The position numbers and the translations under genes were made by a program. 64,000 nt of DNA from a virus. Below are positions 1 to 64,000 of this stretch, one piece after another (positions within the stretch are counted from its first letter, which is position 1; each line of letters starts with the position of its first letter). The stretch lies in UHGV virus genome UHGV-0293664; one strand, 5' to 3'. Under the pieces are notes generated by a model. That model had not been told where the DNA came from. It worked only from the letters and a program-made list of their open reading frames with translations, and searched no databases.

Positions 1-1
1 T

Positions 2-625
2 ATTGGCCCAGATAAGACAACTCTTGACTTTGGGTTAAGTGATAATATTGGGGCGTTCGATGATGGTGGCACATCTACAGTGGATGCGTTCCGTTGGAGA
101 TTCCAGCCAACTCAGCCGGACATTAATCCAGAGTTCACTTTAATGTACCTGAACGCAATCACGGCTAATCGTGCGTTGTTGAAAGTGGTGGGCAATGTTG
201 AAGTTGTTGATAACATGCGGTGTAATAACCTCACCATTAGTAGCACAGCAACATTCACTAACTGCAATGTAGCCAGTCAGTTGACAGCTGGGTCAGTATA
301 TGTCAATGGCGGTGCAAGTTGTGATAGTATGGTTGTAAGAAGCCAGCATTGTGTTGTCGGTAACAGAAATGTGGTGCGCTCTGTGAATGGAGTGACGGCT
401 AACGGCAACGGCGATGTAACGATCACCATCCCACAGACAGGTGTACAGGATATCAGAATCGGTGCAAGACTTGTTGATGGCGTTTCTGAATCTCCAATCC
501 GCAACGGATACGTTGTCACAGGTTGGCATTTTGGTGACAAAAAAGAGATGCGTGGTTCAACTTACTGGGCAGGACCTTTACAAAAACTTGTAAATGGTCA
601 ATGGATCACTGTTAATTATGCATAG
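2..625 (+). CDS. tail fiber protein, C-terminal part (5' end upstream of window)
   Basis: Frame open from window start to TAG 623-625; last ~130 aa paralogous to C-terminus of ORF 1640-2683 (FRWRFQP, NAITANRA, KLVNGQWIT.NYA). Confidence 0.7.
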   Translation: MGPDKTTLDFGLSDNIGAFDDGGTSTVDAFRWRFQPTQPDINPEFTLMYLNAITANRALLKVVGNVEVVDNMRCNNLTISSTATFTNCNVASQLTAGSVYVNGGASCDSMVVRSQHCVVGNRNVVRSVNGVTANGNGDVTITIPQTGVQDIRIGARLVDGVSESPIRNGYVVTGWHFGDKKEMRGSTYWAGPLQKLVNGQWITVNYA

Positions 626-639
626 ATCGGAGGACTAGC

Positions 640-1224
640 ATGAAAATACTTCAAGAGTTTAAACTTTACCAACCGGGATCTGGCGAATACCACGCCAACA
701 AGGAAACCAAGGAGCTGACCCCTCAAGAGGTTGAGGACTACACCGCATACACTGGGTATTTTTTACGTAATGATGATGGCGATTGGTATGTGCAGTCACG
801 AACATTACGACAAGAAAATCCGGGTTGTATCTTCCTACTTGTTGACGAGAAAGGAATTCTTAAGACATCTACAGAAGAACCTGATGCCTTATGGCCTGCT
901 CCAGGTCTTCGTGTGGTTATCGCCAAAAAAGAAGAGGTACCAGAAAACATTATGCTTCACCACGACGCTTTGCGTTTAGTTGGTGATGAATTTGTCACAG
1001 ATAATGAATTCTTTGTTCAACAGGCAGAGGGTGTCATAGAGACAGAACTTGCTTGGGCTACTGCTAGACTTGGTGCCTATCAAGACATGATTGACCTTGA
1101 ATATGATCTTACTGATGACCAGAAACGTAACATCAGAGATTTGAAAATGTACAGGGTAAAACTTCTTGAAATAGATACATCTAAAGCCCCTGACATTTTC
1201 TTCCCGGAGCGACCTACCCTCTAA
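640..1224 (+). CDS. hypothetical protein between tail fiber genes (possible fiber assembly factor)
   Basis: 194-aa ORF; ATG 640 preceded by GGAGGA; starts 14 nt after upstream stop. Confidence 0.7.
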   Translation: MKILQEFKLYQPGSGEYHANKETKELTPQEVEDYTAYTGYFLRNDDGDWYVQSRTLRQENPGCIFLLVDEKGILKTSTEEPDALWPAPGLRVVIAKKEEVPENIMLHHDALRLVGDEFVTDNEFFVQQAEGVIETELAWATARLGAYQDMIDLEYDLTDDQKRNIRDLKMYRVKLLEIDTSKAPDIFFPERPTL

Positions 1225-1235
1225 GAGGAGGTGTT

Positions 1236-1550
1236 GTGGAGTTGGATTTGGCGGCATTGTACGGTATCTGTATGGGTACCGTTGTCCCGATCTGTGTATG
1301 GGCTTTCAACCAGTGGCACACCAAATGGAAAGGCATTTCCCAGAGGTTGGATGAACTGGAGAAAGACCTCATCTTAGTGAAAAATAGTATGGTTACAAAA
1401 GATAGACTTGATTCCGTTATCGAGACCCGGTTAAGCAAGCTAGAGGCCGATATTAACGACCTTAAGCAGGATGTCAGGACAGATGTCTCCGGCATCCGAG
1501 CTGATGTACAAAAGATTTTGCACATGCTCGTAGAGCATAGTAAAAGGTAA
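1236..1550 (+). CDS. small membrane/coiled-coil protein
   Basis: 104-aa ORF with GTG start after GAGGAGG; hydrophobic N-terminus then heptad-like region; terminator follows. Confidence 0.55.
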   Translation: MELDLAALYGICMGTVVPICVWAFNQWHTKWKGISQRLDELEKDLILVKNSMVTKDRLDSVIETRLSKLEADINDLKQDVRTDVSGIRADVQKILHMLVEHSKR

Positions 1551-1559
1551 ACAAAGGTC

Positions 1560-1595
1560 AGAACGGAAAGGACTCCGTTCTTGCATTTTGTTCTC
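1560..1595 (+). terminator. intrinsic terminator
   Basis: Hairpin GAACGGAAAGGACTCCGTTC followed by T-rich tract. Confidence 0.6.
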
Positions 1596-1639
1596 TAAAG
1601 TGTTAAAATAGTCCTAAGGAATTTTCTCAGGAGAACGCG

Positions 1640-2683
1640 ATGACTAAACCAGTTATCCCTCTTGATATTTGGGCCAATCAGGATGTTGTGCTTGAAAATA
1701 CGGGAGAGTTGAATAAATCTCAACCAAAAAAAGAAGAGAGATTGAAAGGTTGGGATATGACACAAAGAATGGCATGTGAAGTTGTTAACTTTGAACTTCA
1801 CATGCTTTCTGCGTGGTTGAAGCATTTAACAGAAGATGTTGTCCCAGGATGGGATAATAGATTCTTAAGGGTCACTAATAACCTAGCAGACGTTCCAGAC
1901 AAAGCTGCTGCACGTCAAGTTCTCAATGTATACTCACCTGAAGAAATGGACGATCTATATGTTGACAAGTCTGGAGACATAATGACTCAGACTCAAACTT
2001 TAGGTCTTCAAAGAATCGAGTTTGCATCTGCGTCAACAGACAGTGCGGCAATATACACCACCATAACTCCAGACAAGACGACGATGGATTTCTGGATTAT
2101 GGACAACATCGGTGGTGCTGACGGCACAGACCTTGATGATCCTTCTCACCAAATAGACGGGTTCCGTTGGAGATTTCAACCTTCTGGTGGGCAGCCTGTG
2201 TTTTCGGCTATGAAGCTCAATGCTATAACTGCCAACCGTGCAAGACTGGCTATCCAAGGAAATCTTGAATGTAACGATGCAAAAAGTTCCTCTGCAAATG
2301 CCAATGCGGTCACGATACCAAGAGCCACTGTTAACGGACAACAATCCTGCGGAAGCGCTCAAATAGGTGGAAGAGTTGATTGTAACGATGAAACCGTTAG
2401 GGGCCAATATGCAACCGTTGGTGGAAGAAACGTGGTCCGCAGGGTAAATGGTAACAGCGCAGACGGTAGTGGTAACCTTACTATCCCTATGCCTAGCAGA
2501 GGGGTTGATGATGTAAGGATAGCGAACCGTTTCAAAACCACCTACAGAGAGTCAAGAGTCTACCCTGGACATGTGATGTGCTCTGGTAACTACGCCTATA
2601 AACACCCTTATCAAGGTGATTACTGGACAGGTGCTATCCAAAAACTTGTAAATGGTCAATGGATCACTATATCTTATGCTTAA
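1640..2683 (+). CDS. tail fiber protein
   Basis: 347-aa ORF; SD AGGAGAA; C-terminal domain paralogous to upstream partial fiber gene. Confidence 0.8.
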   Translation: MTKPVIPLDIWANQDVVLENTGELNKSQPKKEERLKGWDMTQRMACEVVNFELHMLSAWLKHLTEDVVPGWDNRFLRVTNNLADVPDKAAARQVLNVYSPEEMDDLYVDKSGDIMTQTQTLGLQRIEFASASTDSAAIYTTITPDKTTMDFWIMDNIGGADGTDLDDPSHQIDGFRWRFQPSGGQPVFSAMKLNAITANRARLAIQGNLECNDAKSSSANANAVTIPRATVNGQQSCGSAQIGGRVDCNDETVRGQYATVGGRNVVRRVNGNSADGSGNLTIPMPSRGVDDVRIANRFKTTYRESRVYPGHVMCSGNYAYKHPYQGDYWTGAIQKLVNGQWITISYA

Positions 2684-2694
2684 AAAGAGGGTAA

Positions 2695-2961
2695 ATGAAA
2701 CTAACTCAGTTTTTATGGGGACTGGTTGCGGCATCTGATGACCCTACGAAAGTGTCCCAATCTAAGCTATGGTCGAACATAGGTATGGCGGTGATGACTG
2801 GGGTGTTTATTCATATGGGGTATAATGATACGCTTCCTGAATGGTATGCGTGGATATACGCGCCTTCAGTAGCTTGCCCCCAGCTTATTAGCAAATTCAT
2901 CTCGCTCCGGTGGGGTTGCCAGCACCCTGACCACGTTAAAAACGAAGAGCAAAAAGCTTAA
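2695..2961 (+). CDS. hypothetical protein (tail fiber associated)
   Basis: 88-aa ORF; SD AGAGGG; 11 nt after upstream stop. Confidence 0.6.
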   Translation: MKLTQFLWGLVAASDDPTKVSQSKLWSNIGMAVMTGVFIHMGYNDTLPEWYAWIYAPSVACPQLISKFISLRWGCQHPDHVKNEEQKA

Positions 2962-2970
2962 GGAGAAATC

Positions 2971-4716
2971 ATGGCGCAAGACATGACAAGCTTTGAGCAG
3001 GCGGTAGATCAAGTAATTGTTGATTCTGAACGTTTGCACCTGATTGTCAACGGTAACGCTGTGGATGAAGTTGTCGTAGAGGATGGGACCACCATCCCTA
3101 CGGTACGAAAAGCCATGCTTGACACCCTTTATTTTAAAACGCCACCGATCCCTTGGGCGTATGGTGCATCCACAACAGTTTTTAACCAGCTGTACGAGTT
3201 TAAGGGGGACACAGGCCCTCAGTGGTGGTACGCTCCCGCAGCATCAAAATCTAACCCGGTTAGAATGCCAGCAGATCCTTCACAATCTCCAAACTGGAGA
3301 TTATATACAGATTCTGCAGTAATGGCAAAATACTACGCAAAACTTAACAGTCCGAGGTTCGAAGGTGACCCGCGAGTACCGACACCTCCAATGGACGACA
3401 AATCCGAGTCTATAGCAAACACAGAGTTTGTTGTTGACTACGTGGATAGCATATTTGAAGCCATGGAGGGGATGAAAGTTACTGTAGGGTCTTTGGTGGT
3501 AAAAGGTCTTACAGAACTTGCTAACACCATAGTTGGTGGCACACTCACCCTACATGGGCCTGTTAATGGAGCAGATTCTACTGCACGCTTCAGGAACCTA
3601 ATCCTCACGGCAAACACTTCTACACTTACTTTTGCGTGGAGCGATCCTAAGCATGCAGACTGGAGAAGTACAGAGCTGCAGCCTCATGAAGTGTCCACCC
3701 ACAGGATTATAGCTGACACTATAACTTCTGGGAAACCAGTGGCTAATAATAACGATGTGCATTTTGATGGTCTAGGTAATAACTTTTTTGACTACGTGTA
3801 CATTCGTGGTAATGCCATGAAGGCAGCAACCGAACCGACATTGCAGGTAGATGGAACCACCAGGGTTAAGAACCTTGAGGTGACAGGTACTGTTACAGGA
3901 ATAACCTACTCTGTCGATGGCACCATGATCTACCCTAGCTATATTGAAAGCACGGGGGACGCATTAATAAATGGTGATTTAGAAGTTGGCGGATCTGTAG
4001 TTATTCGAGGTACAGCCTCTATCCAAAACATAGCTCTGAATACCTTAAGAGTCAATGAGCGTGCAACTTTTGAAGGAGAAGGGCTTGCAGCCAATAAAGG
4101 TACAATTACCGAGCTGACCACCACCACTCTAACTGCAACAACTGCAAACTCTGAAAACTGCAACGTTACCAGAAACTTGCAGGTAAATGGGGATGTTAGT
4201 TTAAACGCAGCAGGTACTGGCACCACCTACCTGCACAACCTTGAAATATCCGGCACAGTGACTGGGTGGCTGCCAGACTTCTCTAATGTCAACTTTGTTT
4301 GTAATGGCATTAACTCTAGCGGTAAGATAACCACCTCTCAAGGAATTGAAGCTGGTAAAACCATTACTGCCCCTACTTTCCACGCAGGGAAGGTAGATTT
4401 TGATTTAGAGGAGGTTGACGCGTCCAGTGGGACATGGACACCTAACGGGCAGGCCAGTATGTATGTTGTCCACGCGAAAGGGGATTTTACAATAGGACAG
4501 TGGCCTGGGACATCAGCGGAAGATAAACCTTATCCATTCACTGCAGTTATCTATGTAATTCAGGATGCTGTAGGTCACAACGTGACTTTGCACGATAAGT
4601 ATGCCATCCTGTCGGCAACACCTGTTATTAACAACAAGGCTAACAGTGTTACCTTGCTGCAATTAACGTATTGTGGTGTTGGTGATATTGTAGACGTAGT
4701 AATTGCACAACGTTAA
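2971..4716 (+). CDS. tail fiber/tail spike-like structural protein
   Basis: 581-aa ORF; SD AAGGAG; Thr/Gly/Asn-rich repetitive beta-type sequence typical of fibers. Confidence 0.8.
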   Translation: MAQDMTSFEQAVDQVIVDSERLHLIVNGNAVDEVVVEDGTTIPTVRKAMLDTLYFKTPPIPWAYGASTTVFNQLYEFKGDTGPQWWYAPAASKSNPVRMPADPSQSPNWRLYTDSAVMAKYYAKLNSPRFEGDPRVPTPPMDDKSESIANTEFVVDYVDSIFEAMEGMKVTVGSLVVKGLTELANTIVGGTLTLHGPVNGADSTARFRNLILTANTSTLTFAWSDPKHADWRSTELQPHEVSTHRIIADTITSGKPVANNNDVHFDGLGNNFFDYVYIRGNAMKAATEPTLQVDGTTRVKNLEVTGTVTGITYSVDGTMIYPSYIESTGDALINGDLEVGGSVVIRGTASIQNIALNTLRVNERATFEGEGLAANKGTITELTTTTLTATTANSENCNVTRNLQVNGDVSLNAAGTGTTYLHNLEISGTVTGWLPDFSNVNFVCNGINSSGKITTSQGIEAGKTITAPTFHAGKVDFDLEEVDASSGTWTPNGQASMYVVHAKGDFTIGQWPGTSAEDKPYPFTAVIYVIQDAVGHNVTLHDKYAILSATPVINNKANSVTLLQLTYCGVGDIVDVVIAQR

Positions 4717-4725
4717 TATATCTAA

Positions 4726-4750
4726 CCGCTCCTGACGGGGCGGTTTTCTT
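4726..4750 (+). terminator. intrinsic terminator
   Basis: ACCGC...GCGGT stem followed by TTTTCTT. Confidence 0.55.
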
Positions 4751-4764
4751 ATCTGGAGAACACA

Positions 4765-7700
4765 ATGCTTCCAATCCCTTTGCTAAAACTTGGTCGTCAT
4801 TTCCTCGATAAGAGGGGTGGAATTAAGGAACTTGCTGTTCTGTCATACCCAATAGACAACAGTGATGGCACAAGCACTACAGTATCCTATGTAAATAGTT
4901 TAGCTATACTTTTTGATGATGGTCAACTCAATATCACGGGCTATAACAGGTTCGGAGAGTGCCGCACTGGGGGTCTTGACACGATAAACTACCCCAACGA
5001 GGCTGCCTGGAACGTTGATCATGTGTGGAGAGCAGACCGTGCGTTTGTGATCCGAACTTTTGATAACCAGTTTTTCTACATCGGCTGCACTGCAGGGCTT
5101 ATTGGGTCTGATGCTGCAGGCGGTAATGATGTTTGTGTAAGAGAGTGGACACCTCTTCCTGAACAGATCGTTAAAGGGTTGCACCTTGACACCCACCCAG
5201 AGCGCCTTATTGAAGTAATGGGCGGTATTAACAACACTATCTGGGTTATTGCAGAGGCAGAAGGCACTGGCATACTTAACCTGTATGGATCTGGTAACAA
5301 CACCTACGGATCTTTGCATGTAGATAAAAATCAGCATGCAACCCCTGTAAAGATCGGTGAGACATCGGAAAATCCTGAAACAGGCCCTTGGAAAAACCCA
5401 AGCATCAACTGCGAGGTGCATGACAACTCTGTTATTTTCGGTGGTCCTAGAGGTTTCTGGATTGCTGGATACGACTTTCTGAGAAATAACAGTAGAAACG
5501 ATCTTGTTTGGCCTCCTGTGCAGATTACTCGTAACGATTTGAGGGGCATTCCTGCAGATGAGGAGTGGAAAGGGTTTATGTGTGGTCCTAACGGGGCAAT
5601 AATTGCCACACAGAGGATGCATAGACCCGATGACCAGCAGCTTGTTAACGTATTCTACGGGCAAGACGTTTGGGGAGATGACACATGGCGTTCCTTAAAT
5701 ATCACCTACACCCATGAGGTAATAATGGCTCGTGGGTACGGCACAAGTGGCATTTTCTTCAATAATGGCACTAAGCAGTATCGTGGATTCTCTCGCAACT
5801 TGTGTAATGATATTGGCGCACAATCTGCAAACAATAGCCCTAGGGCCAATTTTATCCACTATCAAGCTCTTGCTACAGCTAAATATGTTGAGCAACGCCT
5901 GCCAGTTAGCTGGACAGAGAGTGTTTATTTCCAAGGCATCCACAGGGAAGGTTTCTTAGGAACCTTTACTGTTGTTAATGGTAAACTTTGGTGGTCAGGC
6001 ATCCCAAGGGGGAGTTTTGCAGGCTCTAACAACCTGTTTGGCGGCAGACTTAATAGTCAGGGGTTCACAGAGGTTCCTGAGAATTGGTATAAAAATGTCC
6101 CAGTAGACAGTTGGGATGTTGATGATATTTTCGACGTTAACGGTGTTAGCAGCGTTAGCAATATTTACATTGGTGACACGGTCAAGATGAAATTGAAGCC
6201 TCAGCCAGAAGGGGCTACGTTCATTATTGACAAGATTGAACTGGTAAATGCTGCAGGCACGGTTGTTACAGATGCAAATTACCAATTCTCCACCAACTGG
6301 AACCACGGCGGGGCCAATGAAGTTGTTGTTACCCAGTATAACAGAAATGTTAACAGACGTGGCCTGTACTCTGTAAAAATAACTTATCATGACAAGCATG
6401 GCACAGGCAGAACCCATACGACAAGGACTTTGAACTGGAACACCATAGTTCCTGCGTATCCGTCTAACGGCAAGTGGCATACCGTTGGTAGAAACAAGCA
6501 GTTCCATGTTAACGATACTGTATACTTTGGGCTGAATGGTACTCAGCCTGCAGTAGAAGGTGATACATCATATATGGTCCGACTCCACAGAATGGATGCT
6601 GGATCAGTCACTTACGATGTTACCCAAGAGATTTATGATCAGAGAAGAAATACCTACAACAACTTGGTGCAGACACAGGCCGTATGGGAGTTCAACCCTA
6701 ACGGCAGAGGTGGTAAAATGTTGCAGGTTAACGAGCAAAACGGAACGTCGTTAACTGTCCACAAACACCCAGACCCTTGGCCTGATCCTGGAAAACCTCA
6801 CCCAGGCGCTCGTACGCTGAAAATTGTCAGCCATGATGTAGGATATTTCGGAATACGCTGGGAAGCTACAGTAAGGTATGCCGACGGGACAACAAACAAC
6901 ATAGGGATTACACTTGGTGGCACCAGTGAAGATAACTCGCTGAAAATTGCCTACACTCCTAGAGGTATATCTATTGACAATATGGATGTTGTTCGCAATG
7001 GTTACGGCGATGTGAATGTCAAAGTTACTCTTGGCGAACATCTTGGTGGGGAAAGGATCATCATGTATGCTTTTGATCATGACCCGCGTACCAACGGAAC
7101 TTATGCAAATCAGGCATGGAGTTACCTGATAAATGCACCTGGGCCGAATACTAAAGAGTTCTACTACGGCATGAAGCGAGATGTGTGCAAGAAAACAGGA
7201 ACACATGACTGGATTGCTATCTGCGTTAAAGATGAGCGCACAGCTTGGGATGAGCCTGTTAACAGATGGTTCATAGGTATTCCTACCAGAAGTGATAAGT
7301 ATGTCGCAGAATATATTGTATGCATGGGCGGTACCAACCTGAACATGTGTTGGAACGAGGATGCAAACAAATACTCTGATTATGACTATATGAGGGACTA
7401 CTCTTGTAATCAGTGGTTTAACCAATCAACAGGATACCCTCCACGTCAGGCGAGAGTAAACCCTGCAATCTTCACAGATACGCAGGTTTTCTTGACAAAA
7501 CAGGCCAACAAGGTTCAGACCTTCAAGAATAAATACGATCCTAACAAGTGGTTCTACAACTGTTACGGCGCATTTTTCTGGGGACCTGGTGAGTTACCTG
7601 GTGGAGGATCTTGCTTGAATGAGGCAACTTACGCCAGTGACTACATCATGGGGCAGGTCAAGAAGTATAAGATAATCCCCGGTCCTGAGACTCTGGGCAA

Positions 7701-10392
7701 TGCCGTTGACCCTTATATCATCATGACTGCACTGAGATCAAACATGGACGGGACATCCATGTCTATGCAAATTCCGGTAACAAACGGGTACAAACGTGTT
7801 GTGATGATCATTAAGTGCGACTTAATAGGTAAACAAGTTCTTGCAGAAAACGGGACATCCACACATCCTTTTGAGATTGCTCTGCACTATCAGTTTGCTG
7901 ACTCGCCTTTTGCAGGTGATAAGAGAATATCTGATACAGATGCACAGCGTTGTAAGAAAGTATTGTTGGGTGCAGGTTGGTGGTGGTATGAGTTTGATTT
8001 AACAGACAAATTCACCGACACGTCTAAAGTTGTAACAGGACTTCGTCTAGACCTTGGCGAGAACATGCACAAAGCTGTTTGTGATGGCACCTATGGTGAC
8101 CCTACAATATACCTAAAATATATTTCTTTTGAGCATCCGGAAGATGTTGTCTACGGTCCAAAACTGAGATTGTTTGGCAGTTGGATTGCAAAAGATAGGG
8201 TAGGCATGGGTAAGAAGGTGAGAGGGTTCTTGGTTGATGCAGGAACAGAAGACATGCTGGTTAATGCAGTATGGCCTGAATTACCTGGGACTCAGTGGAA
8301 CAACTCAGCCAAATCTATAAACTGGTTTAACATCCACAGGGCTATGTGGACCACTAACTGCTACTTGTGGAGAGAGCTTAACGATCAGGCTTTTGGCTTC
8401 AGTGATGGCAGGAGGATGGCGATCATTTGCTGGACAACGCTGCAAAGATGCTATGACCATGACTACGAGATTGGTGGTAGGGCATGGAAAAATATCAGGG
8501 ACAGAATCATAACCAATTTTGCAGACGACAACGGTGGTGGAGCACATAACTTTGGCACAAGCCGACTTATCCATTTGAATGGATCCTCGGCCTACAAGAA
8601 AGAAGGTTACTCAGGGTCCATGATCGAGTGGGGTCTGGTGAAAGATGCTCGCGTATTGATGGGCCAGCAACTTGCTGCCGCAATAGGCCCAAGCGCAGTG
8701 CAGTCGGTTAAACCAGCGTGGTTCGATATCCCATTGTGGTCACCAGGAACACCGGGAACTGCTGCAATCAACCCTACCACTGGGGATCTAGAAATATCCT
8801 GGGAGGACTTGAAGCAGGTCGGTGGTTGGGATAAAACGGGGTATCAGGTCCAGTGGTGGAGGGCTGATGGATCTTTAGCCTCTGATGAGTTTGTTAAGGA
8901 CAATTTCTACACCATGTCCTCTGCAAAAGCACAGCAATTATTTGGTCAGGCCACTCCGTCAACGATCACCATGTCTATGTGCTGTAAAGACAACAGGACT
9001 GGAGCTTTGGGGCCAAGGGTTGCTAAGGTTTTCTCAGGTATTAAATGGAATCTCCCTGTTCAAAGTGTTTCATGGAAGCAAATAGGTGATAACAAGCTGC
9101 TGGTTACCCCTGCCTGTCAGTTCAACGCAACTCTTAACGTTGATCCTGCTGTTGCGGCAAACTCAGCTAAAGCTTCTGACTTCTCTGTGTCTAACACTGC
9201 TATGGCAGATGTGAGGAAGATTGACACACTGAACGCCAGAATTACCTGTAAAAACACTTATGGCACATTCCAAATCATCAACAACTTCACAGATGCTGAT
9301 TCTAAGGTAGTAAGGACAGCAAGCCAGACTCTGAGTTTAGGGACTCTGGCCTATGCGGCCCTGATCACCGAACAGTCGGCAACACTCCAAGGAGGCGGTG
9401 TAGGCAAGTCCATTGCAACACCTGTGTGGAAGCCGAATGAGTGGGTTGTGTTTGATTTGACTGTGGACTTCTCCAGTGATAATAACTGGACATGGGTAAG
9501 GAATTGTTTGTCACAGTTGATGGGCGGTCCAAGCTCCATTAGCGATAGTCACGACTCTACTGACCCGAGCGTGTTCCAGGTGGGTAAAACTCACCCAGAG
9601 ACTGGAGAAACGTTGCCTGACAGGAAGTATGCTTTGGTTTGCATCTCTTACGGGAAGGCAGATGTCACCTTCTCAGGGACACACACTTATAACGGAACCT
9701 ACAACTTCTCAAGGAAGTATAGTCTCAAAGCAGGGAACATTGTAGACGAGGTTGGTGTGCTGTATAATCCAGGTAACGGCATAGGGATTGTGGGTGGTCA
9801 ACTGCAGATGCAGGAACCTTCTATTACACCTTCCAACGTATCCGGGATTAGAAAGACTTGGGAAAGTAGTAATACCAACATTGCAACAGTGGATGCCACC
9901 ACAGGACTGGTAACATTTAAAGCCACTGGGAATGTCACCATAAAGTTTGTAGTTACAGATGATGCAGGCCGCAAAACGTCTTCAACATCATTCACTGTCA
10001 AACAGATGGCACCTCAGTGGTTTATTTGGGAAGGAAATCCTCTTGACGGGGCTTACCCTAGACCTGCAGGAACGTCTAATATGAGGGTCTTTACCGGTCC
10101 GGTCATGAACAATCCGACCACAACCACCAACCCTACATTTTTTGGTGCTTACATACCTGAAATCATTGGCCTACCAAGGAACCAGATACAACTGCTTTTC
10201 GGAGCAGGTGTTGATGGTCTAGCCACCTTTGGGTACAGTGACAACATTGATGCAGCCAGAAGCTCGGGTTGGATTGGATTTAAGTTCCAGTGGAACCCTG
10301 GTGGTAGAACATTAGGTCTTGCAAGCATAGGTGTTATGCTACCTGGTAACCAGCAATACCATCTCGAAGCTTATACAAACTTCCCTAGTTAA
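4765..10392 (+). CDS. giant tail fiber/adhesin-like structural protein with Ig-like (Big_2-type) domain
   Basis: 1875-aa uninterrupted ORF; SD GGAGAA; Big_2-like segment ITPSNVSGIRKTWESSNTNIATVDATTGLVTFKATGNVTIKFVVTDDAGRK. Confidence 0.85.
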   Translation: MLPIPLLKLGRHFLDKRGGIKELAVLSYPIDNSDGTSTTVSYVNSLAILFDDGQLNITGYNRFGECRTGGLDTINYPNEAAWNVDHVWRADRAFVIRTFDNQFFYIGCTAGLIGSDAAGGNDVCVREWTPLPEQIVKGLHLDTHPERLIEVMGGINNTIWVIAEAEGTGILNLYGSGNNTYGSLHVDKNQHATPVKIGETSENPETGPWKNPSINCEVHDNSVIFGGPRGFWIAGYDFLRNNSRNDLVWPPVQITRNDLRGIPADEEWKGFMCGPNGAIIATQRMHRPDDQQLVNVFYGQDVWGDDTWRSLNITYTHEVIMARGYGTSGIFFNNGTKQYRGFSRNLCNDIGAQSANNSPRANFIHYQALATAKYVEQRLPVSWTESVYFQGIHREGFLGTFTVVNGKLWWSGIPRGSFAGSNNLFGGRLNSQGFTEVPENWYKNVPVDSWDVDDIFDVNGVSSVSNIYIGDTVKMKLKPQPEGATFIIDKIELVNAAGTVVTDANYQFSTNWNHGGANEVVVTQYNRNVNRRGLYSVKITYHDKHGTGRTHTTRTLNWNTIVPAYPSNGKWHTVGRNKQFHVNDTVYFGLNGTQPAVEGDTSYMVRLHRMDAGSVTYDVTQEIYDQRRNTYNNLVQTQAVWEFNPNGRGGKMLQVNEQNGTSLTVHKHPDPWPDPGKPHPGARTLKIVSHDVGYFGIRWEATVRYADGTTNNIGITLGGTSEDNSLKIAYTPRGISIDNMDVVRNGYGDVNVKVTLGEHLGGERIIMYAFDHDPRTNGTYANQAWSYLINAPGPNTKEFYYGMKRDVCKKTGTHDWIAICVKDERTAWDEPVNRWFIGIPTRSDKYVAEYIVCMGGTNLNMCWNEDANKYSDYDYMRDYSCNQWFNQSTGYPPRQARVNPAIFTDTQVFLTKQANKVQTFKNKYDPNKWFYNCYGAFFWGPGELPGGGSCLNEATYASDYIMGQVKKYKIIPGPETLGNAVDPYIIMTALRSNMDGTSMSMQIPVTNGYKRVVMIIKCDLIGKQVLAENGTSTHPFEIALHYQFADSPFAGDKRISDTDAQRCKKVLLGAGWWWYEFDLTDKFTDTSKVVTGLRLDLGENMHKAVCDGTYGDPTIYLKYISFEHPEDVVYGPKLRLFGSWIAKDRVGMGKKVRGFLVDAGTEDMLVNAVWPELPGTQWNNSAKSINWFNIHRAMWTTNCYLWRELNDQAFGFSDGRRMAIICWTTLQRCYDHDYEIGGRAWKNIRDRIITNFADDNGGGAHNFGTSRLIHLNGSSAYKKEGYSGSMIEWGLVKDARVLMGQQLAAAIGPSAVQSVKPAWFDIPLWSPGTPGTAAINPTTGDLEISWEDLKQVGGWDKTGYQVQWWRADGSLASDEFVKDNFYTMSSAKAQQLFGQATPSTITMSMCCKDNRTGALGPRVAKVFSGIKWNLPVQSVSWKQIGDNKLLVTPACQFNATLNVDPAVAANSAKASDFSVSNTAMADVRKIDTLNARITCKNTYGTFQIINNFTDADSKVVRTASQTLSLGTLAYAALITEQSATLQGGGVGKSIATPVWKPNEWVVFDLTVDFSSDNNWTWVRNCLSQLMGGPSSISDSHDSTDPSVFQVGKTHPETGETLPDRKYALVCISYGKADVTFSGTHTYNGTYNFSRKYSLKAGNIVDEVGVLYNPGNGIGIVGGQLQMQEPSITPSNVSGIRKTWESSNTNIATVDATTGLVTFKATGNVTIKFVVTDDAGRKTSSTSFTVKQMAPQWFIWEGNPLDGAYPRPAGTSNMRVFTGPVMNNPTTTTNPTFFGAYIPEIIGLPRNQIQLLFGAGVDGLATFGYSDNIDAARSSGWIGFKFQWNPGGRTLGLASIGVMLPGNQQYHLEAYTNFPS

Positions 10393-10406
10393 CAAGAGGA
10401 AAATAA

Positions 10407-10434
10407 AAAGGGGCCGTTTGGCCCCTTTCTTTTT
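10407..10434. terminator. bidirectional intrinsic terminator between convergent gene blocks
   Basis: AAAGGGGCCGTTTGGCCCCTTT hairpin flanked by A-run and T-run. Confidence 0.75.
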
Positions 10435-10438
10435 ATAA

Positions 10439-10639
10439 TTAGTAATATTCCCAACACGACCCATCTTCAGACGGCTGGACACGCTTACCTTCATGATCGA
10501 CATAGGTGTAACCACAGCCTTCACAGATAACAGGTGCCGCATAACCTTCCTTCCACTGCTTCTCCGTGATCAATCCTTTCAGATCTCCGCAGTCACGACC
10601 AAACAACTCTTCAGAACAGTCTTTACAAAAATCAGCCAT
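10439..10639 (-). CDS. small Cys-rich zinc-ribbon-like protein
   Basis: 66 aa; two CxxC pairs (CKDC...CEGC); GGAG upstream. Confidence 0.65.
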   Translation of the reverse strand: MADFCKDCSEELFGRDCGDLKGLITEKQWKEGYAAPVICEGCGYTYVDHEGKRVQPSEDGSCWEYY

Positions 10640-10708
10640 CTCTATCAGTCTCCATATTTAACCAATCTGTATTACATATTGCCGAAGAAACAGTATTTCA
10701 TTTCATCA

Positions 10709-10927
10709 TTACAGATCTCCAACAACTTCCCAAATACCCCAGTGAGCATCCATATCCTTGATAAAGTATCTTTCTCCACGGTTTGTCCACACACCTATCC
10801 CAACTTTACCATCTATCCCATTGTATACATCTGCCTCATACTCTTTGCCCGGTGTAAAGTGTACACCCATCATAAGGGCTGTTATTCCGTTAGGATTTTT
10901 AAATTTAACAAATTTTACTTTGCTCAT
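10709..10927 (-). CDS. hypothetical protein
   Basis: 72 aa; AAGGA SD upstream; minus-strand operon. Confidence 0.6.
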   Translation of the reverse strand: MSKVKFVKFKNPNGITALMMGVHFTPGKEYEADVYNGIDGKVGIGVWTNRGERYFIKDMDAHWGIWEVVGDL

Positions 10928-10928
10928 A

Positions 10929-11258
10929 TTACTTAATCCTTGCAGTTACAGTAGCGCTATACCCCATGTAGTTATGAGACATAAAGAATGTAAGCCCTTT
11001 AAGTTCAGGATTCTTTCTAAGAAATCGTTTCAATTTTCGAATGCAATTAACACCATGATCATAGTTTGAGAAATTAAATTTAATACCCTGCTCTATCATA
11101 GTGCACACTTCTTCATGGGTATGCCATTGTCTATCGTGGTCACAAAACCAGTAACCAATACTTTCTTTTTCTTGGATATGCAACCCCCAAAATACTTTAT
11201 GCATTGGATATTTTGGTTTTCTACCATGATAATGTAGTTTAATATTCACATGTGCCAT
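10929..11258 (-). CDS. hypothetical protein
   Basis: 109 aa; GGAGT SD upstream; abuts downstream gene. Confidence 0.6.
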   Translation of the reverse strand: MAHVNIKLHYHGRKPKYPMHKVFWGLHIQEKESIGYWFCDHDRQWHTHEEVCTMIEQGIKFNFSNYDHGVNCIRKLKRFLRKNPELKGLTFFMSHNYMGYSATVTARIK

Positions 11259-11428
11259 TTTTTTGTTACTCCGTTCTGTATCTGTGATAATGAGAATAGC
11301 AAACTGGAGTGTGTGCTGTCAACAACATTTTTTAAGCGTTTTGGGGAAGTTTTTTGAAAGGTGGGTGTAATCACAAGAGGGGGTAGAGTTATTGAAGGCA
11401 CAGGCCTCGTTTGAGGCCTTAAAACAGA

Positions 11429-11809
11429 TTATGATGCTTTGACGTAGCGCTCTGACAAAGCTGGGAAGCCAAAAGCAGCACCTACACTGCCGTACGCTAT
11501 CCACCATTGAAGTTCATCGTGACACCATTTTCCGATCAGAAAGGTGCTGGGGTAGCGGGTCAATATTTTGGCATAAGCTTTAGGGTCTGCATCCTCTGGG
11601 ATAATGATGCTTGGAACATCTTTGTTATGACCACAGCAGCAGTTTAGAGTTTTCAATCCTGCCGCCCATAGACTCATGATAGGCTTAGCCATGCACTTAT
11701 CAAGGCACACACGTTTTTTGCCGTCTCGAAGTTTTTTAGGCACATCAACGATAACATTTGGATGCTTGGCACCTTTCACTTTCCAATTATAGGATTTACA
11801 CTTGCACAT
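11429..11809 (-). CDS. hypothetical Cys-rich protein
   Basis: 126-aa ORF, several Cys clusters (CLDKC, CCCGH). Confidence 0.55.
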   Translation of the reverse strand: MCKCKSYNWKVKGAKHPNVIVDVPKKLRDGKKRVCLDKCMAKPIMSLWAAGLKTLNCCCGHNKDVPSIIIPEDADPKAYAKILTRYPSTFLIGKWCHDELQWWIAYGSVGAAFGFPALSERYVKAS

Positions 11810-11935
11810 TTAATCAGTCTCCGTCTAGAAAGCTCTGTAACTAAAATGATGCACAAAACTACCTAGCAATGCAATCTTATGCCTGCGGTGAGTTAAGTGC
11901 GCTACAGGGACTCCTGTTGCGTTTTAAGGCATATT

Positions 11936-12106
11936 TTACTTAAAGTCTTTATCACCTGCCACGATTGCATGAATCCACTCATTGTGATGCTTAATAGCGG
12001 TGAGATGTAACATGATGTAGTGATCGTCATTGCCAAACATGGTATGATAGGCTTTGGCAGCATTTTGATATAACTTCCACATCAGGTAATAATATCTTCG
12101 CCTCAT
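11936..12106 (-). CDS. possible small protein (56 aa)
   Basis: Hand-translated ORF MRRRYYYLMWKLYQNAAKAYHTMF..., starts 5 nt after stop of upstream gene; not in ORF track (<60 aa). Confidence 0.3.
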   Translation of the reverse strand: MRRRYYYLMWKLYQNAAKAYHTMFGNDDHYIMLHLTAIKHHNEWIHAIVAGDKDFK

Positions 12107-12111
12107 GGCTC

Positions 12112-12582
12112 TTACTCCGGTTCAGGATCTGGGTAATCTTCAATAATAAAGGGCCATCCGTTCCGCTTAGCCTCAGACTTATACTCGATCTCCTTCATTG
12201 CAAACTCTAACTGATTCTTAGCCGGAATACATGCCGGAGAATCATCAATCCAGATATCTGGGTAGATATCAAACTGCGCCAGATAGGCTGCCTTCTGAAC
12301 ACCCCCAGTATAAAACACACCAACATCAAGCTCCTTGCGCCAATACTCAATGTCTACATTGTCTTGAGTAATGAATCGGGAAGTCACAAGGTAGACTGTC
12401 CACCCCTCCTTCTTCAGATCCCTGATCAGGCGGGAGAAGATGAAAGGGCTCGCATTAAACGTTCCATCAAAGTCAATGGCAATGATGTGCGTGCCGTGGC
12501 GAGTCTCATATGGATTGCTCGTGGTAAGATTGCTGTAGTTAAAAGGAACTTCTTCCCCGCAGTAGCTGTAGTCCATATTCAC
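12112..12582 (-). CDS. HAD-superfamily phosphatase-like protein (possible nucleotidase)
   Basis: 156 aa; HAD motif I-like IAIDFDGTF near N-terminus. Confidence 0.75.
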   Translation of the reverse strand: MNMDYSYCGEEVPFNYSNLTTSNPYETRHGTHIIAIDFDGTFNASPFIFSRLIRDLKKEGWTVYLVTSRFITQDNVDIEYWRKELDVGVFYTGGVQKAAYLAQFDIYPDIWIDDSPACIPAKNQLEFAMKEIEYKSEAKRNGWPFIIEDYPDPEPE

Positions 12583-12854
12583 ACCTTCTCGTTGATAAAT
12601 TTACGGGCGGTTTGGTGAGTTGTTTCTGCTGTCTTCAGAATGATGTTAATTTTATTGTCAAGATCATTCATCTCTGCAGTTAATTCAGGAATCTCTCCGG
12701 CGTGCATAGTGAAATCATACATAGACATGCCCAGAATCTCATTGATGCGGCGGTTGCATTCTGCAGCACGCTGGTTCATTTTCCAAGCTAACACCAAAGC
12801 CTCCTGCGTAGCCTCTAGTGCAAAATCTAATACGTCGGCCTCTTCTTTCGTCAT
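12579..12854 (-). CDS. hypothetical protein
   Basis: 91 aa; 4-nt overlap with downstream gene. Confidence 0.65.
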   Translation of the reverse strand: MTKEEADVLDFALEATQEALVLAWKMNQRAAECNRRINEILGMSMYDFTMHAGEIPELTAEMNDLDNKINIILKTAETTHQTARKFINEKV

Positions 12855-12911
12855 GTCAGTCTCTCCTGTTGTATTGTTGGTAGGTGTATGAATACCTTAT
12901 AACTCACCTTT

Positions 12912-13478
12912 TTATTCAAACTGCAATAGTAAATCCACCACCGCGCTAGGTCTGTCAACAAATTCCCCTGGTCCACATGCCCATAAAGGGTATCCGTCTA
13001 CATACCGCCAAATCCAACCTGCAGTGTGGAGTTCGAGCAGGGCAGTACCGTCCTTACTGTCAACCACTCTTTCCCACAGTGTCGGGCAGCGAAGCTTGAG
13101 GATCGGATCCCCTCCCTTATACCCGTCCATGTAGATACCCATTGCAAAGTTCAGCATCATCTTTTTGTGCACCGATCTCTTACTGAGAGTGCTCATCACT
13201 TCCTCTTTGTGAATGTTTGTAAGCTTCTCCTTGGCTATCCGCAGATCGTTGCAACCATTGTTCAGCAAATCTTCTAGACACCTGATCCGAAGGTCGTGAA
13301 TGTCTTTGTCGTGTACCGTTGGCACAGGGTCGTAGCGGTATAGCACTGTTGATACAAGGTTGCTCGGGTGTGGGTCTGACAGCAACCCATAACCCCAATA
13401 CTCTTCTGTATCTGAAAGGACAAGACACCCAATGTCTCTGTCAAGCTTTCCTGTGTTGTAAGCCACATTGACCGCCAT
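12912..13478 (-). CDS. hypothetical protein
   Basis: 188-aa ORF in minus-strand operon. Confidence 0.7.
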   Translation of the reverse strand: MAVNVAYNTGKLDRDIGCLVLSDTEEYWGYGLLSDPHPSNLVSTVLYRYDPVPTVHDKDIHDLRIRCLEDLLNNGCNDLRIAKEKLTNIHKEEVMSTLSKRSVHKKMMLNFAMGIYMDGYKGGDPILKLRCPTLWERVVDSKDGTALLELHTAGWIWRYVDGYPLWACGPGEFVDRPSAVVDLLLQFE

Positions 13479-13480
13479 GA

Positions 13481-13726
13481 CTATAGCTCCACTAGCAAAG
13501 TGCTTTCAAAGTGCCGTTCATGCAGACCGTTGTAAGGGACCACCTCCACAACGCCATCACGAACATATGGGGTCATCATAGTGGTATAATCTCCAAACGG
13601 GTTGGTATTGTCACTAACCACAACCACCTTCTGCCCTTCCTTGGCAGAGTGCCAAATAGATCTGCACTTCATCAGGTGTTCGAGAGCTCCAGGTAAAATT
13701 TTGTTACGTTCTTTACGGGTCTTCAT
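13481..13726 (-). CDS. hypothetical protein
   Basis: 81 aa; tightly packed. Confidence 0.6.
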   Translation of the reverse strand: MKTRKERNKILPGALEHLMKCRSIWHSAKEGQKVVVVSDNTNPFGDYTTMMTPYVRDGVVEVVPYNGLHERHFESTLLVEL

Positions 13727-14172
13727 AACAGGTATAGCTCCTTATGAAAGTGATCTTTTAATTTCTCACTGAGAAACTTCTTGATACCTTCCTCTAAAGT
13801 GTTTTCGATGTAGTCCAGCTTAACTGCTTCGATAGACATATCATAGATCGCCAGCTCTAAGCTGTCAAGTCCCATCATAGCATGAACCATAAGATTTTCA
13901 TCTTCAGATACATTCAGGGGACTTCCTATAACATCTGGAGGCAGAATAGTTTCCCAATTATTCTGGGTGGTAGTTCTCCCCCCCTCTGCTTTACGGCGCA
14001 GTTCGAATGTGTTCTTAGTATAGAACACTTCATAAGAAACGATACGACTGTCGCTCTCATAATAAACGAAGTTCAGGTAGGAGCCTAGCCGCAGTCGGCA
14101 AACTTCCACCCCAAACCATTGTTTCTTATAAGAATTCAGGCTAATGCTGTCGCATTCACGTTTGCTCAACAC
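13723..14172 (-). CDS. hypothetical protein
   Basis: 149 aa; 4-nt overlap with downstream gene. Confidence 0.7.
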   Translation of the reverse strand: MLSKRECDSISLNSYKKQWFGVEVCRLRLGSYLNFVYYESDSRIVSYEVFYTKNTFELRRKAEGGRTTTQNNWETILPPDVIGSPLNVSEDENLMVHAMMGLDSLELAIYDMSIEAVKLDYIENTLEEGIKKFLSEKLKDHFHKELYLL

Positions 14173-14188
14173 GGCTCTCTCCTTTTTG

Positions 14189-14422
14189 TTAATCTTCGTA
14201 AATCAGGATTTCTGCTTTAGGTTTTCGTGCTTTCAGATCCAGCTCTATCCAATGCACCATGGCTGTTTCAAGAAAAACAGCCTGGATGCATCCGTCCTCA
14301 GCGTGCCCTACCAACATAACAAGATCTTCACCTTCGTCATCTGCATCACGAACATACAGAATCTCTCCAGATTCAAAGTCTTTCACAACCTGATTGCTGG
14401 ATAATTTACGAATTTTTGCCAT
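14189..14422 (-). CDS. hypothetical protein (distant member of the 87-aa paralog family)
   Basis: 77 aa; adjacent to three tandem paralogs. Confidence 0.65.
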   Translation of the reverse strand: MAKIRKLSSNQVVKDFESGEILYVRDADDEGEDLVMLVGHAEDGCIQAVFLETAMVHWIELDLKARKPKAEILIYED

Positions 14423-14423
14423 A

Positions 14424-14687
14424 TCAGAAACCCTCTAAAAAGCTCTTGTAGAAAACAATCTCAGTGTCCACACCAGTCACAATCTTGTCGTTCCTGATTT
14501 CATCGGTAAGATAGGTGTCAAAACGCAGAACCTGTGTGGTGTTGTCACACATCCACTCAGCTGTGACCATTGCGAAAATCTTAGCATCTTCATTATCCGG
14601 TGTAAATGTTACCACCTCACCGCATTTAAACTTTTCGATAGGTTGAGTGTTAGCTTTCGGCTCTGCGATAGTGATTTTTGTGGTCAT
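14424..14687 (-). CDS. small paralog family protein, copy 3
   Basis: 87 aa, 264 nt; shares CGxVV / FD...L pattern with copies 1 and 2. Confidence 0.7.
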   Translation of the reverse strand: MTTKITIAEPKANTQPIEKFKCGEVVTFTPDNEDAKIFAMVTAEWMCDNTTQVLRFDTYLTDEIRNDKIVTGVDTEIVFYKSFLEGF

Positions 14688-14950
14688 TATTCTCCTCCTT
14701 GTTTTGAATAGCTTGTCTCTCCAAGGATGGTAATTTTGGTATCAAGCTCTGTAACTTTCATGTTTGGTGGCAGATCGTACAACTCCTTATTTTCTAAATC
14801 GAACCCCCACACACAATGTTCTCCTGTTTTGACAATCATAACTATGTTTTGAATGCCGTCTCCGTCGCAACTTACCACGGTCCCACACGGAAAACTATCT
14901 GCACGCTTTTTGTTCTTCACCTTAGAATTGAATACAATGCTAGTAGCCAT
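14687..14950 (-). CDS. small paralog family protein, copy 2
   Basis: 87 aa, 264 nt; MAT...KKR...PGTVV...FDL...ILGE shared with copy 1. Confidence 0.7.
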   Translation of the reverse strand: MATSIVFNSKVKNKKRADSFPCGTVVSCDGDGIQNIVMIVKTGEHCVWGFDLENKELYDLPPNMKVTELDTKITILGETSYSKQGGE

Positions 14951-15213
14951 TATTGTTCCTCCACCATAACTTCGCCAAGAATTTCTATGCAGGCATCCAT
15001 TTCTGTAACAACCAAGGTGTGAGGTAGTTCTGCAAACACCTTTCTGAACAGGTCAAATACCCCAACATATATGTTTGCAGGATGTGATTTTACAACAAGT
15101 GCTGTATTCACATCCCCAAGTTCATCAACAAACATCACCACAGTGCCTGGAGCTACTGAAGACAGATACTTCTTAGTTTTACGGTTTGATGCAAATTTTA
15201 ACTCTGTTGCCAT
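14950..15213 (-). CDS. small paralog family protein, copy 1
   Basis: 87 aa, 264 nt; start/stop abut the next copy. Confidence 0.7.
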   Translation of the reverse strand: MATELKFASNRKTKKYLSSVAPGTVVMFVDELGDVNTALVVKSHPANIYVGVFDLFRKVFAELPHTLVVTEMDACIEILGEVMVEEQ

Positions 15214-15228
15214 AAATAATCTCCTCCT

Positions 15229-16710
15229 TTATTTAGCGTACTCGATTAATTCCACAGTTTTCCCAAAGCTCGGGATATAATTTTTATTATACCCCTCGGT
15301 GAGAACCCATAAAGTATCGTACTTTTTCCACTTGTTGTCAACAGCCTTTTGTTCAAAGTTATGCTCAAAGTATAGGTCGGTCAGGACGATGACATCTTTT
15401 GCATTCGGTATATTGGCATCCAGATACTCGAACACGCAAGCAGCTGTTGTGCCCCATGTTGAGTGGACCTCATAGTTGATCATCTCATCTATGTTACCGC
15501 GAGTGTATACTTTAACCTCTCCAACCTCAGTTGACCAACAGAACATTGTAACCTTAAACTCTTTATACAGATTGCACAATCCGGTGATTTCATTGAACAT
15601 TTTCTTTAAAGTTCTTTGAGAGATCGAGCCAGAAACGTCTAAAGCCACCACAATATCTATGGTGTTTTCCGGATTACGACCAGGAACAATAACGTGCTGG
15701 TTCTTGTTTATAGCCCCAACTTTTCGCATTGTGCTGGTCAAAGACCCAGATCGGCGACCAGGTTTTCTGTAGGTCAGTTCAGCCTTTCGTTTAGACAACA
15801 TGCGTTGCTTAATGATATCTATATAGTTGATTACAGGCTTGCCTCTGTTCTTGACAAACTCACGCACCGCCTCAGGGCAACGACCTCCGGAAGCTTGCAT
15901 TGCTGCCTCCAGCATGTCACCAGAATCCTGCATGGCCTGATCTTTATCAGATTGGCTGATTACAGGTTGTGGCCGATCATACCCCATAGCCTTCCCAAGA
16001 TCATCGCTGGTGCCACCGTTCCCGCTCATGTGATCATCGGTTTGTCGCTTATCTCCTTGGGAGTTATCACCTTTACCGCTCTTACTTTTACCGTTATTTT
16101 GATCTCTTTGCCTATCAAGAACTGCATAGACGTTCTCAGCAATCCATCCATGAAACTTCATGTCGCAGTAGCAGCTGGCTAAGAAACCAAAAGGCTTACC
16201 TTTTACGAACGTAGTGCTTTTCCCCTTCGGGAAGAAAACACAAGGGGGCTTGCTAAAGTCAACCACAAGACCTGTGTTGATAACGTGATCACAAGCAATA
16301 TTGAACAGTTCCGGCTCAAAGCTTTTGCCACGGACCAGGTGATCACAGATAATATGCCCCACCTCATGTGACAGAAGGAAAGCCACCTCTTTCACAGATT
16401 TGGGGGAATAGAAAACTTCAGCCATCTCAAACTGCTCTCCAGTTAGAGAGGCCTTGAGAATAGCCTTGCGTTCATCAGCCAACCCCATAATGAACTCAGG
16501 ACTGTAATAGATGCGTTTATGGTCGGTTGCCATGGTGGAGCACCATGTGTGGTTTTCTACGAACTGTAACCCTGACAGCAGTGTGCCATAAAACGGCAGC
16601 TTTTCAAGGAGATACATACGTGCAGCCTGTAACATTCTCAGGGCATCATCTTTCTGTGAGGCAATGATTTCTGAACTTCTGCTATCCATTAAAACTCCAG
16701 AAGGGGCCAT
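15229..16710 (-). CDS. vWA domain protein with N-terminal putative metallopeptidase-like domain (partner type of MoxR ATPases)
   Basis: 493 aa; HExxH-like HEVGHIICDH; MIDAS motif VVALDVSGSIS. Confidence 0.85.
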   Translation of the reverse strand: MAPSGVLMDSRSSEIIASQKDDALRMLQAARMYLLEKLPFYGTLLSGLQFVENHTWCSTMATDHKRIYYSPEFIMGLADERKAILKASLTGEQFEMAEVFYSPKSVKEVAFLLSHEVGHIICDHLVRGKSFEPELFNIACDHVINTGLVVDFSKPPCVFFPKGKSTTFVKGKPFGFLASCYCDMKFHGWIAENVYAVLDRQRDQNNGKSKSGKGDNSQGDKRQTDDHMSGNGGTSDDLGKAMGYDRPQPVISQSDKDQAMQDSGDMLEAAMQASGGRCPEAVREFVKNRGKPVINYIDIIKQRMLSKRKAELTYRKPGRRSGSLTSTMRKVGAINKNQHVIVPGRNPENTIDIVVALDVSGSISQRTLKKMFNEITGLCNLYKEFKVTMFCWSTEVGEVKVYTRGNIDEMINYEVHSTWGTTAACVFEYLDANIPNAKDVIVLTDLYFEHNFEQKAVDNKWKKYDTLWVLTEGYNKNYIPSFGKTVELIEYAK

Positions 16711-16722
16711 TGGCCCCTGTTA

Positions 16723-17712
16723 TTATTTAACGTGTTTGAAAATACCTGCCAACTCGGTCATTGTCATGCGGGTGGTCTTCATAAGATCTGTCATAGCTTT
16801 CTCCATAATTGGGGATACTACCATAAAGTTTCCTTTAGTGAAACCTTTATTCCAGTCGGTCACCAACAGTGGTTTAAGTCCAGCTCCGAGACGTTCACCA
16901 GTTAAAGCACAACATTTTCGAATGTATGTGCTCTTAAACTGGCTGAATGACAGATCCACTTTCATACCTGCATCGTAGAACGTCTGGCAATAGAAAGTGT
17001 AAGCTTTGGCAATCTCAACATCGTCAGGCAGTGCAGGAACCTCTTCTGTAAGCTCTTCTTCGACCCCTTGAGGCTCTTTTTCCTCTTCGTAAGCCTGTTG
17101 CGTCATCTCTTCAATCTCCTCTACTACAGGCTCGTTTACAATGTCAGAAATGTGCTTGTTGGCTCCACGATTAGCCATGAAGTTTTTAAAATCCTGCATT
17201 GGTGACATATCTTCCTCCCATTCTTCGTCAAAGAGTGCCAGTTTATCCTCTTCCGTTCCATATTGCAAGATGAAATCTTCAAAAGTGTAATCACCTTTCA
17301 ATTTCTCCATACGCTCTTCGCTCAGGTGGAGCATCATCTGCTGGACAATTTTTCGATCAGTTTTGTCTTTAATCAAGACTGCGGTCTTTTTATCTACCAG
17401 ACAGTCCTTTAGAGAGTTGCATCTCAACCCTACCACACAACAGTTATCAACCGCATAAGGGCCTTCATCATCTATCCGCTCTAGAGATGGGTAGAAAGGA
17501 TTTCCCAGTCCGTTTTCATCCGTGTGCATGTCGAAAGGTATAAGGGTATAGTCGCATACTCCATCTCCTAAAAGTTTTTTACCAAATAGGAGATATTCTT
17601 CCCATGACAGGTTGAACTCTATATCTCGTTTCCGTGCATTATTCTGTTTGCGTCTGTATTTTTTGAGCAAGCGCTCTAACTCTTCTGGTGTATAATATTT
17701 TTCAAGATTCAT
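16723..17712 (-). CDS. hypothetical acidic protein
   Basis: ORF track start at 17778 is TTG and overlaps a minus-strand promoter; ATG at 17712 (MNLEKYY...) lies downstream of that promoter. Confidence 0.7.
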   Translation of the reverse strand: MNLEKYYTPEELERLLKKYRRKQNNARKRDIEFNLSWEEYLLFGKKLLGDGVCDYTLIPFDMHTDENGLGNPFYPSLERIDDEGPYAVDNCCVVGLRCNSLKDCLVDKKTAVLIKDKTDRKIVQQMMLHLSEERMEKLKGDYTFEDFILQYGTEEDKLALFDEEWEEDMSPMQDFKNFMANRGANKHISDIVNEPVVEEIEEMTQQAYEEEKEPQGVEEELTEEVPALPDDVEIAKAYTFYCQTFYDAGMKVDLSFSQFKSTYIRKCCALTGERLGAGLKPLLVTDWNKGFTKGNFMVVSPIMEKAMTDLMKTTRMTMTELAGIFKHVK

Positions 17713-17743
17713 GAGTTGTCTCTTGTGCTCTGTGGGTGGAGAA

Positions 17744-17772
17744 ATCTTACCAAGGGCCTGGGAAGATGTCAA
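17744..17772 (-). promoter_or_regulatory. sigma70-like promoter for minus-strand operon
   Basis: TTGACA-17 nt-TAAGAT on minus strand. Confidence 0.6.
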
Positions 17773-17785
17773 CCTCAAAAACGTG

Positions 17786-17814
17786 TTGACTTTACTCTAA
17801 ATCCTCGATATAGT
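17786..17814 (+). promoter_or_regulatory. sigma70-like promoter for plus-strand replication module
   Basis: TTGACT-17 nt-TATAGT, 40 nt upstream of ATG 17855. Confidence 0.65.
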
Positions 17815-17854
17815 GCACCCATTCGAAAGAAAACTAGCATAGGAGTACTTATTC

Positions 17855-18754
17855 ATGGCAAATCTTAACAGTTTTAGCACCAGGTGGCAACAGGATATAA
17901 CAACCAATCTTTCAGCTGGAGATATCCTTTCTGCAATTTACGAGGCTTTGGATGATAAAGCTACTTCAAGATCGGTTTGTACTAATCCGCTAATTCCTAT
18001 AGTGATGAAGGTAATTGAGCGGAGGTTGGTATCCGGGTCTGATAAGTGGACATACCTTGATAATGGAGGGCATACTTACTCCAACGGATATGTTGATATA
18101 AAAGTGGAATACGCAGTATCATACCGCCGGAGCGGTTCTGTAACTTTCAACTTCTCTGGAGGTTTTCGATCTCTGGCTACTTCACCTTTTGTTTCCTCAG
18201 AGGAGAAGTATGAGCTGCCATTTCTTTGGATGATGGCTAACGCGACAGGAAAAACCCCCGTTAGCATCCGAGTAAAATACAACTACAACGGATCTAGTAA
18301 GATCTATGCCGAAAGTGCCTCAGCAAGTTTTTATTTTGTGATGGGGGATGGAATCCTCAAACATATAAAGATGTGCGATATGCATGATGTTATAAATGAA
18401 GTGACTGATAAGAATGTTCTAGTGAAAGACCTCAATAATTTTTATACACCTGGAGACTATTACGTCAACCGCCCACTGTGCATCTTTAATGCCGCACACC
18501 CTTTAGGTGAGTATTTGATCGCCAATAGCGATATTGCCAATAACCGCTTCGAGGTAGCAAGAGTACAGAATGAGGTATTGACATCTTGCAAGAGCGGTGA
18601 TAAGTTTACCGAAGAAGAGATGGGTGTTTTAGAAATGATGGGATATAAGTGTAGCCTTTGGGTAGATGAGGTGTTTAATGACTGCATCTATGGACAGGAT
18701 ATTTACCCGTTAAAGAAGTATACTGATTCCAGTTTAATTTACGCGGAGATTTGA
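17855..18754 (+). CDS. hypothetical protein
   Basis: 299 aa; AGGAG SD 9 nt upstream. Confidence 0.8.
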   Translation: MANLNSFSTRWQQDITTNLSAGDILSAIYEALDDKATSRSVCTNPLIPIVMKVIERRLVSGSDKWTYLDNGGHTYSNGYVDIKVEYAVSYRRSGSVTFNFSGGFRSLATSPFVSSEEKYELPFLWMMANATGKTPVSIRVKYNYNGSSKIYAESASASFYFVMGDGILKHIKMCDMHDVINEVTDKNVLVKDLNNFYTPGDYYVNRPLCIFNAAHPLGEYLIANSDIANNRFEVARVQNEVLTSCKSGDKFTEEEMGVLEMMGYKCSLWVDEVFNDCIYGQDIYPLKKYTDSSLIYAEI

Positions 18755-19029
18755 CTATGATGAAGTCATGTGGTAGTGTATATTATGTTGGTGAGAATGT
18801 TCAGGCAGACAGCGTGTGGAAATCCATTAAGTCTACCACCGACGATGCCTTCTTGAGCGGGTTATGTTTTCCCAGCCCTGGGGACACTCTCCCTTACCCT
18901 GGAGATTTTGTTGTCAACAAGATGGACGGTTATACCGTGTGCCTGATGGTTGAAAAAATCTTTTTAGACACTAGACACAATCACCGTCTTGTGTTAAAAT
19001 TTCAAGAATGTAAAATGACAATTGCCTAA
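18751..19029 (+). CDS. hypothetical protein
   Basis: 92 aa; start overlaps upstream stop. Confidence 0.6.
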   Translation: MTMMKSCGSVYYVGENVQADSVWKSIKSTTDDAFLSGLCFPSPGDTLPYPGDFVVNKMDGYTVCLMVEKIFLDTRHNHRLVLKFQECKMTIA

Positions 19030-19042
19030 GGAGGCCTTGCCT

Positions 19043-19399
19043 ATGTCTAAAGTTACGTATCGTGCAGCTATTTACTGCAATGAACACCCAATCAATAATG
19101 ATGGTCACTGCCTTTTTAAAGAAAATCAGTTGGGCTGTATTGTCCTCCCTGATGAAGGGAAAGGTTATCTGATTGCATTGACAGGGTTTGAGCCTGAAGC
19201 TTTGGAAGCCAATCTGGACTACCTGGTAGAAGAGGGTGCTGCAGACCTGGTTGCCAATGGCCTCTCCATAAACCTTGACGAAGTGGAGCGCTTCATGGGC
19301 AATTACCGTGTAGTGCGTGAGTTTACTATCGAGGTGGAAACTCCAGAGTGGGGTAGCCCTGAAACTAATACCGAAGAAAAAGAAGAGGAGGTAGAATAA
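19043..19399 (+). CDS. hypothetical protein
   Basis: ATG 19043 preceded by AAGGAGG; track start 19022 is TTG. Confidence 0.7.
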   Translation: MSKVTYRAAIYCNEHPINNDGHCLFKENQLGCIVLPDEGKGYLIALTGFEPEALEANLDYLVEEGAADLVANGLSINLDEVERFMGNYRVVREFTIEVETPEWGSPETNTEEKEEEVE

Positions 19400-19656
19400 T
19401 GAAAGTGCAGATTTTGACTAATGCCGAGAAGATGTTTATTGAAGATACACCTTTTGAAGCTGGTGAGCTACAGTTCGTTTATTTTGTTGACTTAGATAAG
19501 GTGTTCCCTGCACTGAATCTGGGTCTGGATGAAGTTCCTCATAAGGTTTTGTGCCAAGTTGTTCGTGCTTTAGCGGCAGATGGGGAGTTCCACACTCTTG
19601 AAGATATCCAGACCTACGGGTATCTTGAACTACAACGAGAAGAAGAGGTGGATTGA
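19399..19656 (+). CDS. hypothetical protein
   Basis: 85 aa; GAGGAGG SD; start overlaps stop. Confidence 0.75.
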   Translation: MKVQILTNAEKMFIEDTPFEAGELQFVYFVDLDKVFPALNLGLDEVPHKVLCQVVRALAADGEFHTLEDIQTYGYLELQREEEVD

Positions 19657-19658
19657 TA

Positions 19659-20039
19659 ATGGCCCGATGGAAGACAACGGTTGACCTGCATGATCAGTGG
19701 TTAGGACGCATCACTGAAGACGGGAAACTAGTAGAGTGGGACAATAAACATGTCAGCGAGTTGGCAAGTATTGTGGCTGGCAAGTTACGCTCCAAGTTCC
19801 CTGAACAACTGGATCCTGATAATTCAAAGTTCGATCCTGAGTTGGAGGATGTTGTATACTACTTCGATACCGTGGATGACTACGATGCGTGGTTTGCAGC
19901 ACGGGAGCTTTACCCACAAGGCTCCGCTATGCGTCAGATGGAAGAAGATTATCCTCCGTGCGAGCAATTCAATAGCGCAATGACTTGCCTCTATGATTGG
20001 GCAGATAAGAACCTTGTCTGGATCCGGACTGCATTCTAG
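19659..20039 (+). CDS. hypothetical protein
   Basis: ATG 19659 after AAGAGGTGG; track start 19653 is TTG. Confidence 0.7.
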   Translation: MARWKTTVDLHDQWLGRITEDGKLVEWDNKHVSELASIVAGKLRSKFPEQLDPDNSKFDPELEDVVYYFDTVDDYDAWFAARELYPQGSAMRQMEEDYPPCEQFNSAMTCLYDWADKNLVWIRTAF

Positions 20040-20054
20040 CAGGCTGTGGCAAGG

Positions 20055-20348
20055 ATGCCACTTAAAAGAGTAATAAGCATGTTATACCAGAAACACAAAC
20101 TTTGTGCAGAAAAAGAGTTAAATTTTGACAAAGTTATCCACAGATATTGTTATGGGAAAACCGGAAGACAACTAAGAAGGTGTACCCCAACATTCTTTCA
20201 CCCCAGTAGACGGCTAAGTCCTGAAGAAGCAACAGCAGAAAGGGTTGCATACAACTGGGAAGTTGTGTACGATATTGACAGATCCGATGTGGCATCTGTT
20301 TTGGAAAACTTTGAAAACACTTACACACAAGTAGAGGACTTTTACTAA
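20055..20348 (+). CDS. hypothetical basic protein
   Basis: 97 aa from ATG 20055; stop overlaps ATG of next gene (TAATG). Confidence 0.5.
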   Translation: MPLKRVISMLYQKHKLCAEKELNFDKVIHRYCYGKTGRQLRRCTPTFFHPSRRLSPEEATAERVAYNWEVVYDIDRSDVASVLENFENTYTQVEDFY

Positions 20349-21532
20349 TGTCAAGAAACGTATTTGAAAGTGGTCAAATCACTGTCCGTGAGTTGCCAGC
20401 TATCATTCAGTTTGCCCAGCGTCATAACCGATCTGTCCTGATTTTAGGACCAATGGGCGTGGGGAAGAGCCAGGTGATGAAGCAGATTGCCGATAATATG
20501 TTCGGTGAGCGAGATGACAACCTGGTTGACGTGCGACTGTCAGATAAAGATCCTGCCGACTTATCTGGGCTACCTATCCCTGTAGAAGCGGATGGAACTA
20601 CACGTACAGTGTTTGCAATTCCAGAATTCTGGCCTGCAGATCCAGACTGGAGCGGGATTATCTTTCTGGATGAGCTTACTCATGCAGATAACTATCTACA
20701 AAAGGTTGCAATGCAGATTATGCTCGACCACAAGTGCGGCACCTATGCATTCCCTAAAGGCTCTGTTTTTGTGGCTGCGGGTAACCGTTCTACAGATGGT
20801 GCGGTTCTTTCGGCGCTCGAAGCCCCTCTGGCTAACCGTTTTATCATTGTAGAAGTTACAAGCAATGCAGAGGTGTTTATTGAGGACTACGCATTCCTTA
20901 ATGGGGTGCATTCCTCTGTAATTGGGTATCTGAAAAGAGTTCCATCAGCTATCGATAATTATGAGGCTATGGCTGAGATTAATTGTCCATCTTTTGCCAC
21001 ACCGCGATCTTGGGTTGCTGCATCTGACATCTTGCACGATTTTGACAGCGGTATTATTTCTGACGCTATGGCCCGTGTTCTTCTGCAAGGTGCTATTGGT
21101 CACACTGCAGCGGTAGAGATCTGGACCTACCACACCAAGAAACGCAACTTACCGGAAATCGGTCGGATTATGGCAGGGGGTTGCAAAGAATACGTAGGTC
21201 CTAAACAGCCAGACATTTTGTGGATTCTTGGATCTGAAGGTTGTATCGCTATTCGTAATATGATGGAAAATGCAAGTATCTCCGACGAAGATCTTGTCAG
21301 CTGCGTGGCAAACTTCCTCGATTTCCTTTGGGAAAACTTCAAAGACGAGAACCGAGATTTTGTATTCTCAGTCTTTATGGCGATGATGAAACCTAATGCC
21401 TTAGGAAATGCCTTGCTTATCGGTAAAGGGCGTGACAAGATTGTTGCTCAGCTGATCAAAGCATACCCAAACCTGATGAAGATTGTAAAAGAGTTTGGTG
21501 AAGAGTTTAGCGCCATTTTGGCTAAAGCTTAA
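20348..21532 (+). CDS. MoxR-like AAA+ ATPase
   Basis: 394 aa; Walker A LILGPMGVGKSQ; Walker B IIFLDELTHA; AAGNRS and LANRF motifs. Confidence 0.85.
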   Translation: MSRNVFESGQITVRELPAIIQFAQRHNRSVLILGPMGVGKSQVMKQIADNMFGERDDNLVDVRLSDKDPADLSGLPIPVEADGTTRTVFAIPEFWPADPDWSGIIFLDELTHADNYLQKVAMQIMLDHKCGTYAFPKGSVFVAAGNRSTDGAVLSALEAPLANRFIIVEVTSNAEVFIEDYAFLNGVHSSVIGYLKRVPSAIDNYEAMAEINCPSFATPRSWVAASDILHDFDSGIISDAMARVLLQGAIGHTAAVEIWTYHTKKRNLPEIGRIMAGGCKEYVGPKQPDILWILGSEGCIAIRNMMENASISDEDLVSCVANFLDFLWENFKDENRDFVFSVFMAMMKPNALGNALLIGKGRDKIVAQLIKAYPNLMKIVKEFGEEFSAILAKA

Positions 21533-21541
21533 GGGGGTTGT

Positions 21542-21922
21542 ATGGCTAAAGTAGGTAAGCGGGGAAACTACCTGGTGGTATTGACCGAGGAGCCAGAGAA
21601 GGAGTACGAATGCAGCTCCACTTGCGTGATCGATATCCGAGAAAAAGATGTAGATGAAATCTGGTTTGAAATATTAGACGCTTGCGACAGCAGTGATTAT
21701 TTCTTCATCTATGTCAACGATAAGGCTGGGTTCTTCCATGACGACGGAGAGTTGCCGTATGAAATCTATGAACTTGTAGAGGCTTGCCATCGCGGAGATG
21801 CGGAGTTGTTTGGCCTACGGCTGAAAAGCGGTAAATTCTTCTATCAAGATGAGTGCATGAATCTTCATAACTTTGTAGAGGGAACTTGCAACGATGGAGA
21901 GATTTTGGCACACTACGATTAA
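21542..21922 (+). CDS. hypothetical protein
   Basis: 126 aa; SD AAGGGGG. Confidence 0.75.
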   Translation: MAKVGKRGNYLVVLTEEPEKEYECSSTCVIDIREKDVDEIWFEILDACDSSDYFFIYVNDKAGFFHDDGELPYEIYELVEACHRGDAELFGLRLKSGKFFYQDECMNLHNFVEGTCNDGEILAHYD

Positions 21923-21933
21923 TTTCTAAGACA

Positions 21934-21960
21934 CCCCGCTTCGGCGGGGATTTTCTATTT
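21934..21960 (+). terminator. intrinsic terminator
   Basis: CCCCGC-TTCG-GCGGGG hairpin then ATTTTCTATTT. Confidence 0.7.
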
Positions 21961-21969
21961 GGAGTTATT

Positions 21970-22470
21970 GTGAAAATTAAGATCTTTGCTATTATTTTGA
22001 GCGCATTTTTATCGCTGCCTGTTGTTGCAGCACCAAAACAAAAAGTATATCATACTTGCAAGCCCTCAGATACTAAGGAAAACATTCTGGCATGCAATAT
22101 CTACAGGGAAGCTAGAGGGGATGGCACGATGGGTATGCTGGCATCTGGGTTTGCCACACTAAACAGGAAATCTCACCCCAAATACCCAGACACTATAAGA
22201 AAGATCGTCTACCAACCTAACCAGTTTTCGTGGACAAACCACGGCAAAACTTTTAAGGTGACAGAAAAAGATTCATGGGATCACGCTAAAAGTCTTGCAA
22301 AGATGCTTCTAAAGGTCTATAATAACAACCATGTTGCATACATGGCTATGGATATAACAGGTGGAGCAACACACTACCATACAACCAAAGTACGACCGAA
22401 ATGGGCAAAAAAGATGCAGAGGACAGCTCAATTCGGGAACCATATCTACTACAAGGAGCGCAATAAATGA
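21970..22470 (+). CDS. SleB-like cell wall hydrolase with N-terminal signal peptide
   Basis: GTG 21970 after GGAG; MKIKIFAIILSAFLSLPVVAAPK signal-like N-terminus; YREARGDG...LNR...YQPNQFSW matches Hydrolase_2/SleB pattern. Confidence 0.7.
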   Translation: MKIKIFAIILSAFLSLPVVAAPKQKVYHTCKPSDTKENILACNIYREARGDGTMGMLASGFATLNRKSHPKYPDTIRKIVYQPNQFSWTNHGKTFKVTEKDSWDHAKSLAKMLLKVYNNNHVAYMAMDITGGATHYHTTKVRPKWAKKMQRTAQFGNHIYYKERNK

Positions 22471-24449
22471 TCGTAAACAGTAATGAAACTAAAGCGGTAC
22501 TGACCGGGAATATGGAGGTCACCAGGGGCTCAATTTCTCTGAACAAAGAGACTTTTGGGCTAATCATTAAAGGGATTTACGAAGATAAGGTGCTGGCAAG
22601 CTGCCGTGAACCAATCTTCAATGCTGTGGACTCCCATGTTGAGTCTGGACGGGGTGATGTACCGATCATCATTCACTCTCCTACAGACCTTGAACCATAC
22701 TTCTTTGTGCAGGACGTTGGATTGGGCATGTCAGAAGAGATGGTCCGTAACACTTTCATGAACCTCGGGGAGTCAACCAAGCGCAACAGCAACGCCCTGG
22801 TTGGCAATAAAGGTGTTGGTTCAAAGGCCCCGTTCAGCATGGTGGACACTTTCGATGTGATCAGTGTGCACAATGGGGTTGAAAGCACATATCTATTGTT
22901 CTTGGATCAGGGTATCCCAAACGTTACCAAGATCCGCGAGCGGAAGACCGAAGAGCACAATGGGGTAAAAGTTCAGTTCCATGTTAAGAAAGAGCATGTT
23001 CTGAAATATCGCACTGCTATTGCGTCATGCCTACGCTATGCAAAGTTTCCGTTTACCGTTACCGACCCTATGACCAGTAAGATGCTGGAAGGTGACAAGG
23101 TTGAGGCGCAGTATCACTACGAGAAGGATGGTTGGAAAATGACCATCCTGAAAGGTTATACCAGCTCTGATGAGAGCCGTGTGGTGATGGGACACCAACC
23201 TTACCGCTCTAAGTTCCTGGAAACATTGACAGACTACCCTGCAATCTGTGTGGAGATCCCTATCGGGGATTGCAATATTAACCCTGGGCGCGAATGGACC
23301 ATAGAGGGTCACGACGATGGTGGATTCCAAGAGCGTCTGGAGGCTTTTGTCAAAGAGGGTATCCGTCTTCGTGGGGCAGAAGTTGTTGCGGAATTGGAAA
23401 CAGCAAAAACATCCTCAGAAGCACGCGAAATGATGAAGAACAGCGGAGTGTTCGGGCACATCTTCGGTAAGAATTTTATGTGGGAACGATGGGAAGAGAC
23501 AGGCCTAGGAAATTTGGGGGACTGTGAGATCTTCGCTGGCGGCTTAAATAAAGGCCGCATAGGTTACGCTTGTTACGGAAAGGTAGAATTCTTACGGGGA
23601 GTCTATTTAGTATTTAACGACGGAGACGGCAAATATAACCGAAATAAGTGTAACTACTTAAGCGAGATCACCGGACGCAACGTTTTCTATTGCCGGAACA
23701 CGGATCTGGTGAAAGAGTTTAAAGAGGCGGCACACCATCCGTTCTTTGCAGATACGATCAAATTGTTATCAGAGCTCCCTCGCCGACCTGCGAAGAAAGG
23801 TGAAACAAAAACTCATTATGAGCCAGGCTATTGGGTTAAAAAACTTGAGGATGATGGTTACTTCCGTCGTGAGCGTATTACTAAGGCAGAGTTCAAGAAG
23901 ATTAAGCACTGCATTCCTTATGAGGGCGATATCCAACGTGGAAGTTGTTGGCTGGGACAGCTGAGTAACATCTACCAGCAAAATTATGACCGTGTGCGTG
24001 CGGCACTCCAAATTCCTGAAGGTGAAGATCTGTACTTGGTATCAGAATCTCGTCTGCTTTGGACTGATCCTGATTGCCAGTATGTTACAGAGAAGAGTGT
24101 GGAACATTTGTTGAAAGAGGATGCTTGGAAATTCTTACTGACTCGCGCAGCAAATGAAACCTCATATGACAGCCTGTATAGACAATTAGGGAAAATTATC
24201 CCCATGCAAGATTTTGGAAATTATCGGCCACATTTCCACAAGTGGGAAGGTAACACCGCGTGGAAGCACAGTGAGCTAAATCATCGTGCCAAAATCTTAA
24301 TCGCCAACCGAGTTAAGTGCGGGAAGGCCTATATTGCAAGATTGGAAAAGAAATATCCACTTTTGAAGCATGTGGGCTTGAAATATTGGGACACTCCTGC
24401 TATGATTGAATACCGTGAACTGATTGATACAAAGAATAACACCAACTAA
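22467..24449 (+). CDS. GHKL-type ATPase domain protein
   Basis: 660 aa; Bergerat-fold motifs: N box E..FNAVDS, G1 VQDVGLGMS, G2 GNKGVGSKAPFS. Confidence 0.8.
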   Translation: MIVNSNETKAVLTGNMEVTRGSISLNKETFGLIIKGIYEDKVLASCREPIFNAVDSHVESGRGDVPIIIHSPTDLEPYFFVQDVGLGMSEEMVRNTFMNLGESTKRNSNALVGNKGVGSKAPFSMVDTFDVISVHNGVESTYLLFLDQGIPNVTKIRERKTEEHNGVKVQFHVKKEHVLKYRTAIASCLRYAKFPFTVTDPMTSKMLEGDKVEAQYHYEKDGWKMTILKGYTSSDESRVVMGHQPYRSKFLETLTDYPAICVEIPIGDCNINPGREWTIEGHDDGGFQERLEAFVKEGIRLRGAEVVAELETAKTSSEAREMMKNSGVFGHIFGKNFMWERWEETGLGNLGDCEIFAGGLNKGRIGYACYGKVEFLRGVYLVFNDGDGKYNRNKCNYLSEITGRNVFYCRNTDLVKEFKEAAHHPFFADTIKLLSELPRRPAKKGETKTHYEPGYWVKKLEDDGYFRRERITKAEFKKIKHCIPYEGDIQRGSCWLGQLSNIYQQNYDRVRAALQIPEGEDLYLVSESRLLWTDPDCQYVTEKSVEHLLKEDAWKFLLTRAANETSYDSLYRQLGKIIPMQDFGNYRPHFHKWEGNTAWKHSELNHRAKILIANRVKCGKAYIARLEKKYPLLKHVGLKYWDTPAMIEYRELIDTKNNTN

Positions 24450-24459
24450 GGAGACCAAG

Positions 24460-25665
24460 ATGATTTTCATCTACGAACATTTCAAAACTCGTAAAGAAGC
24501 ACGTGACCGCCGTGCAGAACTTGAGAAGAAGGGTTTCACATGTGCCATTGAGAAAGGTGATACAACCTGGACACTAGCAGTTGGTGCCCCAGAGCTGTTC
24601 GATCCTGACCGTGACAGCGTCTGCTACACCCGTGAGGATTTTGAAACCCGTGAAGAGGCCCGTTTATTTCGATATGGGCTGGAAGATAACGGTAAGTACG
24701 CCATGATCTTAGACTTAGGCGAAGGTTCCGTTAAACGTTGGGGCGTGGTATACCCACTGTGTGTTGTTCACGGTGTGGGGTTCACTGGTGTAGCAATCAA
24801 GTCAGAAGAACCTTTAGTAGAAGTCAAAGATCCGGTGCTGGAGGTGGTGAGCAGTGTGTCTCAGCAACAGACTCGAAGCATCGAGCCTTTGGTAGTTATT
24901 TGCGGAGAACTCCTCCAGATCACCTGCAACGAAGGCATTTTTGAAATTCGCCGCAGTGAAAGTGAGGAAGTTTACCAGAAAGTCTTTGACCATATCTCTG
25001 TTCAGGAATATGACGAGGCAATTGGTGAAATCCTTGTCTGGCTGGAACGCAAGAATGAGTTCACCACACTTGCAGACAACTTGATCATGAAAGATGGCAA
25101 GCTCTACTACTACGGCGTAGAGATGCGATCCACTATTGCAAAGAAAATTGAGAAAGACTATGCAGACGGAACATTGGATGACCGCTATGTGAAATTCCTC
25201 GTTCGACTGCTACGCAATCCATCTGCAAAATCTGTAAACATGCTCTACGATTTTATGCAGGCCAATGATATTCAGATTGCAGAAGATGGTCGAATCATTT
25301 GCTACAAAGGCGTTCAGTTTAACGGCAGCAAGTGGGTGGATTGGCACAGTGGTAAAGTCCCACAATACCAAGGTGCTTTTGTATCCATGCCTCGTAACTT
25401 TGTAGAGGATGATCCTGAAGCTGCGTGCTCCTATGGCTTACACTGCGCCAGCAAAGAGTATGCAAAGAGCTACGGCACTGTAATGACTGTTATGGTTGAC
25501 CCTGCAGATGTGGTTAGTGTGCCATACCAACACAATAGCGCTAAGTGCCGTGCATGCCGCTATGAGATTGTGGTAGCTCCGGAAGCACGCAAGGACGGCG
25601 ACCCGATTGAATACGTGGTTGACCGAGACGGTAACACTATCGACATTCTTTACGAGGAGGCGTAA
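24460..25665 (+). CDS. hypothetical protein
   Basis: ATG 24460 preceded by AAGGAG (track start 24424 is TTG inside upstream gene); 401 aa. Confidence 0.8.
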   Translation: MIFIYEHFKTRKEARDRRAELEKKGFTCAIEKGDTTWTLAVGAPELFDPDRDSVCYTREDFETREEARLFRYGLEDNGKYAMILDLGEGSVKRWGVVYPLCVVHGVGFTGVAIKSEEPLVEVKDPVLEVVSSVSQQQTRSIEPLVVICGELLQITCNEGIFEIRRSESEEVYQKVFDHISVQEYDEAIGEILVWLERKNEFTTLADNLIMKDGKLYYYGVEMRSTIAKKIEKDYADGTLDDRYVKFLVRLLRNPSAKSVNMLYDFMQANDIQIAEDGRIICYKGVQFNGSKWVDWHSGKVPQYQGAFVSMPRNFVEDDPEAACSYGLHCASKEYAKSYGTVMTVMVDPADVVSVPYQHNSAKCRACRYEIVVAPEARKDGDPIEYVVDRDGNTIDILYEEA

Positions 25666-27035
25666 TGGAAAAAGGGCAGTATGATGTAGGCACAGATGCT
25701 GCCCTTGTTGCAATCATGAGCGGTGAGAATGTCTTCGTTTCAGGACCCGCAGGTTGTGGGAAGACGTACCTCATCAACATGATCCAGTCAATGTATGGAG
25801 ACTCTTGCATAACGGTTGCCCCGACAGGGGTAGCCGCTTTAAACGTTAATGGAGCAACAGCACACCGAACCTTCGATCTTGCAGCAGGTGTGAGCATGGA
25901 GTCAGACTGGACCGCAATAAGGGCAAAAACAGCAAAGCCTTTGAAAAGCAAGGCATTTACCATCCTAATTATCGATGAAATCTCTATGATCCGTGCTGAT
26001 AAGTTTATAGAGATGGATAGGAAACTCCGCTTCCTTCGAAAAAATGACAAACCTTTCGGAGGCATACAGGTCATATTGTTTGGCGATTTTTACCAGGCAC
26101 CTCCTGTTGTCTCTTCTATGGAGAAGGAGGCCTACTTCAACTTCTACCACACAGACCTATGTTGCTATACCGAATCTTGGAAAGAGCTTGACCTTCACAA
26201 CATAGCCCTAATAGACCAGTTCCGACAGGAGTCTATTCGATTTGCCACAATGCTCAACTGTGTTCGTGAGGGTCGTCGCATAAAAGAGGTTGTAGCAGAA
26301 CTTAATGCTCGCTGTTACAAAGGCGGTGTACCAACAGACGCTCTCACAATTTGCGCCACCAACAAACAAGCAGAGGAAGTGAACAGAAGGTTCTATGATG
26401 CCATCAACGCCCCAGAGAAGGTATACACTGGTGAAATGAAGGGTAAGTTTCCCTCCACCCTGCCAGTGGAGCAGGAGATGAAGTTGAAAATTGGCATGAA
26501 AGTTATGATAACCGCCAACGATGTTGACCCGACGCACAAAGTACCTTATTATGTTAACGGAACACGTGCCACAATTGTTAAATTTAAGAACAAGGCGGTG
26601 GTGGTAGAGCTTGAAGATGGAACACAGGTTGACATAGAGCAGAGGTTGTGGGAGAATAACGAGTATAAGCCATCTCAGAGATACAACATTGCAGAAAGGA
26701 AGATGGAGAAGTTTATAGAGAGGGTAGTGATTGGGTCATACAAGCAACTTCCTCTGAAATCTGGGTACGCCGTAACATCTCATAAAAGTCAAGGACTTAC
26801 GTTAGATTGTTACAACCTAGACCTTGGAAAGAACGGAGCTTTCTCTCCTGGTATGACGTATGTTGCTTTGAGTAGAGTTAAGACAATACAAGGAATAAAC
26901 TTGTTGCGTCCACTAAGAGAGGTTGACATTATTGTTGACCCGCGAGTCGTAGAGTTTTACAATACAACATTCCCTGACTTAGACAAAATTGTCAGGAAAG
27001 ATTTTGAAACCAGAGCAGAAGAGGGGGACGTATGA
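25665..27035 (+). CDS. SF1B DNA helicase (Dda/RecD/Pif1-like)
   Basis: 456 aa; Walker A GPAGCGKT; Walker B IIDEISM; TSHKSQG motif. Confidence 0.9.
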   Translation: MEKGQYDVGTDAALVAIMSGENVFVSGPAGCGKTYLINMIQSMYGDSCITVAPTGVAALNVNGATAHRTFDLAAGVSMESDWTAIRAKTAKPLKSKAFTILIIDEISMIRADKFIEMDRKLRFLRKNDKPFGGIQVILFGDFYQAPPVVSSMEKEAYFNFYHTDLCCYTESWKELDLHNIALIDQFRQESIRFATMLNCVREGRRIKEVVAELNARCYKGGVPTDALTICATNKQAEEVNRRFYDAINAPEKVYTGEMKGKFPSTLPVEQEMKLKIGMKVMITANDVDPTHKVPYYVNGTRATIVKFKNKAVVVELEDGTQVDIEQRLWENNEYKPSQRYNIAERKMEKFIERVVIGSYKQLPLKSGYAVTSHKSQGLTLDCYNLDLGKNGAFSPGMTYVALSRVKTIQGINLLRPLREVDIIVDPRVVEFYNTTFPDLDKIVRKDFETRAEEGDV

Positions 27036-27373
27036 GTTTGTGGAGAAATATCGTTAACTACGTGTGTGGCAATCCAACCCCTGAAGAGAAGGATGTTGTG
27101 ATTCACGATTTTACTAAAAGATCTCGTGAAAAAGATCTACTGCTAACAAAGGTGACTGATAAAGATCCCGCAGTAGGGGACTGGGCAGGTTTTGCATTTA
27201 CATCGGACAAATACACCTTTAACAAAGGTGACTACCTTGTTGTGGATTTTAACGAAGACATTGAGGGTGCTGAACCTTACTATCAGACCCTTATTGTTGC
27301 AGGGTGTGTTGATCTCTCTGCAGGTATGCACAGTTTGATTCTTTTTGAGCTTGACTCTGAAGACCTTGAGTAG
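27032..27373 (+). CDS. hypothetical protein
   Basis: 113 aa; start overlaps helicase stop. Confidence 0.7.
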   Translation: MSLWRNIVNYVCGNPTPEEKDVVIHDFTKRSREKDLLLTKVTDKDPAVGDWAGFAFTSDKYTFNKGDYLVVDFNEDIEGAEPYYQTLIVAGCVDLSAGMHSLILFELDSEDLE

Positions 27374-27433
27374 TAAGATGTGAGTCTAAAGGGGAGGCAC
27401 TCCTCCCCACAAAAACTAAGGAAGCACTAAACG

Positions 27434-27736
27434 ATGAAACGTTATAAACCATACACTTTTGAAATCGATTTCGAACTTGACGATATGTTTACTGTGGAGG
27501 CTCAGGCAGTTGTCCAGTTGCCAGACCCGGAGTGCCGTGATTCTGATGTTGACTATTACGGATTTAGACAAATTACCGATGTGCATGTTTACCACAACGG
27601 TGAAGAGGTGGACTTCTACAAATTGCCAAACGATATGCGCCACTCAATTTACAAACGTGCAGCCCGTGAACTAGATTCCTATCTGGATGCAGCGACGACA
27701 GCAGCTGCATTTGCCGAAGAAGTGGGAGGTTTCTGA
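27434..27736 (+). CDS. hypothetical protein
   Basis: 100 aa; SD AAGGAAG. Confidence 0.7.
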   Translation: MKRYKPYTFEIDFELDDMFTVEAQAVVQLPDPECRDSDVDYYGFRQITDVHVYHNGEEVDFYKLPNDMRHSIYKRAARELDSYLDAATTAAAFAEEVGGF

Positions 27737-28131
27737 TGATTACAGGTGTGAAGATTATCCAATACCACTTAACTAAATTGGAAGATGCTGAAAAAGAGCT
27801 TGCAGAAGTTCTGAACAGTGGATATACTTTGCTATCATGCGCCTGCTCAGACACCTACGCTGTGTGGACACTTACCCGGAAGGAAGAGCCTGCATGGATC
27901 TTGGTGCCAAACCCTAAGATTATTAGTGAGGTGGATGACTACCCCCAGGACGGCCTGCCAGAAGGCTGGGAAGTATGGGAAGGTGGTGAAAACCCTGCAC
28001 CAGGTAAGTGGGTAAAATACAAACTACGTAGTGGTGCACAGTACGCTGACTACTCTGATGACCTAGACTGGAGTCATTCTTCACCAGGATCATCTGCAAG
28101 TTCATATGATATCGTTGCTTTTCAGGAATAA
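27736..28131 (+). CDS. hypothetical protein
   Basis: 131 aa; start overlaps stop. Confidence 0.7.
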   Translation: MITGVKIIQYHLTKLEDAEKELAEVLNSGYTLLSCACSDTYAVWTLTRKEEPAWILVPNPKIISEVDDYPQDGLPEGWEVWEGGENPAPGKWVKYKLRSGAQYADYSDDLDWSHSSPGSSASSYDIVAFQE

Positions 28132-28143
28132 GGAGAGAGCGCT

Positions 28144-28626
28144 ATGTCAGATTTTATGTGGAAAGTAGGCTATGCCACTCCTGAAATGTGTGAGGCTTGC
28201 TTTGTGAAAATAGGCCGCGAGGATATCGACAAAGTGATCCTTAAGTTTCGTGATGTAGCTGTGATCGGCAACCGAGTGCTTAAGCACTTAAAGAATCTGA
28301 AGCTAACCAAAAAGAAGTTCTTCGGACTTTTCGAAGAGAAAGTTGATGCTTGGACCCATTGCATTCAGGAAGCGAAATCTCACTACAGTGCTATCGTTAC
28401 TCCAGAACGGGTAGCTAAGATGGAAGGATTCATCAACAGCACAGAATTTGAGTGTCTGAAAGCTGCACTCGATAGTTATCCGAAATGCCTCAAGCACTTG
28501 GACAAGTATGTAGAAAAGGATGGGGAAATGTATCTCACCCTAGACGCATATTATGAGATGCAAGAAATTTTAAATTTAGATTTGACATTGGTATCCACCG
28601 AGTATACAATAGGTATCCGGGTTTAA
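28144..28626 (+). CDS. hypothetical protein
   Basis: 160 aa; SD AAGGAGAG. Confidence 0.75.
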   Translation: MSDFMWKVGYATPEMCEACFVKIGREDIDKVILKFRDVAVIGNRVLKHLKNLKLTKKKFFGLFEEKVDAWTHCIQEAKSHYSAIVTPERVAKMEGFINSTEFECLKAALDSYPKCLKHLDKYVEKDGEMYLTLDAYYEMQEILNLDLTLVSTEYTIGIRV

Positions 28627-28633
28627 CACTAGG

Positions 28634-28659
28634 CCCTGCCCGAAAGGGTGGGGCTTTTT
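28634..28659 (+). terminator. intrinsic terminator with GAAA tetraloop (copy 1 of 2)
   Basis: CCCTGCCC-GAAA-GGGTGGGG then CTTTTT; same hairpin at 39347. Confidence 0.75.
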
Positions 28660-28677
28660 GCATTAGGAGACAGCAAA

Positions 28678-29289
28678 TTGAAATTTATATACAAAGAACA
28701 CTACCACAAAGGTGTTGTGTGGAGTCTATTTGACGGGTCTGGTGGTGCAGTCATTGACTGGGCAAAAGCTGGGTACCTGTGCCTGTGCTTTAATGCAGAA
28801 GGTGCTGATCACGGCAGTTATGCAGAGGTGATCACCGATCATCCCAACATTCACTATGTTGATTATTGGATTGACCCATGGTTCCCTCAGGAAACTTTTT
28901 GCATGTACCCAGCTCCAGACTTTATTCTTGCATTTCCTCCGTGCACGCATTTAGCGGTGTCAGGTGCTGCACATTTTAAGAAAAAGCTGGCTAAGGACCC
29001 CCTGATCCAAATTAATGCTGTAAAGGATGCTCGGGTTGCGGAAGAGCTGGGAGAGATTTACGATTGCCCGTGGCATGTAGAGAATCCTGTGGGTGTTATG
29101 TCCACACTGTGGCGCAAACCTGTCCCGCAAATAGTTGACGTGGTTAGCGGGTATTCCATGCAACACGCCAAGCTGGGTGGAAAGAGTGCAAGAACGAAGA
29201 TGATTCGAAGCCTCACACCACGTGGCTGGGCAAAAGCCGTATTCTTAGCAAACGAGCCTGTAGTAAGGAGCAGAATTAATGGGAAGTAA
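28678..29289 (+). CDS. DNA cytosine-5 methyltransferase-like protein (catalytic core only)
   Basis: Motif I LFDGSGG...AG; motif IV FPPCTHLAVSG (PC dipeptide); motif VI HVENPVG; start uncertain (TTG 28678 after AGGAG; track start 28648 lies inside terminator). Confidence 0.7.
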   Translation: MKFIYKEHYHKGVVWSLFDGSGGAVIDWAKAGYLCLCFNAEGADHGSYAEVITDHPNIHYVDYWIDPWFPQETFCMYPAPDFILAFPPCTHLAVSGAAHFKKKLAKDPLIQINAVKDARVAEELGEIYDCPWHVENPVGVMSTLWRKPVPQIVDVVSGYSMQHAKLGGKSARTKMIRSLTPRGWAKAVFLANEPVVRSRINGK

Positions 29290-31357
29290 ATTTATGGCAT
29301 CTGCATACAACCGTTTCGGCGAGCCAAACCCGAAAGCAACTAAGTATAAAAGTGGGGGAAGTGTGAAACGAGACTATCGTGATGAAAAAGAAGTTGAAAC
29401 TGTAGAGACTGTTTTAGAAAATACTAAAATTGTCCCTGTCCCACAACAGAATATCGGTCTGATGGCTGCACAATATTTTGGTGTGCGATCAGCATTGTCC
29501 CAAGAAGACGGTGTGACAGTCACTGCAACATATTTCCCATATTACGACCGCTACGGAAATCTGTCCGGTTTCAAAAAGCGTGACTGGACTATTCCTAAAG
29601 AGCAAAGGGGCCATTTCTCCGTTGTTGGCATCGTAAAGGCCAACTCCCAGATGTTTGGTCAAAAGCTGTGTGCATCTTCCAACAACCGTAAGCAGATCAA
29701 CGTTTGTGAGGGAGAAGGTGATGTTATTGCAGCATGGCAGGCTGCATATCAGATACAAGTAAAAGGGATTCTCACCAATGCTAAAGCCCCGGCAAAGGTG
29801 AAGCAGTGGGCTAAAGAGGTCCAGGACGGGATCGATGCAGTTATCAACGGCGGTGATCTGGCAGGAAAACCCTGCCTGCCTTTTGTTGGAATTAACTGTG
29901 GATGTGCAAACGCAGTAGATACTTTTGCAAACAATGAGAAGTTTATCCGTAGCTATGGAACAGTTGTGCTGGCAATGGATAACGATGCAGCTAACGAGGT
30001 AGAGAAGCAAAAACACGTCATTAAAGGTGTTGAGGCCACGCACAATATCGCAGCATTTTTAATGGCTGATAACGTTTACCACGTAGAATACCCTGGTGAA
30101 GTAAACGACCCTGACGGTGTAAAAGATATCCGAGACATGCTGAAGGCTAAAAAGCTGGAAGATATTGTCAACATGTTCCGGCATCCTGTTAAATATGTGC
30201 CTGATGCTGTGTCGGATTTAGAAGACTTCTCTATCGAGTCTTTGCGGAAAAAGACTTCCAACGGGGTAGATATCAGTGCAGAGTTCCCAAAACTGCAAAA
30301 AATGCTAAAAGGCTTGCACAAAGGGACACTTGTAATGCTTACAGGTCCATCAGGCGGCGGTAAAACAACCGTGGCTAAAAAACTGGAACACTGTATTGCA
30401 AGATACCTAATGGACCCGACATGCCAGAAGGCTGATGACTATGAAGAGGATGATCGTCTATGTATGATCCATCTTGAGGAGGACCCAGAGGAAGCAATTA
30501 ACTCCTTGTATGCAAACCAGTTAGGGTTTGATGTTAAAGAGTTTGTTGAAGATCCTAGCCAGTTTTTAACTGATCAAGAACACGCAGAGATTCACCAATC
30601 ATGGGCAAAAGCTGGAAAAATCAAAGTGTTCAAACATTTCGGATCTATTCCGGTGGACGAGTTGATTACCAAGCTTAAGCAAATGGTTTGCCTGTACCAT
30701 TGCCGTTATATTGTGCTGGATCACCTGTCCATGGTAATTTCAGGGCTTAATGTTAAGGATGAGCGAAAAGAACTGGACATGGCTATGACTCAGCTGGCTG
30801 CGTTTTGTAAGCAGTTTAACGTGTTTATCTTGGTGATCGCTCACCTCAAACGTACAGAGATTGTGCCTCCTAAGGACAAGGATGGTAACCCGTTACCTTT
30901 CTGGTATCCTGTGCGAAAAGAGAATTTGCGAGGATCGGCGGGGCTTGAACAGTTGAGTTGGGTAGTCATAGGTGTCGAGGCCGAAGAAATGGTGGATCGT
31001 TCTCGTGGACGTGTCCGTCTGGTAGGTCTTAAAAACCGTCCAGCAAAAACTCTAGGTATTGCTGACACTTTGGTTATGGACCCGCACACAGGTAAGTTCC
31101 ATGATGCCAGTAATTGGTACTGGGACAAAGAAATGCAAATGTTTACAGACGGAGAAGGTGGGGAGGTTGTTTGGAGACCTCAGGCTATGTTTGAGGATCA
31201 GGAGCATGCAGTTGTAGAAACACCTATGGGCAAGGTTGTGGCTGATAAGGTTGTAACTCCTACTGTTAAGTCTGTTGACACGCAGGAAGACCTCCAGTAC
31301 GATGATCCATCCTCTGACCCGGTCCCCGGTTTTGAGGATGATGAAACGCCTTTTTAA
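29279..31357 (+). CDS. bifunctional DNA primase-helicase (TOPRIM primase + DnaB-like helicase)
   Basis: 692 aa; TOPRIM-like CEGEGD and MDNDAANE; Walker A TGPSGGGKTT. Confidence 0.9.
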   Translation: MGSKFMASAYNRFGEPNPKATKYKSGGSVKRDYRDEKEVETVETVLENTKIVPVPQQNIGLMAAQYFGVRSALSQEDGVTVTATYFPYYDRYGNLSGFKKRDWTIPKEQRGHFSVVGIVKANSQMFGQKLCASSNNRKQINVCEGEGDVIAAWQAAYQIQVKGILTNAKAPAKVKQWAKEVQDGIDAVINGGDLAGKPCLPFVGINCGCANAVDTFANNEKFIRSYGTVVLAMDNDAANEVEKQKHVIKGVEATHNIAAFLMADNVYHVEYPGEVNDPDGVKDIRDMLKAKKLEDIVNMFRHPVKYVPDAVSDLEDFSIESLRKKTSNGVDISAEFPKLQKMLKGLHKGTLVMLTGPSGGGKTTVAKKLEHCIARYLMDPTCQKADDYEEDDRLCMIHLEEDPEEAINSLYANQLGFDVKEFVEDPSQFLTDQEHAEIHQSWAKAGKIKVFKHFGSIPVDELITKLKQMVCLYHCRYIVLDHLSMVISGLNVKDERKELDMAMTQLAAFCKQFNVFILVIAHLKRTEIVPPKDKDGNPLPFWYPVRKENLRGSAGLEQLSWVVIGVEAEEMVDRSRGRVRLVGLKNRPAKTLGIADTLVMDPHTGKFHDASNWYWDKEMQMFTDGEGGEVVWRPQAMFEDQEHAVVETPMGKVVADKVVTPTVKSVDTQEDLQYDDPSSDPVPGFEDDETPF

Positions 31358-31415
31358 TGTTTAACAAAGAGTGGGAGGGGTAGTACAACCGCCTCCCCTT
31401 TAAGGAGAACACTTC

Positions 31416-32150
31416 ATGAACGAGTTCAGAGATCACTGTGTAGCCAATCACTTGTGGTCAGAGATATTGGAGTATGACGGTCAAAATCTTTTTTGGAAGA
31501 TAGACATTCTGGCAGGTAGCGGTGTAGGATATGTTAAAACTTCAGCAGGCTCTAGAGCTGACAAGGGGCAAGATGCTGATGGCAGGCCTGTGGTCAGTCT
31601 AGGAAAGCATTGCACTAAAGGTGCCCACGTCATAATTTGGGAAATGTTTAACGGTCCTGTACCGGAAGGGTATGAGGTTGACCACATCAAGGAGATAAGA
31701 GAAACAGGTGGTGTGGCTGATAACAGTATTCAAAATTTGCAACTGCTCGAGCCTACAGATAACAAAAAGAAAAGTTGCAAGATACCTCGTAGTAACAACA
31801 AGTCTGGTAGGGTCGGGGTGCACTATTCTGAAGAAAGAGAGGCATGGATAGCTCAAGGCACAGATTCTGCAGGTGAAAGAGTCTGGCTAGGCCAGTACAG
31901 AACTTTTGAAGAGGCAGAGTGGGCAAGAAAGTTCTTCGAAGATAATGGTTTTTCGCACAAGAGTGGAAGAGCCGTGCAGTATAATAACACCAGCGGTTGC
32001 TCAGGGGTGAATTGGGATAAAACCCATGAAAGATGGGTAGCCAGAATTTATGTAGATGGTAAAAGGAAATGCCTTGGGTATTTCAAGAACAGAGAAGATG
32101 CAATAGCTGCAAGAAAGAGTGCTGAGAAGAAACAGGAGGAGACAGTATGA
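31416..32150 (+). CDS. HNH homing endonuclease with AP2-like DNA-binding domains
   Basis: 244 aa; HNH core EVDHIKE...N..NLQLL; two AP2-like repeats (GVHYSEEREAWIAQ..., GVNWDKTHERWVARIYVDGKRKCLGYF). Confidence 0.85.
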   Translation: MNEFRDHCVANHLWSEILEYDGQNLFWKIDILAGSGVGYVKTSAGSRADKGQDADGRPVVSLGKHCTKGAHVIIWEMFNGPVPEGYEVDHIKEIRETGGVADNSIQNLQLLEPTDNKKKSCKIPRSNNKSGRVGVHYSEEREAWIAQGTDSAGERVWLGQYRTFEEAEWARKFFEDNGFSHKSGRAVQYNNTSGCSGVNWDKTHERWVARIYVDGKRKCLGYFKNREDAIAARKSAEKKQEETV

Positions 32151-34924
32151 GTAATTGGTGCTTCGACTTGGAGGCCTCCGGGCTTTTGGAAGACCCAGAT
32201 CTTTATTATCACTGCGGTCTGTTTAAAGAGCTGAATAAGAACCGTTTTATGCTGTTCCTTCCTCTAAATGACCGCACACACTACTCCGAGGAGGATATAG
32301 AGAAGGCTAAGAACTTTATTCTGGCAAAGAAAACTCTTTATAAAGATTTTGAAGTTCGCATAGCAGATTTTTCGGAGTTGGAAGGTTGGCTTACAGGCAA
32401 TTCCGACTGGTCACCAACAGCTTTGAACTGCCATAACTGCTACAGTTATGACTTTATGCTAATGGAAAGATTGTCCGGTATTCATTTTGATATGTTCCGT
32501 GATCCTAAATGCATGGGGACTATCAACGACCACCAGGTTAACCTGTTTGATACGTTGGCGATGAGCCGAATCTTGTGGCCTGATCGCCCTTTACCAAAAG
32601 GTTGTCCGGACTCTGTATTCAACCCGGTTACTAAGAAAATGCAGCCTGTTGGTCCTCACGGCCTTATGGCATGGGGCTACGCCCTTGGTAACCAGAAAGT
32701 TCAAATTGATGACTGGCGTGATCTTCCGTTGTGGAAGTATGTGGATCGTGTATTCGAGGACGTTATCATCCAAGAGCTGCTCTGGAAAGAGCTGGTAGCG
32801 GAATCAAAAGGTGTATTCTACGGCAAATCTGACATGCAGAACTTTATGTACGATCCTGCCAAAGAGAAGCCGAAAGGGTTCAAGAAGATCACCTGGAAGA
32901 ACGCATTACGCCGAGGCATGCTGCAGCACTTCCTGATGGAGCTGCAGGCCCGTCAGGGTGTGTATTTCGACATAGATGGAGCTATTGCTTTACGTGACCG
33001 TTGCGATGCGTGGATGAAAGAGATCGCTGATCGTGTTGAACCTCAACTTCCTTTAAAAGAGTTGTCAATGTCTCAGCGGCCCAAGTTCCCTGAAAAGCCG
33101 TTTAACCAAGATGGGACAATCTCCAATAATGGTTGGAAATGGTTAAAAGATAAGCTTGGCTATCCTGTGGACATGAGCGCTTTAGAGTTCAAAGCCCCGC
33201 CTAAGCGAGCATTTACCTCCACAGGGGATGTCAGTAAGATGGGGATAAAGTGGTGTGAAGAGATGGGCTGCAAAGACCCAGATAAGATGGCTGATTTCTT
33301 GAGAGGCTATATTAAGGGCACCTCCACACCACAACCTTTACCTAAAGAGCTAATGGATCAGGCAATAAGTGATCTACAGCAGAAGCGAATGCCGGACTGC
33401 AAGATACCTATGAAAATCAGCAATCAGGACGACATTAAGAGATACCTGATCAGTGCTGGTTGGCTTCCGACAATGTGGAGAACTAAGGATGTAACTAAAG
33501 ACAGCAAGAAGAAAGCTCTACCTGATGCAGATGTTGATGCACGAGTGTATGCATATATGGACGAGCTTTTAGAGTCAGAGTATTGTGACCTAATTATCAA
33601 CTTCTGGAACAAAACTGATGCTAAGTTCCAGACAACCGTGCACAAGTTCCGAAGCTTTCCTAACTCTGAAAGGATTAAAAAGGAAGTATTCGGGAAAATA
33701 CGTAGAAAAGCTAGGACACTTATTACTTCTCCGCAGCTGAAAGATACGTTTGGACACCTATGCCCGAATCTTGAAAAATTGAACGGGGAGATGGCTAAAG
33801 ATATCGTCTTGTGGTTATCATTGCGAAACCGCAGATCGGTCCTTGATCCAATCAAGGAGGATAAGGTTGATACTGGTCTTCTTAATCACCCACGTTTGAA
33901 GATTGACCATAAGCTTCCGGCTAAAAGCTCTGGATTAACAAACACTTCCAGACAGAAACACAGTATTTGTGCAAACATGCCTAAACCATCTCCTAAAGTG
34001 GTTATGGGTAAAGAGATGCGCAGTCTGTGGGGTGTTCCTCCAGGATACTTTGAGATCGGTATTGACGGGTCCAACTTAGAGCAGCTTATCGGGGCTTGGG
34101 GTGCCTTTGAGTTCGACAACGGCTTGTATTATGATGTTGTAAGTAACGGGGACGCACACCAAAACAATGCTGAGGCATATACAAAAGTAGCAGGCAGAGA
34201 GGTGTCTCGTAACGACGGTAAACCTATCACGTATGGGGTTATGTATGGGGCACAAAAAGACAAAGTTGCAGACATGCTGGATATCTCCCCAGAGTTGGGA
34301 CAAAGGGTAATCGATGCACTTTGGGATGCCAACCCCGGTCTTAAGGGGCGTAAAGAAGATCTGGAGAAATTCTGGGAAGCAACGGGTAAGAAGTTTATCT
34401 ACTCTTTTGATGGTCATGCTATCTGGACCCGATCTAAACACTCTTTACTTAATGCATACCAACAGAATGGTGGTGCATCGTTGTGTGACTTAGTTGGGAT
34501 ACTCATGCACCACCAAATGGTGAAGCGCGGGTGGTACGATGAAGGTGTTCGTCGTATTATTTATTACCATGACGAATATCAGCTTCAAGTCCCTGACACA
34601 CCTAAGTATAAGACTGTGTACACCTTCGACACAATTGAAGAACTGGAAGCATTTAAGGCAGAGCAGGAGGCCAAACTTCATGTGTTCGACGGTCATAAGT
34701 ACAAAAAGGCACGCAAGGATGAGGACGGAAACGAAGTGGTTGACAGAGACGGAAACACGGTGTACGATCCTATCCTGAACGATGACGGAAAGCTTGAACT
34801 TATCTGGAGCCCTGTGGGTGAAATGGTGGTGCATTGCTTCTGGCAAGCTTCTAAAATGATGGGAGTCCCGTTCCAGATCACAGGTGAATACTTGTGCGGT
34901 CGTAATTGGGGTGATTGTCACTAA
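32147..34924 (+). CDS. DNA polymerase, family A, with 3'-5' exonuclease domain
   Basis: 925 aa; exo I-like FDLEASG; motif A-like IDGSNLEQL; O-helix-like KPITYGVMYG; motif C YYHDEYQL. Confidence 0.9.
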   Translation: MSNWCFDLEASGLLEDPDLYYHCGLFKELNKNRFMLFLPLNDRTHYSEEDIEKAKNFILAKKTLYKDFEVRIADFSELEGWLTGNSDWSPTALNCHNCYSYDFMLMERLSGIHFDMFRDPKCMGTINDHQVNLFDTLAMSRILWPDRPLPKGCPDSVFNPVTKKMQPVGPHGLMAWGYALGNQKVQIDDWRDLPLWKYVDRVFEDVIIQELLWKELVAESKGVFYGKSDMQNFMYDPAKEKPKGFKKITWKNALRRGMLQHFLMELQARQGVYFDIDGAIALRDRCDAWMKEIADRVEPQLPLKELSMSQRPKFPEKPFNQDGTISNNGWKWLKDKLGYPVDMSALEFKAPPKRAFTSTGDVSKMGIKWCEEMGCKDPDKMADFLRGYIKGTSTPQPLPKELMDQAISDLQQKRMPDCKIPMKISNQDDIKRYLISAGWLPTMWRTKDVTKDSKKKALPDADVDARVYAYMDELLESEYCDLIINFWNKTDAKFQTTVHKFRSFPNSERIKKEVFGKIRRKARTLITSPQLKDTFGHLCPNLEKLNGEMAKDIVLWLSLRNRRSVLDPIKEDKVDTGLLNHPRLKIDHKLPAKSSGLTNTSRQKHSICANMPKPSPKVVMGKEMRSLWGVPPGYFEIGIDGSNLEQLIGAWGAFEFDNGLYYDVVSNGDAHQNNAEAYTKVAGREVSRNDGKPITYGVMYGAQKDKVADMLDISPELGQRVIDALWDANPGLKGRKEDLEKFWEATGKKFIYSFDGHAIWTRSKHSLLNAYQQNGGASLCDLVGILMHHQMVKRGWYDEGVRRIIYYHDEYQLQVPDTPKYKTVYTFDTIEELEAFKAEQEAKLHVFDGHKYKKARKDEDGNEVVDRDGNTVYDPILNDDGKLELIWSPVGEMVVHCFWQASKMMGVPFQITGEYLCGRNWGDCH

Positions 34925-34973
34925 TGTAAACTATCAACACATGGAAGTGTTGTTGAGCAAAGAGGAGACTTTT

Positions 34974-35258
34974 ATGGTAGTAGAACCAACAAAAACATTT
35001 ACATCCATGACTATTCCTGTTATTATGCAGGTGGAGTGTGTTCAGGTATCTCAAGTGTGGCCTGGCACCAAAATCCCGACAGGGCCTGATTTCTTTCAGG
35101 TTGGCAAAGTGTACAATGTCTGGAAGGCACCAGATTGTTACCCTTTCATCAAAGATGACCGTGGGATGCTGTGGTATCTTGGAAATGATTTGACACTGCA
35201 CCTTGGGAATGCTATTATTGCAGTATTCAGACTTAACAAGAAGGAGACTGATCAATGA
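34974..35258 (+). CDS. small hypothetical protein (paralog triad member)
   Basis: ATG 34974 after AGAGGAG; VYNVW...IKDDRGMLWYLGND similar to next two genes. Confidence 0.6.
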   Translation: MVVEPTKTFTSMTIPVIMQVECVQVSQVWPGTKIPTGPDFFQVGKVYNVWKAPDCYPFIKDDRGMLWYLGNDLTLHLGNAIIAVFRLNKKETDQ

Positions 35259-35482
35259 CGACTTTGGTTAAAGCTACCTTTGTAGAAGAAAAGATGACAG
35301 ACCTGTCATTCTTTAAAGAAGGAAAGACCTACGAGGTTTATTACGATAAAGCTCGTGCAAATAAAATGATTAAAGACGAGGAAGGGGTTGCCTGGCTTAT
35401 CTCCCATCTGGCAAACGGTGAGTATCATATCTACGGAACCACCCTGCTTGCCAAGTTTGTAGCTGTTGAAGAGGACCTATGA
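35255..35482 (+). CDS. small hypothetical protein (paralog triad member)
   Basis: 75 aa; SD AAGGAGA; YEVYYD...IKDEEGVAWLISHLANGEYHIY. Confidence 0.75.
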   Translation: MTTLVKATFVEEKMTDLSFFKEGKTYEVYYDKARANKMIKDEEGVAWLISHLANGEYHIYGTTLLAKFVAVEEDL

Positions 35483-35673
35483 AAGTAAAGTATCTGGCTG
35501 AGGGTATGAGTAGGTATTTCACCCTTGGTGAAGAATATTGGCCATTTACAAGCAACGGCGATGTCTACGTGAAAGATAATTTCGGCACGCCATGGTTTTT
35601 GCACTCTAACGGGTTAGGGTATTCTATTTATCGCAGTGCAATGAGCGACACAACCCTTGCAGAGTTTGTATAG
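35479..35673 (+). CDS. small hypothetical protein (paralog triad member)
   Basis: 64 aa; DVYVKDNFGTPWFLHSNGLGYSIY. Confidence 0.7.
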   Translation: MKVKYLAEGMSRYFTLGEEYWPFTSNGDVYVKDNFGTPWFLHSNGLGYSIYRSAMSDTTLAEFV

Positions 35674-35683
35674 AGGAGGTAGA

Positions 35684-36055
35684 ATGTTAGTAAAAGGTAC
35701 TCACACAGTCAAACAGCGTATTGAAGTTGAGATTGATGATTGTGAGCTGAAGCATATTCTACGGTCATGCTCCAACGTTTTGCTCCTTGGTATTCTCCAG
35801 GAGCGAGCGGAGAACGAGTTCTTAAATGCATTGGCAGGCCGCCCTGGTGACTTCTGTGTGCGTAAGCGTGGTGACAACAAGTCATGGCTGTGGGAGATAG
35901 ACGCAGAATGGGATTACCACAAAAATGAGGGTATAGATGAGCCTATTCGTGAATTGACAGACAAAGAGATTCAGATGTACAATGAAGTTTGTCATTGGGC
36001 AAGACGTCAACAAATTTACCTCGACCCTGTGTGGATGATTGAAAATAGCCATTGA
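35684..36055 (+). CDS. hypothetical protein
   Basis: ATG 35684 after GAGGAGG; 123 aa. Confidence 0.7.
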   Translation: MLVKGTHTVKQRIEVEIDDCELKHILRSCSNVLLLGILQERAENEFLNALAGRPGDFCVRKRGDNKSWLWEIDAEWDYHKNEGIDEPIRELTDKEIQMYNEVCHWARRQQIYLDPVWMIENSH

Positions 36056-36080
36056 CAAGAAGTAAGATTAGATATAAGAT
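36052..36080 (+). promoter_or_regulatory. sigma70-like promoter
   Basis: TTGACA-17 nt-TAAGAT. Confidence 0.55.
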
Positions 36081-36131
36081 GCTTCACACAAACAGAGCGT
36101 TGATTTTTAAATAACTAAGGAGACTGCCAAG

Positions 36132-36386
36132 ATGAAAATTACTTTGAAGCCAGAATGCGTTGCAAATGACCGAGCTTTTAAAGATTGCACAGTCGGTGCA
36201 ATTTATGAAGCGGAGTTTTGTGAGAACCCTCTGGTAAAAGCCCTTCTGGAAGAAGGGGCCCCTTTATCACAAGAAGAGATTGATGAGCTGGAAAACTCAG
36301 CACAGTGCCTTACCTTTAAAGATGACGAAGGAGATTCTGTCTGGTGCACTGTTAATGAAGTAGTTTTTGTAAAACCTGAACATTAA
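36132..36386 (+). CDS. small Cys-containing protein (paralog pair member)
   Basis: 84 aa; SD AAGGAGA; KPECVANDRAFKDCT...DDEGDSVWCT matches next gene. Confidence 0.75.
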   Translation: MKITLKPECVANDRAFKDCTVGAIYEAEFCENPLVKALLEEGAPLSQEEIDELENSAQCLTFKDDEGDSVWCTVNEVVFVKPEH

Positions 36387-36389
36387 TAC

Positions 36390-36418
36390 TTGACAACAGT
36401 GATGGGGCCTAATATAAT
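36390..36418 (+). promoter_or_regulatory. consensus sigma70 promoter
   Basis: TTGACA-17 nt-TATAAT; -10 sits in loop of GGGCC/GGCCC inverted repeat. Confidence 0.65.
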
Positions 36419-36449
36419 GGCCCTATCGAAACGAAAGGGGACCACAGCA

Positions 36450-36710
36450 ATGACCAAACAATATCAACGAATTAAAGCCAAGGTTAAGCCAGACTATCTG
36501 GAAAAGGACTCTGCTTTTCGGGACTGCACAGCCGACAAAGTTTACACAGGGGCTGTCCTGTTGAACGATAAACTTGAAGTAGATGTGCTGGGTAAAGAGG
36601 CCGTTATCGAGGATGACAACGGTGACTGTGTTTTCTGCACCACACGGGAGCTAGAAGTCTTAGAATACTTCGGTGAAATCTTCAACTCCTTAGACGACGA
36701 GGAAGCGTGA
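36450..36710 (+). CDS. small Cys-containing protein (paralog pair member)
   Basis: ATG 36450 downstream of promoter; KPDYLEKDSAFRDCT...DDNGDCVFCT. Confidence 0.7.
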   Translation: MTKQYQRIKAKVKPDYLEKDSAFRDCTADKVYTGAVLLNDKLEVDVLGKEAVIEDDNGDCVFCTTRELEVLEYFGEIFNSLDDEEA

Positions 36711-37099
36711 TGAAAAATATTTGGGATATTGATATCTTTGAAGCCTCTAAGCTTGACGGTGCTGATGGAGTGATTATGGTGTCTGACGGCAAGGCAACAC
36801 TAACTTCCGGAGATATCATCTATGCCTTGGACGAGCTGGCGCTTCTGAAATCTACCGGTAACACTTTGGAGGAGCGTCTTCAAGGCTTCGCTTTCAAAGA
36901 AGGTACAAATACCGCCATGATGTGCACCACACGGACAGTTCAGGTTGGTAACGGTGTCTATATGATCATTGCGGTGTGTCCTAAATTCAGCAACGTCAAC
37001 AAAGATGATGCTGACGCTGTCAACGATGTGGTTGTTCTCTTCGTGGGTGACGCTATGGCAGATCTGATGAATGCAGGAGAAGCAGCAAATGAAGACTGA
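36707..37099 (+). CDS. hypothetical protein
   Basis: 130 aa; SD GAGGAAG. Confidence 0.75.
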   Translation: MMKNIWDIDIFEASKLDGADGVIMVSDGKATLTSGDIIYALDELALLKSTGNTLEERLQGFAFKEGTNTAMMCTTRTVQVGNGVYMIIAVCPKFSNVNKDDADAVNDVVVLFVGDAMADLMNAGEAANED

Positions 37100-37391
37100 A
37101 AACATCACCCCCGCAGGGTTCTTAAAAGTATACCGTGAACTGCTATATACTACAGAGGACAGCGTTCTAGAGTATCCAGAATATCTTTTGCTGTATAAGT
37201 ATCTGCAGGAGGCTGGTGAAAATCTGCCAGTTAGTGCAGAAGGTGGTCCGAACTGGATATACAGCGCATGGAGAAAGGTTGACATTCTCCCAGACCCAGG
37301 TAAAGATATGGTAGTTTGGCAGCTTATCAACAACATCGGGATTCCAATCTTTGATGAAGCTGTTAAAATCTATTTTGAACTTGACGATTAA
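37089..37391 (+). CDS. hypothetical protein
   Basis: ATG 37089 after AGGAG; 100 aa. Confidence 0.65.
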   Translation: MKTENITPAGFLKVYRELLYTTEDSVLEYPEYLLLYKYLQEAGENLPVSAEGGPNWIYSAWRKVDILPDPGKDMVVWQLINNIGIPIFDEAVKIYFELDD

Positions 37392-37408
37392 TATCAGGAG
37401 ACCTTAAG

Positions 37409-37654
37409 ATGACTGAAGTAGTTGCTCGCGCAGGACAGAAAGTACGTTGTGTTGAAGTAGGTTTTGGTGGCAAAGGGTGTCAAAACTTGACTCAAGGTAA
37501 GGAATACGCTGTTATTTCTGGTGGTGGCGACGAAAGTATTGTGTTCGAGGGCCACATCCTGGATGCTGAAAACTTTGAAATCTTTGACGACGATGGGGAT
37601 CCGATCACCTGCCTGCTGGACGGGAATTGGGGAACTTTTGAAGTGATTGGCTAA
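37409..37654 (+). CDS. hypothetical protein
   Basis: 81 aa; SD CAGGAGA. Confidence 0.75.
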   Translation: MTEVVARAGQKVRCVEVGFGGKGCQNLTQGKEYAVISGGGDESIVFEGHILDAENFEIFDDDGDPITCLLDGNWGTFEVIG

Positions 37655-37737
37655 CAAATACCTATTGTAATTTGCAGAAGGGGATGCTAAAATAGTGTCT
37701 CCTTTTATGTTGTTCAAATAAAATCGGAGATTCCATA

Positions 37738-38103
37738 ATGGAACAAATGAACGATCAAACGTCGGTTGCGATGAACGAGCAAGAACAACCTCAAGAATTT
37801 TTCTTAGGGTTAAGTAAAGATCAAGTGTCTCTTCTGCTAGTGCTTTCTTCTTTCATGGGAAGACTTCAGGAGCTTACACAACAGCCAGAGGCTGAACAAT
37901 TATTCCAGGCTCTGCGTGAAGAAGAAAAATATCGTCGTTTGGACTATGCCTTAGGTTGGGTAGCTCAACAACGAGATATGCTGATGGCCCTCTCTGGGAC
38001 CACAAGTTTTGCAATGGGCCTGTTGGCTCAAGTTCAGGACAAATTAATTCAAGCAGGGTTTGCACACACGGCAAACACTAACGAAGAACAAGGAGACAAA
38101 TAA
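37738..38103 (+). CDS. hypothetical protein
   Basis: 121 aa; SD CGGAGA. Confidence 0.7.
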   Translation: MEQMNDQTSVAMNEQEQPQEFFLGLSKDQVSLLLVLSSFMGRLQELTQQPEAEQLFQALREEEKYRRLDYALGWVAQQRDMLMALSGTTSFAMGLLAQVQDKLIQAGFAHTANTNEEQGDK

Positions 38104-39329
38104 TGAGCGTTATTCAACAATTCGCTAACCCGATGAATCCGCGTGAAACTGTTTTACTGGCTCACGGCATGATTAAACGTGTCAGCATCAAGCCTATCAA
38201 GGGTGCTGATCCTACAACAGGTATTAAAACCACTGTGTGGCAAGGTAAGAAAATTGAATCCAGCCACACCATCTCTTTACTGATTTCTGAACTGGATTCC
38301 TCTGATAACCTGCTTCAAGGTGGTGAAGAAGTTTGGATCAGTATGGGTGATAAGCTGCTTAAACCTGGTCATCAAGACTCTGTCTCTGTTAAAATTGATG
38401 ACAAGTGGGAAACCGTAACGCCGGGATGGATCGTAAATATCCCTTTGAAGGCAAACGAGCATAAAGGTAAGACCTATTACAAAGGCTCACTGGCTAAGAT
38501 GGTCAAGCTGGGTGCAGGAGAGGCTCCAGCAGCGACTCAGCAGCAAAAACAGCAACAAGGTGCACAATCACAAGGCCAGAAGCAGAAACCTCAGCAGAAT
38601 GCCAATCAGGACGTTTTACGCATCTATGGTGATGTGACTCAGATTGTTGGCAACGTGGTTACTGTTAATGACCACAAGATTGGCGAAGGTGCTATGGTTG
38701 TCACTGATGAGCAGCTTAAAGACCTGGTGGTAGGTGGTCGTGTTGCAGCCATTGTTGACAAAGACACCGGAAACATTATCAGTGGTTTCAAAGCCTACCC
38801 ACCTAAGGAAGAGAACGGCACTCAAGGCTCTGGTGGCAAGCGTAAATCCTCTTACGACCCTATCGGTGTGGAAACGGGGCATAGCATCAATGCGTTGCAG
38901 ATCATCCTGGATCGCGGGTTTAAGGTAGACGACCCACTGGGCGTGGCTAAAACACTGCACGTAGTCACCATTGAGCTTAAGAAAGAGTATGCTCAAGCCA
39001 CCAACCGAACTGAAGATGAAGTAGGTGCCAGTGTCGGTAATGCGGTGTTGAACGCTTGTCGCCGTATTGACAAGAAAACGAAAGTTGATGATTTTGCAGC
39101 GGCAATTACTGCAGAAGCAAAAGATGTCTTGACTAATCTGGCTGAGCCGTTGTACGATTGGATCAAGAACGGTGCTGGGTCAACTGACCATCAAGAACCT
39201 CAGGCTGCCAAACAGGAAGCAGCTCCACAGCAAAACACTGTAGACGCTCCTCCTGTAAATGATGAGGAAGATGACCCAATGGATCAGAATCCAGCACAGT
39301 ACGCCTTTGATGATGACATCCCTTTTTAA
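38103..39329 (+). CDS. single-stranded DNA-binding protein-like, with bacterial SSB-type C-terminal tip
   Basis: 408 aa; ends ...AQYAFDDDIPF (same acidic tip as E. coli SSB); Gln-rich linker; N-terminal region OB-fold-like. Confidence 0.8.
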   Translation: MSVIQQFANPMNPRETVLLAHGMIKRVSIKPIKGADPTTGIKTTVWQGKKIESSHTISLLISELDSSDNLLQGGEEVWISMGDKLLKPGHQDSVSVKIDDKWETVTPGWIVNIPLKANEHKGKTYYKGSLAKMVKLGAGEAPAATQQQKQQQGAQSQGQKQKPQQNANQDVLRIYGDVTQIVGNVVTVNDHKIGEGAMVVTDEQLKDLVVGGRVAAIVDKDTGNIISGFKAYPPKEENGTQGSGGKRKSSYDPIGVETGHSINALQIILDRGFKVDDPLGVAKTLHVVTIELKKEYAQATNRTEDEVGASVGNAVLNACRRIDKKTKVDDFAAAITAEAKDVLTNLAEPLYDWIKNGAGSTDHQEPQAAKQEAAPQQNTVDAPPVNDEEDDPMDQNPAQYAFDDDIPF

Positions 39330-39345
39330 CAATTAGTTAACATAG

Positions 39346-39373
39346 CCCTGCCCGAAAGGGTGGGGCATTTTTG
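39346..39373 (+). terminator. intrinsic terminator with GAAA tetraloop (copy 2 of 2)
   Basis: Same CCCTGCCC-GAAA-GGGTGGGG hairpin as 28634, then CATTTTT. Confidence 0.75.
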
Positions 39374-39391
39374 TACAAGGAGATCTGAAAA

Positions 39392-39808
39392 ATGACATTA
39401 GAAGATATCATTGTTAAACCTGAGAACTATGACCAATACAACCTGTCAACTCAATCTGTAGACCTCGGATGCGCCACAGTCAGTGCATGGCTGGTTAACG
39501 GAAAAGAGCTTGACGAGTGCCTGGAAGCACACATGTCGGTGAATAAATTTCTTGATGAAAATACCCACTGGCTAGAGGGTGCAGGAGTATATGCTTCATG
39601 GTTGGAGAGTATGGGATTCGACTACCAATCTGAAGAGGGGTGGTGGAGCTATTTAGCTATCTGCCCAGAGACGCTGCAATGCTTCATGAAATACTCTGAA
39701 GATTTGGAGTACCGGGCGGTGGTTGATAGTGCTATTGCCCGTTATAGCCGTAAACCTTTTTCCCACGACATTAAAACTGTGGAAGAATTTGTTGAAGTTT
39801 TCTGTTGA
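39392..39808 (+). CDS. hypothetical protein
   Basis: 138 aa; SD AAGGAGA. Confidence 0.75.
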   Translation: MTLEDIIVKPENYDQYNLSTQSVDLGCATVSAWLVNGKELDECLEAHMSVNKFLDENTHWLEGAGVYASWLESMGFDYQSEEGWWSYLAICPETLQCFMKYSEDLEYRAVVDSAIARYSRKPFSHDIKTVEEFVEVFC

Positions 39809-39904
39809 CACAGGTTGAAAGGCGTGCAATTATAACTTCATATAACGGGAGGACGCGATGAACGAAGAAAACTGGGATGTATAACTAACAGGAGGCCACT
39901 GCCC

Positions 39905-40102
39905 ATGATTTATCGAATCCGTGTAAGAGAAGATGCACCAGGCTGTTACTTTGACTGGCGTGGGTGGTGGTTTCTCCACCCGATGGATGGACTCACAGAT
40001 AGAATGCTGGATGCTGCCCTTTATACAGATACCGACATAGAATATAATCTCTATCTGAAGGACGGTATAGATAACGGTCTATTTGAAGCAATTCCTGTGT
40101 AA
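39905..40102 (+). CDS. hypothetical protein
   Basis: 65 aa; SD CAGGAGG. Confidence 0.7.
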   Translation: MIYRIRVREDAPGCYFDWRGWWFLHPMDGLTDRMLDAALYTDTDIEYNLYLKDGIDNGLFEAIPV

Positions 40103-40170
40103 GAGACTGTGATAGCCATGTTTTATGATCTTCCTGTAGCACCACCACCTGTTGAACCCGGAGAACTAAG

Positions 40171-40596
40171 ATGACCTATGAAATGCCAAAACTGATTCGT
40201 GACGATGCCCAAAACGCCCACACCTTTATCATGGGCAAACGCATGGATATTATTTGTCATAAAGATTTCTGGGAAGGAAGTTACTTCACAGAGTATTTTG
40301 GTAAACTGGACAATGGTCTGCTGATCCAGTTCTACACCGATGCGGAAAACAACATTCACTGGGAGTTCGAAACTGAAGATATCCATAAACTTTTCACCTT
40401 CCTCGGTATTAAGGTTGAGGCCAAGTTTGAAGAAGGTGAGTGCGACGATTGTGGATTCTATGAGGTAACAGATTTCTATCTCCCGAGTGGTGAGAACCTT
40501 TACTATGAAAGCCACTTCGGTAACTCCAATATGCCACAGTGCTGGACTGAGTTTTTTGAAATTGCGGAAGAGGAGCTGGCATACCGTGATTATTGA
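40171..40596 (+). CDS. hypothetical protein
   Basis: 141 aa; SD CGGAGAA. Confidence 0.75.
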   Translation: MTYEMPKLIRDDAQNAHTFIMGKRMDIICHKDFWEGSYFTEYFGKLDNGLLIQFYTDAENNIHWEFETEDIHKLFTFLGIKVEAKFEEGECDDCGFYEVTDFYLPSGENLYYESHFGNSNMPQCWTEFFEIAEEELAYRDY

Positions 40597-41044
40597 TACT
40601 GTAGAGGGGGATTTAATCTCCCTTTTTAAGAGCGGTGCTGGTCACCTGATCCACGGTTGCAACTGCTTCCACACAATGGGCAAGGGGATAGCAAAACAGA
40701 TCGCCCGTGAGTTCCCTCAAGCACTGGCAGCTGACAAAGAGACCAGACATGGTTGCCTAAGTAAACTGGGCGCGTTCTCAAGATGGGAGCACTTATCTCC
40801 GATAGGTATTGTCTACGGAATAAATCTGTATACTCAGTTCTACCCAGGGCCTAATGCTGAATATTTCTCAATCCTGAAAGGCTTTGAGCGAGTCAATGAG
40901 GTATTCGAGGGATCGACTTTACCATTCTACATCCCTAAGATCGGGTGCGGCATAGGCGGTTTGAAGTGGGAACACGTAGAGGACGTTATTAACCTTGCCA
41001 CTTTCGACATAGATATTGTCGTGGTGGAGTACAAAAAGTGTTGA
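40586..41044 (+). CDS. macro domain protein, TARG1/OARD1-like (ADP-ribose processing)
   Basis: GTG 40586 after AGGAG; GDLISLF...HLIHGCNCFHTMGKGIAKQIAREFP and IPKIGCGIGGLKWEHVEDVI match TARG1-type macro domain pattern. Confidence 0.75.
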   Translation: MIIDTVEGDLISLFKSGAGHLIHGCNCFHTMGKGIAKQIAREFPQALAADKETRHGCLSKLGAFSRWEHLSPIGIVYGINLYTQFYPGPNAEYFSILKGFERVNEVFEGSTLPFYIPKIGCGIGGLKWEHVEDVINLATFDIDIVVVEYKKC

Positions 41045-41069
41045 CGACAATCTTCTGAGGTGATATAGT
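41041..41069 (+). promoter_or_regulatory. sigma70-like promoter
   Basis: TTGACG-17 nt-TATAGT. Confidence 0.55.
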
Positions 41070-41098
41070 TTCCACAACAACTAAGAGAGGAGAGCACT

Positions 41099-41269
41099 GT
41101 GGAGACTAAAATCTTAATTCTTGCTGTGGTAGATACAACCGAAGGAGCTATATTCGAATCTGCAGGAGGGTATTTCTACCTACCATACGGAAAAAGAACT
41201 TCCGAGCCAAGTAAAGATTCAATCCTCAAAGTGTTCCCGTGTGCTTTCTGGCTGGAGATTTTGGTATAA
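41099..41269 (+). CDS. possible small protein (56 aa)
   Basis: GTG start after GAGAGGAGAG; hand-translated VETKILILAVVDTTEGAIFE...; not in ORF track. Confidence 0.3.
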   Translation: METKILILAVVDTTEGAIFESAGGYFYLPYGKRTSEPSKDSILKVFPCAFWLEILV

Positions 41270-41295
41270 GATTGCAGAGGATTTGGGAGAGAATT

Positions 41296-41490
41296 ATGAG
41301 AAACAAGAAAGAACTTTACTCTGGTGAGTGGATCAACGATCAACAGGTGGGAGAGGTAACCTGCTTCCGATGTTTTACCAGGTACAATCTTAAAACTGCA
41401 CCAAAAAGTGTTCCAAAGACTGACGGTTATTACATAAAAGAACCTCATTGCCCAAAATGTAAATGCCGATTGTACTGGAGCAATCTGTAA
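41296..41490 (+). CDS. small zinc-ribbon-like protein
   Basis: ATG 41296 after GGGAGAG; CFRCF...CPKCKC. Confidence 0.6.
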   Translation: MRNKKELYSGEWINDQQVGEVTCFRCFTRYNLKTAPKSVPKTDGYYIKEPHCPKCKCRLYWSNL

Positions 41491-41494
41491 GAGG

Positions 41495-41522
41495 TTGACA
41501 TCTGAAAACTGCAGTGTATAAT
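41495..41522 (+). promoter_or_regulatory. consensus sigma70 promoter
   Basis: TTGACA-16 nt-TATAAT. Confidence 0.65.
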
Positions 41523-41756
41523 ATACGCATAAACTAACAGAGAGCGATGTATTATGGTAATTTTTAACCGGGATGGTATCATAGTTAGACAGCACCCGTT
41601 CCTTGAATACTATCAAATTGAGCAATGGTGCTACGGGGATTGCAGTCACTCCTATGGACAAAGTTGGGGGGTATCGCACAGTTTTTGAATCAACAGATCT
41701 TGACAAAGTAAGACAGAAAGTTTTAGAACTTCTTAACAACAAGTGAGTATCGTGCC

Positions 41757-42089
41757 ATGGTAACATTGGAAAGACGTAAAGCTATCGCCGCCACACTGGC
41801 AGACATCTTTTGGGATTGCAACTTAAAAGATACCCGAAATTGTGGCGCATCTGTAGATGTATTATTCCCACGGCCCACCATTGTTGCAATGGGCAACCTG
41901 CTCGATGTGGTATATGGAGCATGGGACAAGGAAGGTGGATTCTATATCTGGCAACCTGACTACGGGACCTGGAAAGAGGTTAGTGGTTCTGCGGACTTCA
42001 CTCCTGCAGAGGCTAAAATGGATGGCTGGAAAATCTATGTCGGTAACGACATGGAACTGAAAGGCGAAATTGTTTACTGGTTACCTTAA
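41757..42089 (+). CDS. hypothetical protein
   Basis: 110-aa ORF; weak SD. Confidence 0.6.
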   Translation: MVTLERRKAIAATLADIFWDCNLKDTRNCGASVDVLFPRPTIVAMGNLLDVVYGAWDKEGGFYIWQPDYGTWKEVSGSADFTPAEAKMDGWKIYVGNDMELKGEIVYWLP

Positions 42090-42109
42090 GAAAGTGCAGG
42101 AGATAAAGT

Positions 42110-42355
42110 ATGAACAAAGGGTGGACATTTGTAGACGGCGTTAAAAACATGCCTCTAGGAAAGTATATTGTAGCCATGGCAGATGAGAATGGCAAGGTGG
42201 ATTTCGGAGTTTGCGAGGTTGTTCTTGCAGGATCTGGTGACTATGCTCACAAAACTGGGATAATTAACGGTCATTTCTACTTTGATTACAACCCTGTTGT
42301 GGCGTATATGGCTATGCCAGAGTTAGAGCTCCCAAAGGAGGGTGCAGATGTTTAA
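42110..42355 (+). CDS. hypothetical protein
   Basis: 81 aa; SD CAGGAGA. Confidence 0.75.
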   Translation: MNKGWTFVDGVKNMPLGKYIVAMADENGKVDFGVCEVVLAGSGDYAHKTGIINGHFYFDYNPVVAYMAMPELELPKEGADV

Positions 42356-42545
42356 GCTTAAATCTGCATGGAACATCGCTGTGGGGGACGAGATCCGTAT
42401 CCCAGGTGGAAAGACCATTATGAAGATATCTCGTATCGAGTACGAAGGTGATCGTGTATTTCATATCTTTGCAGAAGATGGTCGAGAAATTTATATACAG
42501 GCAGGCTCTCACATCTATATCTGTAAGAAAGGGGACGACAAATGA
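42348..42545 (+). CDS. hypothetical protein
   Basis: ATG 42348 after AAGGAGG; 65 aa. Confidence 0.7.
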   Translation: MFKLKSAWNIAVGDEIRIPGGKTIMKISRIEYEGDRVFHIFAEDGREIYIQAGSHIYICKKGDDK

Positions 42546-42874
42546 CAGAGATCATCGTTTCAACTGCAGGGTATGTATTCCTGACAATCATTGCGTTGGC
42601 TATTCTGGTGGCGGTGTATGGATTTGTTATCCTGCCTATTCTTGAGACATTTAGTTTGTGTCGGTGTTGGAGAAAAGCTTACGGACCACAACCGTGGAAA
42701 GACTGGTTCCATTTGGTGCGTATAGCGTTCTCTTATGCCTATGACCACTCTAGCAGTGCATGCGTAACTGGGTACCATGCCTACAACTGGAACTGGGAAG
42801 GGCTGGGGAGATGGACTGTTACAAAAACTATACCCTTACGGTTGTACAAAGGAAAGAACACACTGGGAGCCTGA
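42542..42874 (+). CDS. putative membrane protein
   Basis: 110 aa; hydrophobic N-terminal segment; SD AGGGGA. Confidence 0.7.
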   Translation: MTEIIVSTAGYVFLTIIALAILVAVYGFVILPILETFSLCRCWRKAYGPQPWKDWFHLVRIAFSYAYDHSSSACVTGYHAYNWNWEGLGRWTVTKTIPLRLYKGKNTLGA

Positions 42875-43182
42875 TATTTTAAGTTATCAGGTTGCCAGAG
42901 ATCAGGAGGATTTCTAAAATGGATTTCCTCCTTTTGATATTTTACCTGCCAGGATATTTTAAAATCCTTAGAAAATCAGAAAATGGATCGAAAACTAAAA
43001 TGGATTTTTCAGGGCAGGCACGACGAGATGAACCACTCATCCTGTCGTTTGCACCATATTCCAGACCACCATTACAGATTTCCCGCACATGCTTACATCC
43101 TTCTACTGGAACTTCCTCCGCTTGCCCTTGACCTTTTATGGTAATAATCCAACCACTATCTTGAAGTTGCGATGCAGCTTTT

Positions 43183-43372
43183 CAGGTACTCGATCTGTTT
43201 TTCGTTTCAAAGATTGAATTTTCTGAAAATTTTTCTCGATAAATTTCTCAGTACTCGATCTGTTTTTCGTTTTCTGAATCGGATTTTCTGGAAATCGTTC
43301 CGGCTCTCGACCTGAAATTTTTGGGGACGAAATCGATTTTTCGTTTTCAGAAATGGATTTTTAAAATTTCTA
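43183..43372. repeat. degenerate tandem direct repeats (~65-bp unit, about 2.5 copies), iteron-like
   Basis: TACTCGATCTGTTTTTCGTTT at 43187 and 43252, partial third CGATTTTTCGTTTTC at 43333; GATTTTCTG/GAATTTTCTG sub-repeats. Confidence 0.6.
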
Positions 43373-43477
43373 TATGGGAATATTTTATGGGATACTGTTT
43401 TATAGGAAATTGTTACGGAGGGTAATTAGCGTGCTAATTAAATTTATGAAATGCGAGGAGTTCTCATTTAGAATTTT

Positions 43478-43700
43478 GAATGATAATCATTCTCGTTTGC
43501 AGAATAACGGGCACCCCCGGTGATTGTCTCCCGGCCCCTGTTGCCCCGGCTTGTTATTATAGTATCACACAGGACAAAGAAAGCAAGGACTTTTTGCATA
43601 AATTTTTAGACGATAATGATAATCGTTCTCATTTCATGCAGCGCCCATCCCCGGTGGTTGTCTCCCCCGTCACCGGTGCCTGCCGTCCTTTCGATATGTA
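43478..43700. repeat. tandem duplication (~120-bp unit) each carrying a GC-rich box ...CCGGTG(A/G)TTGTCTCCC...
   Basis: Both units start GATAATC.TTCTC.TTTC; boxes at 43510-43550 and 43641-43688. Confidence 0.6.
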
Positions 43701-43838
43701 TATTGTGCCACCTGGCGGGGCCGCTGTCAACACTTTTCAAAAAATTTTTCTAACCTGATGCGCTAACCGTTGCAACCTGGCGGGGCCAGCCTGGCAGGTC
43801 CGCGTTATAAAGTAAACAGCTACGGAAGAGGTACAAAA

Positions 43839-43988
43839 ATGAAAGGTAATGCTACTCGCCTGGAAAATGTAGTAATTGATGATACGGAAGCTATCGCCCT
43901 GGTCGAGAAGGTTGAAACGGAAGCGCGGGAACATAAAGAAGAGTACGAAAAAATGGTAGTTAACCTGGCGGGGGCGATTCTATCATAA
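43839..43988 (+). CDS. small hypothetical protein (49 aa)
   Basis: ATG 43839 after GGAAGAGG; the longer track ORF from 43770 starts inside repeats. Confidence 0.5.
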   Translation: MKGNATRLENVVIDDTEAIALVEKVETEAREHKEEYEKMVVNLAGAILS

Positions 43989-44088
43989 AAATAATTTAAA
44001 ATAATCGTTGACAGCTCGGACAGCTATTGTTATTCTTATCCTCGCAAGGTGAACAACACCACACCAATTAACAGAGAGGATAAAAATC

Positions 44089-44286
44089 ATGAACGCCTAC
44101 GGAATTAAAGTACGTCGCAACACCCGCCAGGTGGTCACCGATCAAATGGTTTGCCGGGTGGATGTAACCATCAACAACGGGCAAGGCCTTTATAAATTTC
44201 GTCGCGGTCATAGCTATACCCTGCAGCAGCTTAATCGTTGCGCCCTGACAAAAGGTCAGATCAACCACTGGTTTAATAAAAAATAA
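44089..44286 (+). CDS. early small protein
   Basis: 65 aa; SD GAGAGGA. Confidence 0.75.
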   Translation: MNAYGIKVRRNTRQVVTDQMVCRVDVTINNGQGLYKFRRGHSYTLQQLNRCALTKGQINHWFNKK

Positions 44287-44289
44287 ATA

Positions 44290-44318
44290 TTGACATGTAG
44301 TCTGAAACAAAATATACT
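44290..44318 (+). promoter_or_regulatory. sigma70-like promoter
   Basis: TTGACA-17 nt-TATACT. Confidence 0.65.
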
Positions 44319-44350
44319 GAAAGCACAAAAGACACTAAGAGGATAAAATC

Positions 44351-44749
44351 ATGAAAACCACAACCTTTAATTTTGACAATGCTAACTTCTCTTTTTCTGA
44401 TGTTAAAAGCTGCCGCCGTGATCGCGGATTCTACAAGGCCTATAATCTGGTTGTCTTGGACGATGATAATAATTTGCACGAAGTAGCGGAGATCCGGTAC
44501 TATGCCGCCGCCAGCGGTAACACTCACTACTGTGTATTTTGGATTCACGACAACAAGAACAATAAGTACGGTTATACTGGCGGCAAGGCGAGCGGTCACG
44601 GTTATGATAAAGCCAACGCTGCACTTGAAAGCGCATTAAGTGCCATGGGAATCACTGCCGACGGCTGGATCTATGAAGAAGAGTTTTTGGCGGCACTTGC
44701 TAACCGCTTGGGCTATAAAAAGCACATTGTAACGTGCGCCCACGAATAA
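44351..44749 (+). CDS. early protein
   Basis: 132 aa; SD AAGAGGA. Confidence 0.75.
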   Translation: MKTTTFNFDNANFSFSDVKSCRRDRGFYKAYNLVVLDDDNNLHEVAEIRYYAAASGNTHYCVFWIHDNKNNKYGYTGGKASGHGYDKANAALESALSAMGITADGWIYEEEFLAALANRLGYKKHIVTCAHE

Positions 44750-44838
44750 AAAAAAAAAATTATTGACACGCTGCAAAATTAAAGTAAACTAGACACAAAA
44801 GGCGGGAATATTTCCCGCCAACACAAAGGAAAAAGATC

Positions 44839-45243
44839 ATGAATAAGAACGTACGCCGCATCATGAACGAGTTGGCAAACGATGAAAAAATTATTGACAT
44901 GCATTTGATCAACATTTGCCGCCGTTGTGTAACATATAACAACCGCGCCGCAAAAGCGCGTGAGATGAACGCAAAAGGTACCTTAAAGCCATTCCAGGTG
45001 GTGGTAAAGGCCATTAAAGATGTAACTAATACGGCAAACCAGGTACAGGGGAACACCAACGAGAGTACCAATATTGATCCGTCTTACGTAATGAAACGGA
45101 TCCGGACTTGCAAGAATAAAGAGCAGGTGTATAACGTCATAGATTGGCTGGACTCCCTGGGTGATGTGGTTTACAATAGGTTTTCTGCAGCTATCGAGAT
45201 CCAGCTTGACAGATTAGACGGGAAAGTACTAAAAACTTATTGA
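44839..45243 (+). CDS. early protein
   Basis: 134 aa; SD AAAGGAAAAAGA; preceded by TTGACA box and GGCGGGAAnnTTCCCGCC leader hairpin. Confidence 0.75.
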   Translation: MNKNVRRIMNELANDEKIIDMHLINICRRCVTYNNRAAKAREMNAKGTLKPFQVVVKAIKDVTNTANQVQGNTNESTNIDPSYVMKRIRTCKNKEQVYNVIDWLDSLGDVVYNRFSAAIEIQLDRLDGKVLKTY

Positions 45244-45290
45244 GTTTATTTTTAGATGGCCTTGACTTCAGGGCCATCAATAAAGTAAAC
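45244..45290 (+). repeat. conserved post-stop hairpin element, copy 1
   Basis: TTTATTTTTAGATGGCCTTGACTTCAGGGCCATCAATAAAGTAAAC; 7-bp stem GATGGCC/GGCCATC. Confidence 0.6.
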
Positions 45291-45323
45291 TAACCACAAT
45301 TGAGCGGAAAAGGAGGCTTAAAG

Positions 45324-45443
45324 ATGAGCACTACACGCCAGCACACAAAGGTAACTATTATCGTTTGCATCATTGGTTACATCCTGGCGCAAATGTTGAT
45401 GAGTAGCGCCAACAGTTTTGCAAAATTTTTCTTAAATTTTTAA
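45324..45443 (+). CDS. possible small hydrophobic peptide (39 aa)
   Basis: ATG after AAGGAGG; MSTTRQHTKVTIIVCIIGYILAQ...; not in ORF track. Confidence 0.45.
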   Translation: MSTTRQHTKVTIIVCIIGYILAQMLMSSANSFAKFFLNF

Positions 45444-45471
45444 TTGACAAGCTAACCCAAATCGGTATACT
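45444..45471 (+). promoter_or_regulatory. sigma70-like promoter
   Basis: TTGACA-16 nt-TATACT. Confidence 0.65.
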
Positions 45472-45522
45472 TAAACACGTAAACGGGAAAACTTCCCAAA
45501 ACACACAAAAGGAGAAAACACC

Positions 45523-45864
45523 ATGACTACTATGACCGCCGAAGAAAAAGCCCTGCAGATCGCCGCTCTGAAAAAACAGATCGCAGACCTTGAGAATAAG
45601 ATCGATAACTTTGAAATCGACGAGGACAAGTACGACGAAAACTATGATGAATGGCTAGACGAGGTTTATGGCGAAATTATGATCGGAAACATTTCTTTTC
45701 TTCCGTCGCGTATCCTCAAGGAGTTAGATCCTATCGCTTACCGCTGCGGATTTAGCGACTACATCGACAGCCTGGATATTGAGGACGATGAAGAGTACCA
45801 AGAATTGCAGACAGAGATTGAAGAAGTGAAAGAAGAGCTTTCAAAGCTGGAAGAAAACGAGTAA
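45523..45864 (+). CDS. early acidic protein
   Basis: 113 aa; SD AAAGGAGAAAA. Confidence 0.75.
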   Translation: MTTMTAEEKALQIAALKKQIADLENKIDNFEIDEDKYDENYDEWLDEVYGEIMIGNISFLPSRILKELDPIAYRCGFSDYIDSLDIEDDEEYQELQTEIEEVKEELSKLEENE

Positions 45865-45912
45865 AATTTATTTTTAGATGGCCTTGACTCCAGGGCCATC
45901 AATAAAGTAAAC
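45865..45912 (+). repeat. conserved post-stop hairpin element, copy 2
   Basis: AAATTTATTTTTAGATGGCCTTGACTCCAGGGCCATCAATAAAGTAAAC. Confidence 0.6.
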
Positions 45913-45954
45913 TTTATACTGTTAACACTGAACTACTGCAAAGGAGTTAAAACC

Positions 45955-46200
45955 ATGGCAGCACTAATCACCAAGTATTATGCCCCTACTAACACCAAAA
46001 GCGCCCGTATCATGGTAAAAGGCTTCGGACGTAAAAAGGTTTACACCTGGGATTATGCCTTAGATACGGAAGACAACTACACCAACGCGATGACCGATTT
46101 TATTAATGAGCTGAACACGCGGATCTTGACAAATTATAAAATTACCGATATTGCCTATATAGGGGAAGGCGGGATCTGTTTTGTCGGTATCGTCAAATAA
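45955..46200 (+). CDS. early protein
   Basis: 81 aa; SD AAAGGAG. Confidence 0.75.
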   Translation: MAALITKYYAPTNTKSARIMVKGFGRKKVYTWDYALDTEDNYTNAMTDFINELNTRILTNYKITDIAYIGEGGICFVGIVK

Positions 46201-46275
46201 ACTATTTTTTCGGTGGTCCTGGCTGCAGGGCCATCTATAAAGATAATTTATTAACACCGTGAAAGGAGAAAGTAC

Positions 46276-46629
46276 ATGATCAGCGGGGCTAGTTTTATTA
46301 TTGGCGCTATTGCTACGGCTTTAATTGTAAACAAGATCCAATCTAAAAACGAAAAAGATAGCAACGCGCTCACAGAATACCCATTTTGGGTATTCAACGA
46401 CAACGAAGACTACATAATCAAGTACAAGAATGAGAAGGGCGACCAGGTAACACCGCGACCGATCCCGGCTTACAAAATGCAAGAAACACTATACCGCCTA
46501 AAGGCTGGAGGCGCAAAAATCGTAGACTTTTGGGGATATGATTGCAAGGATCAGGAGGTTATAAAACGGCGTATCCGGGCGATTCAGGCAAATATCGAGA
46601 TCAGTAAGGGGGGAAGTTATGAAAATTAA
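46276..46629 (+). CDS. early protein with N-terminal hydrophobic segment
   Basis: 117 aa; SD AAAGGAGAAAG. Confidence 0.75.
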   Translation: MISGASFIIGAIATALIVNKIQSKNEKDSNALTEYPFWVFNDNEDYIIKYKNEKGDQVTPRPIPAYKMQETLYRLKAGGAKIVDFWGYDCKDQEVIKRRIRAIQANIEISKGGSYEN

Positions 46630-46816
46630 TTTCGAAAAAATTGTAAAGCGCCCCCACGATTCCGAAGAGCTGCCGGAACGCCGCCAGCGCAACAATAAAC
46701 TGAATAAACCGAAAAGATTTGGGAAGATCTGGCGGAATCATTATGATCGTAAACTGCCTGGCCTACTCTTGGAACGTGAACGACAGGCGGAACGATACCG
46801 CCACAAAGGCAAATAA
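46619..46816 (+). CDS. small basic protein
   Basis: 65 aa; SD AAGGGGGGAAG; overlaps upstream stop. Confidence 0.6.
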   Translation: MKINFEKIVKRPHDSEELPERRQRNNKLNKPKRFGKIWRNHYDRKLPGLLLERERQAERYRHKGK

Positions 46817-46824
46817 CAACCAAC

Positions 46825-46853
46825 GCCCCGCCATTGTGCGGGGCTTTTTATTT
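46825..46853 (+). terminator. intrinsic terminator
   Basis: GCCCCGC-CATTGT-GCGGGGC then TTTTTATTT. Confidence 0.8.
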
Positions 46854-46997
46854 CTATCCTACGAATAGCGCCCCTGGTTGGTCCCACAAACGCCACAAAA
46901 GCCCCTACCTATGCAATCCCCTTTCTTAGTCTGAAAACATCGCCCAGGGCCGTTTTATGGTGTTAAAAATAGCATTGACAGTGATTTTATTTAAAGC

Positions 46998-47026
46998 TTG
47001 ACACCTTGGAATAGCCCAGATATACT
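46998..47026 (+). promoter_or_regulatory. sigma70-like promoter
   Basis: TTGACA-17 nt-TATACT. Confidence 0.65.
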
Positions 47027-47061
47027 AACCACATCAAAGCAAGAAGGAAGGAGTAAACGCC

Positions 47062-47322
47062 ATGCGTAAATTAAAAAATTTTGATAAAGTCGATATTGTC
47101 CTGAATAATTTTTACTACTGCAATAATAAAGCCGTTTGGTGGCGTGATAGTTCCACCGATAAAGTTAAAGCGCGCTTTCTCCAGGGGCACTGGCAAGGCC
47201 GCCCAGTGATTAAGATCCTGGGGCAATCGGTAGCGTTTAAAAATTGCCGCCGTGTTGATGACGTTGAAGAGATTCTAAACATTTTACGCCACAATAATTT
47301 AAAAAATAGTGTTGACAAGTAA
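47062..47322 (+). CDS. early protein
   Basis: 86 aa; SD GAAGGAAGGAG. Confidence 0.75.
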   Translation: MRKLKNFDKVDIVLNNFYYCNNKAVWWRDSSTDKVKARFLQGHWQGRPVIKILGQSVAFKNCRRVDDVEEILNILRHNNLKNSVDK

Positions 47323-47339
47323 ATCTTGATAAGTATACT
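47312..47339 (+). promoter_or_regulatory. sigma70-like promoter
   Basis: TTGACA-16 nt-TATACT; followed by GGCGGGAAAACTTCCCGCC leader hairpin. Confidence 0.65.
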
Positions 47340-47396
47340 TAAACACACAGGCGGGAAAACTTCCCGCCACTAACAAAGAAAATAGGAGAAAATATC

Positions 47397-48020
47397 ATGA
47401 CCACCGTTAACATTACCGCAGGTTACAATTTATCTTTCGACGTGCTGACCGACGAACAAAAAGAAAAAGCTATTGAAATGGTCCGCGAAAGAGAAGAACA
47501 CAGCGGAGAGGATTTTTTCGCAGAAAGTGTAATTGAATATTATAAAGAACAAGTTTTTCCAGAGTACGGCCTTGAAGATACCGAAGTACATTGGTCCGGA
47601 TTTTGGTGTCAAGGCGATGGCGCGTCAATTAGTGCTGAAAATGTAGACTTAGAAAAATTCTTGCGTAAAGTAAAGGCCCTGACCAAGTTCCGATCAATTC
47701 GTCACTTGTTCGGCACAATGCACGATGGCGAGTTATCAGCCAGTATTGAACGCGACAAGTACAGCCATTACAGCCATGAAAACACTGTAAACGGATACAT
47801 TGATACCACCTGGATAAATCTGACCGCCAAACAAGAAAACAAAGTGGAAGACCTGGAAGAGCTGATCACCGAGACGGCACGGGAGCTATCCCGTAAGGTT
47901 TACGTAGACCTGGAGGAGGCCTATCTAGAACAGTTCACTACCGAAAACCTGATCGATCTTATTAAGGCTAATGATTGGCGGTTTGATGTAGATGAACATG
48001 GCGAGATGACTTTTTCATAA
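47397..48020 (+). CDS. early acidic protein
   Basis: 207 aa; SD AAATAGGAGAAAA. Confidence 0.8.
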   Translation: MTTVNITAGYNLSFDVLTDEQKEKAIEMVREREEHSGEDFFAESVIEYYKEQVFPEYGLEDTEVHWSGFWCQGDGASISAENVDLEKFLRKVKALTKFRSIRHLFGTMHDGELSASIERDKYSHYSHENTVNGYIDTTWINLTAKQENKVEDLEELITETARELSRKVYVDLEEAYLEQFTTENLIDLIKANDWRFDVDEHGEMTFS

Positions 48021-48109
48021 ATAAAGTGTTGCAATAACCTAAAAACCTGCTATATTAAAACTCAAGGGGCAAGACGTTTGCCCCCACACAAAACAAAGAG
48101 GAAAACATC

Positions 48110-48490
48110 ATGAAAAACACTACTAAAGCTATTGACACCGTTATGTTTAACCTGGTTACCTTTCGCGAGGATATGAAAGATCTTCCGCGTGAAACAGTGT
48201 GCGACCATATCGAAAACTATCGCAAACTAATCAAAAAGTTGCCTTTAAAACGTGATCAGTATGCGGCTAACGCCATGCTTAATGCCATGATCAAAAAGAT
48301 GATCCAGTGTGATTTAACTCTGGCCTATGATTATGCAGGTGGTCGTTTTGCAGTATACAATCAGCCCGTGCCTGGTATGAGCACCACAGAAGAATTGCAC
48401 GCGTTAAATCTAAAACAAGACGTGTGGGATAGCATGCCTCGCGTGGTGGTATGGGTAGAAAGCGGGAAGATTTACGGCGATAATTTTTAA
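48110..48490 (+). CDS. early protein
   Basis: 126 aa; SD AAAGAGGAAAA. Confidence 0.8.
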   Translation: MKNTTKAIDTVMFNLVTFREDMKDLPRETVCDHIENYRKLIKKLPLKRDQYAANAMLNAMIKKMIQCDLTLAYDYAGGRFAVYNQPVPGMSTTEELHALNLKQDVWDSMPRVVVWVESGKIYGDNF

Positions 48491-48500
48491 TCAGATAACA

Positions 48501-48532
48501 GGCGGCGGCATATTTGCCGCCGCCTTATTGTT
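48501..48532 (+). terminator. intrinsic terminator
   Basis: GGCGGCGGC-ATATTT-GCCGCCGCC then TTATTGTT. Confidence 0.75.
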
Positions 48533-48560
48533 AAACAGAACTGCAAAAGAGGTACATAGA

Positions 48561-48932
48561 ATGGAATTTATTATTTTGGCTGTATTGGTTGCCTTGTTTA
48601 ACGCCTGGATTGCTGGCAAGATGGGCAGATCCGCCTTTTTATGGTTTATTATATCTATTTTCCTGGGGGTGGTTGCAACTATTGTATTGGTTATCCTTGC
48701 AATTGTTGACAAGGGGAATAATAGAAAGGGTAAAGTATTTTCAGACCTGTACGACGCTCAAACGTTTGTCAACGCATATTATAGTGATCTTCCAGTCTCC
48801 CTACGCTGCAGCCTGGCACAACAAGTTTTCGATGAGGCTAAAACCAGAGATCAAGCCCATGAGATATGTTTAACTGAGGCGGATCGCCTATTTGAGAGGA
48901 ATAGAAAATATGTGGGCCAACCGTTTAAATAA
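48561..48932 (+). CDS. membrane protein
   Basis: ATG 48561 after AAAGAGG; two hydrophobic helices. Confidence 0.7.
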   Translation: MEFIILAVLVALFNAWIAGKMGRSAFLWFIISIFLGVVATIVLVILAIVDKGNNRKGKVFSDLYDAQTFVNAYYSDLPVSLRCSLAQQVFDEAKTRDQAHEICLTEADRLFERNRKYVGQPFK

Positions 48933-49155
48933 TGCCACGTTAATTAATCCCTTTAGTGAAGATTTGAAGCCAGCCGCCTGGCGTGATGGATTCAATACCG
49001 AACGCTTTATTTTCAGGCCTGATCTTGAGGAATTTTATAACAATGGATCGAACAACGACAGAGATAATTTTTCTTGTGATGTGCGTGGTGATGGTACTCC
49101 TGGGGGCCATTGTAAACCACGTCACTACTACCAGGGGGAAAGGGGGAGACGATGA
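48910..49155 (+). CDS. hypothetical protein
   Basis: ATG 48910 after GAGAGG; overlaps upstream gene end. Confidence 0.5.
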   Translation: MWANRLNNATLINPFSEDLKPAAWRDGFNTERFIFRPDLEEFYNNGSNNDRDNFSCDVRGDGTPGGHCKPRHYYQGERGRR

Positions 49156-49271
49156 CACCCAAGGATAAGCCACGCACCAATAAGGCGCGCCGTGTTATGG
49201 TGTGGCTGGAGATCATCGCCCTTGAAATATTGCTAGGCGTAGGGATGTACTTTATCGCTGTAAGTAACTAA
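49152..49271 (+). CDS. possible small membrane peptide (39 aa)
   Basis: ATG after GGGGGAGA; MTPKDKPRTNKARRVMVWLEIIALEILLGVGMYFIAV; terminator follows. Confidence 0.45.
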   Translation: MTPKDKPRTNKARRVMVWLEIIALEILLGVGMYFIAVSN

Positions 49272-49275
49272 GAAC

Positions 49276-49303
49276 GGCCCCCCGATCATGGGGGCCTATC
49301 TTT
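49276..49303 (+). terminator. intrinsic terminator-like hairpin
   Basis: GGCCCCC-GATCAT-GGGGGCC then TATCTTT. Confidence 0.55.
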
Positions 49304-49326
49304 AAAAAAATTTTTCTTCCGGGGTG

Positions 49327-49354
49327 TTGCAATCCGGTCCGGAATGTGGATAAT
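49327..49354 (+). promoter_or_regulatory. sigma70-like promoter
   Basis: TTGCAA-16 nt-GATAAT. Confidence 0.55.
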
Positions 49355-49409
49355 AACAATCAACGGGGAGCTAATCCCACCACCACAAAAACCAGAAAGG
49401 AGAAACAAA

Positions 49410-49610
49410 ATGAGCAACAATATCCGCGTTATTAACTTCAAAAAAGAAGAAAAAATTGCCGTGCTGATTGACGGTCAAGAAATCTTCAAGGGCGACTATG
49501 AAGATCATCAAACGGCGATTAGTATCACCCGCGTGATTGGTTACCATAATTTCTACCCCCAAGGTGCTGAGGCAGCAGTTAAACGAATCAAAGAGATTGT
49601 AGGCCTGTAA
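49410..49610 (+). CDS. early small protein
   Basis: ATG 49410 after AAAGGAGAAAC; 66 aa. Confidence 0.7.
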   Translation: MSNNIRVINFKKEEKIAVLIDGQEIFKGDYEDHQTAISITRVIGYHNFYPQGAEAAVKRIKEIVGL

Positions 49611-49658
49611 AATTTATTTTTAGATGGCCTTGACTCCGGGGGCCATCAATAAAGTAAA
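49611..49658 (+). repeat. conserved post-stop hairpin element, copy 3
   Basis: AAATTTATTTTTAGATGGCCTTGACTCCGGGGGCCATCAATAAAGTAAAT. Confidence 0.6.
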
Positions 49659-49702
49659 TTTAAACCCTGTTAAAATAATCAGTGCAAAAAGGAGTAATGA
49701 TC

Positions 49703-50002
49703 ATGTTTATACCCGCCAATAATCTTTATTTCTTTGATGGTCAAATCGTAGACGGCGTGGAAGTTGAGATCACCGGGTGCCCTGGTGGTCAGGCTATGAC
49801 TTTTCGGAATAATGCTTTTGATGATTCTCATATCGTTATGAGAATGGAAGTTACGAAGCTGGACGACAAGAAAACACTTATTGACTATTCTGTGAAAGAT
49901 CATCCAGACTACCGCATGATCCATGGCGATTTGTGCAGTGTTGACCGTGACAAGGTGGGCGGCATTGTGATCGCTATTGTGAACGATGTTTTCTCAAACT
50001 AA
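49703..50002 (+). CDS. early protein
   Basis: ATG 49703 after AAAGGAG; 99 aa. Confidence 0.7.
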   Translation: MFIPANNLYFFDGQIVDGVEVEITGCPGGQAMTFRNNAFDDSHIVMRMEVTKLDDKKTLIDYSVKDHPDYRMIHGDLCSVDRDKVGGIVIAIVNDVFSN

Positions 50003-50019
50003 TTTCAGCAGGTGATTTT

Positions 50020-50370
50020 ATGAAAGTCAAACTATATTACCTTAATGAGCTTAACCCCCTTGCCCAGGTCCGCGCCCTGGCTAATACCTTGATTTGTGAG
50101 AAATCTGCATATTGTGTTGAGCTTAACGCCATGCGTGAACGTCTCAAAGGGGGTTACTTCGACATCCATGCTGCAATCAACGGCCTGAATATGGAATTTA
50201 TACGCTTACGTAACAGCCGCCGGAATCTGGCAAGAATGGAACAAGATCCGGCCCACCTTCGTAAGCTGGTTATTGAAAATCATCTGATGTTTAATGCCGA
50301 GGGTGATTATTACCATTTTCACCGCAAACGCTGGTACCGTGGCGGCAATACAGGCAAGAATGCAAAATAA
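50020..50370 (+). CDS. early protein
   Basis: 116-aa ORF; weak SD. Confidence 0.65.
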   Translation: MKVKLYYLNELNPLAQVRALANTLICEKSAYCVELNAMRERLKGGYFDIHAAINGLNMEFIRLRNSRRNLARMEQDPAHLRKLVIENHLMFNAEGDYYHFHRKRWYRGGNTGKNAK

Positions 50371-50571
50371 GGCCCCAGGCAGGGCCTGCAGCGATATAAT
50401 CACATAAAGGCTATGCGGTTGCATGGCCTTTATTATTTTAGCGTTACAGCGACCCCCAAGGCGCTTAAAAAAATTTTAAAGAAGTACTTGCATCAAGCCC
50501 TACAATATGGATAATAGGACGTGTCGGGGGGCGGCCCCCAATCATTAACCGGATAGATAGGAGTTAAAACC

Positions 50572-50856
50572 ATGGCTATTGTTACCGCTGGCGATGTAGT
50601 AGAAATGGAAGCAAAATACTTAAAAGCGGGTATGCATATCCTACGCAACGATCTTGAACTGGTCCTGACAATGGTTGACTATAACCCAGGGCAAGATTAT
50701 CCAAGTGTTGACTACTTTTTTAGGTATGTTGATGAAGAATTAAAAGAGGATGAGGCTTATCAGGGCGAATTCTGTAATTTCTTTTGCTCTGATGAGGTTG
50801 TAAAAGTTATCTATCAACCTGGCGTACCTTTCCCGTTGCACGCTATCAATAAATAA
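50572..50856 (+). CDS. early protein
   Basis: 94 aa; SD ATAGGAG; TTGCAT-17 nt-ATAATA box upstream. Confidence 0.75.
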   Translation: MAIVTAGDVVEMEAKYLKAGMHILRNDLELVLTMVDYNPGQDYPSVDYFFRYVDEELKEDEAYQGEFCNFFCSDEVVKVIYQPGVPFPLHAINK

Positions 50857-50911
50857 ACCTGGCGGGGCCGAAAAGGCCCCCAATTATGAAAATAAAGAGA
50901 GGTAAATCATC

Positions 50912-51145
50912 ATGATGGAACAAATTAAACGCGCTGAGGCTATTAATGGCAATGTGATCTACTTTGTCAGCAAAAACGAAAAAGGCGTACCATATGCGGC
51001 GGTAATAGTACAGCCTGACGGTGATTATTGGTTTACTGTGTACGGCGCTTATTCTTTCGGGCGTCCGGTGCATGATAGAATTTTGAAAGTAGCGAACCCC
51101 ACCGGGAAGAATATCACGGCAGAAAAATTTTTTGAAAATAATTGA
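50912..51145 (+). CDS. early protein
   Basis: 77 aa; SD AGAGAGG. Confidence 0.75.
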   Translation: MMEQIKRAEAINGNVIYFVSKNEKGVPYAAVIVQPDGDYWFTVYGAYSFGRPVHDRILKVANPTGKNITAEKFFENN

Positions 51146-51169
51146 CAACGTTTTAAATTAGTTTAAGAT
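51142..51169 (+). promoter_or_regulatory. sigma70-like promoter
   Basis: TTGACA-16 nt-TAAGAT then conserved GTATCACGTAGGG start region. Confidence 0.6.
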
Positions 51170-51226
51170 GTATCACGTAGGGGAGACAAGCGCCCTATTA
51201 AACGCAACAGGAAGAGGATAAACACC

Positions 51227-51466
51227 ATGAAAAGCAATAAAGGTTATAACGGTTACAAAAACAAAACTCATTGGAATGTAAGCCTTTGGATTAATAACGA
51301 TGAGTCATTGTACCGGTTGGCCCAAGGCTTTATCAACGCTAATGCTAATCGTAATGATGCGGCGCGGGATATGATGCTTTTTCTGGAGCTAACCGGACAA
51401 GATAAGACCCCGGACGGCTTCAAGTACAGCACTACGGCGATCCGTGCCGCGATGGTTGGAATGTGA
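51227..51466 (+). CDS. early protein
   Basis: 79 aa; SD GAAGAGGA. Confidence 0.75.
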   Translation: MKSNKGYNGYKNKTHWNVSLWINNDESLYRLAQGFINANANRNDAARDMMLFLELTGQDKTPDGFKYSTTAIRAAMVGM

Positions 51467-51475
51467 TAAAATAGC

Positions 51476-51503
51476 TTGACACTGTTTTTTATTCTGGTAT
51501 AGT
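51476..51503 (+). promoter_or_regulatory. sigma70-like promoter
   Basis: TTGACA-16 nt-TATAGT. Confidence 0.6.
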
Positions 51504-51645
51504 TTATCACATAGGACGGCACGACAGAGTACTACGGATTCGAGGGTGTCCGGTGCGGTGAACTTGCTCGCGACCTTAAGGAAGATCCAGACCTGGAAGA
51601 TCTGCCCATCACCGTAAACGGGAAAACTTACGTAAACCGTTAACC

Positions 51646-51780
51646 ATGAGAAAGATAATCATCACCTTGGGGATTGTGGCGGGATCGCTGGCGCTCTTTC
51701 CCCTTATGGTTAGATATGTGCTGATCAGTATTGTCCTGATAGTTAGTGATTTATTGGAAACGGTTGGCACCTTGTTTTAA
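51646..51780 (+). CDS. possible small membrane peptide (44 aa)
   Basis: MRKIIITLGIVAGSLALFPLMVRYVLISIVLIV...; no clear SD; not in ORF track. Confidence 0.3.
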   Translation: MRKIIITLGIVAGSLALFPLMVRYVLISIVLIVSDLLETVGTLF

Positions 51781-51792
51781 AGAGCGGTAAAA

Positions 51793-51984
51793 ATGAATAT
51801 CGAACAAGTTAGAAAGGTATTGGCGGTACTGCGTTATCATAATCATAGAAAGGTCATAGACGATCCTGATTATGTCGATTCAAGCCTGGAAGGGGATACA
51901 CTACAAGCCATAAGCAACATGCAAGAATTGCTAAAGCGCATGACAGAGAAAAACAGATCTGATTATATAGGTGACGAGATCTAA
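51793..51984 (+). CDS. early small protein
   Basis: 63-aa ORF; weak SD. Confidence 0.6.
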   Translation: MNIEQVRKVLAVLRYHNHRKVIDDPDYVDSSLEGDTLQAISNMQELLKRMTEKNRSDYIGDEI

Positions 51985-51990
51985 AATAGC

Positions 51991-52018
51991 TTGCACAATG
52001 TATCTGATAGTGTAAGAT
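51991..52018 (+). promoter_or_regulatory. sigma70-like promoter
   Basis: TTGCAC-16 nt-TAAGAT then GTATCACGTAGGG as at 51170. Confidence 0.6.
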
Positions 52019-52068
52019 GTATCACGTAGGGCGGCAATAGTGCCGCTCACAACTGGAAGGAAAACACC

Positions 52069-52272
52069 ATGACTACAGCTAACCGCCTGATCGCCGTCCT
52101 GAACAAAGCAAAGGCTAACCGCCTGGATGTTCAAATCAAAGAGCAAGCAAATGGCGAGATCCTTGCTACGGTGTCCGATGGCGGTTATGTATCGGAATCA
52201 TTTTTATCAGGGAGCTTAGATCATCTTGTTTGGAAATTAGAAATTATCGTGGAGGATATGCAGATCATCTAA
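52069..52272 (+). CDS. early small protein
   Basis: 67 aa; SD GGAAGGAAAA; terminator-like hairpin follows. Confidence 0.75.
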   Translation: MTTANRLIAVLNKAKANRLDVQIKEQANGEILATVSDGGYVSESFLSGSLDHLVWKLEIIVEDMQII

Positions 52273-52326
52273 TCTTTACAAAACAGGGCTTGTTTTTATC
52301 CTGTTTTTTGTTATACTTGTTTCACG

Positions 52327-52372
52327 GCAGGCACCTGGCGACGGGGGGAGACAATCACCGTGGGTGCCTGTC
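52327..52372 (-). repeat. inverted copy of the GC-rich box found at 43510 and 43641
   Basis: GGGGGGAGACAATCACCGTGGG is the reverse complement of CCACGGTGATTGTCTCCCC-type box; flanked by CAGGCACC/GGTGCCTG. Confidence 0.6.
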
Positions 52373-52476
52373 ATGTAAGAACTATAAAAACCGTTGACAT
52401 CTGCCAGGGGGTGGGGTAACATTTATCTTGAAGGGGCAAAAGTGCCCACACAACAACCAGAAGAGAGGAAAACATT

Positions 52477-52749
52477 ATGTCAAGCTGGATTAATCAAGAA
52501 GTCGAATCACGTTTTAATGCTATTTGGGATCTCATCGAAAAAGAGGACGGAACATCAAGCCCCTACCTCAACAATTTGGAATTCCATTTTGTGGAAGCGA
52601 TGAACGCAGAACATGATCACGAAGGTGGTGCGGATGAATTCGCTAAAGGATATGGCTTCAACAATGCCAACGAAATGATCGAGGCGGTTGTACTCCAGGC
52701 TGAGGAAGATTATCAATTAAAAACGCTTGAATTCTGCCGCCGTAAGTAA
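52477..52749 (+). CDS. early protein
   Basis: 90 aa; SD AGAGAGGAAAA. Confidence 0.75.
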   Translation: MSSWINQEVESRFNAIWDLIEKEDGTSSPYLNNLEFHFVEAMNAEHDHEGGADEFAKGYGFNNANEMIEAVVLQAEEDYQLKTLEFCRRK

Positions 52750-52811
52750 TAAGATAATGACACGGGCCAAAAGGCCCACTAAACAAAAACCACATAAAGA
52801 GGAAAAACATC

Positions 52812-53075
52812 ATGAAACGCCTTGATCAGCTCAAATTAGTTCAATATATGGCTTATCGTGTTCTTGAAGTCCAGAAAGGTAGCAAAAAAGAGGTTTGCGA
52901 GAAAGCTTATAAGATCTTCACTCGCAAAAAAGATGACTGGATGCTACGCCAGACCAAAAAGGCTGACATCTTGGGGTACCTGGAAGAAGAGATCCGACTT
53001 GAAGAGCAAGAAGAGATCCGCCGTAGTGAGGCAGATTATCAGGCCGCTTGGGAAAACTGGATGAGCAACAAATAA
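52812..53075 (+). CDS. early protein
   Basis: 87 aa; SD AAAGAGGAAAAA. Confidence 0.75.
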   Translation: MKRLDQLKLVQYMAYRVLEVQKGSKKEVCEKAYKIFTRKKDDWMLRQTKKADILGYLEEEIRLEEQEEIRRSEADYQAAWENWMSNK

Positions 53076-53140
53076 TACAACAAGGTGCACGGTCAGGGGC
53101 TTAAAGCCCCTTGATCACATAAAAATTATGCTATCCCTGG

Positions 53141-53169
53141 TTGACAGGGATCGGCAGTTTTGCTATATT
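53141..53169 (+). promoter_or_regulatory. sigma70-like promoter
   Basis: TTGACA-17 nt-TATATT; -35 embedded in CCCTGG...CAGGG inverted repeat. Confidence 0.6.
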
Positions 53170-53218
53170 CTTTTTTGAAGGGAAGTTGTAAGAAAATTAA
53201 CTAAGAGGTAAAAACACC

Positions 53219-53638
53219 ATGAACATTAAATCTAATAATCCGGCATATAGCTTTGATAACGCTTTTTGTCACGGTCCGGCGGCGAAAGGATTCGAAATCG
53301 ATGGTAAACTAATTATTGTCAATGTTGACGGGGAAGAGGTTGCAGTATATCCGGTGGCAGACGTAAAAAGCCGTTTACAATGCCGCATGGATGTTACCGC
53401 CTATCAGCTTGATCCGGTCCGCATAGTTGCCCTGGTCCTGGAGGAAGAAATTAAAGCCATGCACCATAGCAACAGGTTTATTGGTGACGCTCAGGATAAT
53501 ATGAAGGTGTGCCGCCATAAAGTTAATGAAGTGCTTAAAGAGTACGGCTATAAGGATTTAATGATCAAGCGTGATGAAAAATTCCGCTACCGTAACGACC
53601 TGGCAAATCGGATTTTTGAAATATACGAATCATTATAA
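53219..53638 (+). CDS. early protein
   Basis: 139 aa; SD TAAGAGG. Confidence 0.8.
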   Translation: MNIKSNNPAYSFDNAFCHGPAAKGFEIDGKLIIVNVDGEEVAVYPVADVKSRLQCRMDVTAYQLDPVRIVALVLEEEIKAMHHSNRFIGDAQDNMKVCRHKVNEVLKEYGYKDLMIKRDEKFRYRNDLANRIFEIYESL

Positions 53639-53656
53639 TTTCTTAACTGAATTATC

Positions 53657-53685
53657 AAGGGGCTTAAAGGCCCCTTTCTTTTTGT
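53657..53685 (+). terminator. intrinsic terminator closing the plus-strand early block
   Basis: AAGGGGC-TTAAA-GCCCCTT then TCTTTTTG. Confidence 0.8.
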
Positions 53686-56201
53686 CTGCTCTTCTCCTAC
53701 CATAAACGGCCCTACCTGGCAAGTGGAATAATTGACTAGCCATCAATCCCACACACTGTACAAATATACATGGAAAATAACTATTGCATAATTTTTCATT
53801 GTGTGGTAGCAAGTCCATTTTTACCCGTTTTCTCTCCCAAAATTGCACGTAATGCCGCTATTGCACAAATTTTAACCTGATGCACATCTCCAATATCTTG
53901 TCAACAACTAAAAATCTTTATAAGTCATACACTTACACAGCATCGAAAGCGTGTTCTACGCGAAAAATCGAGTATAACTATAGCCGCCAGATCTCAGAAT
54001 TCACGTACGCACACCATTCTATAGTCCGCTAAGTATTTATTCCAACCACAGAATAACGGAATAGTCAATACCTGTACAAAATAATTATTCGTATAAACTG
54101 CATAACATAAACCTGTCCAGGTGTCAACATTTTTCGTAAACAGTCTGAAATTGTCACGATAGGTTACTATAATCAGAGAAATCTTTAGTCGTCTAATGTT
54201 TACTGCACATAACTATACTGACTGGAATCATTAGATGACTAATAGAAAGATAAGAAATAGTTAACAATGTAATTGTTTTACCTGTAACAATAAGGCAACT
54301 ATGCAAACGAATGTCATGGCGCGACGGAGTCGCGACATAATATAAAAGCAGTAACCATCACCCCCGTGATAGTTTGTCTGCAAACTATTAATCAGATCAT
54401 AGTTGCCTTGTATTTAGTTAATCATGACATAACAAGCAAGGCAACTATAGATCTGCTAATAGTTGCCCTGCTTTTATATTATGTCATATATTATTAACCT
54501 GTTAATTGTCAGCTTGTTGGATGTTAGCTTGTCAATTATTAACTTGCTAATTGTTTTCATGCAAACGAATGTCATGGCTGATTATTTCTATGTAAATGGT
54601 TTGTTCGTAAACAGTTTATTCGGGAACAGTTTATTCGGGAACAGTGAGGCATGCAATAGTAACAATTGTTATTGTATCCAGTGTGTTGAGTATGCCCAGT
54701 GTGTCCAGTATGTCAGACAAGTTTTTCCTCTCTTTGTCAAGTGCCGCATTAAAAATTTACAAACTGGTATGGTAGCATTTTTGCGGCCCTGTTTACATTC
54801 AGCAGTGTATGTATAACCCTTGTTGTGTGGGCGTTTAGACGTCTAGACGGTTGGAAGTCTACAGGTCAATATCTAATCTATTGGCTGCTAACTATATCCC
54901 ACACAAATAGTAAGAAATATGATTGTTATATGCGTAAACTGTAACTCATGTTATCAATCCCTGTATGTATCGCCAGTGGTTCGCATAATGGGTATTATGT
55001 TAAATTGCCAGTAATGATAACGATTCTCACAATGATAGGTATTCTCATTCATCCACACAAAATAGTTTGCAAATGTTGTGCCACTGTGTGAACGGCCTGG
55101 CCTATTAATTTCTCTCACTGCCTCGATATTTGAGAATTGTTATAAGAATGAGAAGTATTCCCATTCCGTCCGCCTGGCAGCGCTCCTGTAGGTCCTGCAA
55201 GGACTCTAGCTGAAAGCTAGACCCTTCGGGCCTCCCTGTAGGTCAGGTCAAAATCGTGGTAGAATTGGGCCTGTTCAGATATTTCTGGCTGACTCTTCAG
55301 GTCTGTGTGGGAAAAGCCAACCTCTCCGGCGGGGCAGGGGGTCATGACGGTAAAATTGCAGGTCAATTAAAAAATTTACGTGGTGTATGAAGCGCTCTTC
55401 AGGTAAGGCAGGTATTATGGGATGAAACCCTCTTCAGGCAATGATATTTGTGGGTGTGATATTTGCTGGAAAGCCAGATATGACGGGACTCCCGGCGGGG
55501 CAGGGGTAGTACAGACAGGGGAAATATGGGGGATGTGGTTGGGGAAATTGATCAGGCAGGAAGAGTATGGAATATGTTACAGATATGTTAAATATGAAGG
55601 TAGGATATTTGTAGGATTTGTGTGTAAAATCAAAGACTTAAGTGGTGTTGTGGTATTTTCTATAAATAATTCAAGTTTAATAGGCAATATTTGTCTCTAT
55701 CCGCTTTGTGTGGTAAACAGATTCAGATGAGATTGGTTTACAGGTGTATACATAATATACAAATTAAAGATACAAGAAACCCCCCTCCCCCTTCGGCTAC
55801 CATTCACCTTTTCCTCTGACTGGTACTTAAACACTTATTCAGACTCTTCAGGTTATCACCCATATATCATATGGCAGTGACTGGTGTCCTCCGGCCCCTC
55901 TTTCGTCACCCGTCCGCTTCGCCATGCTAATGCCATAGCCAAATGTTCGGTTGTTCACCCTGTTCACTCAGGTGTATCTCCATACCCCTTCAAACCGAAG
56001 AGAACAGAAAACCCGAATTACTCGGTAAAAGAAAAGAGAAGAACTTAATTTTATCAGGATAGGCAAGAATGTCAAGGCATGACTGCTCACTAAACAAGCA
56101 AACAGTCATGTGTGGGAGGTAAGTGATTGTGGTGGTAGGAAATTTAGTTGAAAGATGTGTTATAGGTGCTCCAGCACTTTATCCAGGCAGCTAATTGTGT
56201 G
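53686..56201. other. 2.5-kb non-coding, AT-rich, repeat- and palindrome-rich region at convergence of plus and minus transcription
   Basis: No convincing ORF; direct repeats, large inverted repeats and tetraloop hairpins (see findings). Confidence 0.7.
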
Positions 56202-56417
56202 TCAGTCCAGCGGTTCATCCTCTACTTCACTGAAATCAATGTTCATGGTCTCCTCCCAACCATCGATCTCAGCACAAGAGTGGAGTTCTTTAGGGTTTAC
56301 CCCCAAAGCCTCAGCAACAGAGTCTATATTTAACACCTCTGGCAGGTATGATTCATCGAATTCAAGGTAAATCAGGCCACGAGTGTTGTCAGCTCCACCA
56401 AATATCTCTATCTTCAT
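56202..56417 (-). CDS. small acidic protein
   Basis: 71 aa; GAGGAG SD 6 nt upstream. Confidence 0.75.
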   Translation of the reverse strand: MKIEIFGGADNTRGLIYLEFDESYLPEVLNIDSVAEALGVNPKELHSCAEIDGWEETMNIDFSEVEDEPLD

Positions 56418-56538
56418 TGAATCTCCTCTGGAAATGAGAGTGTGAACAGGGTTTCATACGTTACAACACGCTGGAATTATGCACGTTTGCCTCTTCAGGC
56501 CATGCTCTAGCATGAGGAACCTGTGTGGGCTCGGTGCT

Positions 56539-56943
56539 TCATAGTCTACCACCTCTGAACTCTTCGTGCTCAGGCATAATAGAGAACCAGATATCTACGA
56601 TGTCTCCCCACGTCAAGTCATCAGCCTCAGGATCTACCTGGAGCGAAGATGGAGAATCTTCAGAATCGAAGTTTTCCCCTTTCACTGGCTCAGCCAGGCT
56701 ACATATGGTCGTCACTCCTTCAGATGCATGTATGTTGATCATGTTCCACCCGTGAGTATTCCGGCAACAGCCGCTATGGACGTAATGATCATCAGGATCA
56801 CCACTAAAACCTCGGATAATGTTCTCATTGTGTATTCCATATTCTCCAAACGATGTGTGGATACTATCACGAGAGCGGTAATGTGTCAACAGAAACGCCG
56901 CGAGGGTTTGGTTAAAATCCGAGCGTATGGTGATTTTGGTCAA
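56539..56943 (-). CDS. possible acidic protein (start uncertain)
   Basis: 134-aa ORF with TTG at track start; lies downstream of a minus-strand terminator; competing plus-strand ORF looks low-complexity. Confidence 0.35.
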   Translation of the reverse strand: MTKITIRSDFNQTLAAFLLTHYRSRDSIHTSFGEYGIHNENIIRGFSGDPDDHYVHSGCCRNTHGWNMINIHASEGVTTICSLAEPVKGENFDSEDSPSSLQVDPEADDLTWGDIVDIWFSIMPEHEEFRGGRL

Positions 56944-57049
56944 AACGGACGTGCGTTCTCGCTACGCTCGAAATAGAGAGTTGCTTGTAAGCCGCCCTTA
57001 AACGCTCTGTAATGAGATTAACTGCTTAAGGTATGGAATCGTTCACCGG

Positions 57050-57078
57050 ATAAAGAAAAGGACGCCACAGAGCGTCCT
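57050..57078 (-). terminator. intrinsic terminator (minus strand)
   Basis: On minus strand AGGACGC-TCTGTG-GCGTCCT then TTTTCTTTA. Confidence 0.7.
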
Positions 57079-57102
57079 ATGTGCCTTAAATTTGATACTT
57101 TG

Positions 57103-57402
57103 CTATACCCATGAAGGCTTGTCTAGGTTTGAGTAACTAAAAGGTGTCAAAAGGTGACTGTCAAAATCTTTCAAACTATCCAGATCTTTTTCCTCGTCTT
57201 GACACCATCTGTGCCTACATTTATTGTTGTAGTGCATGGAGTGCATAGCGTTCTGCAACTTAACAGGTACAAGGGATTCAGGAGTAGATAGTATTGTTGG
57301 GTATGCCAGAACCACCTCAAACAATGGAAACACATCGAAACTGAAGTTTATTTCTGCTGAGGTTGCTGGCATATAGGAGTATTTAGCTGTCGTTGTAGAC
57401 AT
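57103..57402 (-). CDS. hypothetical protein
   Basis: ATG at 57402 after GAGGTGG; track start 57414 is GTG. Confidence 0.65.
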   Translation of the reverse strand: MSTTTAKYSYMPATSAEINFSFDVFPLFEVVLAYPTILSTPESLVPVKLQNAMHSMHYNNKCRHRWCQDEEKDLDSLKDFDSHLLTPFSYSNLDKPSWV

Positions 57403-57410
57403 AATCCACC

Positions 57411-57794
57411 TCACACAGGCTTGATAATACCTTCACCGAATAACTCTTCATATTTAATCTTATCAGGATCCCACTCTTGGATAATTTCGAAGACAATGTC
57501 CAGCCCAGGGATAATCACTTCTCCAGTATCAAGTCTGGCAAGAACAAAACCGGAAGGTTGAATGGTTTCCCAGTTGCGACGATTAGAATAGAGAACTTCG
57601 AAAATATCGCCAACCGCAATCTGCTGATCAAGATGTTCAAGATTTTCTTTCATATAGACGCAGCGGATTTTTCGTGCAGGCCATAGACCGCCTGCATCAC
57701 GTTCATTTAGCTCTTTTACAGTAATCGGTATACCCATCTCAAAATCTCCTTCATAGATAGTAAAAAGAGGGGCCCAAGCCCCTCTCTTTGTCAT
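57411..57794 (-). CDS. hypothetical protein
   Basis: 127-aa ORF with ATG overlapping upstream stop; alternative internal ATG 57737 has AAGGAG SD. Confidence 0.7.
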   Translation of the reverse strand: MTKRGAWAPLFTIYEGDFEMGIPITVKELNERDAGGLWPARKIRCVYMKENLEHLDQQIAVGDIFEVLYSNRRNWETIQPSGFVLARLDTGEVIIPGLDIVFEIIQEWDPDKIKYEELFGEGIIKPV

Positions 57795-58099
57795 TATTCT
57801 ACAGAGCGTTTGAACAGAATGTCTGCTTCAGACATGTGCTCAACCTCTTCTTCGATTTTAGCTCGACGTTTTTCAGCTTCGTAGCGGATATCGAATTCGG
57901 TAGCCACCAATGACTTGATAAACTTAGGAGAATACAGGTGATCCTGTTTCTCGACAAGAATAATATCCTTGATAGCGTCTTTCAGATCTTTAATCTGAAG
58001 CTGAAGTTCCACCAGCTCTTCAATTGTTTTACGGAGGCGATCACGCTCTGCAGTGTCAGAAGGCAGAGAGGTGAACAGTTCAACTTTAGATTTAGCCAT
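57794..58099 (-). CDS. coiled-coil protein
   Basis: 101 aa; AAGGAG SD; Glu/Lys-rich heptads. Confidence 0.75.
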   Translation of the reverse strand: MAKSKVELFTSLPSDTAERDRLRKTIEELVELQLQIKDLKDAIKDIILVEKQDHLYSPKFIKSLVATEFDIRYEAEKRRAKIEEEVEHMSEADILFKRSVE

Positions 58100-58127
58100 A
58101 GTAAGAGTCTCCTTATATTGTTTTAAA

Positions 58128-58379
58128 TTAACGTTCTACAAAAATACCGTTCAGTTCGATAACCAGGAATTTCTGGTCTTCACTATCGTCACGTGCCAGC
58201 ACCTCACAGACGTAACGGTCATCTCCGTCATCATCGCAGTCAAATACAAGGCTGAGGACTTTATCATGATAAACCTTCGCCACTACCGCCTCGTAAGTGT
58301 TGCCGATTGTGAATCCAAGATAGTCCCCGATGCATTTGACAACAACATGGTCGCCAGCATTTAAGTCAATCTTCGTCAT
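58128..58379 (-). CDS. small acidic protein
   Basis: ATG 58379 after AAGGAG; track start 58445 lacks SD. Confidence 0.7.
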   Translation of the reverse strand: MTKIDLNAGDHVVVKCIGDYLGFTIGNTYEAVVAKVYHDKVLSLVFDCDDDGDDRYVCEVLARDDSEDQKFLVIELNGIFVER

Positions 58380-58534
58380 TACTGTGCTCCTTGGGTGATA
58401 ATATGGTATGTAAAACTTTAACCAGAGATGTGAATAACGCCCCAAAACACACAGATAGCGCTAAAACGGATAAGGCCATCATTAAAGCTTCAGTAAAATC
58501 AGTCATTCCTCACCTCTTGTTAGTAACTATACTA

Positions 58535-58798
58535 TCATTTGTCTTTGCCGTCAAGAACTTTTTTAAATCTCTCAGGAATATCTCCTGTTCTTAGATAGTT
58601 CATGACCTCACAAGGTTCCCACTTAAACTTCTTACACAGCAGGGCGGCTGAGATTGTCTCATTGCGAAAAGAAAGGATATTAATATCCCACTCTGAGAAC
58701 CCTAATTTCCGAAGAGTGGCTATAGAAATCCTCACAGCAACCCAACAAGAGAGGCACGCAACAAACGCTACTGCTACAACCCACACCAAGATGTTCAT
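58535..58798 (-). CDS. membrane protein
   Basis: 87 aa; hydrophobic N-terminus; AAGGGGG SD. Confidence 0.7.
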   Translation of the reverse strand: MNILVWVVAVAFVACLSCWVAVRISIATLRKLGFSEWDINILSFRNETISAALLCKKFKWEPCEVMNYLRTGDIPERFKKVLDGKDK

Positions 58799-58887
58799 AC
58801 AGCCCCCTTAATGAAATACAAGACATAGTGCCAAGGTCACTATCCAGCAAATAATTAACAGTGCCGTTGCAACCTTGGCAAGATTTA

Positions 58888-59175
58888 TCATAGCGTCTCT
58901 AAAATTTCATACCCTTCGGGTCGGAAAACAAGCCACTCAGGTGCTCCATTTGGTCGATACGCTTTATACAGAACAACCTGATCTCGGCACATACACATTG
59001 CTACATAGTTTTCATCCACACCTGCAGCCTGCATTGCATCTTCTTCTCCGGCAACCGCTTTGCTTACAACTTCCTTGGTAGGCAGGTGGGCGATCAGTTC
59101 GTCACCATCGTTAATTCCAAAATGGCTGAGTTCTCCATTGGTGTCTTTAATCTTGATCTTAACCAAATCTTTCAT
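58888..59175 (-). CDS. small acidic protein
   Basis: 95 aa; start overlaps upstream stop. Confidence 0.75.
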   Translation of the reverse strand: MKDLVKIKIKDTNGELSHFGINDGDELIAHLPTKEVVSKAVAGEEDAMQAAGVDENYVAMCMCRDQVVLYKAYRPNGAPEWLVFRPEGYEILETL

Positions 59176-59504
59176 TAGTCTTCCCCCAAGTTCAAAGGCC
59201 CTAAGATCTCATATGCCAGATTAGAGGTTACCAGGGGATCTTCTGCATCTTTAGTATTATACCACCCGTGAATAACCAGAGTCCCACTTTGCTTCATGTC
59301 TAACTGGAACTGTTCTGCCGTTTCCTCATCCATCTCCAAGATCTCCATGAGGTATTTGATGTTAGGAAGGTATGCAGCTGTTACAGTCCCCTCTACCAGG
59401 CCTTCAGGCCAACCTACATCCGGATGACAAGTAGGGACCAGAGAGGTCAGCTTGATAGTGTATGCTTTTTCTGCACGAGCCTTCAGTAACGGATCAATTT
59501 TCAT
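59175..59504 (-). CDS. small acidic protein
   Basis: 109 aa; translationally coupled. Confidence 0.75.
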   Translation of the reverse strand: MKIDPLLKARAEKAYTIKLTSLVPTCHPDVGWPEGLVEGTVTAAYLPNIKYLMEILEMDEETAEQFQLDMKQSGTLVIHGWYNTKDAEDPLVTSNLAYEILGPLNLGED

Positions 59505-59854
59505 TATTCTTCCTCCTCTGCGGTGCCTGCTTCCAGTAGTAAGTTAAGAACATCTTCAGCAGAAGGTTCGTAGAACTCTTGGCCTTCGTTGTCGATGACA
59601 CGATAGTCATCACCACGAATAATCAGAGGATCGTTATCAAAACCTTCAAGACCTTTAACAACGACAACACGGTCGATTGCCATCATTGTAAGAACTTTAT
59701 CAACACCTTCCTCTGCCACACCATACTGCAGCAGAATGTCTTTGGTAGGAGGAACAGCATCAACCACAACACCGTTACCAAAACCTTCCGGAAGTTTAGC
59801 TAAAATATCTTCCGGAACCGCATTCATATCAAAACCTGTGATCTCTACTTTCAT
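59504..59854 (-). CDS. small acidic protein (related to family B)
   Basis: 116 aa; poly-Glu C-terminus; MKVEITG...PEGFGNG. Confidence 0.75.
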   Translation of the reverse strand: MKVEITGFDMNAVPEDILAKLPEGFGNGVVVDAVPPTKDILLQYGVAEEGVDKVLTMMAIDRVVVVKGLEGFDNDPLIIRGDDYRVIDNEGQEFYEPSAEDVLNLLLEAGTAEEEE

Positions 59855-60115
59855 TTACAGCACCTCTTCGTCAACTACTTCATAAAAATGGCTCGGGATT
59901 GCAATAGCGTTCTCACCTTCACCTACAAACACAGTCCCGTCAAGGATCAACATCATAAGAATGTCTGTAATATCCTCCTCCGGAACGTTGCCAAAACCTT
60001 TAATCAACTTACATGTCGGGACATTCGCCTCTAGGATGTCTCCATCTTTAGAACGGAAATCAACACCTTCCTGAATCTCTGCCGTTTCAAGGTTTTTCAA
60101 TTTAATCTTCATCAA
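59855..60115 (-). CDS. small acidic protein, family B
   Basis: 86 aa; AGGAG SD; MKIKL...FVGEGENAIAIPSHFYEVVDEE paralogous to 61280-61549. Confidence 0.75.
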   Translation of the reverse strand: MMKIKLKNLETAEIQEGVDFRSKDGDILEANVPTCKLIKGFGNVPEEDITDILMMLILDGTVFVGEGENAIAIPSHFYEVVDEEVL

Positions 60116-60191
60116 TCGGTCTCCTATCTTGTTAAGATGAAGGTATTATTGCACACAGGGTTGGTGTTGTCAACACCTGTGTGGCATAAAA

Positions 60192-60587
60192 TTACTGAAA
60201 CAGTGCAGATAAATTACCTTCTGGTGGGAACTTATCTGCCAGGAATGGGGTTAGAACAGTGGCCTTCTGAAGATCAGGGGTCCACTCATTGTTCAGAACA
60301 TCCCAGTAGTACGCAATGTTGCTGTGTGGGTGCCGCATTACGAACTTTTTCCCTTCGTAGTCGGTTGAAACCTCTACAGAAGAAATAACAACAGAATCTT
60401 CGAGGGTTTCTTCATAGAAAGATCCGCCCTCAAATTTCCAACGAGATGCAAGAGCTCCTGCCTTGAACGCTGCAGATAACGGACTATCTGCAAGAACATA
60501 CATTTCTTGCACTCTATCACTGCGATCTTTGCTTCTTACGTTGTATACAGTATCCGAGCTATACTCAACACGGTATAGACTTACCAT
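60192..60587 (-). CDS. hypothetical protein, family C
   Basis: 131 aa; RHPHSNIAYYWD...WTPD paralogous to 62396-62794. Confidence 0.75.
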   Translation of the reverse strand: MVSLYRVEYSSDTVYNVRSKDRSDRVQEMYVLADSPLSAAFKAGALASRWKFEGGSFYEETLEDSVVISSVEVSTDYEGKKFVMRHPHSNIAYYWDVLNNEWTPDLQKATVLTPFLADKFPPEGNLSALFQ

Positions 60588-60919
60588 TACCGAACCTCCT
60601 CAATAACTTCCACATCTGAACCCACCACAAATGCAAAAGGACAGGTTTCATGAAAGATATCCGGATCTCCACCAAGCTTGCTAACTATCTCTCCACCACT
60701 AATAAACACAAGCTCACCAATATTCATCAGATTGCTAAAATAGTAGCCATAATGATTGAAGAATGCAGCTGGGTCAGGCAGACTGGTGGCCTCAAGCTCT
60801 ACATTGCTTGAGATCACTTTCTTATCATACCCTCTCGCCTTTTGAGATGCAAGATCTGCAGAGTCTTCAGGAGACCGGAGATGCACAGGAATTGTTTCAC
60901 CAATAAAGCGTACTTTCAT
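60587..60919 (-). CDS. small protein, family A
   Basis: ATG 60919 gives MKVRFIG... matching family A N-termini; track start 60946 overlaps upstream gene. Confidence 0.7.
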   Translation of the reverse strand: MKVRFIGETIPVHLRSPEDSADLASQKARGYDKKVISSNVELEATSLPDPAAFFNHYGYYFSNLMNIGELVFISGGEIVSKLGGDPDIFHETCPFAFVVGSDVEVIEEVR

Positions 60920-60923
60920 ATTC

Positions 60924-61187
60924 TTACCCCACAACCATAGCTTCAAAAGGTGTCATAAACGAATAAACAGCATCATCATCTGCTTCAGGGAATGCCCCCA
61001 AAGACTTTATGTCTGATCCCTTGACAAATACAAGGTTTTGATCAAAAGCTTCTTGTGGATCAATCCGATACATATCTCGTAGGATACCACTTACCTCCTC
61101 ATCAAGAGGCGAGTATGCTGTGCACGTTTTTCCAATCAAGCTTTGAGAATCAGGGTATCCACCTGAAGTTTTAAAATAAACAATCAT
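60924..61187 (-). CDS. small protein, family A
   Basis: 87 aa; KGSDIKSLGAFPEADDDAVYSF resembles GSDLIAAGAPE...YYAF. Confidence 0.75.
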   Translation of the reverse strand: MIVYFKTSGGYPDSQSLIGKTCTAYSPLDEEVSGILRDMYRIDPQEAFDQNLVFVKGSDIKSLGAFPEADDDAVYSFMTPFEAMVVG

Positions 61188-61279
61188 ATAGTATCACCTC
61201 TGGTAAGAGATGGGGATTCCTTTCCCACAAATAATTATAAACCTTTCTTGTCGAGGAAAGTATTCCAACCCAAGCAGGA

Positions 61280-61549
61280 TTACTCTTCTACAACCTCATA
61301 CACATCCGGAGTTACAATCAACTCCTCTCCATTACCTGGAGCAACAAACACTACCAAACCTTCCGGTGTGTGCTTTTTAGCCATCTCTATGACATCTTCT
61401 CGCAGAGCCGGCTCCATCAGATCAAAACCTTCACCCAGGGCATCACGAACCACCTTCATGTAGTCAACTGGTTGTGCTTCAACGATCATGCCTTCAACCA
61501 GTCCACAGTTTTTGTCTGCCAGCTCAGTTTGGAATAATTTAATTTTCAT
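61280..61549 (-). CDS. small acidic protein, family B
   Basis: 89 aa; MKIKL...VFVAPGNGEELIVTPDVYEVVEE. Confidence 0.75.
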   Translation of the reverse strand: MKIKLFQTELADKNCGLVEGMIVEAQPVDYMKVVRDALGEGFDLMEPALREDVIEMAKKHTPEGLVVFVAPGNGEELIVTPDVYEVVEE

Positions 61550-61692
61550 TTAGAGGTCTCCTCAATTATTTGATATTAATAGCCGTAACCTAACACATTA
61601 ACTACAACTGCGATTGCAAACATAATTTCAAAGCATGCAATCTCTACATTTGGGACTAATTTTTTAATCATGCCTATTGTAGCACCTTAATC

Positions 61693-62004
61693 TCAAAAGT
61701 CAATCTTTACTTTACCTTTTCCCTTACCTTTCTTTCCACCGCATTTAGCCAACTGGCGTGCTGCAACATCTACCATACGGTCAGTTGCCTCGTAAGCATC
61801 ACTACCTTTAGCTTTGGCGATAACTTCTTTCCCAGAATTGTCAAAAATGAAAGCCATAACTTCCTGGTGATCATTTTCAACTTTTACACTCACACGTGCA
61901 TAGTTGGCAGAGGGGTGCAAACGCTCCAGCTTGGACATTTTGTTGGAAATGAAAGACACCATACCTTCAGTGATCTCCACGTTGCCAGTAATTTCAATTT
62001 GCAT
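61693..62004 (-). CDS. hpf: ribosome hibernation promoting factor / RaiA (YfiA) family protein
   Basis: 103 aa; MQIEITGNVEITEGM...KLERLHP...VSVKVEND...KAKGSDAYEATDRMVDVAARQLAK aligns end to end with bacterial HPF pattern; extra Lys/Gly-rich tail. Confidence 0.8.
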   Translation of the reverse strand: MQIEITGNVEITEGMVSFISNKMSKLERLHPSANYARVSVKVENDHQEVMAFIFDNSGKEVIAKAKGSDAYEATDRMVDVAARQLAKCGGKKGKGKGKVKIDF

Positions 62005-62087
62005 AATGTGTTCCTTTTAAAGAAGAGGGAACCAAACCCTCTTTGAAAACAATGATACTAAATCTGAAGCGTTGTGTCAACAGTTTT

Positions 62088-62378
62088 TTACAGCTTGTTG
62101 TCAATAGTATCTAAAATATCTACAGCAAGATCTGCCATTTTTCGAACATACTCTGCAAACTCAACAGGATCCTTGATCAAAGAATTCACAGGGTCGTACC
62201 CTAGAGCGTTCAAAATGGCTGCAGCATCTACAACCTTCTCATCATTTGCGAAGATCTCTCCGTCAAACTTGTAGGTCCATTTTGAGTCAATCTTGGCAGG
62301 GAAGGATTGGTCAATGCTTATTGCACCATCGTCTTTAAACTCTCCTGTGTTATCAATATTCAGAACTAAATCCATCAT
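62088..62378 (-). CDS. small acidic protein
   Basis: 96-aa ORF in operon. Confidence 0.75.
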   Translation of the reverse strand: MMDLVLNIDNTGEFKDDGAISIDQSFPAKIDSKWTYKFDGEIFANDEKVVDAAAILNALGYDPVNSLIKDPVEFAEYVRKMADLAVDILDTIDNKL

Positions 62379-62395
62379 AGTGGCACCTCACTGTT

Positions 62396-62794
62396 TCAGT
62401 TTAGCTTTTCTTCAACAACCCCATAGCTCGGGGCAGAGTCAAGAGCTTTTTGGTTTAAAAGTGGTGTAGCAGAATCTGCAAACGGTGTCCAAGTTTTTGT
62501 TCTGGCATTCCAATAATGTTTCACTCTGGAATCTGGATGCACTATAACAAAAACTTTTTCACTTGTCAACACATTAATTTCTTCCACACCCCTGCTGATA
62601 ATTTCTCCGTCATAGCCACCAGTCTGGTATCCTTCGTACCAGGTTCTTGCATAGGCATAGCCAGCCTGCCAGCATGCAGCCTCTTCAGAGGTGGAGACTA
62701 CGTAGAAGTCTTTCTCAAATTCTGGGATACGCCCTTGCTTTACGCTCCAAGCTCCGCGAATTTTCATTGTAACTTTGAACAGTTTATTTTTCAC
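62396..62794 (-). CDS. hypothetical protein, family C
   Basis: 132 aa; VHPDSRVKHYWNARTKTWTPF. Confidence 0.75.
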   Translation of the reverse strand: MKNKLFKVTMKIRGAWSVKQGRIPEFEKDFYVVSTSEEAACWQAGYAYARTWYEGYQTGGYDGEIISRGVEEINVLTSEKVFVIVHPDSRVKHYWNARTKTWTPFADSATPLLNQKALDSAPSYGVVEEKLN

Positions 62795-62806
62795 AACAGT
62801 TCCCCA

Positions 62807-63064
62807 TCACAGCTCTAAAATATCTGCATCTGATCCTACCCCAAAGGCATAATACGATTCCTCTCCGAAATAATATTCTGGGGCACCAGCCGCAATCAGG
62901 TCTGATCCTAAGATGAACACCACATTGTGGCCTACATATCCGCGAAAATTTTGCCGCACAGGATCATCCCACGGCAACCCTTCAAAGTATACAGCAGGTA
63001 CGACCTTTCCTTTCAGGAAGGATTGTCCCAAGTAGACGTTAGAGTCAAGAATTTTAACCTTCAT
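62807..63064 (-). CDS. small protein, family A
   Basis: 85 aa; MKVKILDSNVYLGQ...GSDLIAAGAPE. Confidence 0.75.
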   Translation of the reverse strand: MKVKILDSNVYLGQSFLKGKVVPAVYFEGLPWDDPVRQNFRGYVGHNVVFILGSDLIAAGAPEYYFGEESYYAFGVGSDADILEL

Positions 63065-63281
63065 GATCGTCCTCCACTATCTCCACATCCTCCCCTAGGG
63101 CAAAGTTGTAGGTCCACTGACTGTCAAAGCATTCCTGGGATGCACCAGCGGCAATAAGATCTGCACCTTTTATTTTTAAAAGGTCAGGATAATCTTCGTT
63201 AGGGATAGCGGTAAACACTTTCCCCACTAAGGGCTCCTGACCAATATAGAAGCTTGAATCTAAAACTTTAACTTTCATCAA
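63054..63281 (-). CDS. small protein, family A
   Basis: 75 aa; MMKVKVLDSSFYIGQ...GADLIAAGASQE. Confidence 0.7.
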   Translation of the reverse strand: MMKVKVLDSSFYIGQEPLVGKVFTAIPNEDYPDLLKIKGADLIAAGASQECFDSQWTYNFALGEDVEIVEDDHEG

Positions 63282-63562
63282 CGGTCTCCCTCAGGCGGTT
63301 GTGGAACGTAAACACTGTTACGAATCTCGTCAGCAGTGTAGTAACAAGTTTTCCCCTCTCTGTCCCTGGCAGCAATGTATTCAGCTATACCAATAAGTGC
63401 CATAGCCTTGGTGGCGTATCTCTTAAGCTCGTTAGCTCCCCAGCAAAATCTCTGCCAAAACGGTATGAAACCGAATAGGTACACCTTCTGTTTCACTATC
63501 CAATAAGTTCCTTTACAGATCACTTTAAACTCTGCAGCACTATTGCTAACACCATTGCTCAT
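63278..63562 (-). CDS. hypothetical protein
   Basis: 94 aa; start overlaps upstream stop. Confidence 0.7.
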   Translation of the reverse strand: MSNGVSNSAAEFKVICKGTYWIVKQKVYLFGFIPFWQRFCWGANELKRYATKAMALIGIAEYIAARDREGKTCYYTADEIRNSVYVPQPPEGDR

Positions 63563-63574
63563 TATCTTCTCCTT

Positions 63575-63859
63575 TTATTTTTCTGGGTTTGGCAGATATT
63601 GCACATTGGCAGGAGGAACACCGGATAGCTCCCAAACAACCATAGTGCTGTACCCTGGCACACTTCTAACATTTAAAAGAGTAGGAGCACCAACACATTT
63701 AAACTTCCTTTTCCCAAATCCGTTCTCCATCATAACCCAGTATCCGGTATCCTGATCACCGGGAATTTGTGTTCCATCATCGTCCACCCAGCGGACGGTC
63801 CATTTCGATACAGCAACGGCTCGGTATTTAAACTTTTTAAACCACTCGAACAGTTTCAT
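63575..63859 (-). CDS. hypothetical protein
   Basis: 94-aa ORF, first complete gene of the visible minus-strand block. Confidence 0.7.
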   Translation of the reverse strand: MKLFEWFKKFKYRAVAVSKWTVRWVDDDGTQIPGDQDTGYWVMMENGFGKRKFKCVGAPTLLNVRSVPGYSTMVVWELSGVPPANVQYLPNPEK

Positions 63860-64000
63860 AATTCAGCCTCGCATAGCCATAATAACTATAAACAGACAAA
63901 TAATGAATCCGAATGCCACGCCACCCATAAACGTTAATATTGATGCGACCATAATCAATCAGCCTCGTTTGGCAGCTCTTCCATTTTGACATACCGGAAA

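Follow-up and report, generated by a model that had tools for sequence, protein, structure and literature searches.

The stretch of DNA analysed here, referred to throughout as the window, comprises 64,000 nucleotides (nt) of the viral genome UHGV-0293664 and derives from a Vequintavirus, that is, an rV5-like E. coli phage. The region of interest is 96–98% identical to rV5-like coliphages. The window has no identical counterpart in GenBank, where agreement over its first 25 kb reaches 95.9% at best. Among the matching records are entries named ‘Campylobacter phage’, which GenBank flags as UNVERIFIED and which nevertheless bear a Vequintavirus taxonomy line. Roughly midway along the window, an open reading frame (ORF) occupies the slot between the genes for a DNA primase/helicase and a family-A DNA polymerase (Table 1). 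Its start codon is separated from the primase/helicase stop codon (31357) by 58 nt, and its TGA (32148–32150) overlaps the polymerase ATG (32147–32149) by 4 nt, ATGA, within the sequence ACAGTATGAGT. The coordinates, neighbours and 4-nt overlap with the polymerase start given in a preliminary description all proved exact when checked against the sequence, and the placement between primase-helicase and DNA polymerase genes is borne out by the phrog_239, phrog_8888 and Pfam matches of the two flanks. The polymerase scores 31.8 bits against Pfam DNA_pol_A, slightly under the cut-off, and its ORF is uninterrupted in the window phage. By tblastn, the intervening gene has no paralogue elsewhere in the window.

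Table 1. Features of the primase/helicase–polymerase junction, in window coordinates
Feature	Coordinates	Strand	Description
DNA primase/helicase gene (upstream flank)	29279..31357	+	692 aa; phrog_239, E=9e-160; Pfam DnaB_C, AAA_25
G+C-rich stem-loop	31373..31397	+	Intergenic, just 5′ of the ribosome-binding site; RNA fold −22.8 kcal/mol, z=−3.1
Shine-Dalgarno AAGGAG	31402..31407	+	8 nt 5′ of the endonuclease ATG
Endonuclease ORF	31416..32150	+	244 aa; ATG start; slot between primase/helicase and polymerase
HNH (beta-beta-alpha-metal) core	31617..31775	+	Residues 68–120; motif EVDH(90)...ADN(103)...N(107)L...DN(116)
AP2-like repeat 1	31800..31946	+	Residues ~129–177; internal repeat; Pfam AP2 19.5 bits (below cut-off)
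AP2-like repeat 2	31989..32135	+	Residues ~192–240; Pfam AP2 at residues 194–222, E=7.6e-7
New polymerase Shine-Dalgarno AGGAGGAG	32134..32141	+	Within the final codons of the endonuclease
Family-A DNA polymerase gene (downstream flank)	32147..34924	+	925 aa; phrog_8888, E=3e-143; phrog_17, E=4e-98
Divergence hotspot MSNWCFDLEASGLLED	32147..32195	+	First 16 codons of the polymerase; includes ExoI D-x-E; proposed target/immunity region

The N-terminal part of the protein contains a well-supported HNH nuclease core. Residues 68–116 match Pfam HNH_3 (PF13392) with 45.6 bits against a curated cut-off of 24.8 (E=5.3e-12). Fifteen PHROG families match the protein, and all 13 that carry a description are annotated as HNH endonucleases, led by phrog_99 (E=3.8e-52), in agreement with the HNH endonuclease named in the preliminary description. 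The full motif reads EVDH(90)IKEIRETGGVADN(103)SIQN(107)LQLLEPTDN(116). H71, H90, N107 and N116 are invariant in an alignment of 35–97% identical homologues, of which a paralogue, at 35%, is the most distant, while N103 is invariant among orthologues and the D89-H90 pair is conserved. An AlphaFold model was computed from a shallow alignment of nine sequences and has a poor mean pLDDT of 59, so that only its secondary structure and its AP2 part were used; at low confidence, it renders the core as strands 87–91 and 106–111 and a helix spanning 113–122. Sequence and model place a catalytic-type histidine and metal-binding or structural asparagines in a beta-beta-alpha unit. That the core is nonetheless inactive, leaving the protein as merely an AP2 DNA-binding regulator, is highly improbable. 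This would accommodate the low model confidence at residues 91–105 (pLDDT <50), and the observation that searches with the single protein and with the family profile match no solved HNH structure by sequence. It is difficult to square, however, with an HNH_3 score far over the cut-off, with the invariance of H90, N107 and N116 over so wide a range of identities, and with a distribution among phages, described below, that is the pattern of a mobile nuclease gene.

Following the nuclease core are two AP2-like repeats, 39% identical to each other (E=3e-7). Pfam AP2 (PF00847) recognizes them weakly when they are taken singly (19.5 and 21.6 bits) and scores the whole protein at 29.8 bits (E=7.6e-7), under the gathering cut-off of 33.3; a paralogue in the metagenomic contig L024 passes the cut-off with 35.5 bits. 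A profile of the family, searched against solved structures, recovers the tandem-AP2 protein WRI1 (WRINKLED1, 7wq5, E=8e-6) with both repeats aligned, and repeat 1 has further weak profile matches to ERF096 and AtERF1. The corresponding sequence search with the single protein gave chance-level matches only. In the model, repeat 1 consists of strands 135–138, 143–149 and 155–161 and a helix at 164–177, and repeat 2 of strands 198–201, 206–213 and 216–223 and a helix at 226–243 with pLDDT 81–89, the values over this second unit being 65–89. Foldseek matches the model to the WRI1 tandem AP2 bound to DNA (7wq5, E=1.3e-3), to TEM1 and to Plasmodium AP2 domains; matches beyond AP2 proteins were dismissed as noise. 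The protein is thus predicted to contain two beta3-alpha units that resemble solved AP2 domains. The internal repeat, the WRI1 profile match and the fold, together with the sub-threshold Pfam AP2 match, bear out the two AP2-like repeats of the preliminary description, and the architecture of an HNH domain plus two such repeats is right.

The gene is present in only a minority of related phages. A blastn search with positions 31100–32500 returned about 121 related GenBank records, and 10 of these, representing eight phages (JES2013, O157 typing phage 4, HdK5, navn, C2, C5, WalterGehring and FFH2), contain it. By tblastn, the same 10 records carry the protein at 96.7–98% amino-acid identity and the remaining matches fall under 60%. 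In the non-carriers (~110 records, among the matches listed) the alignment is in two pieces and covers 670 nt versus 1401, a clean difference of 731 nt that is returned by a second count (5646−4915). The slot holds nothing else in the empty records, and the ribosome-binding site and polymerase ATG are undisturbed throughout. A scan of IMG/VR for the landing-site pattern found two contigs only, both with empty sites. These data confirm the insertion polymorphism among related phages that the preliminary description had predicted: rather than being universal and devoid of endonuclease motifs, the gene is patchy and is found by both HNH and AP2 profiles. With only ~8 of ~110 phages carrying it, the element is evidently not sweeping.

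Near-identical copies of the gene have already been annotated in GenBank under the labels ‘putative homing endonuclease’, ‘HNH endonuclease’ and ‘AP2 domain protein’, and the element is an unremarkable representative of a class already described. Published copies include JES2013 Ec2_00211, FFH2 ORF207, O157 typing phage 4 ECTP4_00442 (‘AP2 domain protein’), navn_182 and WalterGehring bas51_0076 (‘putative homing endonuclease’). These Vequintavirus copies share with the window the slot, the 4-nt polymerase overlap and the high amino-acid identity given above, and differ from it by point substitutions only, for example a C-terminal RKSAEKKQEETV in the window versus RKNAEKTQEETV. What the present analysis adds is the exact anatomy of the insertion, a divergence hotspot at the junction and evidence of transfer between distant phages.

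Comparison of filled and empty sites reveals how the cassette is fitted into the junction. In empty genomes, of which the rV5/Murica type reads …AACTGTATATGAGCATGTGGTCGTTCGATTTTGAG… at this point, the polymerase ATG stands at the position of the endonuclease ATG, 58 nt past the primase/helicase stop. The AAGGAG that precedes the endonuclease in the window serves the polymerase at equal distance in phages without the gene, and is the annotated polymerase ribosome-binding site in Murica. Because the two start codons coincide behind the same AAGGAG, the cassette uses translation-initiation signals that were formerly those of the polymerase. The G+C-rich stem-loop just upstream is invariant in close relatives, irrespective of whether the gene is present or absent, and shows compensatory changes in three of its nine pairs at distant loci; it is part of the landing site and lies outside the mobile cassette. 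The stem-loop lacks a T-run and was not called as a terminator, and a promoter and terminator scan of 30800–32600 returned nothing beyond shuffle expectation. At the other end, the cassette contains a new Shine-Dalgarno sequence for the polymerase, and the diverged copies of contigs L020, L021 and L023 retain GGAGG ahead of the overlap. Together with the ATGA overlap, this sequence may allow translational coupling of the polymerase to the endonuclease. An intron- or intein-borne origin was considered and rejected: the gene has a stop codon (31357) on one side and a start codon (32147) on the other, and a search of the window against Rfam, group I introns included, found nothing.

Mobility of the cassette is recorded in its immediate flanks. 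In the 5.6-kb primase–polymerase region of eight carriers and six non-carriers, differentiation between the two groups is confined to ~100–200 nt around the cassette, where dxy is 0.09–0.10 versus 0.02–0.03 within groups. In windows touching the cassette, seven or eight of the eight carriers are nearest to another carrier, as compared to two to four of eight in most other windows. Outside ~200 nt the carriers are not a clade, and the nearest relatives of the left 25 kb of the window are without the gene.

Further afield, the protein database contains four diverged copies, each encoded on a metagenomic phage contig, where it occupies this slot and again overlaps the polymerase gene by 4 nt. Amino-acid identities to the window for the endonuclease, primase/helicase and polymerase, respectively, are 84, 73 and 74% in L020; 81, 55 and 55% in L021; 68, 69–80 and 74% in L023; and 65, 75 and 73% in L024. 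The endonuclease is therefore more conserved than either flank in L020 and L021. In L023 and L024 its similarity to the window does not exceed that of the flanks, as would be expected had it descended vertically in those phages. Between L020 and the window, the endonuclease has a synonymous divergence of 0.40, while the flanking genes are saturated, and a block of 82–98% nucleotide identity with L020 extends from ~31400 to ~32146, which are the borders of the ORF. Mosaicism is seen within the copies as well: the segment linking the two AP2 repeats (31906–31966) exists in two forms, and L023 shares ~90% identity with the window only over the final ~180 nt of the gene and the ~40 nt with which the polymerase gene begins. 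The gene is also under purifying selection, with dN/dS of 0.06–0.25 in every comparison and intact ORFs in 11 of 12 copies (seven of eight close, four of four distant). The exception, HdK5, has a frameshift, which may be a sequencing error, because the primase/helicase gene of the same record is likewise split, into three ORFs. The incongruence with the flanks, the polymorphism and the purifying selection therefore argue for a gene that is selectively maintained and horizontally mobile.

The same observations bear on the idea that the gene is a relic, which entered once in an ancestor and has since lost its ability to home, its patchiness being the product of recurrent, precise loss and of routine homologous recombination between co-infecting phages. 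Low carrier frequency, the L023 and L024 copies, whose divergence is about that of their flanks, the frameshift in HdK5, and the strong mosaicism that Vequintavirus genomes display regardless would all be in keeping with such a history. Nonetheless, it is decidedly unlikely. The range of dN/dS and the intact ORFs speak against decay, and the one frameshift is in a suspect record. The gene is clearly closer than the flanks in L020 and L021, with an identity block that stops at the ORF borders, and exact empty sites in ~110 records are hard to obtain via repeated independent deletions. Presence and absence in Vequintavirus, the short carrier haplotype and the flank incongruence, combined with the domain content, instead favor the mobile homing endonuclease of the preliminary description, with a predicted cleavage activity. 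Very probably, then, the ORF is a free-standing HNH-AP2 homing endonuclease gene lodged in the 58-nt primase/helicase–polymerase gap of a Vequintavirus.

Where such an enzyme might cut is suggested by a hotspot of divergence at the polymerase start. Twenty sequences were aligned over 600 nt on the left of the site and ~970 nt on its right. In most 30-nt windows of this alignment, carriers and non-carriers differ with a dxy of 0.03–0.05, and the value peaks at 0.29–0.30 where the windows cover the junction and the opening ~45 nt of the polymerase gene. When carriers are set against the common empty allele of the rV5/Murica type, the 1,564 shared columns contain 37 consensus differences, and 16 of these lie within 57 nt, counted as 31408–31415 plus 32147–32195 (binomial P=7e-17). 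The hotspot encodes the D-x-E (FDxE) motif in the polymerase N-terminus, which is the ExoI proofreading motif of family-A polymerases. This N-terminus reads MSNWCFDLEASGLL in carriers, MSMWSFDFESSGLL in empty type A, MSMYSFDFEASGLL in empty type B, and MSMWSFDFEASGLL, MSMWSFDLEASGLL and MSMWNFDFEASGLL in other empty alleles. Type-B empty alleles are found in 241Ecol014PP and JEP1. Codons 3 (AAT, 32153–32155) and 5 (TGC, 32159–32161) set the window and seven close carriers apart from all 14 empty alleles examined; among the distant carriers, TGC occurs at codon 5 in L020 and L023 and not in L021 and L024.

Such a pattern is the one expected at a homing-endonuclease target, marking out a region rather than pinning the cleavage site, with the beginning of the polymerase gene as the probable target. 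The hotspot is also the most variable region among non-carriers (pi 0.21), and LL12, the IMG/VR contig L025 and type B are empty alleles that share parts of the carrier haplotype. Because of this variability and these mosaic empty alleles, the candidate ‘immunity’ substitutions cannot be pinned down, and some of them may be the remains of old conversion tracts instead of the outcome of selection for resistance.

A mechanism compatible with the sequence data can be outlined as follows. Upon co-infection by a carrier and a non-carrier, the protein would bind the empty allele around the polymerase start by means of its two AP2 repeats, and its putative HNH active site (H90/N103/N116) would nick or cut the bound DNA. 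Repair by recombination from the carrier genome would then copy in the 731-nt cassette with a short flank, in a process of intronless homing. The carrier allele itself would escape, both by the insertion, which splits the site, and by altered polymerase codons 3–8 (MSNWCFDL versus MSMWSFDF or MSMYSFDF). Finally, having taken the ribosome-binding site and start of the polymerase, the cassette would supply a new Shine-Dalgarno sequence and the ATGA overlap, such that the essential polymerase could still be translated.

Conceivably, the nuclease could have been domesticated or weaponized and be kept for the benefit of the phage, a reading that overlaps in part with homing. It might cut the polymerase region of competitors, resulting in marker exclusion, or cut satellites, or its AP2 repeats might bind DNA and thereby control polymerase expression. 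Strong purifying selection would be consistent with such a role, as would the position of the gene in control of the translation-initiation region of an essential polymerase, and co-option of homing-endonuclease domains in phage-satellite conflicts has been described (Barth et al., 2023; PMC10448857). However, the gene is dispensable, as most close relatives do without it, and its presence is uncoupled from the remaining genome; the present data do not separate phage benefit from selfish drive. Overall, domestication appears unlikely, and it fits less well than homing, as do the relic and the inactive nuclease.

Intronless homing has well-known precedents in the free-standing homing endonucleases of phage T4, such as SegG, MobE and their relatives, whose genes are intergenic among essential genes. 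These enzymes cut a neighboring gene in phages that lack them, repair proceeds with co-conversion of the flanks, and the carriers have target-site polymorphisms. The Seg enzymes belong to the GIY-YIG family and the Mob enzymes are HNH proteins without AP2 repeats, and their target genes differ from that in the window. In other cases, exemplified by I-HmuI and I-HmuII of SPO1 and SP82, HNH endonucleases are encoded by introns in phage DNA polymerase genes. These, and the intron HNH proteins found in relatives of the window phage, target conserved, catalytically important parts of the polymerase, as is proposed for the window gene, but reside inside self-splicing group I introns.

HNH-AP2 homing endonucleases are themselves a described class (Magnani, Sjolander, & Hake, 2004, Plant Cell 16:2265, as cited in PMC10448857). 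In ICP1-like phages, 29% of the AP2-associated HNH genes termed IPA-HNH adjoin DNA polymerase genes, and ‘islands’ of such HNH genes surround essential genes (Barth et al., 2023; PMC10448857). In common with the window gene, IPA-HNH genes are free-standing, often next to polymerase genes, and combine an N-terminal HNH with a C-terminal AP2. By definition, however, their HNH is too divergent for Pfam HNH_3 and they have one AP2, whereas the window gene has a detectable HNH_3 and two AP2 repeats; its clear HNH_3 match makes it a canonical HNH_3-AP2 type and not an IPA-HNH. [quoted passage not shown] When checked, its product proved to be a 188-aa HNH protein with a single AP2 repeat. Like the window gene, CB7_54 lies directly upstream of the DNA polymerase gene and overlaps it. 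The overlap is 23 nt rather than 4 nt, the upstream neighbor is not a primase/helicase, and similarity is limited to the AP2 part (36% over 58 aa), which makes the relationship a distant one. In the literature searched, no biochemical characterization of an HNH-AP2 enzyme from Vequintavirus phages was found.

The cassette is one of several selfish elements in the replication module of this group of phages. Besides the HNH-AP2 gene at the polymerase start, the types seen are a group I intron that interrupts polymerase motif C and may or may not contain an HNH ORF; inteins, which occur in the genes for the primase/helicase, the polymerase and the PIF1 helicase; and a second HNH-AP2 gene 5′ of the primase/helicase, at locus L024. 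In relatives of the window phage the intron, with its HNH ORF, is inserted at 34570|34571, and that of phage C2 is recognized as Rfam RF00028. Pfam reports no intein domains in the large L021 and L023 primase/helicase and polymerase proteins; by eye, their inserts have the intein hallmarks of an initial Cys and a final ...TGN followed by S or C. Among these types of element the window has the HNH-AP2 gene at the polymerase start only. The replication module of these phages is thus a small island of selfish elements.

The individual observations at this junction can be joined in a bolder, and on balance rather doubtful, proposal. Polymerase expression might depend on translation of the endonuclease, the AP2 repeats might read both the DNA of the hairpin and the coding sequence for FDxE, and rounds of invasion and escape might drive the local variability. 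If so, the dependence of the polymerase on endonuclease translation would penalize imprecise loss of the cassette. Recognition of a conserved hairpin and of the ExoI sequence by the AP2 repeats would offer a possible reason why the same slot is occupied despite polymerases that are only 55% identical, and repeated invasion and escape would drive amino-acid variability beside the proofreading active site.

The practical value of these findings lies mainly in annotation and phylogeny. In trees of Vequintavirus replication genes, the slot and ~200 nt of flank should be masked, and the BASEL authors already advise masking of regions rich in homing endonucleases. Since both carriers and non-carriers have been isolated and are available from public collections (for example the carrier WalterGehring and the non-carrier DrSchubert in BASEL), these phages offer a convenient natural system for the study of homing, co-conversion tract length and target immunity of an HNH-AP2 enzyme.

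The polymerase gene carries a second polymorphic site of its own, located in motif C and 2.4 kb from the HNH-AP2 site (see table). Comparison of relatives' loci at this position (L002-L004, L008, L010, L012 and L013) revealed distinct insert states. FFH2, WalterGehring, I29 and phiWec189 harbor an insert of 842/843 nt bearing a 507-nt HNH ORF, C2, navn and JLBYU08 harbor one of 276/329 nt devoid of an ORF, and in the window the gene is uninterrupted at this point. Rfam identifies the C2 insert as a group I intron (RF00028, 64.7 bits); across the whole 64-kb window (1-64000), the scan found neither tRNA genes nor any Rfam family at gathering score. Every one of the six pairings between motif C insert state and HNH-AP2 status (present or absent) occurs, and the two sites therefore assort freely. 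The C2 record belongs to a set of 16-17 GenBank entries (MG0656xx, "Campylobacter phage C2, C5, C12, A147 ...") that are 95-98% identical in this region to E. coli Vequintavirus genomes. The C2 entry, the one inspected, bears an UNVERIFIED flag, is placed in Vequintavirus by its taxonomy line and lacks annotation; the Campylobacter host label of these records is probably wrong.

Features in and around the replication module, in window coordinates; a slash between positions, codons or residues marks a junction
Feature	Position	Detail
Gene annotated in relatives as Dcm-like C5 cytosine methyltransferase	28678-29289	
Deletion junction in the methyltransferase-like gene	29115/29116	between two AAACCTG direct repeats
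Second diversity peak	30925-30990	primase/helicase codons ~550-571, ...LRG/SAGLEQLSWVV...
Insertion point in the primase/helicase of L021 and L023	30934/30935	G552/S553
G+C-rich stem-loop (GGGAGGGGT/loop/ACC-GCCTCCC)	31373-31397	extended pairing 31368-31401
Inter-repeat AP2 linker of the endonuclease	31906-31966	two unrelated forms
Second polymorphic site, polymerase gene	34570/34571	codons YYH/DEYQ, motif C

The endonuclease gene itself varies from copy to copy. The linker connecting its AP2 repeats occurs as …EWARKFFEDNGFSHKSGRAVQY… or …AAARESFENNTWVKPERRVKQW…, and these forms are shuffled among otherwise similar copies, making the endonuclease family a mosaic. Such shuffling indicates recombination between endonuclease gene variants. 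The copy in Escherichia phage HdK5 (L007, MK373780) is 1 nt shorter and annotated as two ORFs. Since the primase/helicase gene is likewise split in the same record, into three ORFs, this frameshift may be a sequencing artefact rather than a sign of gene decay.

The G+C-rich stem-loop follows the primase/helicase stop and precedes the ribosome-binding site; it is invariant among close relatives whether the HNH-AP2 gene is present or absent, and it is retained in distant loci with compensatory changes in three of its nine pairs. Lacking a T-run, the stem-loop is unlikely to act as a terminator. It may instead stabilize or regulate the mRNA, or form part of the DNA recognized by the AP2 repeats.

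The methyltransferase-like gene of the window has undergone an in-frame deletion downstream of its ...HVENPVG... motif, leaving it 153 nt (51 codons) shorter than in relatives; the full 765-nt gene is present in all 12 of the best-matching phage records. Translation of this gene probably begins with the TTG at 28678 rather than the GTG that the ORF finder listed (28648). Neither the shortened nor the full version of the protein has a Pfam match.

Selfish elements are numerous in the replication modules of L020, L021, L023 and L024, metagenomic phage loci with a diverged HNH-AP2 copy in the same slot. In L024 a second HNH-AP2 gene, whose 223-aa product shares 34% identity with the one under study, lies between the methylase-like and primase/helicase genes; this locus also encodes a PIF1-type helicase bearing intein and LAGLIDADG domains. 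Intein-like inserts interrupt the L023 primase/helicase gene twice, once in the P-loop (GPSG/.../SGKT), and its polymerase gene once, while further NUMOD4/HNH_3 genes lie downstream of the polymerase gene in L020 and L021. In the same module of the window phage, the one HNH-AP2 gene is the sole such element.

Both L021 and L023 carry in-frame primase/helicase inserts of ~320 aa at G552/S553. These display intein hallmarks, with Cys as the first residue and, at the end, ...TGN preceding an S; Pfam recognized no intein domains in them. The insertion point falls inside the second diversity peak, a tract of ~66 nt in which roughly two dozen substitutions, synonymous except for one (I to V), separate JEP1, FV3 and LL12 from the window. 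This pattern looks like the trace left by intein homing and subsequent loss, or by escape of the target.

Follow-up and report, generated by a model that had tools for sequence, protein, structure and literature searches.

[quoted passage not shown] In the reading that we prefer, to which we assign a probability of about 70%, it is a replicative phage SSB with OB barrels that would bind ssDNA, a helical bundle that would serve self-association or partner contacts, and a disordered tail with a docking tip identical to that of the host protein, and its accumulation would be sensed by the DRT10 defence. The core idea is already in the literature for the 99%-identical Bas52_0087, so that the finding is real and not new; the wider family, the tail of the helicase and the endonuclease-masked variants described below are absent from that preprint.

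The ORF and its translation bore out the earlier description of a 408-aa protein ending in FDDDIPF. The ATG-initiated frame ends in ...NPAQYAFDDDIPF*, with the FDDDIPF codons at 39306-39326 and the TAA stop codon at 39327-39329. An AAGGAG ribosome-binding site lies 5′ of the ORF, and the ATG overlaps the stop codon of the preceding ORF (TAATG), which encodes a 121-aa protein of phrog_7310 (37738..38103, +; function not annotated) and is translationally coupled to the SSB-like gene. In a distant relative, a homologue of this 121-aa ORF (28% identity, E 1e-9) directly adjoins the SSB-like gene: in L007, it ends a single base 5′ of the P0044 gene. The pair has terminator-like hairpins on both sides, one preceding it at 37676-37706 and another, with a T-run, immediately 3′ of the SSB-like gene at 39345..39372 (+). 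The genome is an rV5-like Vequintavirus that shares, over 3.5 kb, 98-99% identity with many Escherichia phages, and the SSB-like gene is labelled ‘hypothetical’ in essentially all of the matching rV5-like records. Some records that match at this level carry the label Campylobacter phage. No tRNAs were found within the 64-kb window.

The last seven residues of the protein, FDDDIPF, are the last seven of E. coli SSB, and the bacterial SSB tip noticed in the first-pass annotation proved genuine when followed through the family (23 homologues, 200 family proteins). Among the 23 homologues, with identity down to 36%, P407 and F408 are invariant and the tip has the consensus [FWY]-D-[DE]-[DS]-[IVL]-P-F. 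Endings among the 200 family proteins were PF in 149, [ILVM]PF in 141 and DDDIPF in 44, and in six the ending is PPMDFDDDIPF, as in the final 11 residues of E. coli SSB. Moreover, in a related, 98%-identical complete genome with 1040 ORFs of 50 aa or more, only 2 have an acidic tail with a PF ending. The invariance of P407 and F408, the counts of endings and this rarity argue that the tip is not a chance match. Like a canonical bacterial SSB, the protein has a disordered linker and a D-D-D-[IL]-P-F-COOH tip, 50 residues with pLDDT<50 standing before the FDDDIPF end. The PF00436 DNA-binding domain of such an SSB is not matched, and the last ~25 residues alone align; hhalign against E. coli SSB covered the tail only (25 columns, probability 89%, E 2e-6). 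In known SSB partners, a hydrophobic pocket receives the ultimate Phe of the SSB C-terminus, and its terminal carboxyl group may be contacted by basic residues (PMC3632105).

To describe the rest of the protein, we used an AlphaFold2 model built from the 23-sequence alignment (mean pLDDT 73.6, pTM 0.38, the latter value making the packing of the domains unreliable). An oversized protein with extra domains had been expected, and structure prediction had been proposed as a check for an OB fold; both expectations were supported by the model, in which two OB-like β-barrels and a four-helix bundle are predicted. β-barrel 1 (OB-fold 1; aa 1-139, 38103..38519, +; pLDDT about 80-90, net charge +4) is followed by a disordered Gln-rich linker (aa 140-169, 38520..38609, +; 13 Q in 30 residues, pLDDT 30-37), the length of which differs among homologues, and by the small β-barrel 2 (OB-fold 2; aa 170-236, 38610..38810, +; pLDDT about 80-87), which holds a conserved GFKAY motif and is missing in most short family members. 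After a short disordered linker (aa 237-248, pLDDT below 50) comes the four-helix bundle (aa 250-358, 38850..39176, +; pLDDT about 90), with helices at 253-270, 278-299, 304-321 and 328-355 in the model, and the chain closes with a disordered acidic tail (aa 359-408, 39177..39326, +; pLDDT 30-40, net charge -12) ending in FDDDIPF. A net negative charge is found on both β-barrel 2 and the bundle, which counts against the SSB reading. The Gln/Ala-rich linker that had been placed before the tip needs to be divided: the tail does contain Pro, Ala and Gln and is strongly acidic, but the strongly Gln-rich part is the linker between the two barrels.

The OB assignment of the barrels comes from this predicted fold, without support from sequence. 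An HMM search for an SSB domain, which had also been proposed, was negative: Pfam returned no family for the protein even at E<=10, PF00436 included. Searches of PDB by sequence and by profile gave no informative match for the folded parts, phmmer with filters off found no similarity to T7 gp2.5, and hhalign of the family against T7 gp2.5 gave a probability of 0.3%. At the level of fold, the model matched B. subtilis SsbB and Thermus SSB (7.4), PriB (7.3) and E. coli SSB 1kaw (7.1; values as given), and further the OB domains of RPA, Stn1, RecO and MCM, and an OB-fold core as in canonical bacterial SSBs is thus predicted. Foldseek against PDB, with a best E of 0.04, which is not significant, was used solely as a qualitative list of OB folds, comprising IF1, EF-P/eIF5A, RPA and two DUF2815 phage proteins; against BFVD it returned ‘uncharacterized’ homologues and a weak second tier of DUF2815, ‘phage ssDNA-binding domain’, LEF-3 and SSB. 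An origin of the two barrels by duplication was rejected, no similarity between them being detectable.

By sequence, the SSB-like protein is a member of phrog_4477, a phage-specific, non-Pfam family (‘unknown function’), with a full-length match in PHROGs, where its residues 1-408 align to positions 1-393 of the profile (E 8.3e-173). When 1.84 billion representative proteins were searched by profile without filters, 176 clusters were obtained, and most of the matches align to the four-helix bundle. Most relatives have 260-310 aa, with a single barrel at the N-terminus besides the helical bundle and the acidic tail; the bundle and tail are the most widely conserved core of the family, and the Gln linker and second barrel are additions of the rV5/Certrevirus group. 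Within the bundle, Y351 (39153-39155, in the motif EPLYxWI) is invariant and D252 (38856-38858, in YDxxGVxxGH) is kept in 90% or more of the 23 homologues in the alignment. The window protein has the bundle with both residues and the [ILV]PF tail end that characterize the family.

The closest published relative is Bas52_0087 (QXV84166.1) of the BASEL phage RudolfGeigy/Bas52, which has the same length and the same position and is identical at 404 of 408 residues, the four substitutions being K121N, E236A, A369T and A401S. Two independent mutants of Bas52 that escaped DRT10 (UG17) carried D252V or Y351C in Bas52_0087 (bioRxiv 10.64898/2026.04.29.721553, 30 April 2026). In the same preprint, wild-type Bas52_0087 supplied in trans strengthened DRT10 restriction, and its expression alone left cells unharmed and did not trigger DRT10; host ExoI/SbcB suppressed DRT10 toxicity, and overexpression of SbcB weakened the defence. 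An ‘SSB-like architecture’ was also reported there from Phold and AlphaFold2, with two OB folds, a four-helix bundle, a disordered region and an FDDDIPF C-tip, and its authors propose possible competition with, or displacement of, SbcB by Bas52_0087 (10.64898/2026.04.29.721553), in essence the reading that the first-pass annotation had offered. For Bas52_0087, a requirement in the triggering of DRT10 has been shown genetically, and from the 99% identity we infer that the window protein would likewise be required. Phage SSBs are known from the literature as recurrent triggers of RT-based and other defences. Given the lack of toxicity of Bas52_0087 alone, it is less likely that essential host SSB partners are strongly titrated.

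The position of the gene is consistent with a replicative role. It ends a same-strand block of rIIA/rIIB-like genes, a Pif1 helicase, methyltransferases, a primase-helicase, an HNH endonuclease, a family-A polymerase and small ORFs, and the layout in Certrevirus CR3 is as in the window. Among short family members, P0128 adjoins a family-A polymerase and a dCTP deaminase, and P0118 lies between RNR/ThyX and a DsbA-like gene, a 5′-3′ exonuclease and a ligase. Using E. coli SSB and T7 gp2.5 as queries, phmmer with filters off found no other SSB in the window or in the complete genome C12; the SSB-like gene is the only SSB candidate found among the E. coli-SSB-like and gp2.5-like types that it covered.

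This result bears on the idea that the protein is a recombination mediator or annealing protein instead of a general SSB, either with a RecO-like layout of OB and helical parts or as a gp2.5-like annealase. We consider this very improbable, even though T7 gp2.5 is annotated as an ssDNA-binding and annealing protein. The fold matches to RecO span just 76-85 residues, probably the OB part only, and no other SSB on which a mediator could act was found with the two queries. Moreover, RecO binds the SSB tip and has no tip of its own, whereas the window protein carries one. RecO is listed among the partners of the SSB C-terminus (PMC3632105).

A replicative SSB leaves two possible addresses for its tail, host proteins and the phage's own replisome, and the replisome encoded here is T7-like. 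The primase-helicase (29279..31357, +; Pfam DnaB_C and AAA_25) is homologous to T7 gp4 (phmmer E 5.6e-18 for the orthologue in the related genome C12), and the DNA polymerase (32147..34924, +; Pfam DNA_pol_A) to T7 gp5 (phmmer E 6.7e-17 for the C12 orthologue, best domain 6e-18 for the window protein). The primase-helicase has a tail of its own, ...GFEDDETPF, at 31331-31354, and an acidic tail with a PF ending is shared by 112 of 120 homologues, e.g. ...FENDTPF. In T7, for which the records give tails of ...EEADEDGDF in gp2.5 and ...DWSNDTDF in gp4, the front basic patch of the polymerase is used both by the gp2.5 tail and by a peptide of the gp4 tail (PMC12339929). The features of a gp2.5-like system are thus present together in the window, i.e. 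an acidic tail ending in an aromatic residue, a similarly tailed helicase-primase and a family-A polymerase, and by analogy this suggests the polymerase as a candidate docking partner of both tails.

Taken to its end, this analogy would give the tail a phage-internal role only, coupling the SSB to its own polymerase or primase-helicase, and the identity with the host tip would reflect convergence on a generic acidic-PF peptide. The T7 homologies, the PF ends of the helicases, the shared use of the polymerase patch in T7 and the harmlessness of Bas52_0087 expressed alone all favour such a role, but as the whole explanation we regard it as unlikely. The tails of the SSB-like family match the bacterial consensus beyond any generic need, in the hydrophobic residue at -3 (141/200) as in DDDIPF (44/200) and PPMDFDDDIPF (6/200), whereas helicase tails are almost never of the bacterial type, with [ILVM]PF in 1 of 120 and DDDIPF in none of the 120. 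Residue -3 is I, L or V in the SSB-like family, in agreement with bacterial SSBs, and T, S, E or C in the helicases, and this difference indicates that the two tails are under different constraints; at the level of sequence, it argues for an additional, host-type constraint on the SSB-like tail compared with the helicase tail. In addition, DRT10 is genetically tied to ExoI/SbcB, a host SSB partner, and the T7 basic patch appears to be largely missing from the aligned region of the window polymerase, where VKWKRRW falls at a 6-residue gap and GKKF against KRRW alone aligns, in a pairwise alignment that is weak.

Natural variants of the tip were also found. Some family members end in ...IPF-AP[IV]GLQYxxxxI[YH]x[LI], the natural masked form being ...DDIPFAPVGLQYGKSRIYAL, and these 15 extra residues after PF are present in at least 25 close relatives, the type phage rV5 included. 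A native functional extension of the protein was considered and rejected, because the residues are encoded by a DNA module of 45 nt that accompanies a homing endonuclease. In JES2013, rV5 (V5), EmilHeitz/Bas49 and others, a homing-endonuclease gene of ~600 nt is inserted exactly after the PF codon, so that it lies between this codon and the 3′ region with the terminator-like hairpin; the stop codon is replaced by the 45-nt in-frame module, within which the endonuclease has its start codon in another frame. The element occurs in 52 phage records, and in all 25 records listed the alignment begins at base 1 of the extension. DrSchubert is another phage with a masked tip, and Bas52 has a free tip and no endonuclease. 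HeinrichReichert/Bas58 has an 88%-identical endonuclease at the same site, with the stop codon kept directly after ...EFDDSIPF. The same module ends the primase-helicase gene of L006, where an HNH gene follows. In L007, it stands after the SSB-like gene with no endonuclease present, and we take it there for a footprint, since the endonuclease reading frame is truncated. As a candidate target common to the SSB-like and helicase genes, the sequences suggest GATGATGA(C/T)A(T/C)(C/G)CC(T/G)TT(T/C)-stop.

Due to the contacts of the ultimate Phe and the carboxyl group in SSB partners (PMC3632105), masked variants are predicted to bind these partners poorly. Their abundance, rV5 among them, indicates that a phage can be viable without an exposed tip. 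These variants also weigh on the proposal that the protein is no replicative SSB at all but a decoy or hijacker of the host SSB interactome (ExoI, RecQ, PriA etc.), used for takeover or counter-defence, with the barrels mainly as a scaffold. The exact identity of the tip with that of the host speaks for it, and so do the proposed competition with or displacement of SbcB and the weakening of DRT10 by SbcB overexpression. Against it stand the commonness of masked tips, the status of the gene as the only candidate found in searches for E. coli-SSB-like and gp2.5-like proteins, its location in replication modules across distant relatives and the absence of any effect of expression alone on host viability. 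Both DRT10 escapes were missense changes in the bundle, with no knock-outs or tip changes, which with n=2 is weak evidence for an essential gene. Overall, we think a pure decoy highly improbable.

We therefore return to a replicative SSB, for which the following mechanism can be drawn. One or both OB-like barrels would coat ssDNA at the phage replication fork, and the four-helix bundle, to which both DRT10 escape mutations map, may provide self-association or partner contacts. The disordered acidic tail would offer an amphipathic ...FDDDIPF-COOH peptide that could dock into hydrophobic pockets with basic rims on partner proteins. Because E. coli SSB has exactly this tip, these partners would very probably include host ExoI/SbcB, the Pol III chi subunit, DnaG, RecQ and PriA. 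The tip may also couple the protein to the family-A polymerase of the phage, as in the case of T7 gp2.5 and gp4, a possibility raised by the T7-like replisome and by the related acidic ...PF tail of the primase-helicase; the apparently poor conservation of the polymerase region to which the tails bind in T7 speaks against it. DRT10 would then sense the accumulation of the SSB-like protein on ssDNA and/or its pull on ExoI. For the tip, a mechanism of host mimicry or competition is plausible from the sequence, and unproven.

A bolder proposal joins the tip with the endonuclease: the host-type tip would connect functionally to the SSB interactome of E. coli, above all to ExoI/SbcB, and the homing endonuclease that targets the tail-coding DNA would be a natural switch. 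As a joint claim, we hold this to be rather doubtful. If it were true, the 15-residue footprint would alter both the capture of host partners and recognition by defences that sense the tip or ssDNA, such as DRT10, a selfish element would modulate the interplay of phage and defence, and two different replisome genes would share, in their ‘D-D-x-P-F-stop’ codons, the homing site of a single endonuclease family.

Phage SSBs are abundant and essential proteins that bacterial immunity has repeatedly used as signals of infection. The phrog_4477/Bas52_0087 family stands outside Pfam and is ‘hypothetical’ in nearly all rV5-like genomes, though it probably comprises replicative SSBs and defence triggers; hundreds of phage records would be better annotated under the label ‘SSB-like protein (Bas52_0087 family)’. 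If the tip truly engages ExoI and other SSB partners, it would offer a mechanism by which DRT10 couples host exonuclease activity to infection sensing, and the natural variants with masked and free tips are ready-made material for testing it. Less expected were the side findings, namely the acidic-PF tail of the helicase, the breadth of the unannotated SSB-like family and a tip-masking homing endonuclease that targets the tail-coding sequence.

Compared with known systems, the window protein is closest to Bas52_0087, which is the same gene with the same predicted architecture and has D252 and Y351 as well; the two differ only in the four substitutions, and for Bas52_0087 the preprint provides genetics of DRT10 escape and SbcB dosage. 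With E. coli SSB, the window protein shares an OB-fold module, here a predicted one, a disordered linker and a terminal FDDDIPF. However, E. coli SSB has 178 aa and one OB domain and tetramerises, whereas the SSB-like protein has 408 aa, two different barrels without detectable PF00436 homology and a four-helix bundle. DUF2815/Enc34-type phage SSBs (PDB 4klk, 4jg2) are OB-fold ssDNA-binding proteins that appear among its Foldseek matches in PDB and BFVD; these matches are weak (E about 0.01-0.3), come without a Pfam match and imply neither a helical bundle nor a bacterial-type tip. T7 gp2.5 resembles it in an acidic disordered tail ending in Phe, and the helicase-primase tails are alike, ...NDTDF in T7 against ...NDTPF or ...DDETPF in the rV5-like group. 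The tip of gp2.5 is ...GDF, in contrast to the bacterial-type hydrophobic-Pro-Phe of the SSB-like protein, which also has extra domains, and the front basic patch of T7 polymerase is not clearly conserved in the window polymerase. Finally, SSBs of the gp2.5 type trigger Retron-Eco8 and Hachiman, and in this likeness as a defence trigger they resemble the SSB-like protein.

The SSB-like gene is preceded by a 121-aa ORF (window 37738-38103) which belongs to phrog_7310, a family whose function is not annotated, and the two genes share a TAATG overlap by which they are translationally coupled. In the distant relative L007 a 28%-identical homologue of this ORF (5650-6000) likewise abuts the SSB-like gene, which suggests that the phrog_7310 ORF is a conserved partner of the SSB-like gene.

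At the other end of the gene, many rV5-like phages, the type phage rV5 included, carry a homing endonuclease directly 3′ of the terminal Phe codon, labelled ‘endonuclease VII’ or ‘putative homing endonuclease’ in the records. The insertion point in these relatives corresponds to the junction after the PF codon (window 39326/39327), where the window itself has no endonuclease. Upon insertion, the stop codon of the SSB-like gene is usually swapped for a 45-nt in-frame module that adds 15 residues (APVGLQYGKSRIYAL). The endonuclease or the module was located in the phage loci L002 (2528-3170), L013 (1404-2043) and L012 (1252-1841), as well as in L007 (7183-7230), where the module stands without endonuclease as a remaining footprint. 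In Bas58 the endonuclease is present and the SSB-like stop codon is retained. The identical 45-nt module also terminates the primase-helicase gene of another phage contig (L006, 5017-5064).

Approximately 16-21 GenBank ‘Campylobacter phage’ records of the MG0656xx series (e.g. MG065635.1; loci L008-L010) share 98% identity with rV5-like coliphages; flagged UNVERIFIED and with C. jejuni as stated host, these records look mislabelled or contaminated.

Among other genes of the window, the replication block includes a rIIA-like gene with a GHKL ATPase domain (22467-24449) and a rIIB-like gene (24424-25665), and immediately 3′ of these lies a Pif1-type helicase (25665-27035). A Macro-domain protein (40487-41044) is encoded some 1.2 kb 3′ of the SSB-like gene; it carries the annotation ‘phosphatase’ in Murica and may be an enzyme of ADP-ribose processing or counter-defence. 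A DUF2201 metallopeptidase/VWA-like gene (15229-16710) and an adjoining 351-aa ORF (16723-17778), for which a Pfam search returned no match, are both on the (-) strand, opposite to the replication block. For a very large ORF of 1875 aa (4765-10392), presumably encoding a structural or fibre protein, the only Pfam matches are a Big_2 Ig-like domain and, overlapping it near the C-terminus, a weaker Ig-like match.

The T7 gp4-like primase-helicase of the window (29279-31357) ends in ...GFEDDETPF (tail codons 31331-31354), and an acidic tail with PF is found in 112 of 120 homologues, at identities down to ∼42%; in contrast to the SSB-like tails, the residue at -3 is polar. Between this gene and the DNA polymerase lies a homing-endonuclease-like ORF with HNH_3/AP2 domains (31416-32150), whereas in phage Murica this ORF is absent and the primase-helicase adjoins the DNA polymerase.

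Follow-up and report, generated by a model that had tools for sequence, protein, structure and literature searches.

Positions 40586-41044 (+ strand) of the 64,000-nucleotide stretch of virus DNA analyzed here (hereafter referred to as the window) hold a small gene whose 152-residue product raises the question of whether the virus carries an enzyme that removes ADP-ribose and, if so, by which chemistry and from which substrate. In a first-pass annotation, the gene had been described as encoding a TARG1/OARD1-like macro domain protein and a candidate counter to ADP-ribosylating toxins such as DarT. The window DNA shares 95-97% identity with Escherichia phages of the rV5-like genus Vequintavirus; in several of their records the gene appears as 'macro domain protein', 'phosphatase' or 'T4-like protein with Macro domain'. 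Almost identical copies have thus been annotated before, BASEL Vequintaviruses carry the gene at 96-97% identity, and the window gene is a new Vequintavirus member of the known T4 Tk.4/AdfM family.

Macrodomain identity and closest structural relatives

The macro domain claim was borne out by an HMM search, in which the window protein scored 28.4 bits against Pfam PF01661 (gathering cutoff 22, E = 1.7e-6); it also matched PHROG 335 (E = 2.5e-60). Both motif blocks quoted for the TARG1-type macro domain are present, at residues 20-44 (40643-40717) and residues 116-135 (40931-40990). An AlphaFold2 model built on an alignment of 89 homologues (mean pLDDT 96.8, pTM 0.91) revealed a three-layer alpha/beta/alpha macrodomain fold. 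When the profile of these 89 homologues was compared with the PDB, the best match was DarG of M. tuberculosis (6e-17), followed by SCO6735 (3e-16), BT1257 (1e-15), TARG1 (6e-15), T. aquaticus DarG (7e-15) and Poa1p (8e-14). Foldseek returned 171 PDB matches at E ≤ 0.001, and nearly all of the matches listed are macrodomains; TARG1, Poa1p, DarG, BT1257 and SCO6735 were the best, with viral and MacroD-type macrodomains ranking lower. The TARG1-like class assignment is therefore correct in the sense of the TARG1/DarG/Poa1p/SCO6735 (ALC1-like) clade, as indicated by both sequence profile and predicted fold. Macrodomain identity and fold are directly established, and the window protein is almost certainly an ADP-ribose-processing macrodomain enzyme.

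We further compared the protein with the individual members of this clade. Human TARG1/OARD1 (PDB 4J5R/4J5S) was the top Foldseek match (E = 3.6e-10, TM 0.78-0.84), and its blocks xMGAGIA and PRIGCGLxxLxW align with those of the window protein. However, block 1 reads H-C-I-S-E-D-C in TARG1 and H-G-C-N-C here, and the conserved Asn is absent from TARG1. Yeast Poa1p (PDB 6LFQ-6LFU) resembles the window protein in block 1 (LIHSCNC vs LIHGCNC), shares H23 and S/T30 and matches in fold (E ~1e-9), but is ~25 residues longer and carries extra insertions (TM 0.66-0.72). At the Poa1p mutant sites H23, S30 and F152, the alignment places H23, T30 and G124 of the window protein. The residue after the conserved Thr is Ser in Poa1p and not Gln.

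DarG of DarTG2 (PDB 5M3I, 5M31/5M3E) and PhiKZ gp104 belong to the same macrodomain clade, conserve the Asn (N22/N23) and, like the window protein, have no Asp equivalent to TARG1 D125; in contrast, their catalytic Lys (K80/K78) is Gln in the window protein. The DarG macrodomain was also the sole match of the window protein in PADLOC and NCBIfam (9.4e-14 and 1.2e-12, respectively). We nevertheless rejected an assignment to DarG proper: the match to NCBIfam NF048014 reached 47.8 bits, where the cutoff is 250, and covered only profile positions 3-141 of 338, and the 152-residue protein is without the C-terminal DarT-binding domain and an adjacent darT. In T. aquaticus DarG numbering, the equivalent of Asn22 is present (N26), and Lys80 is replaced by Q84.

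Active-site residues and their conservation

The residue pattern of the active site, which is directly established, can be read across three segments on the + strand. Block 1 contains H23-G24-C25-N26-C27 and the phosphate-binding loop M31-G32-K33-G34-I35-A36, and its N26 (40661-40663) corresponds to DarG N22, SCO6735 N27 and PhiKZ AdfM N23. The alignments then reveal a family signature, N80-L-Y82-T83-Q84-F-Y-P-G88-P (40823-40852), in which Q84 (40835-40837) lies where TARG1 has K84, DarG K80 and SCO6735 Q85, an equivalence that rests on three consistent sequence/profile alignments. Block 2 holds the second diphosphate-binding loop, P117-x-I119-G120-C-G122-I-G124-G125, whose G124 aligns with the position of TARG1 D125.

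The earlier assignment needs correction in one detail, as the protein is not TARG1-like in its chemistry: the dyad K84/D125 is absent in three independent alignments, with Q84 and G124 found instead. An assignment to TARG1 proper was accordingly rejected on its catalytic residues (K84/D125 replaced by Q84/G124). The first-pass annotation had treated absent catalytic residues as grounds for dropping its reading. The lysine and aspartate are indeed literally absent, yet discarding the gene for this reason would be wrong, since Gln is the conserved state of the phage family and is catalytically competent in SCO6735 (PMC9411070). Among 239 aligned family members, Gln occupies position 84 in 233 of the 235 non-gap sequences, including T4 Tk.4 and the Krischvirus copy; the two deviating sequences are a truncated one with Arg and PhiKZ gp104 with Lys. 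Likewise, little or no variation is seen at H23, G24, N26, C27, N80, Y82, T83 and Q84 among the 239 sequences. The window protein has all 18 residues of the wider signature (H23, G24, N26, C27, M31, G32, G34, A36, D50, N80, Y82, T83, Q84, P117, I119, G120, G122 and G125), each of which is conserved in at least 90% of both the 89 and the 239 family sequences. K33 is unusual, being found in 10 of 239 family members, for which Ala is the norm.

Two cellular proteins, SCO6735 (PDB 5E3B) and Bacteroides BT1257 (2FG1/2AFC), are Gln-type ALC1-like macrodomains that share the Gln with the window protein. The match to SCO6735 extends across the active site, with Q84/Q85, N26/N27, H23/H24 and the lysine of the G-K-G loop (K33/K34) all aligned. 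Both proteins differ from the window protein in being of cellular rather than phage origin, in overall sequence (~22-24% identity in fold alignments) and in the residues around the Gln (N-M-I-G-Q-H vs N-x-Y-T-Q in the phage family). In addition, the window protein does not conserve K89 of SCO6735, and D50 is found specifically in the phage family. From DNA, SCO6735 removes thymidine-linked ADP-ribose efficiently and with high turnover (PMC9411070). This DNA activity was abolished by Q85A and Q85E, nearly abolished by N27S and mostly removed by K34E, and the authors proposed, with a mechanism derived partly from simulations, that Asn27 locks Gln85 in place (PMC9411070).

As judged from these alignments, the T4-type AdfM family as a whole combines a Gln-type active site with a family-specific invariant Asp50, which we regard as a modest new point. 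These two features set the family apart, at the level of aligned residues, from DarG, TARG1 and PhiKZ AdfM.

Phage relatives and the proposed role

T4 Tk.4 aligns with 150 of the 152 residues of the window protein at 40% identity (E = 9e-42) and likewise falls in PHROG 335 (E = 1.3e-65), and family membership is directly established. The two proteins are similar in length (155 vs 152 residues), are both stand-alone macrodomains and share the active-site pattern HGCNC...MGxG[IV]A...NLYTQ...PxIG[CA]GIG. They differ in phage lineage (Straboviridae vs Vequintavirinae), in genomic neighborhood and in the phosphate loop, where Tk.4 has Ser in place of K33. In the T4 relative Krischvirus KFS-EC, the syntenic tk.4 position (order regB, vs.1, vs, macro, ..., tk) holds a gene whose product shares 70% identity with the window protein, which confirms positional orthology with tk.4 and reveals horizontal exchange between the two phage lineages.

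The macrodomain family is large. Of 50,697 phage records searched with tblastn, 2,799 (~5% of sequenced phage genomes) contained a relative; they come from many genera and include T-even phages, in which the relative occupies the tk.4 locus next to vs. In an exhaustive profile search, 1,332 clusters passed E ≤ 1e-30 and 9,885 passed E ≤ 1e-10. Among seven family representatives longer than 260 residues, the macrodomain is fused to NADAR in three and to DUF4326 in two, and the N-A-Y-T-Q motif was kept in all four fusion proteins examined. NADAR is the guanine-ADP-ribose DNA hydrolase domain of DarG1/AdfN, so these fusions link the family to the reversal of DNA base ADP-ribosylation. In the 64-kb window itself, tblastn detected no NADAR or DUF4326 homologues. 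PhiKZ gp104 matches the DarG model far more strongly than the window protein does (4e-39 vs 9e-14) and is ~20% identical to the phage family. The name AdfM thus seems, from sequence, to cover two lineages, a DarG-like Lys type (PhiKZ) and a Gln type (T4 and Vequintavirus).

Both lineages have been connected with resistance to DarTG2. In a 2025 preprint (10.1101/2025.11.20.689424), tk.4 was the sole T4 gene whose transposon mutants were depleted on a DarTG2 host, and T4 became sensitive to DarTG2 when tk.4 was cleanly knocked out, upon which the gene was named adfM; the tk.4 evidence given there is genetic only. The preprint also covers screens with Bas54 (Vequintavirinae), which did not report the gene and which, in the passages considered, were not described as using a DarTG2 host. 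In PhiKZ, gp104, also named AdfM, strips thymidine-linked ADP-ribose from DNA in vitro, and its deletion led to loss of DarTG2 resistance (2026, PMC13309987). The NADAR protein AdfN has a parallel role against DarTG1 (PMC11825919).

The idea of an anti-DarT factor is supported by homology (T4 Tk.4/AdfM, 40% full-length), because deletion of the homologous T4 gene sensitizes T4 to DarTG2; for the present phage, we infer from it hydrolase activity, a thymidine-DNA substrate, an anti-DarTG2 role and a catalytic route. By analogy with these relatives, the role is probably the reversal of DarT2-type DNA ADP-ribosylation. The gene product would then be an ADP-ribosyl glycohydrolase that stands alone, belongs to the T4 Tk.4 (AdfM) family and is made from a block of small Vequintavirus genes transcribed by the host polymerase. 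Host DarT2 would ADP-ribosylate thymidines in single-stranded phage DNA and thereby block replication; the enzyme cleft, lined by the loops M31-G-K-G-I-A36 and P117-x-I-G-C-G-I-G-G125, would bind the ADP-ribose, and the ribose-thymine bond would be cut, releasing free ADP-ribose and restoring the DNA. Because the corresponding residues N26, Q84, H23 and K33 are all present in the window protein, catalysis would most likely be of the SCO6735 type and not of the TARG1 type. In such a mechanism, Q84, held by N26, would position the distal ribose and the transition state, and a backbone-held water would perform the chemistry, with no covalent lysine intermediate. With the DarG/TARG1 lysine being absent, this proposed chemistry is drawn by analogy with a single enzyme, SCO6735.

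Members of this clade are promiscuous enzymes, with known substrates that include Glu/Asp-linked ADP-ribose on proteins, O-acetyl-ADP-ribose, ADP-ribose-1''-phosphate and uracil-linked ADP-ribose on RNA (PMC9411070; PMC13036486), and an identity of 40% to T4 Tk.4 leaves room for a different substrate. The window protein might be a hydrolase of small-molecule ADP-ribose derivatives, either a Poa1p-like ADP-ribose-1''-phosphate phosphatase or an O-acetyl-ADP-ribose deacetylase, that disposes of the side products formed by a 2'-phosphotransferase or by a sirtuin, the latter possibly being a Sir2-like protein encoded by the phage itself. Such a job would suit the family name 'phosphatase' in PHROG 335 and RefSeq, the label 'A1pp phosphatase motif' of T4 Tk.4 and the label O-acetyl-ADP-ribose deacetylase of some phage copies, but these are transferred names with no tests behind them. 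Similarly, Poa1p is among the best PDB matches and has H23-x-C-N-C and S/T30 in common with the window protein, yet its F152 is not conserved (G124 here). In the related phage APECc02, a Sir2-like gene adjoins genes for a nucleotide pyrophosphohydrolase and a putative RNA ligase; however, the Sir2 gene lies ~50 kb off, on the opposite strand and beyond the window. T4 carries Tk.4 but is not known to have a Sir2 (sirtuin) gene, which indicates that the family is independent of a phage sirtuin. Moreover, the fusion partner is NADAR, a DNA-base de-ADP-ribosylase, and not a sirtuin or 2'-phosphotransferase, and the T4 knockout phenotype is specific to DarTG2. On balance, we regard a small-molecule substrate as unlikely. 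The APECc02 Sir2-like protein could yield O-acetyl-ADP-ribose or ADP-ribosylated proteins and thus provide a different substrate.

The protein could also reverse ADP-ribosylation of proteins or RNA and not of DNA, directed at other host ADP-ribosyltransferase defenses or toxins, or at uracil-linked ADP-ribose on RNA. TARG1 and SCO6735 also strip Glu/Asp-linked ADP-ribose from PARP1 (PMC9411070), TARG1, DarG and SCO6735 strip uracil-linked ADP-ribose from RNA (PMC13036486), and the spread of the family (9,885 clusters and 2,799 phage records) is wider than one defense system might predict. Against this, CmdT-type adenine ADP-ribosylation of RNA has been described as irreversible (PMC13036486), and the CmdTAC paper reports robust defense against T-even phages, themselves carriers of Tk.4. 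With no known protein or RNA target for members of the Tk.4-type family, and with the sole recorded phenotype being DarTG2-specific, this alternative appears improbable. Loss of the Lys/Asp pair (TARG1 K84 and D125 to Q84 and G124) might instead point to a protein that binds ADP-ribose without catalysis, and so sequesters modified targets, or that inhibits DarT stoichiometrically by binding the toxin; SCO6735, DarG and TARG1 retain inhibition of DarT by interaction even when catalytically dead (PMC9411070). However, the Gln at the equivalent site is required for catalysis in SCO6735, the wild type of which shows high turnover (PMC9411070), and DarG is likewise without the Asp. N26, H23 and both phosphate loops are strictly conserved, as in an enzyme, which makes a purely non-catalytic role very unlikely.

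A further reading, unlikely in our judgment, is that the Gln-type Tk.4 family forms a mechanistically distinct branch of phage-borne de-ADP-ribosylases with substrates broader than or different from DarT2-modified thymidine, which could include uracil-linked ADP-ribose on RNA or the products of other NAD-consuming defenses. It rests on the invariant N-x-Y-T-Q, the family-specific Asp50 and the lysine-free site, and broader substrates would help to explain the occurrence of the family in ~5% of phage genomes across many host genera and its NADAR/DUF4326 fusions.

If reversal of DarT2-type DNA modification is indeed the role of the gene, Vequintaviruses would carry a ready-made enzymatic counter to DarTG2. 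Phages of this kind are frequent candidates for therapy against pathogenic E. coli, and the gene would then aid host-range prediction on DarTG2-positive strains. The finding opens no new class of system and concerns an already recognized kind of phage counter-defense gene. It does, however, point to a widespread T4-type AdfM family without the lysine chemistry of DarG and TARG1, whose Gln-type site has so far been studied only in Streptomyces SCO6735. Q84, N26, D50 and K33 may offer a natural set of positions for mutants addressing the lysine-free removal of base-linked ADP-ribose.

Start codon, gene overlap and candidate promoters

The ORF list and the sequence define the gene as a GTG-initiated CDS of 152 codons that ends at a TGA stop (41042-41044). 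A longer mechanical ORF of 185 residues from a GTG at 40487 was rejected as the start, given that relatives annotate the GTG at 40586, that homologues open with MIIDTV and that a Shine-Dalgarno sequence precedes 40586. In phage I29, for example, the CDS 'macro domain protein' has equivalent coordinates and the same GTG start. The Shine-Dalgarno sequence, GAGGAG (40570-40575, + strand), is located 10 nt upstream of the GTG, within the upstream ORF (40171-40596, + strand; 141 residues, PHROG 8157, function unknown). The first-pass annotation had the GTG overlapping this upstream gene by 11 nt, which the upstream TGA at 40594-40596 confirms. Three relatives preserve the GTG, the Shine-Dalgarno sequence and the overlap without change, although one of them encodes a protein of only 83% identity. 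Because the genes overlap by 11 nt, translation of the macrodomain gene is probably coupled to that of the ORF at 40171-40596. A terminator-like site inside the ORF (40606-40621) was disregarded, as its stem is only 5 bp and such sites occur at chance frequency.

Downstream of the genes for rII, helicase and DNA polymerase comes a long series of small + strand genes with no assigned function, to which the macrodomain gene belongs. We sought a functional partner in the eight flanking ORFs and found no Pfam match and only PHROGs of unknown function. The sigma70-like promoter noted earlier at the stop codon is present at 41041-41069 (+ strand), which overlaps the stop codon and reads TTGACG-17-TATAGT with an extended -10 TG (score 10/12). 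It is fully conserved in relatives, in which both the site and the 5' leader of the following gene are identical base for base, and it probably serves this following gene (GTG, 41099-41269). Further upstream, a candidate sigma70-like promoter at 39805-39833 (+ strand; TTGACA-17-AATTAT, TG) may drive a putative unit spanning 39905-41044, and a terminator-like hairpin is found upstream of it at 39345-39366. Between 39000 and 43000, we observed 15 promoter-like sites compared with 7.6 +/- 3.0 in shuffled sequence; with an excess of ~2-fold, the single site at 41041-41069 is suggestive rather than proven. Taken over the whole interval, the excess agrees with a block of small genes that the host polymerase transcribes.

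Variation and exchange of the macrodomain gene

We compared the 152-aa macrodomain protein (window 40586-41044, + strand) with its relatives and found 70% identity to the protein encoded at the tk.4 position of the T4 relative Krischvirus KFS-EC (1501-1956), whereas T4 Tk.4 itself shares only 40% identity with this Vequintavirus protein. At the level of sequence comparison, this disparity indicates that the macrodomain gene has been swapped horizontally between the Krischvirus/T4-relative and Vequintavirus lineages. Within the Tk.4-type family, Asp50 (window 40733-40735) is near-invariant (234 of 237 sequences). The residue aligned with it is not Asp in the comparison macrodomains DarG, SCO6735 and PhiKZ gp104; judged by alignment, Asp50 is specific to the family. 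Domain fusions were also detected among four family representatives recovered by exhaustive profile search (P0104, P0140, P0210 and P0164), with the Tk.4-type macrodomain joined to NADAR, a domain of DarG1/AdfN, in three proteins and to DUF4326 in two. P0210 carries, in addition, an uncharacterised N-terminal region of ~150 aa.

Other genes of the window

A 408-aa protein encoded at 38103-39329 (+ strand) belongs to PHROG 4477, a function-unknown family, and had no match in a Pfam search. Its sequence ends in YAFDDDIPF, the acidic tip motif found at the C-terminus of E. coli SSB, and this motif is preceded by long linkers rich in Gln, Pro and Ala. The protein may be a phage SSB; alternatively, it may mimic the SSB tail and dock on the host's SSB-binding proteins. 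Downstream of the gene, at 39345-39366, is a terminator-like hairpin.

Compared with APECc02, a related Vequintavirus, and the rV5-like phage I29, the window has one extra G in a G-run at ~41664-41671, which leaves the conserved PHROG 6957 gene (63 aa) split across two frames (ORFs 41554-41688 and 41603-41746). Either the frameshift is genuine or the additional base is a sequencing error in the homopolymer. Just 5' of the gene lies a perfect sigma70 consensus promoter (TTGACA-16-TATAAT, 12/12; 41495-41522, + strand), one among several promoter-like sites in the same small-gene block.

Related phages and database records

Beyond the window, APECc02 encodes a Sir2-like NAD-dependent enzyme (30114-30875, minus strand), flanked by genes for a nucleotide pyrophosphohydrolase and for a putative RNA ligase; the locus is possibly a second NAD/ADP-ribose module of these Vequintavirus phages. 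Finally, 16 GenBank records titled 'Campylobacter phage' were ~95% identical to the E. coli rV5-like DNA of the window, and their host labels are probably wrong.
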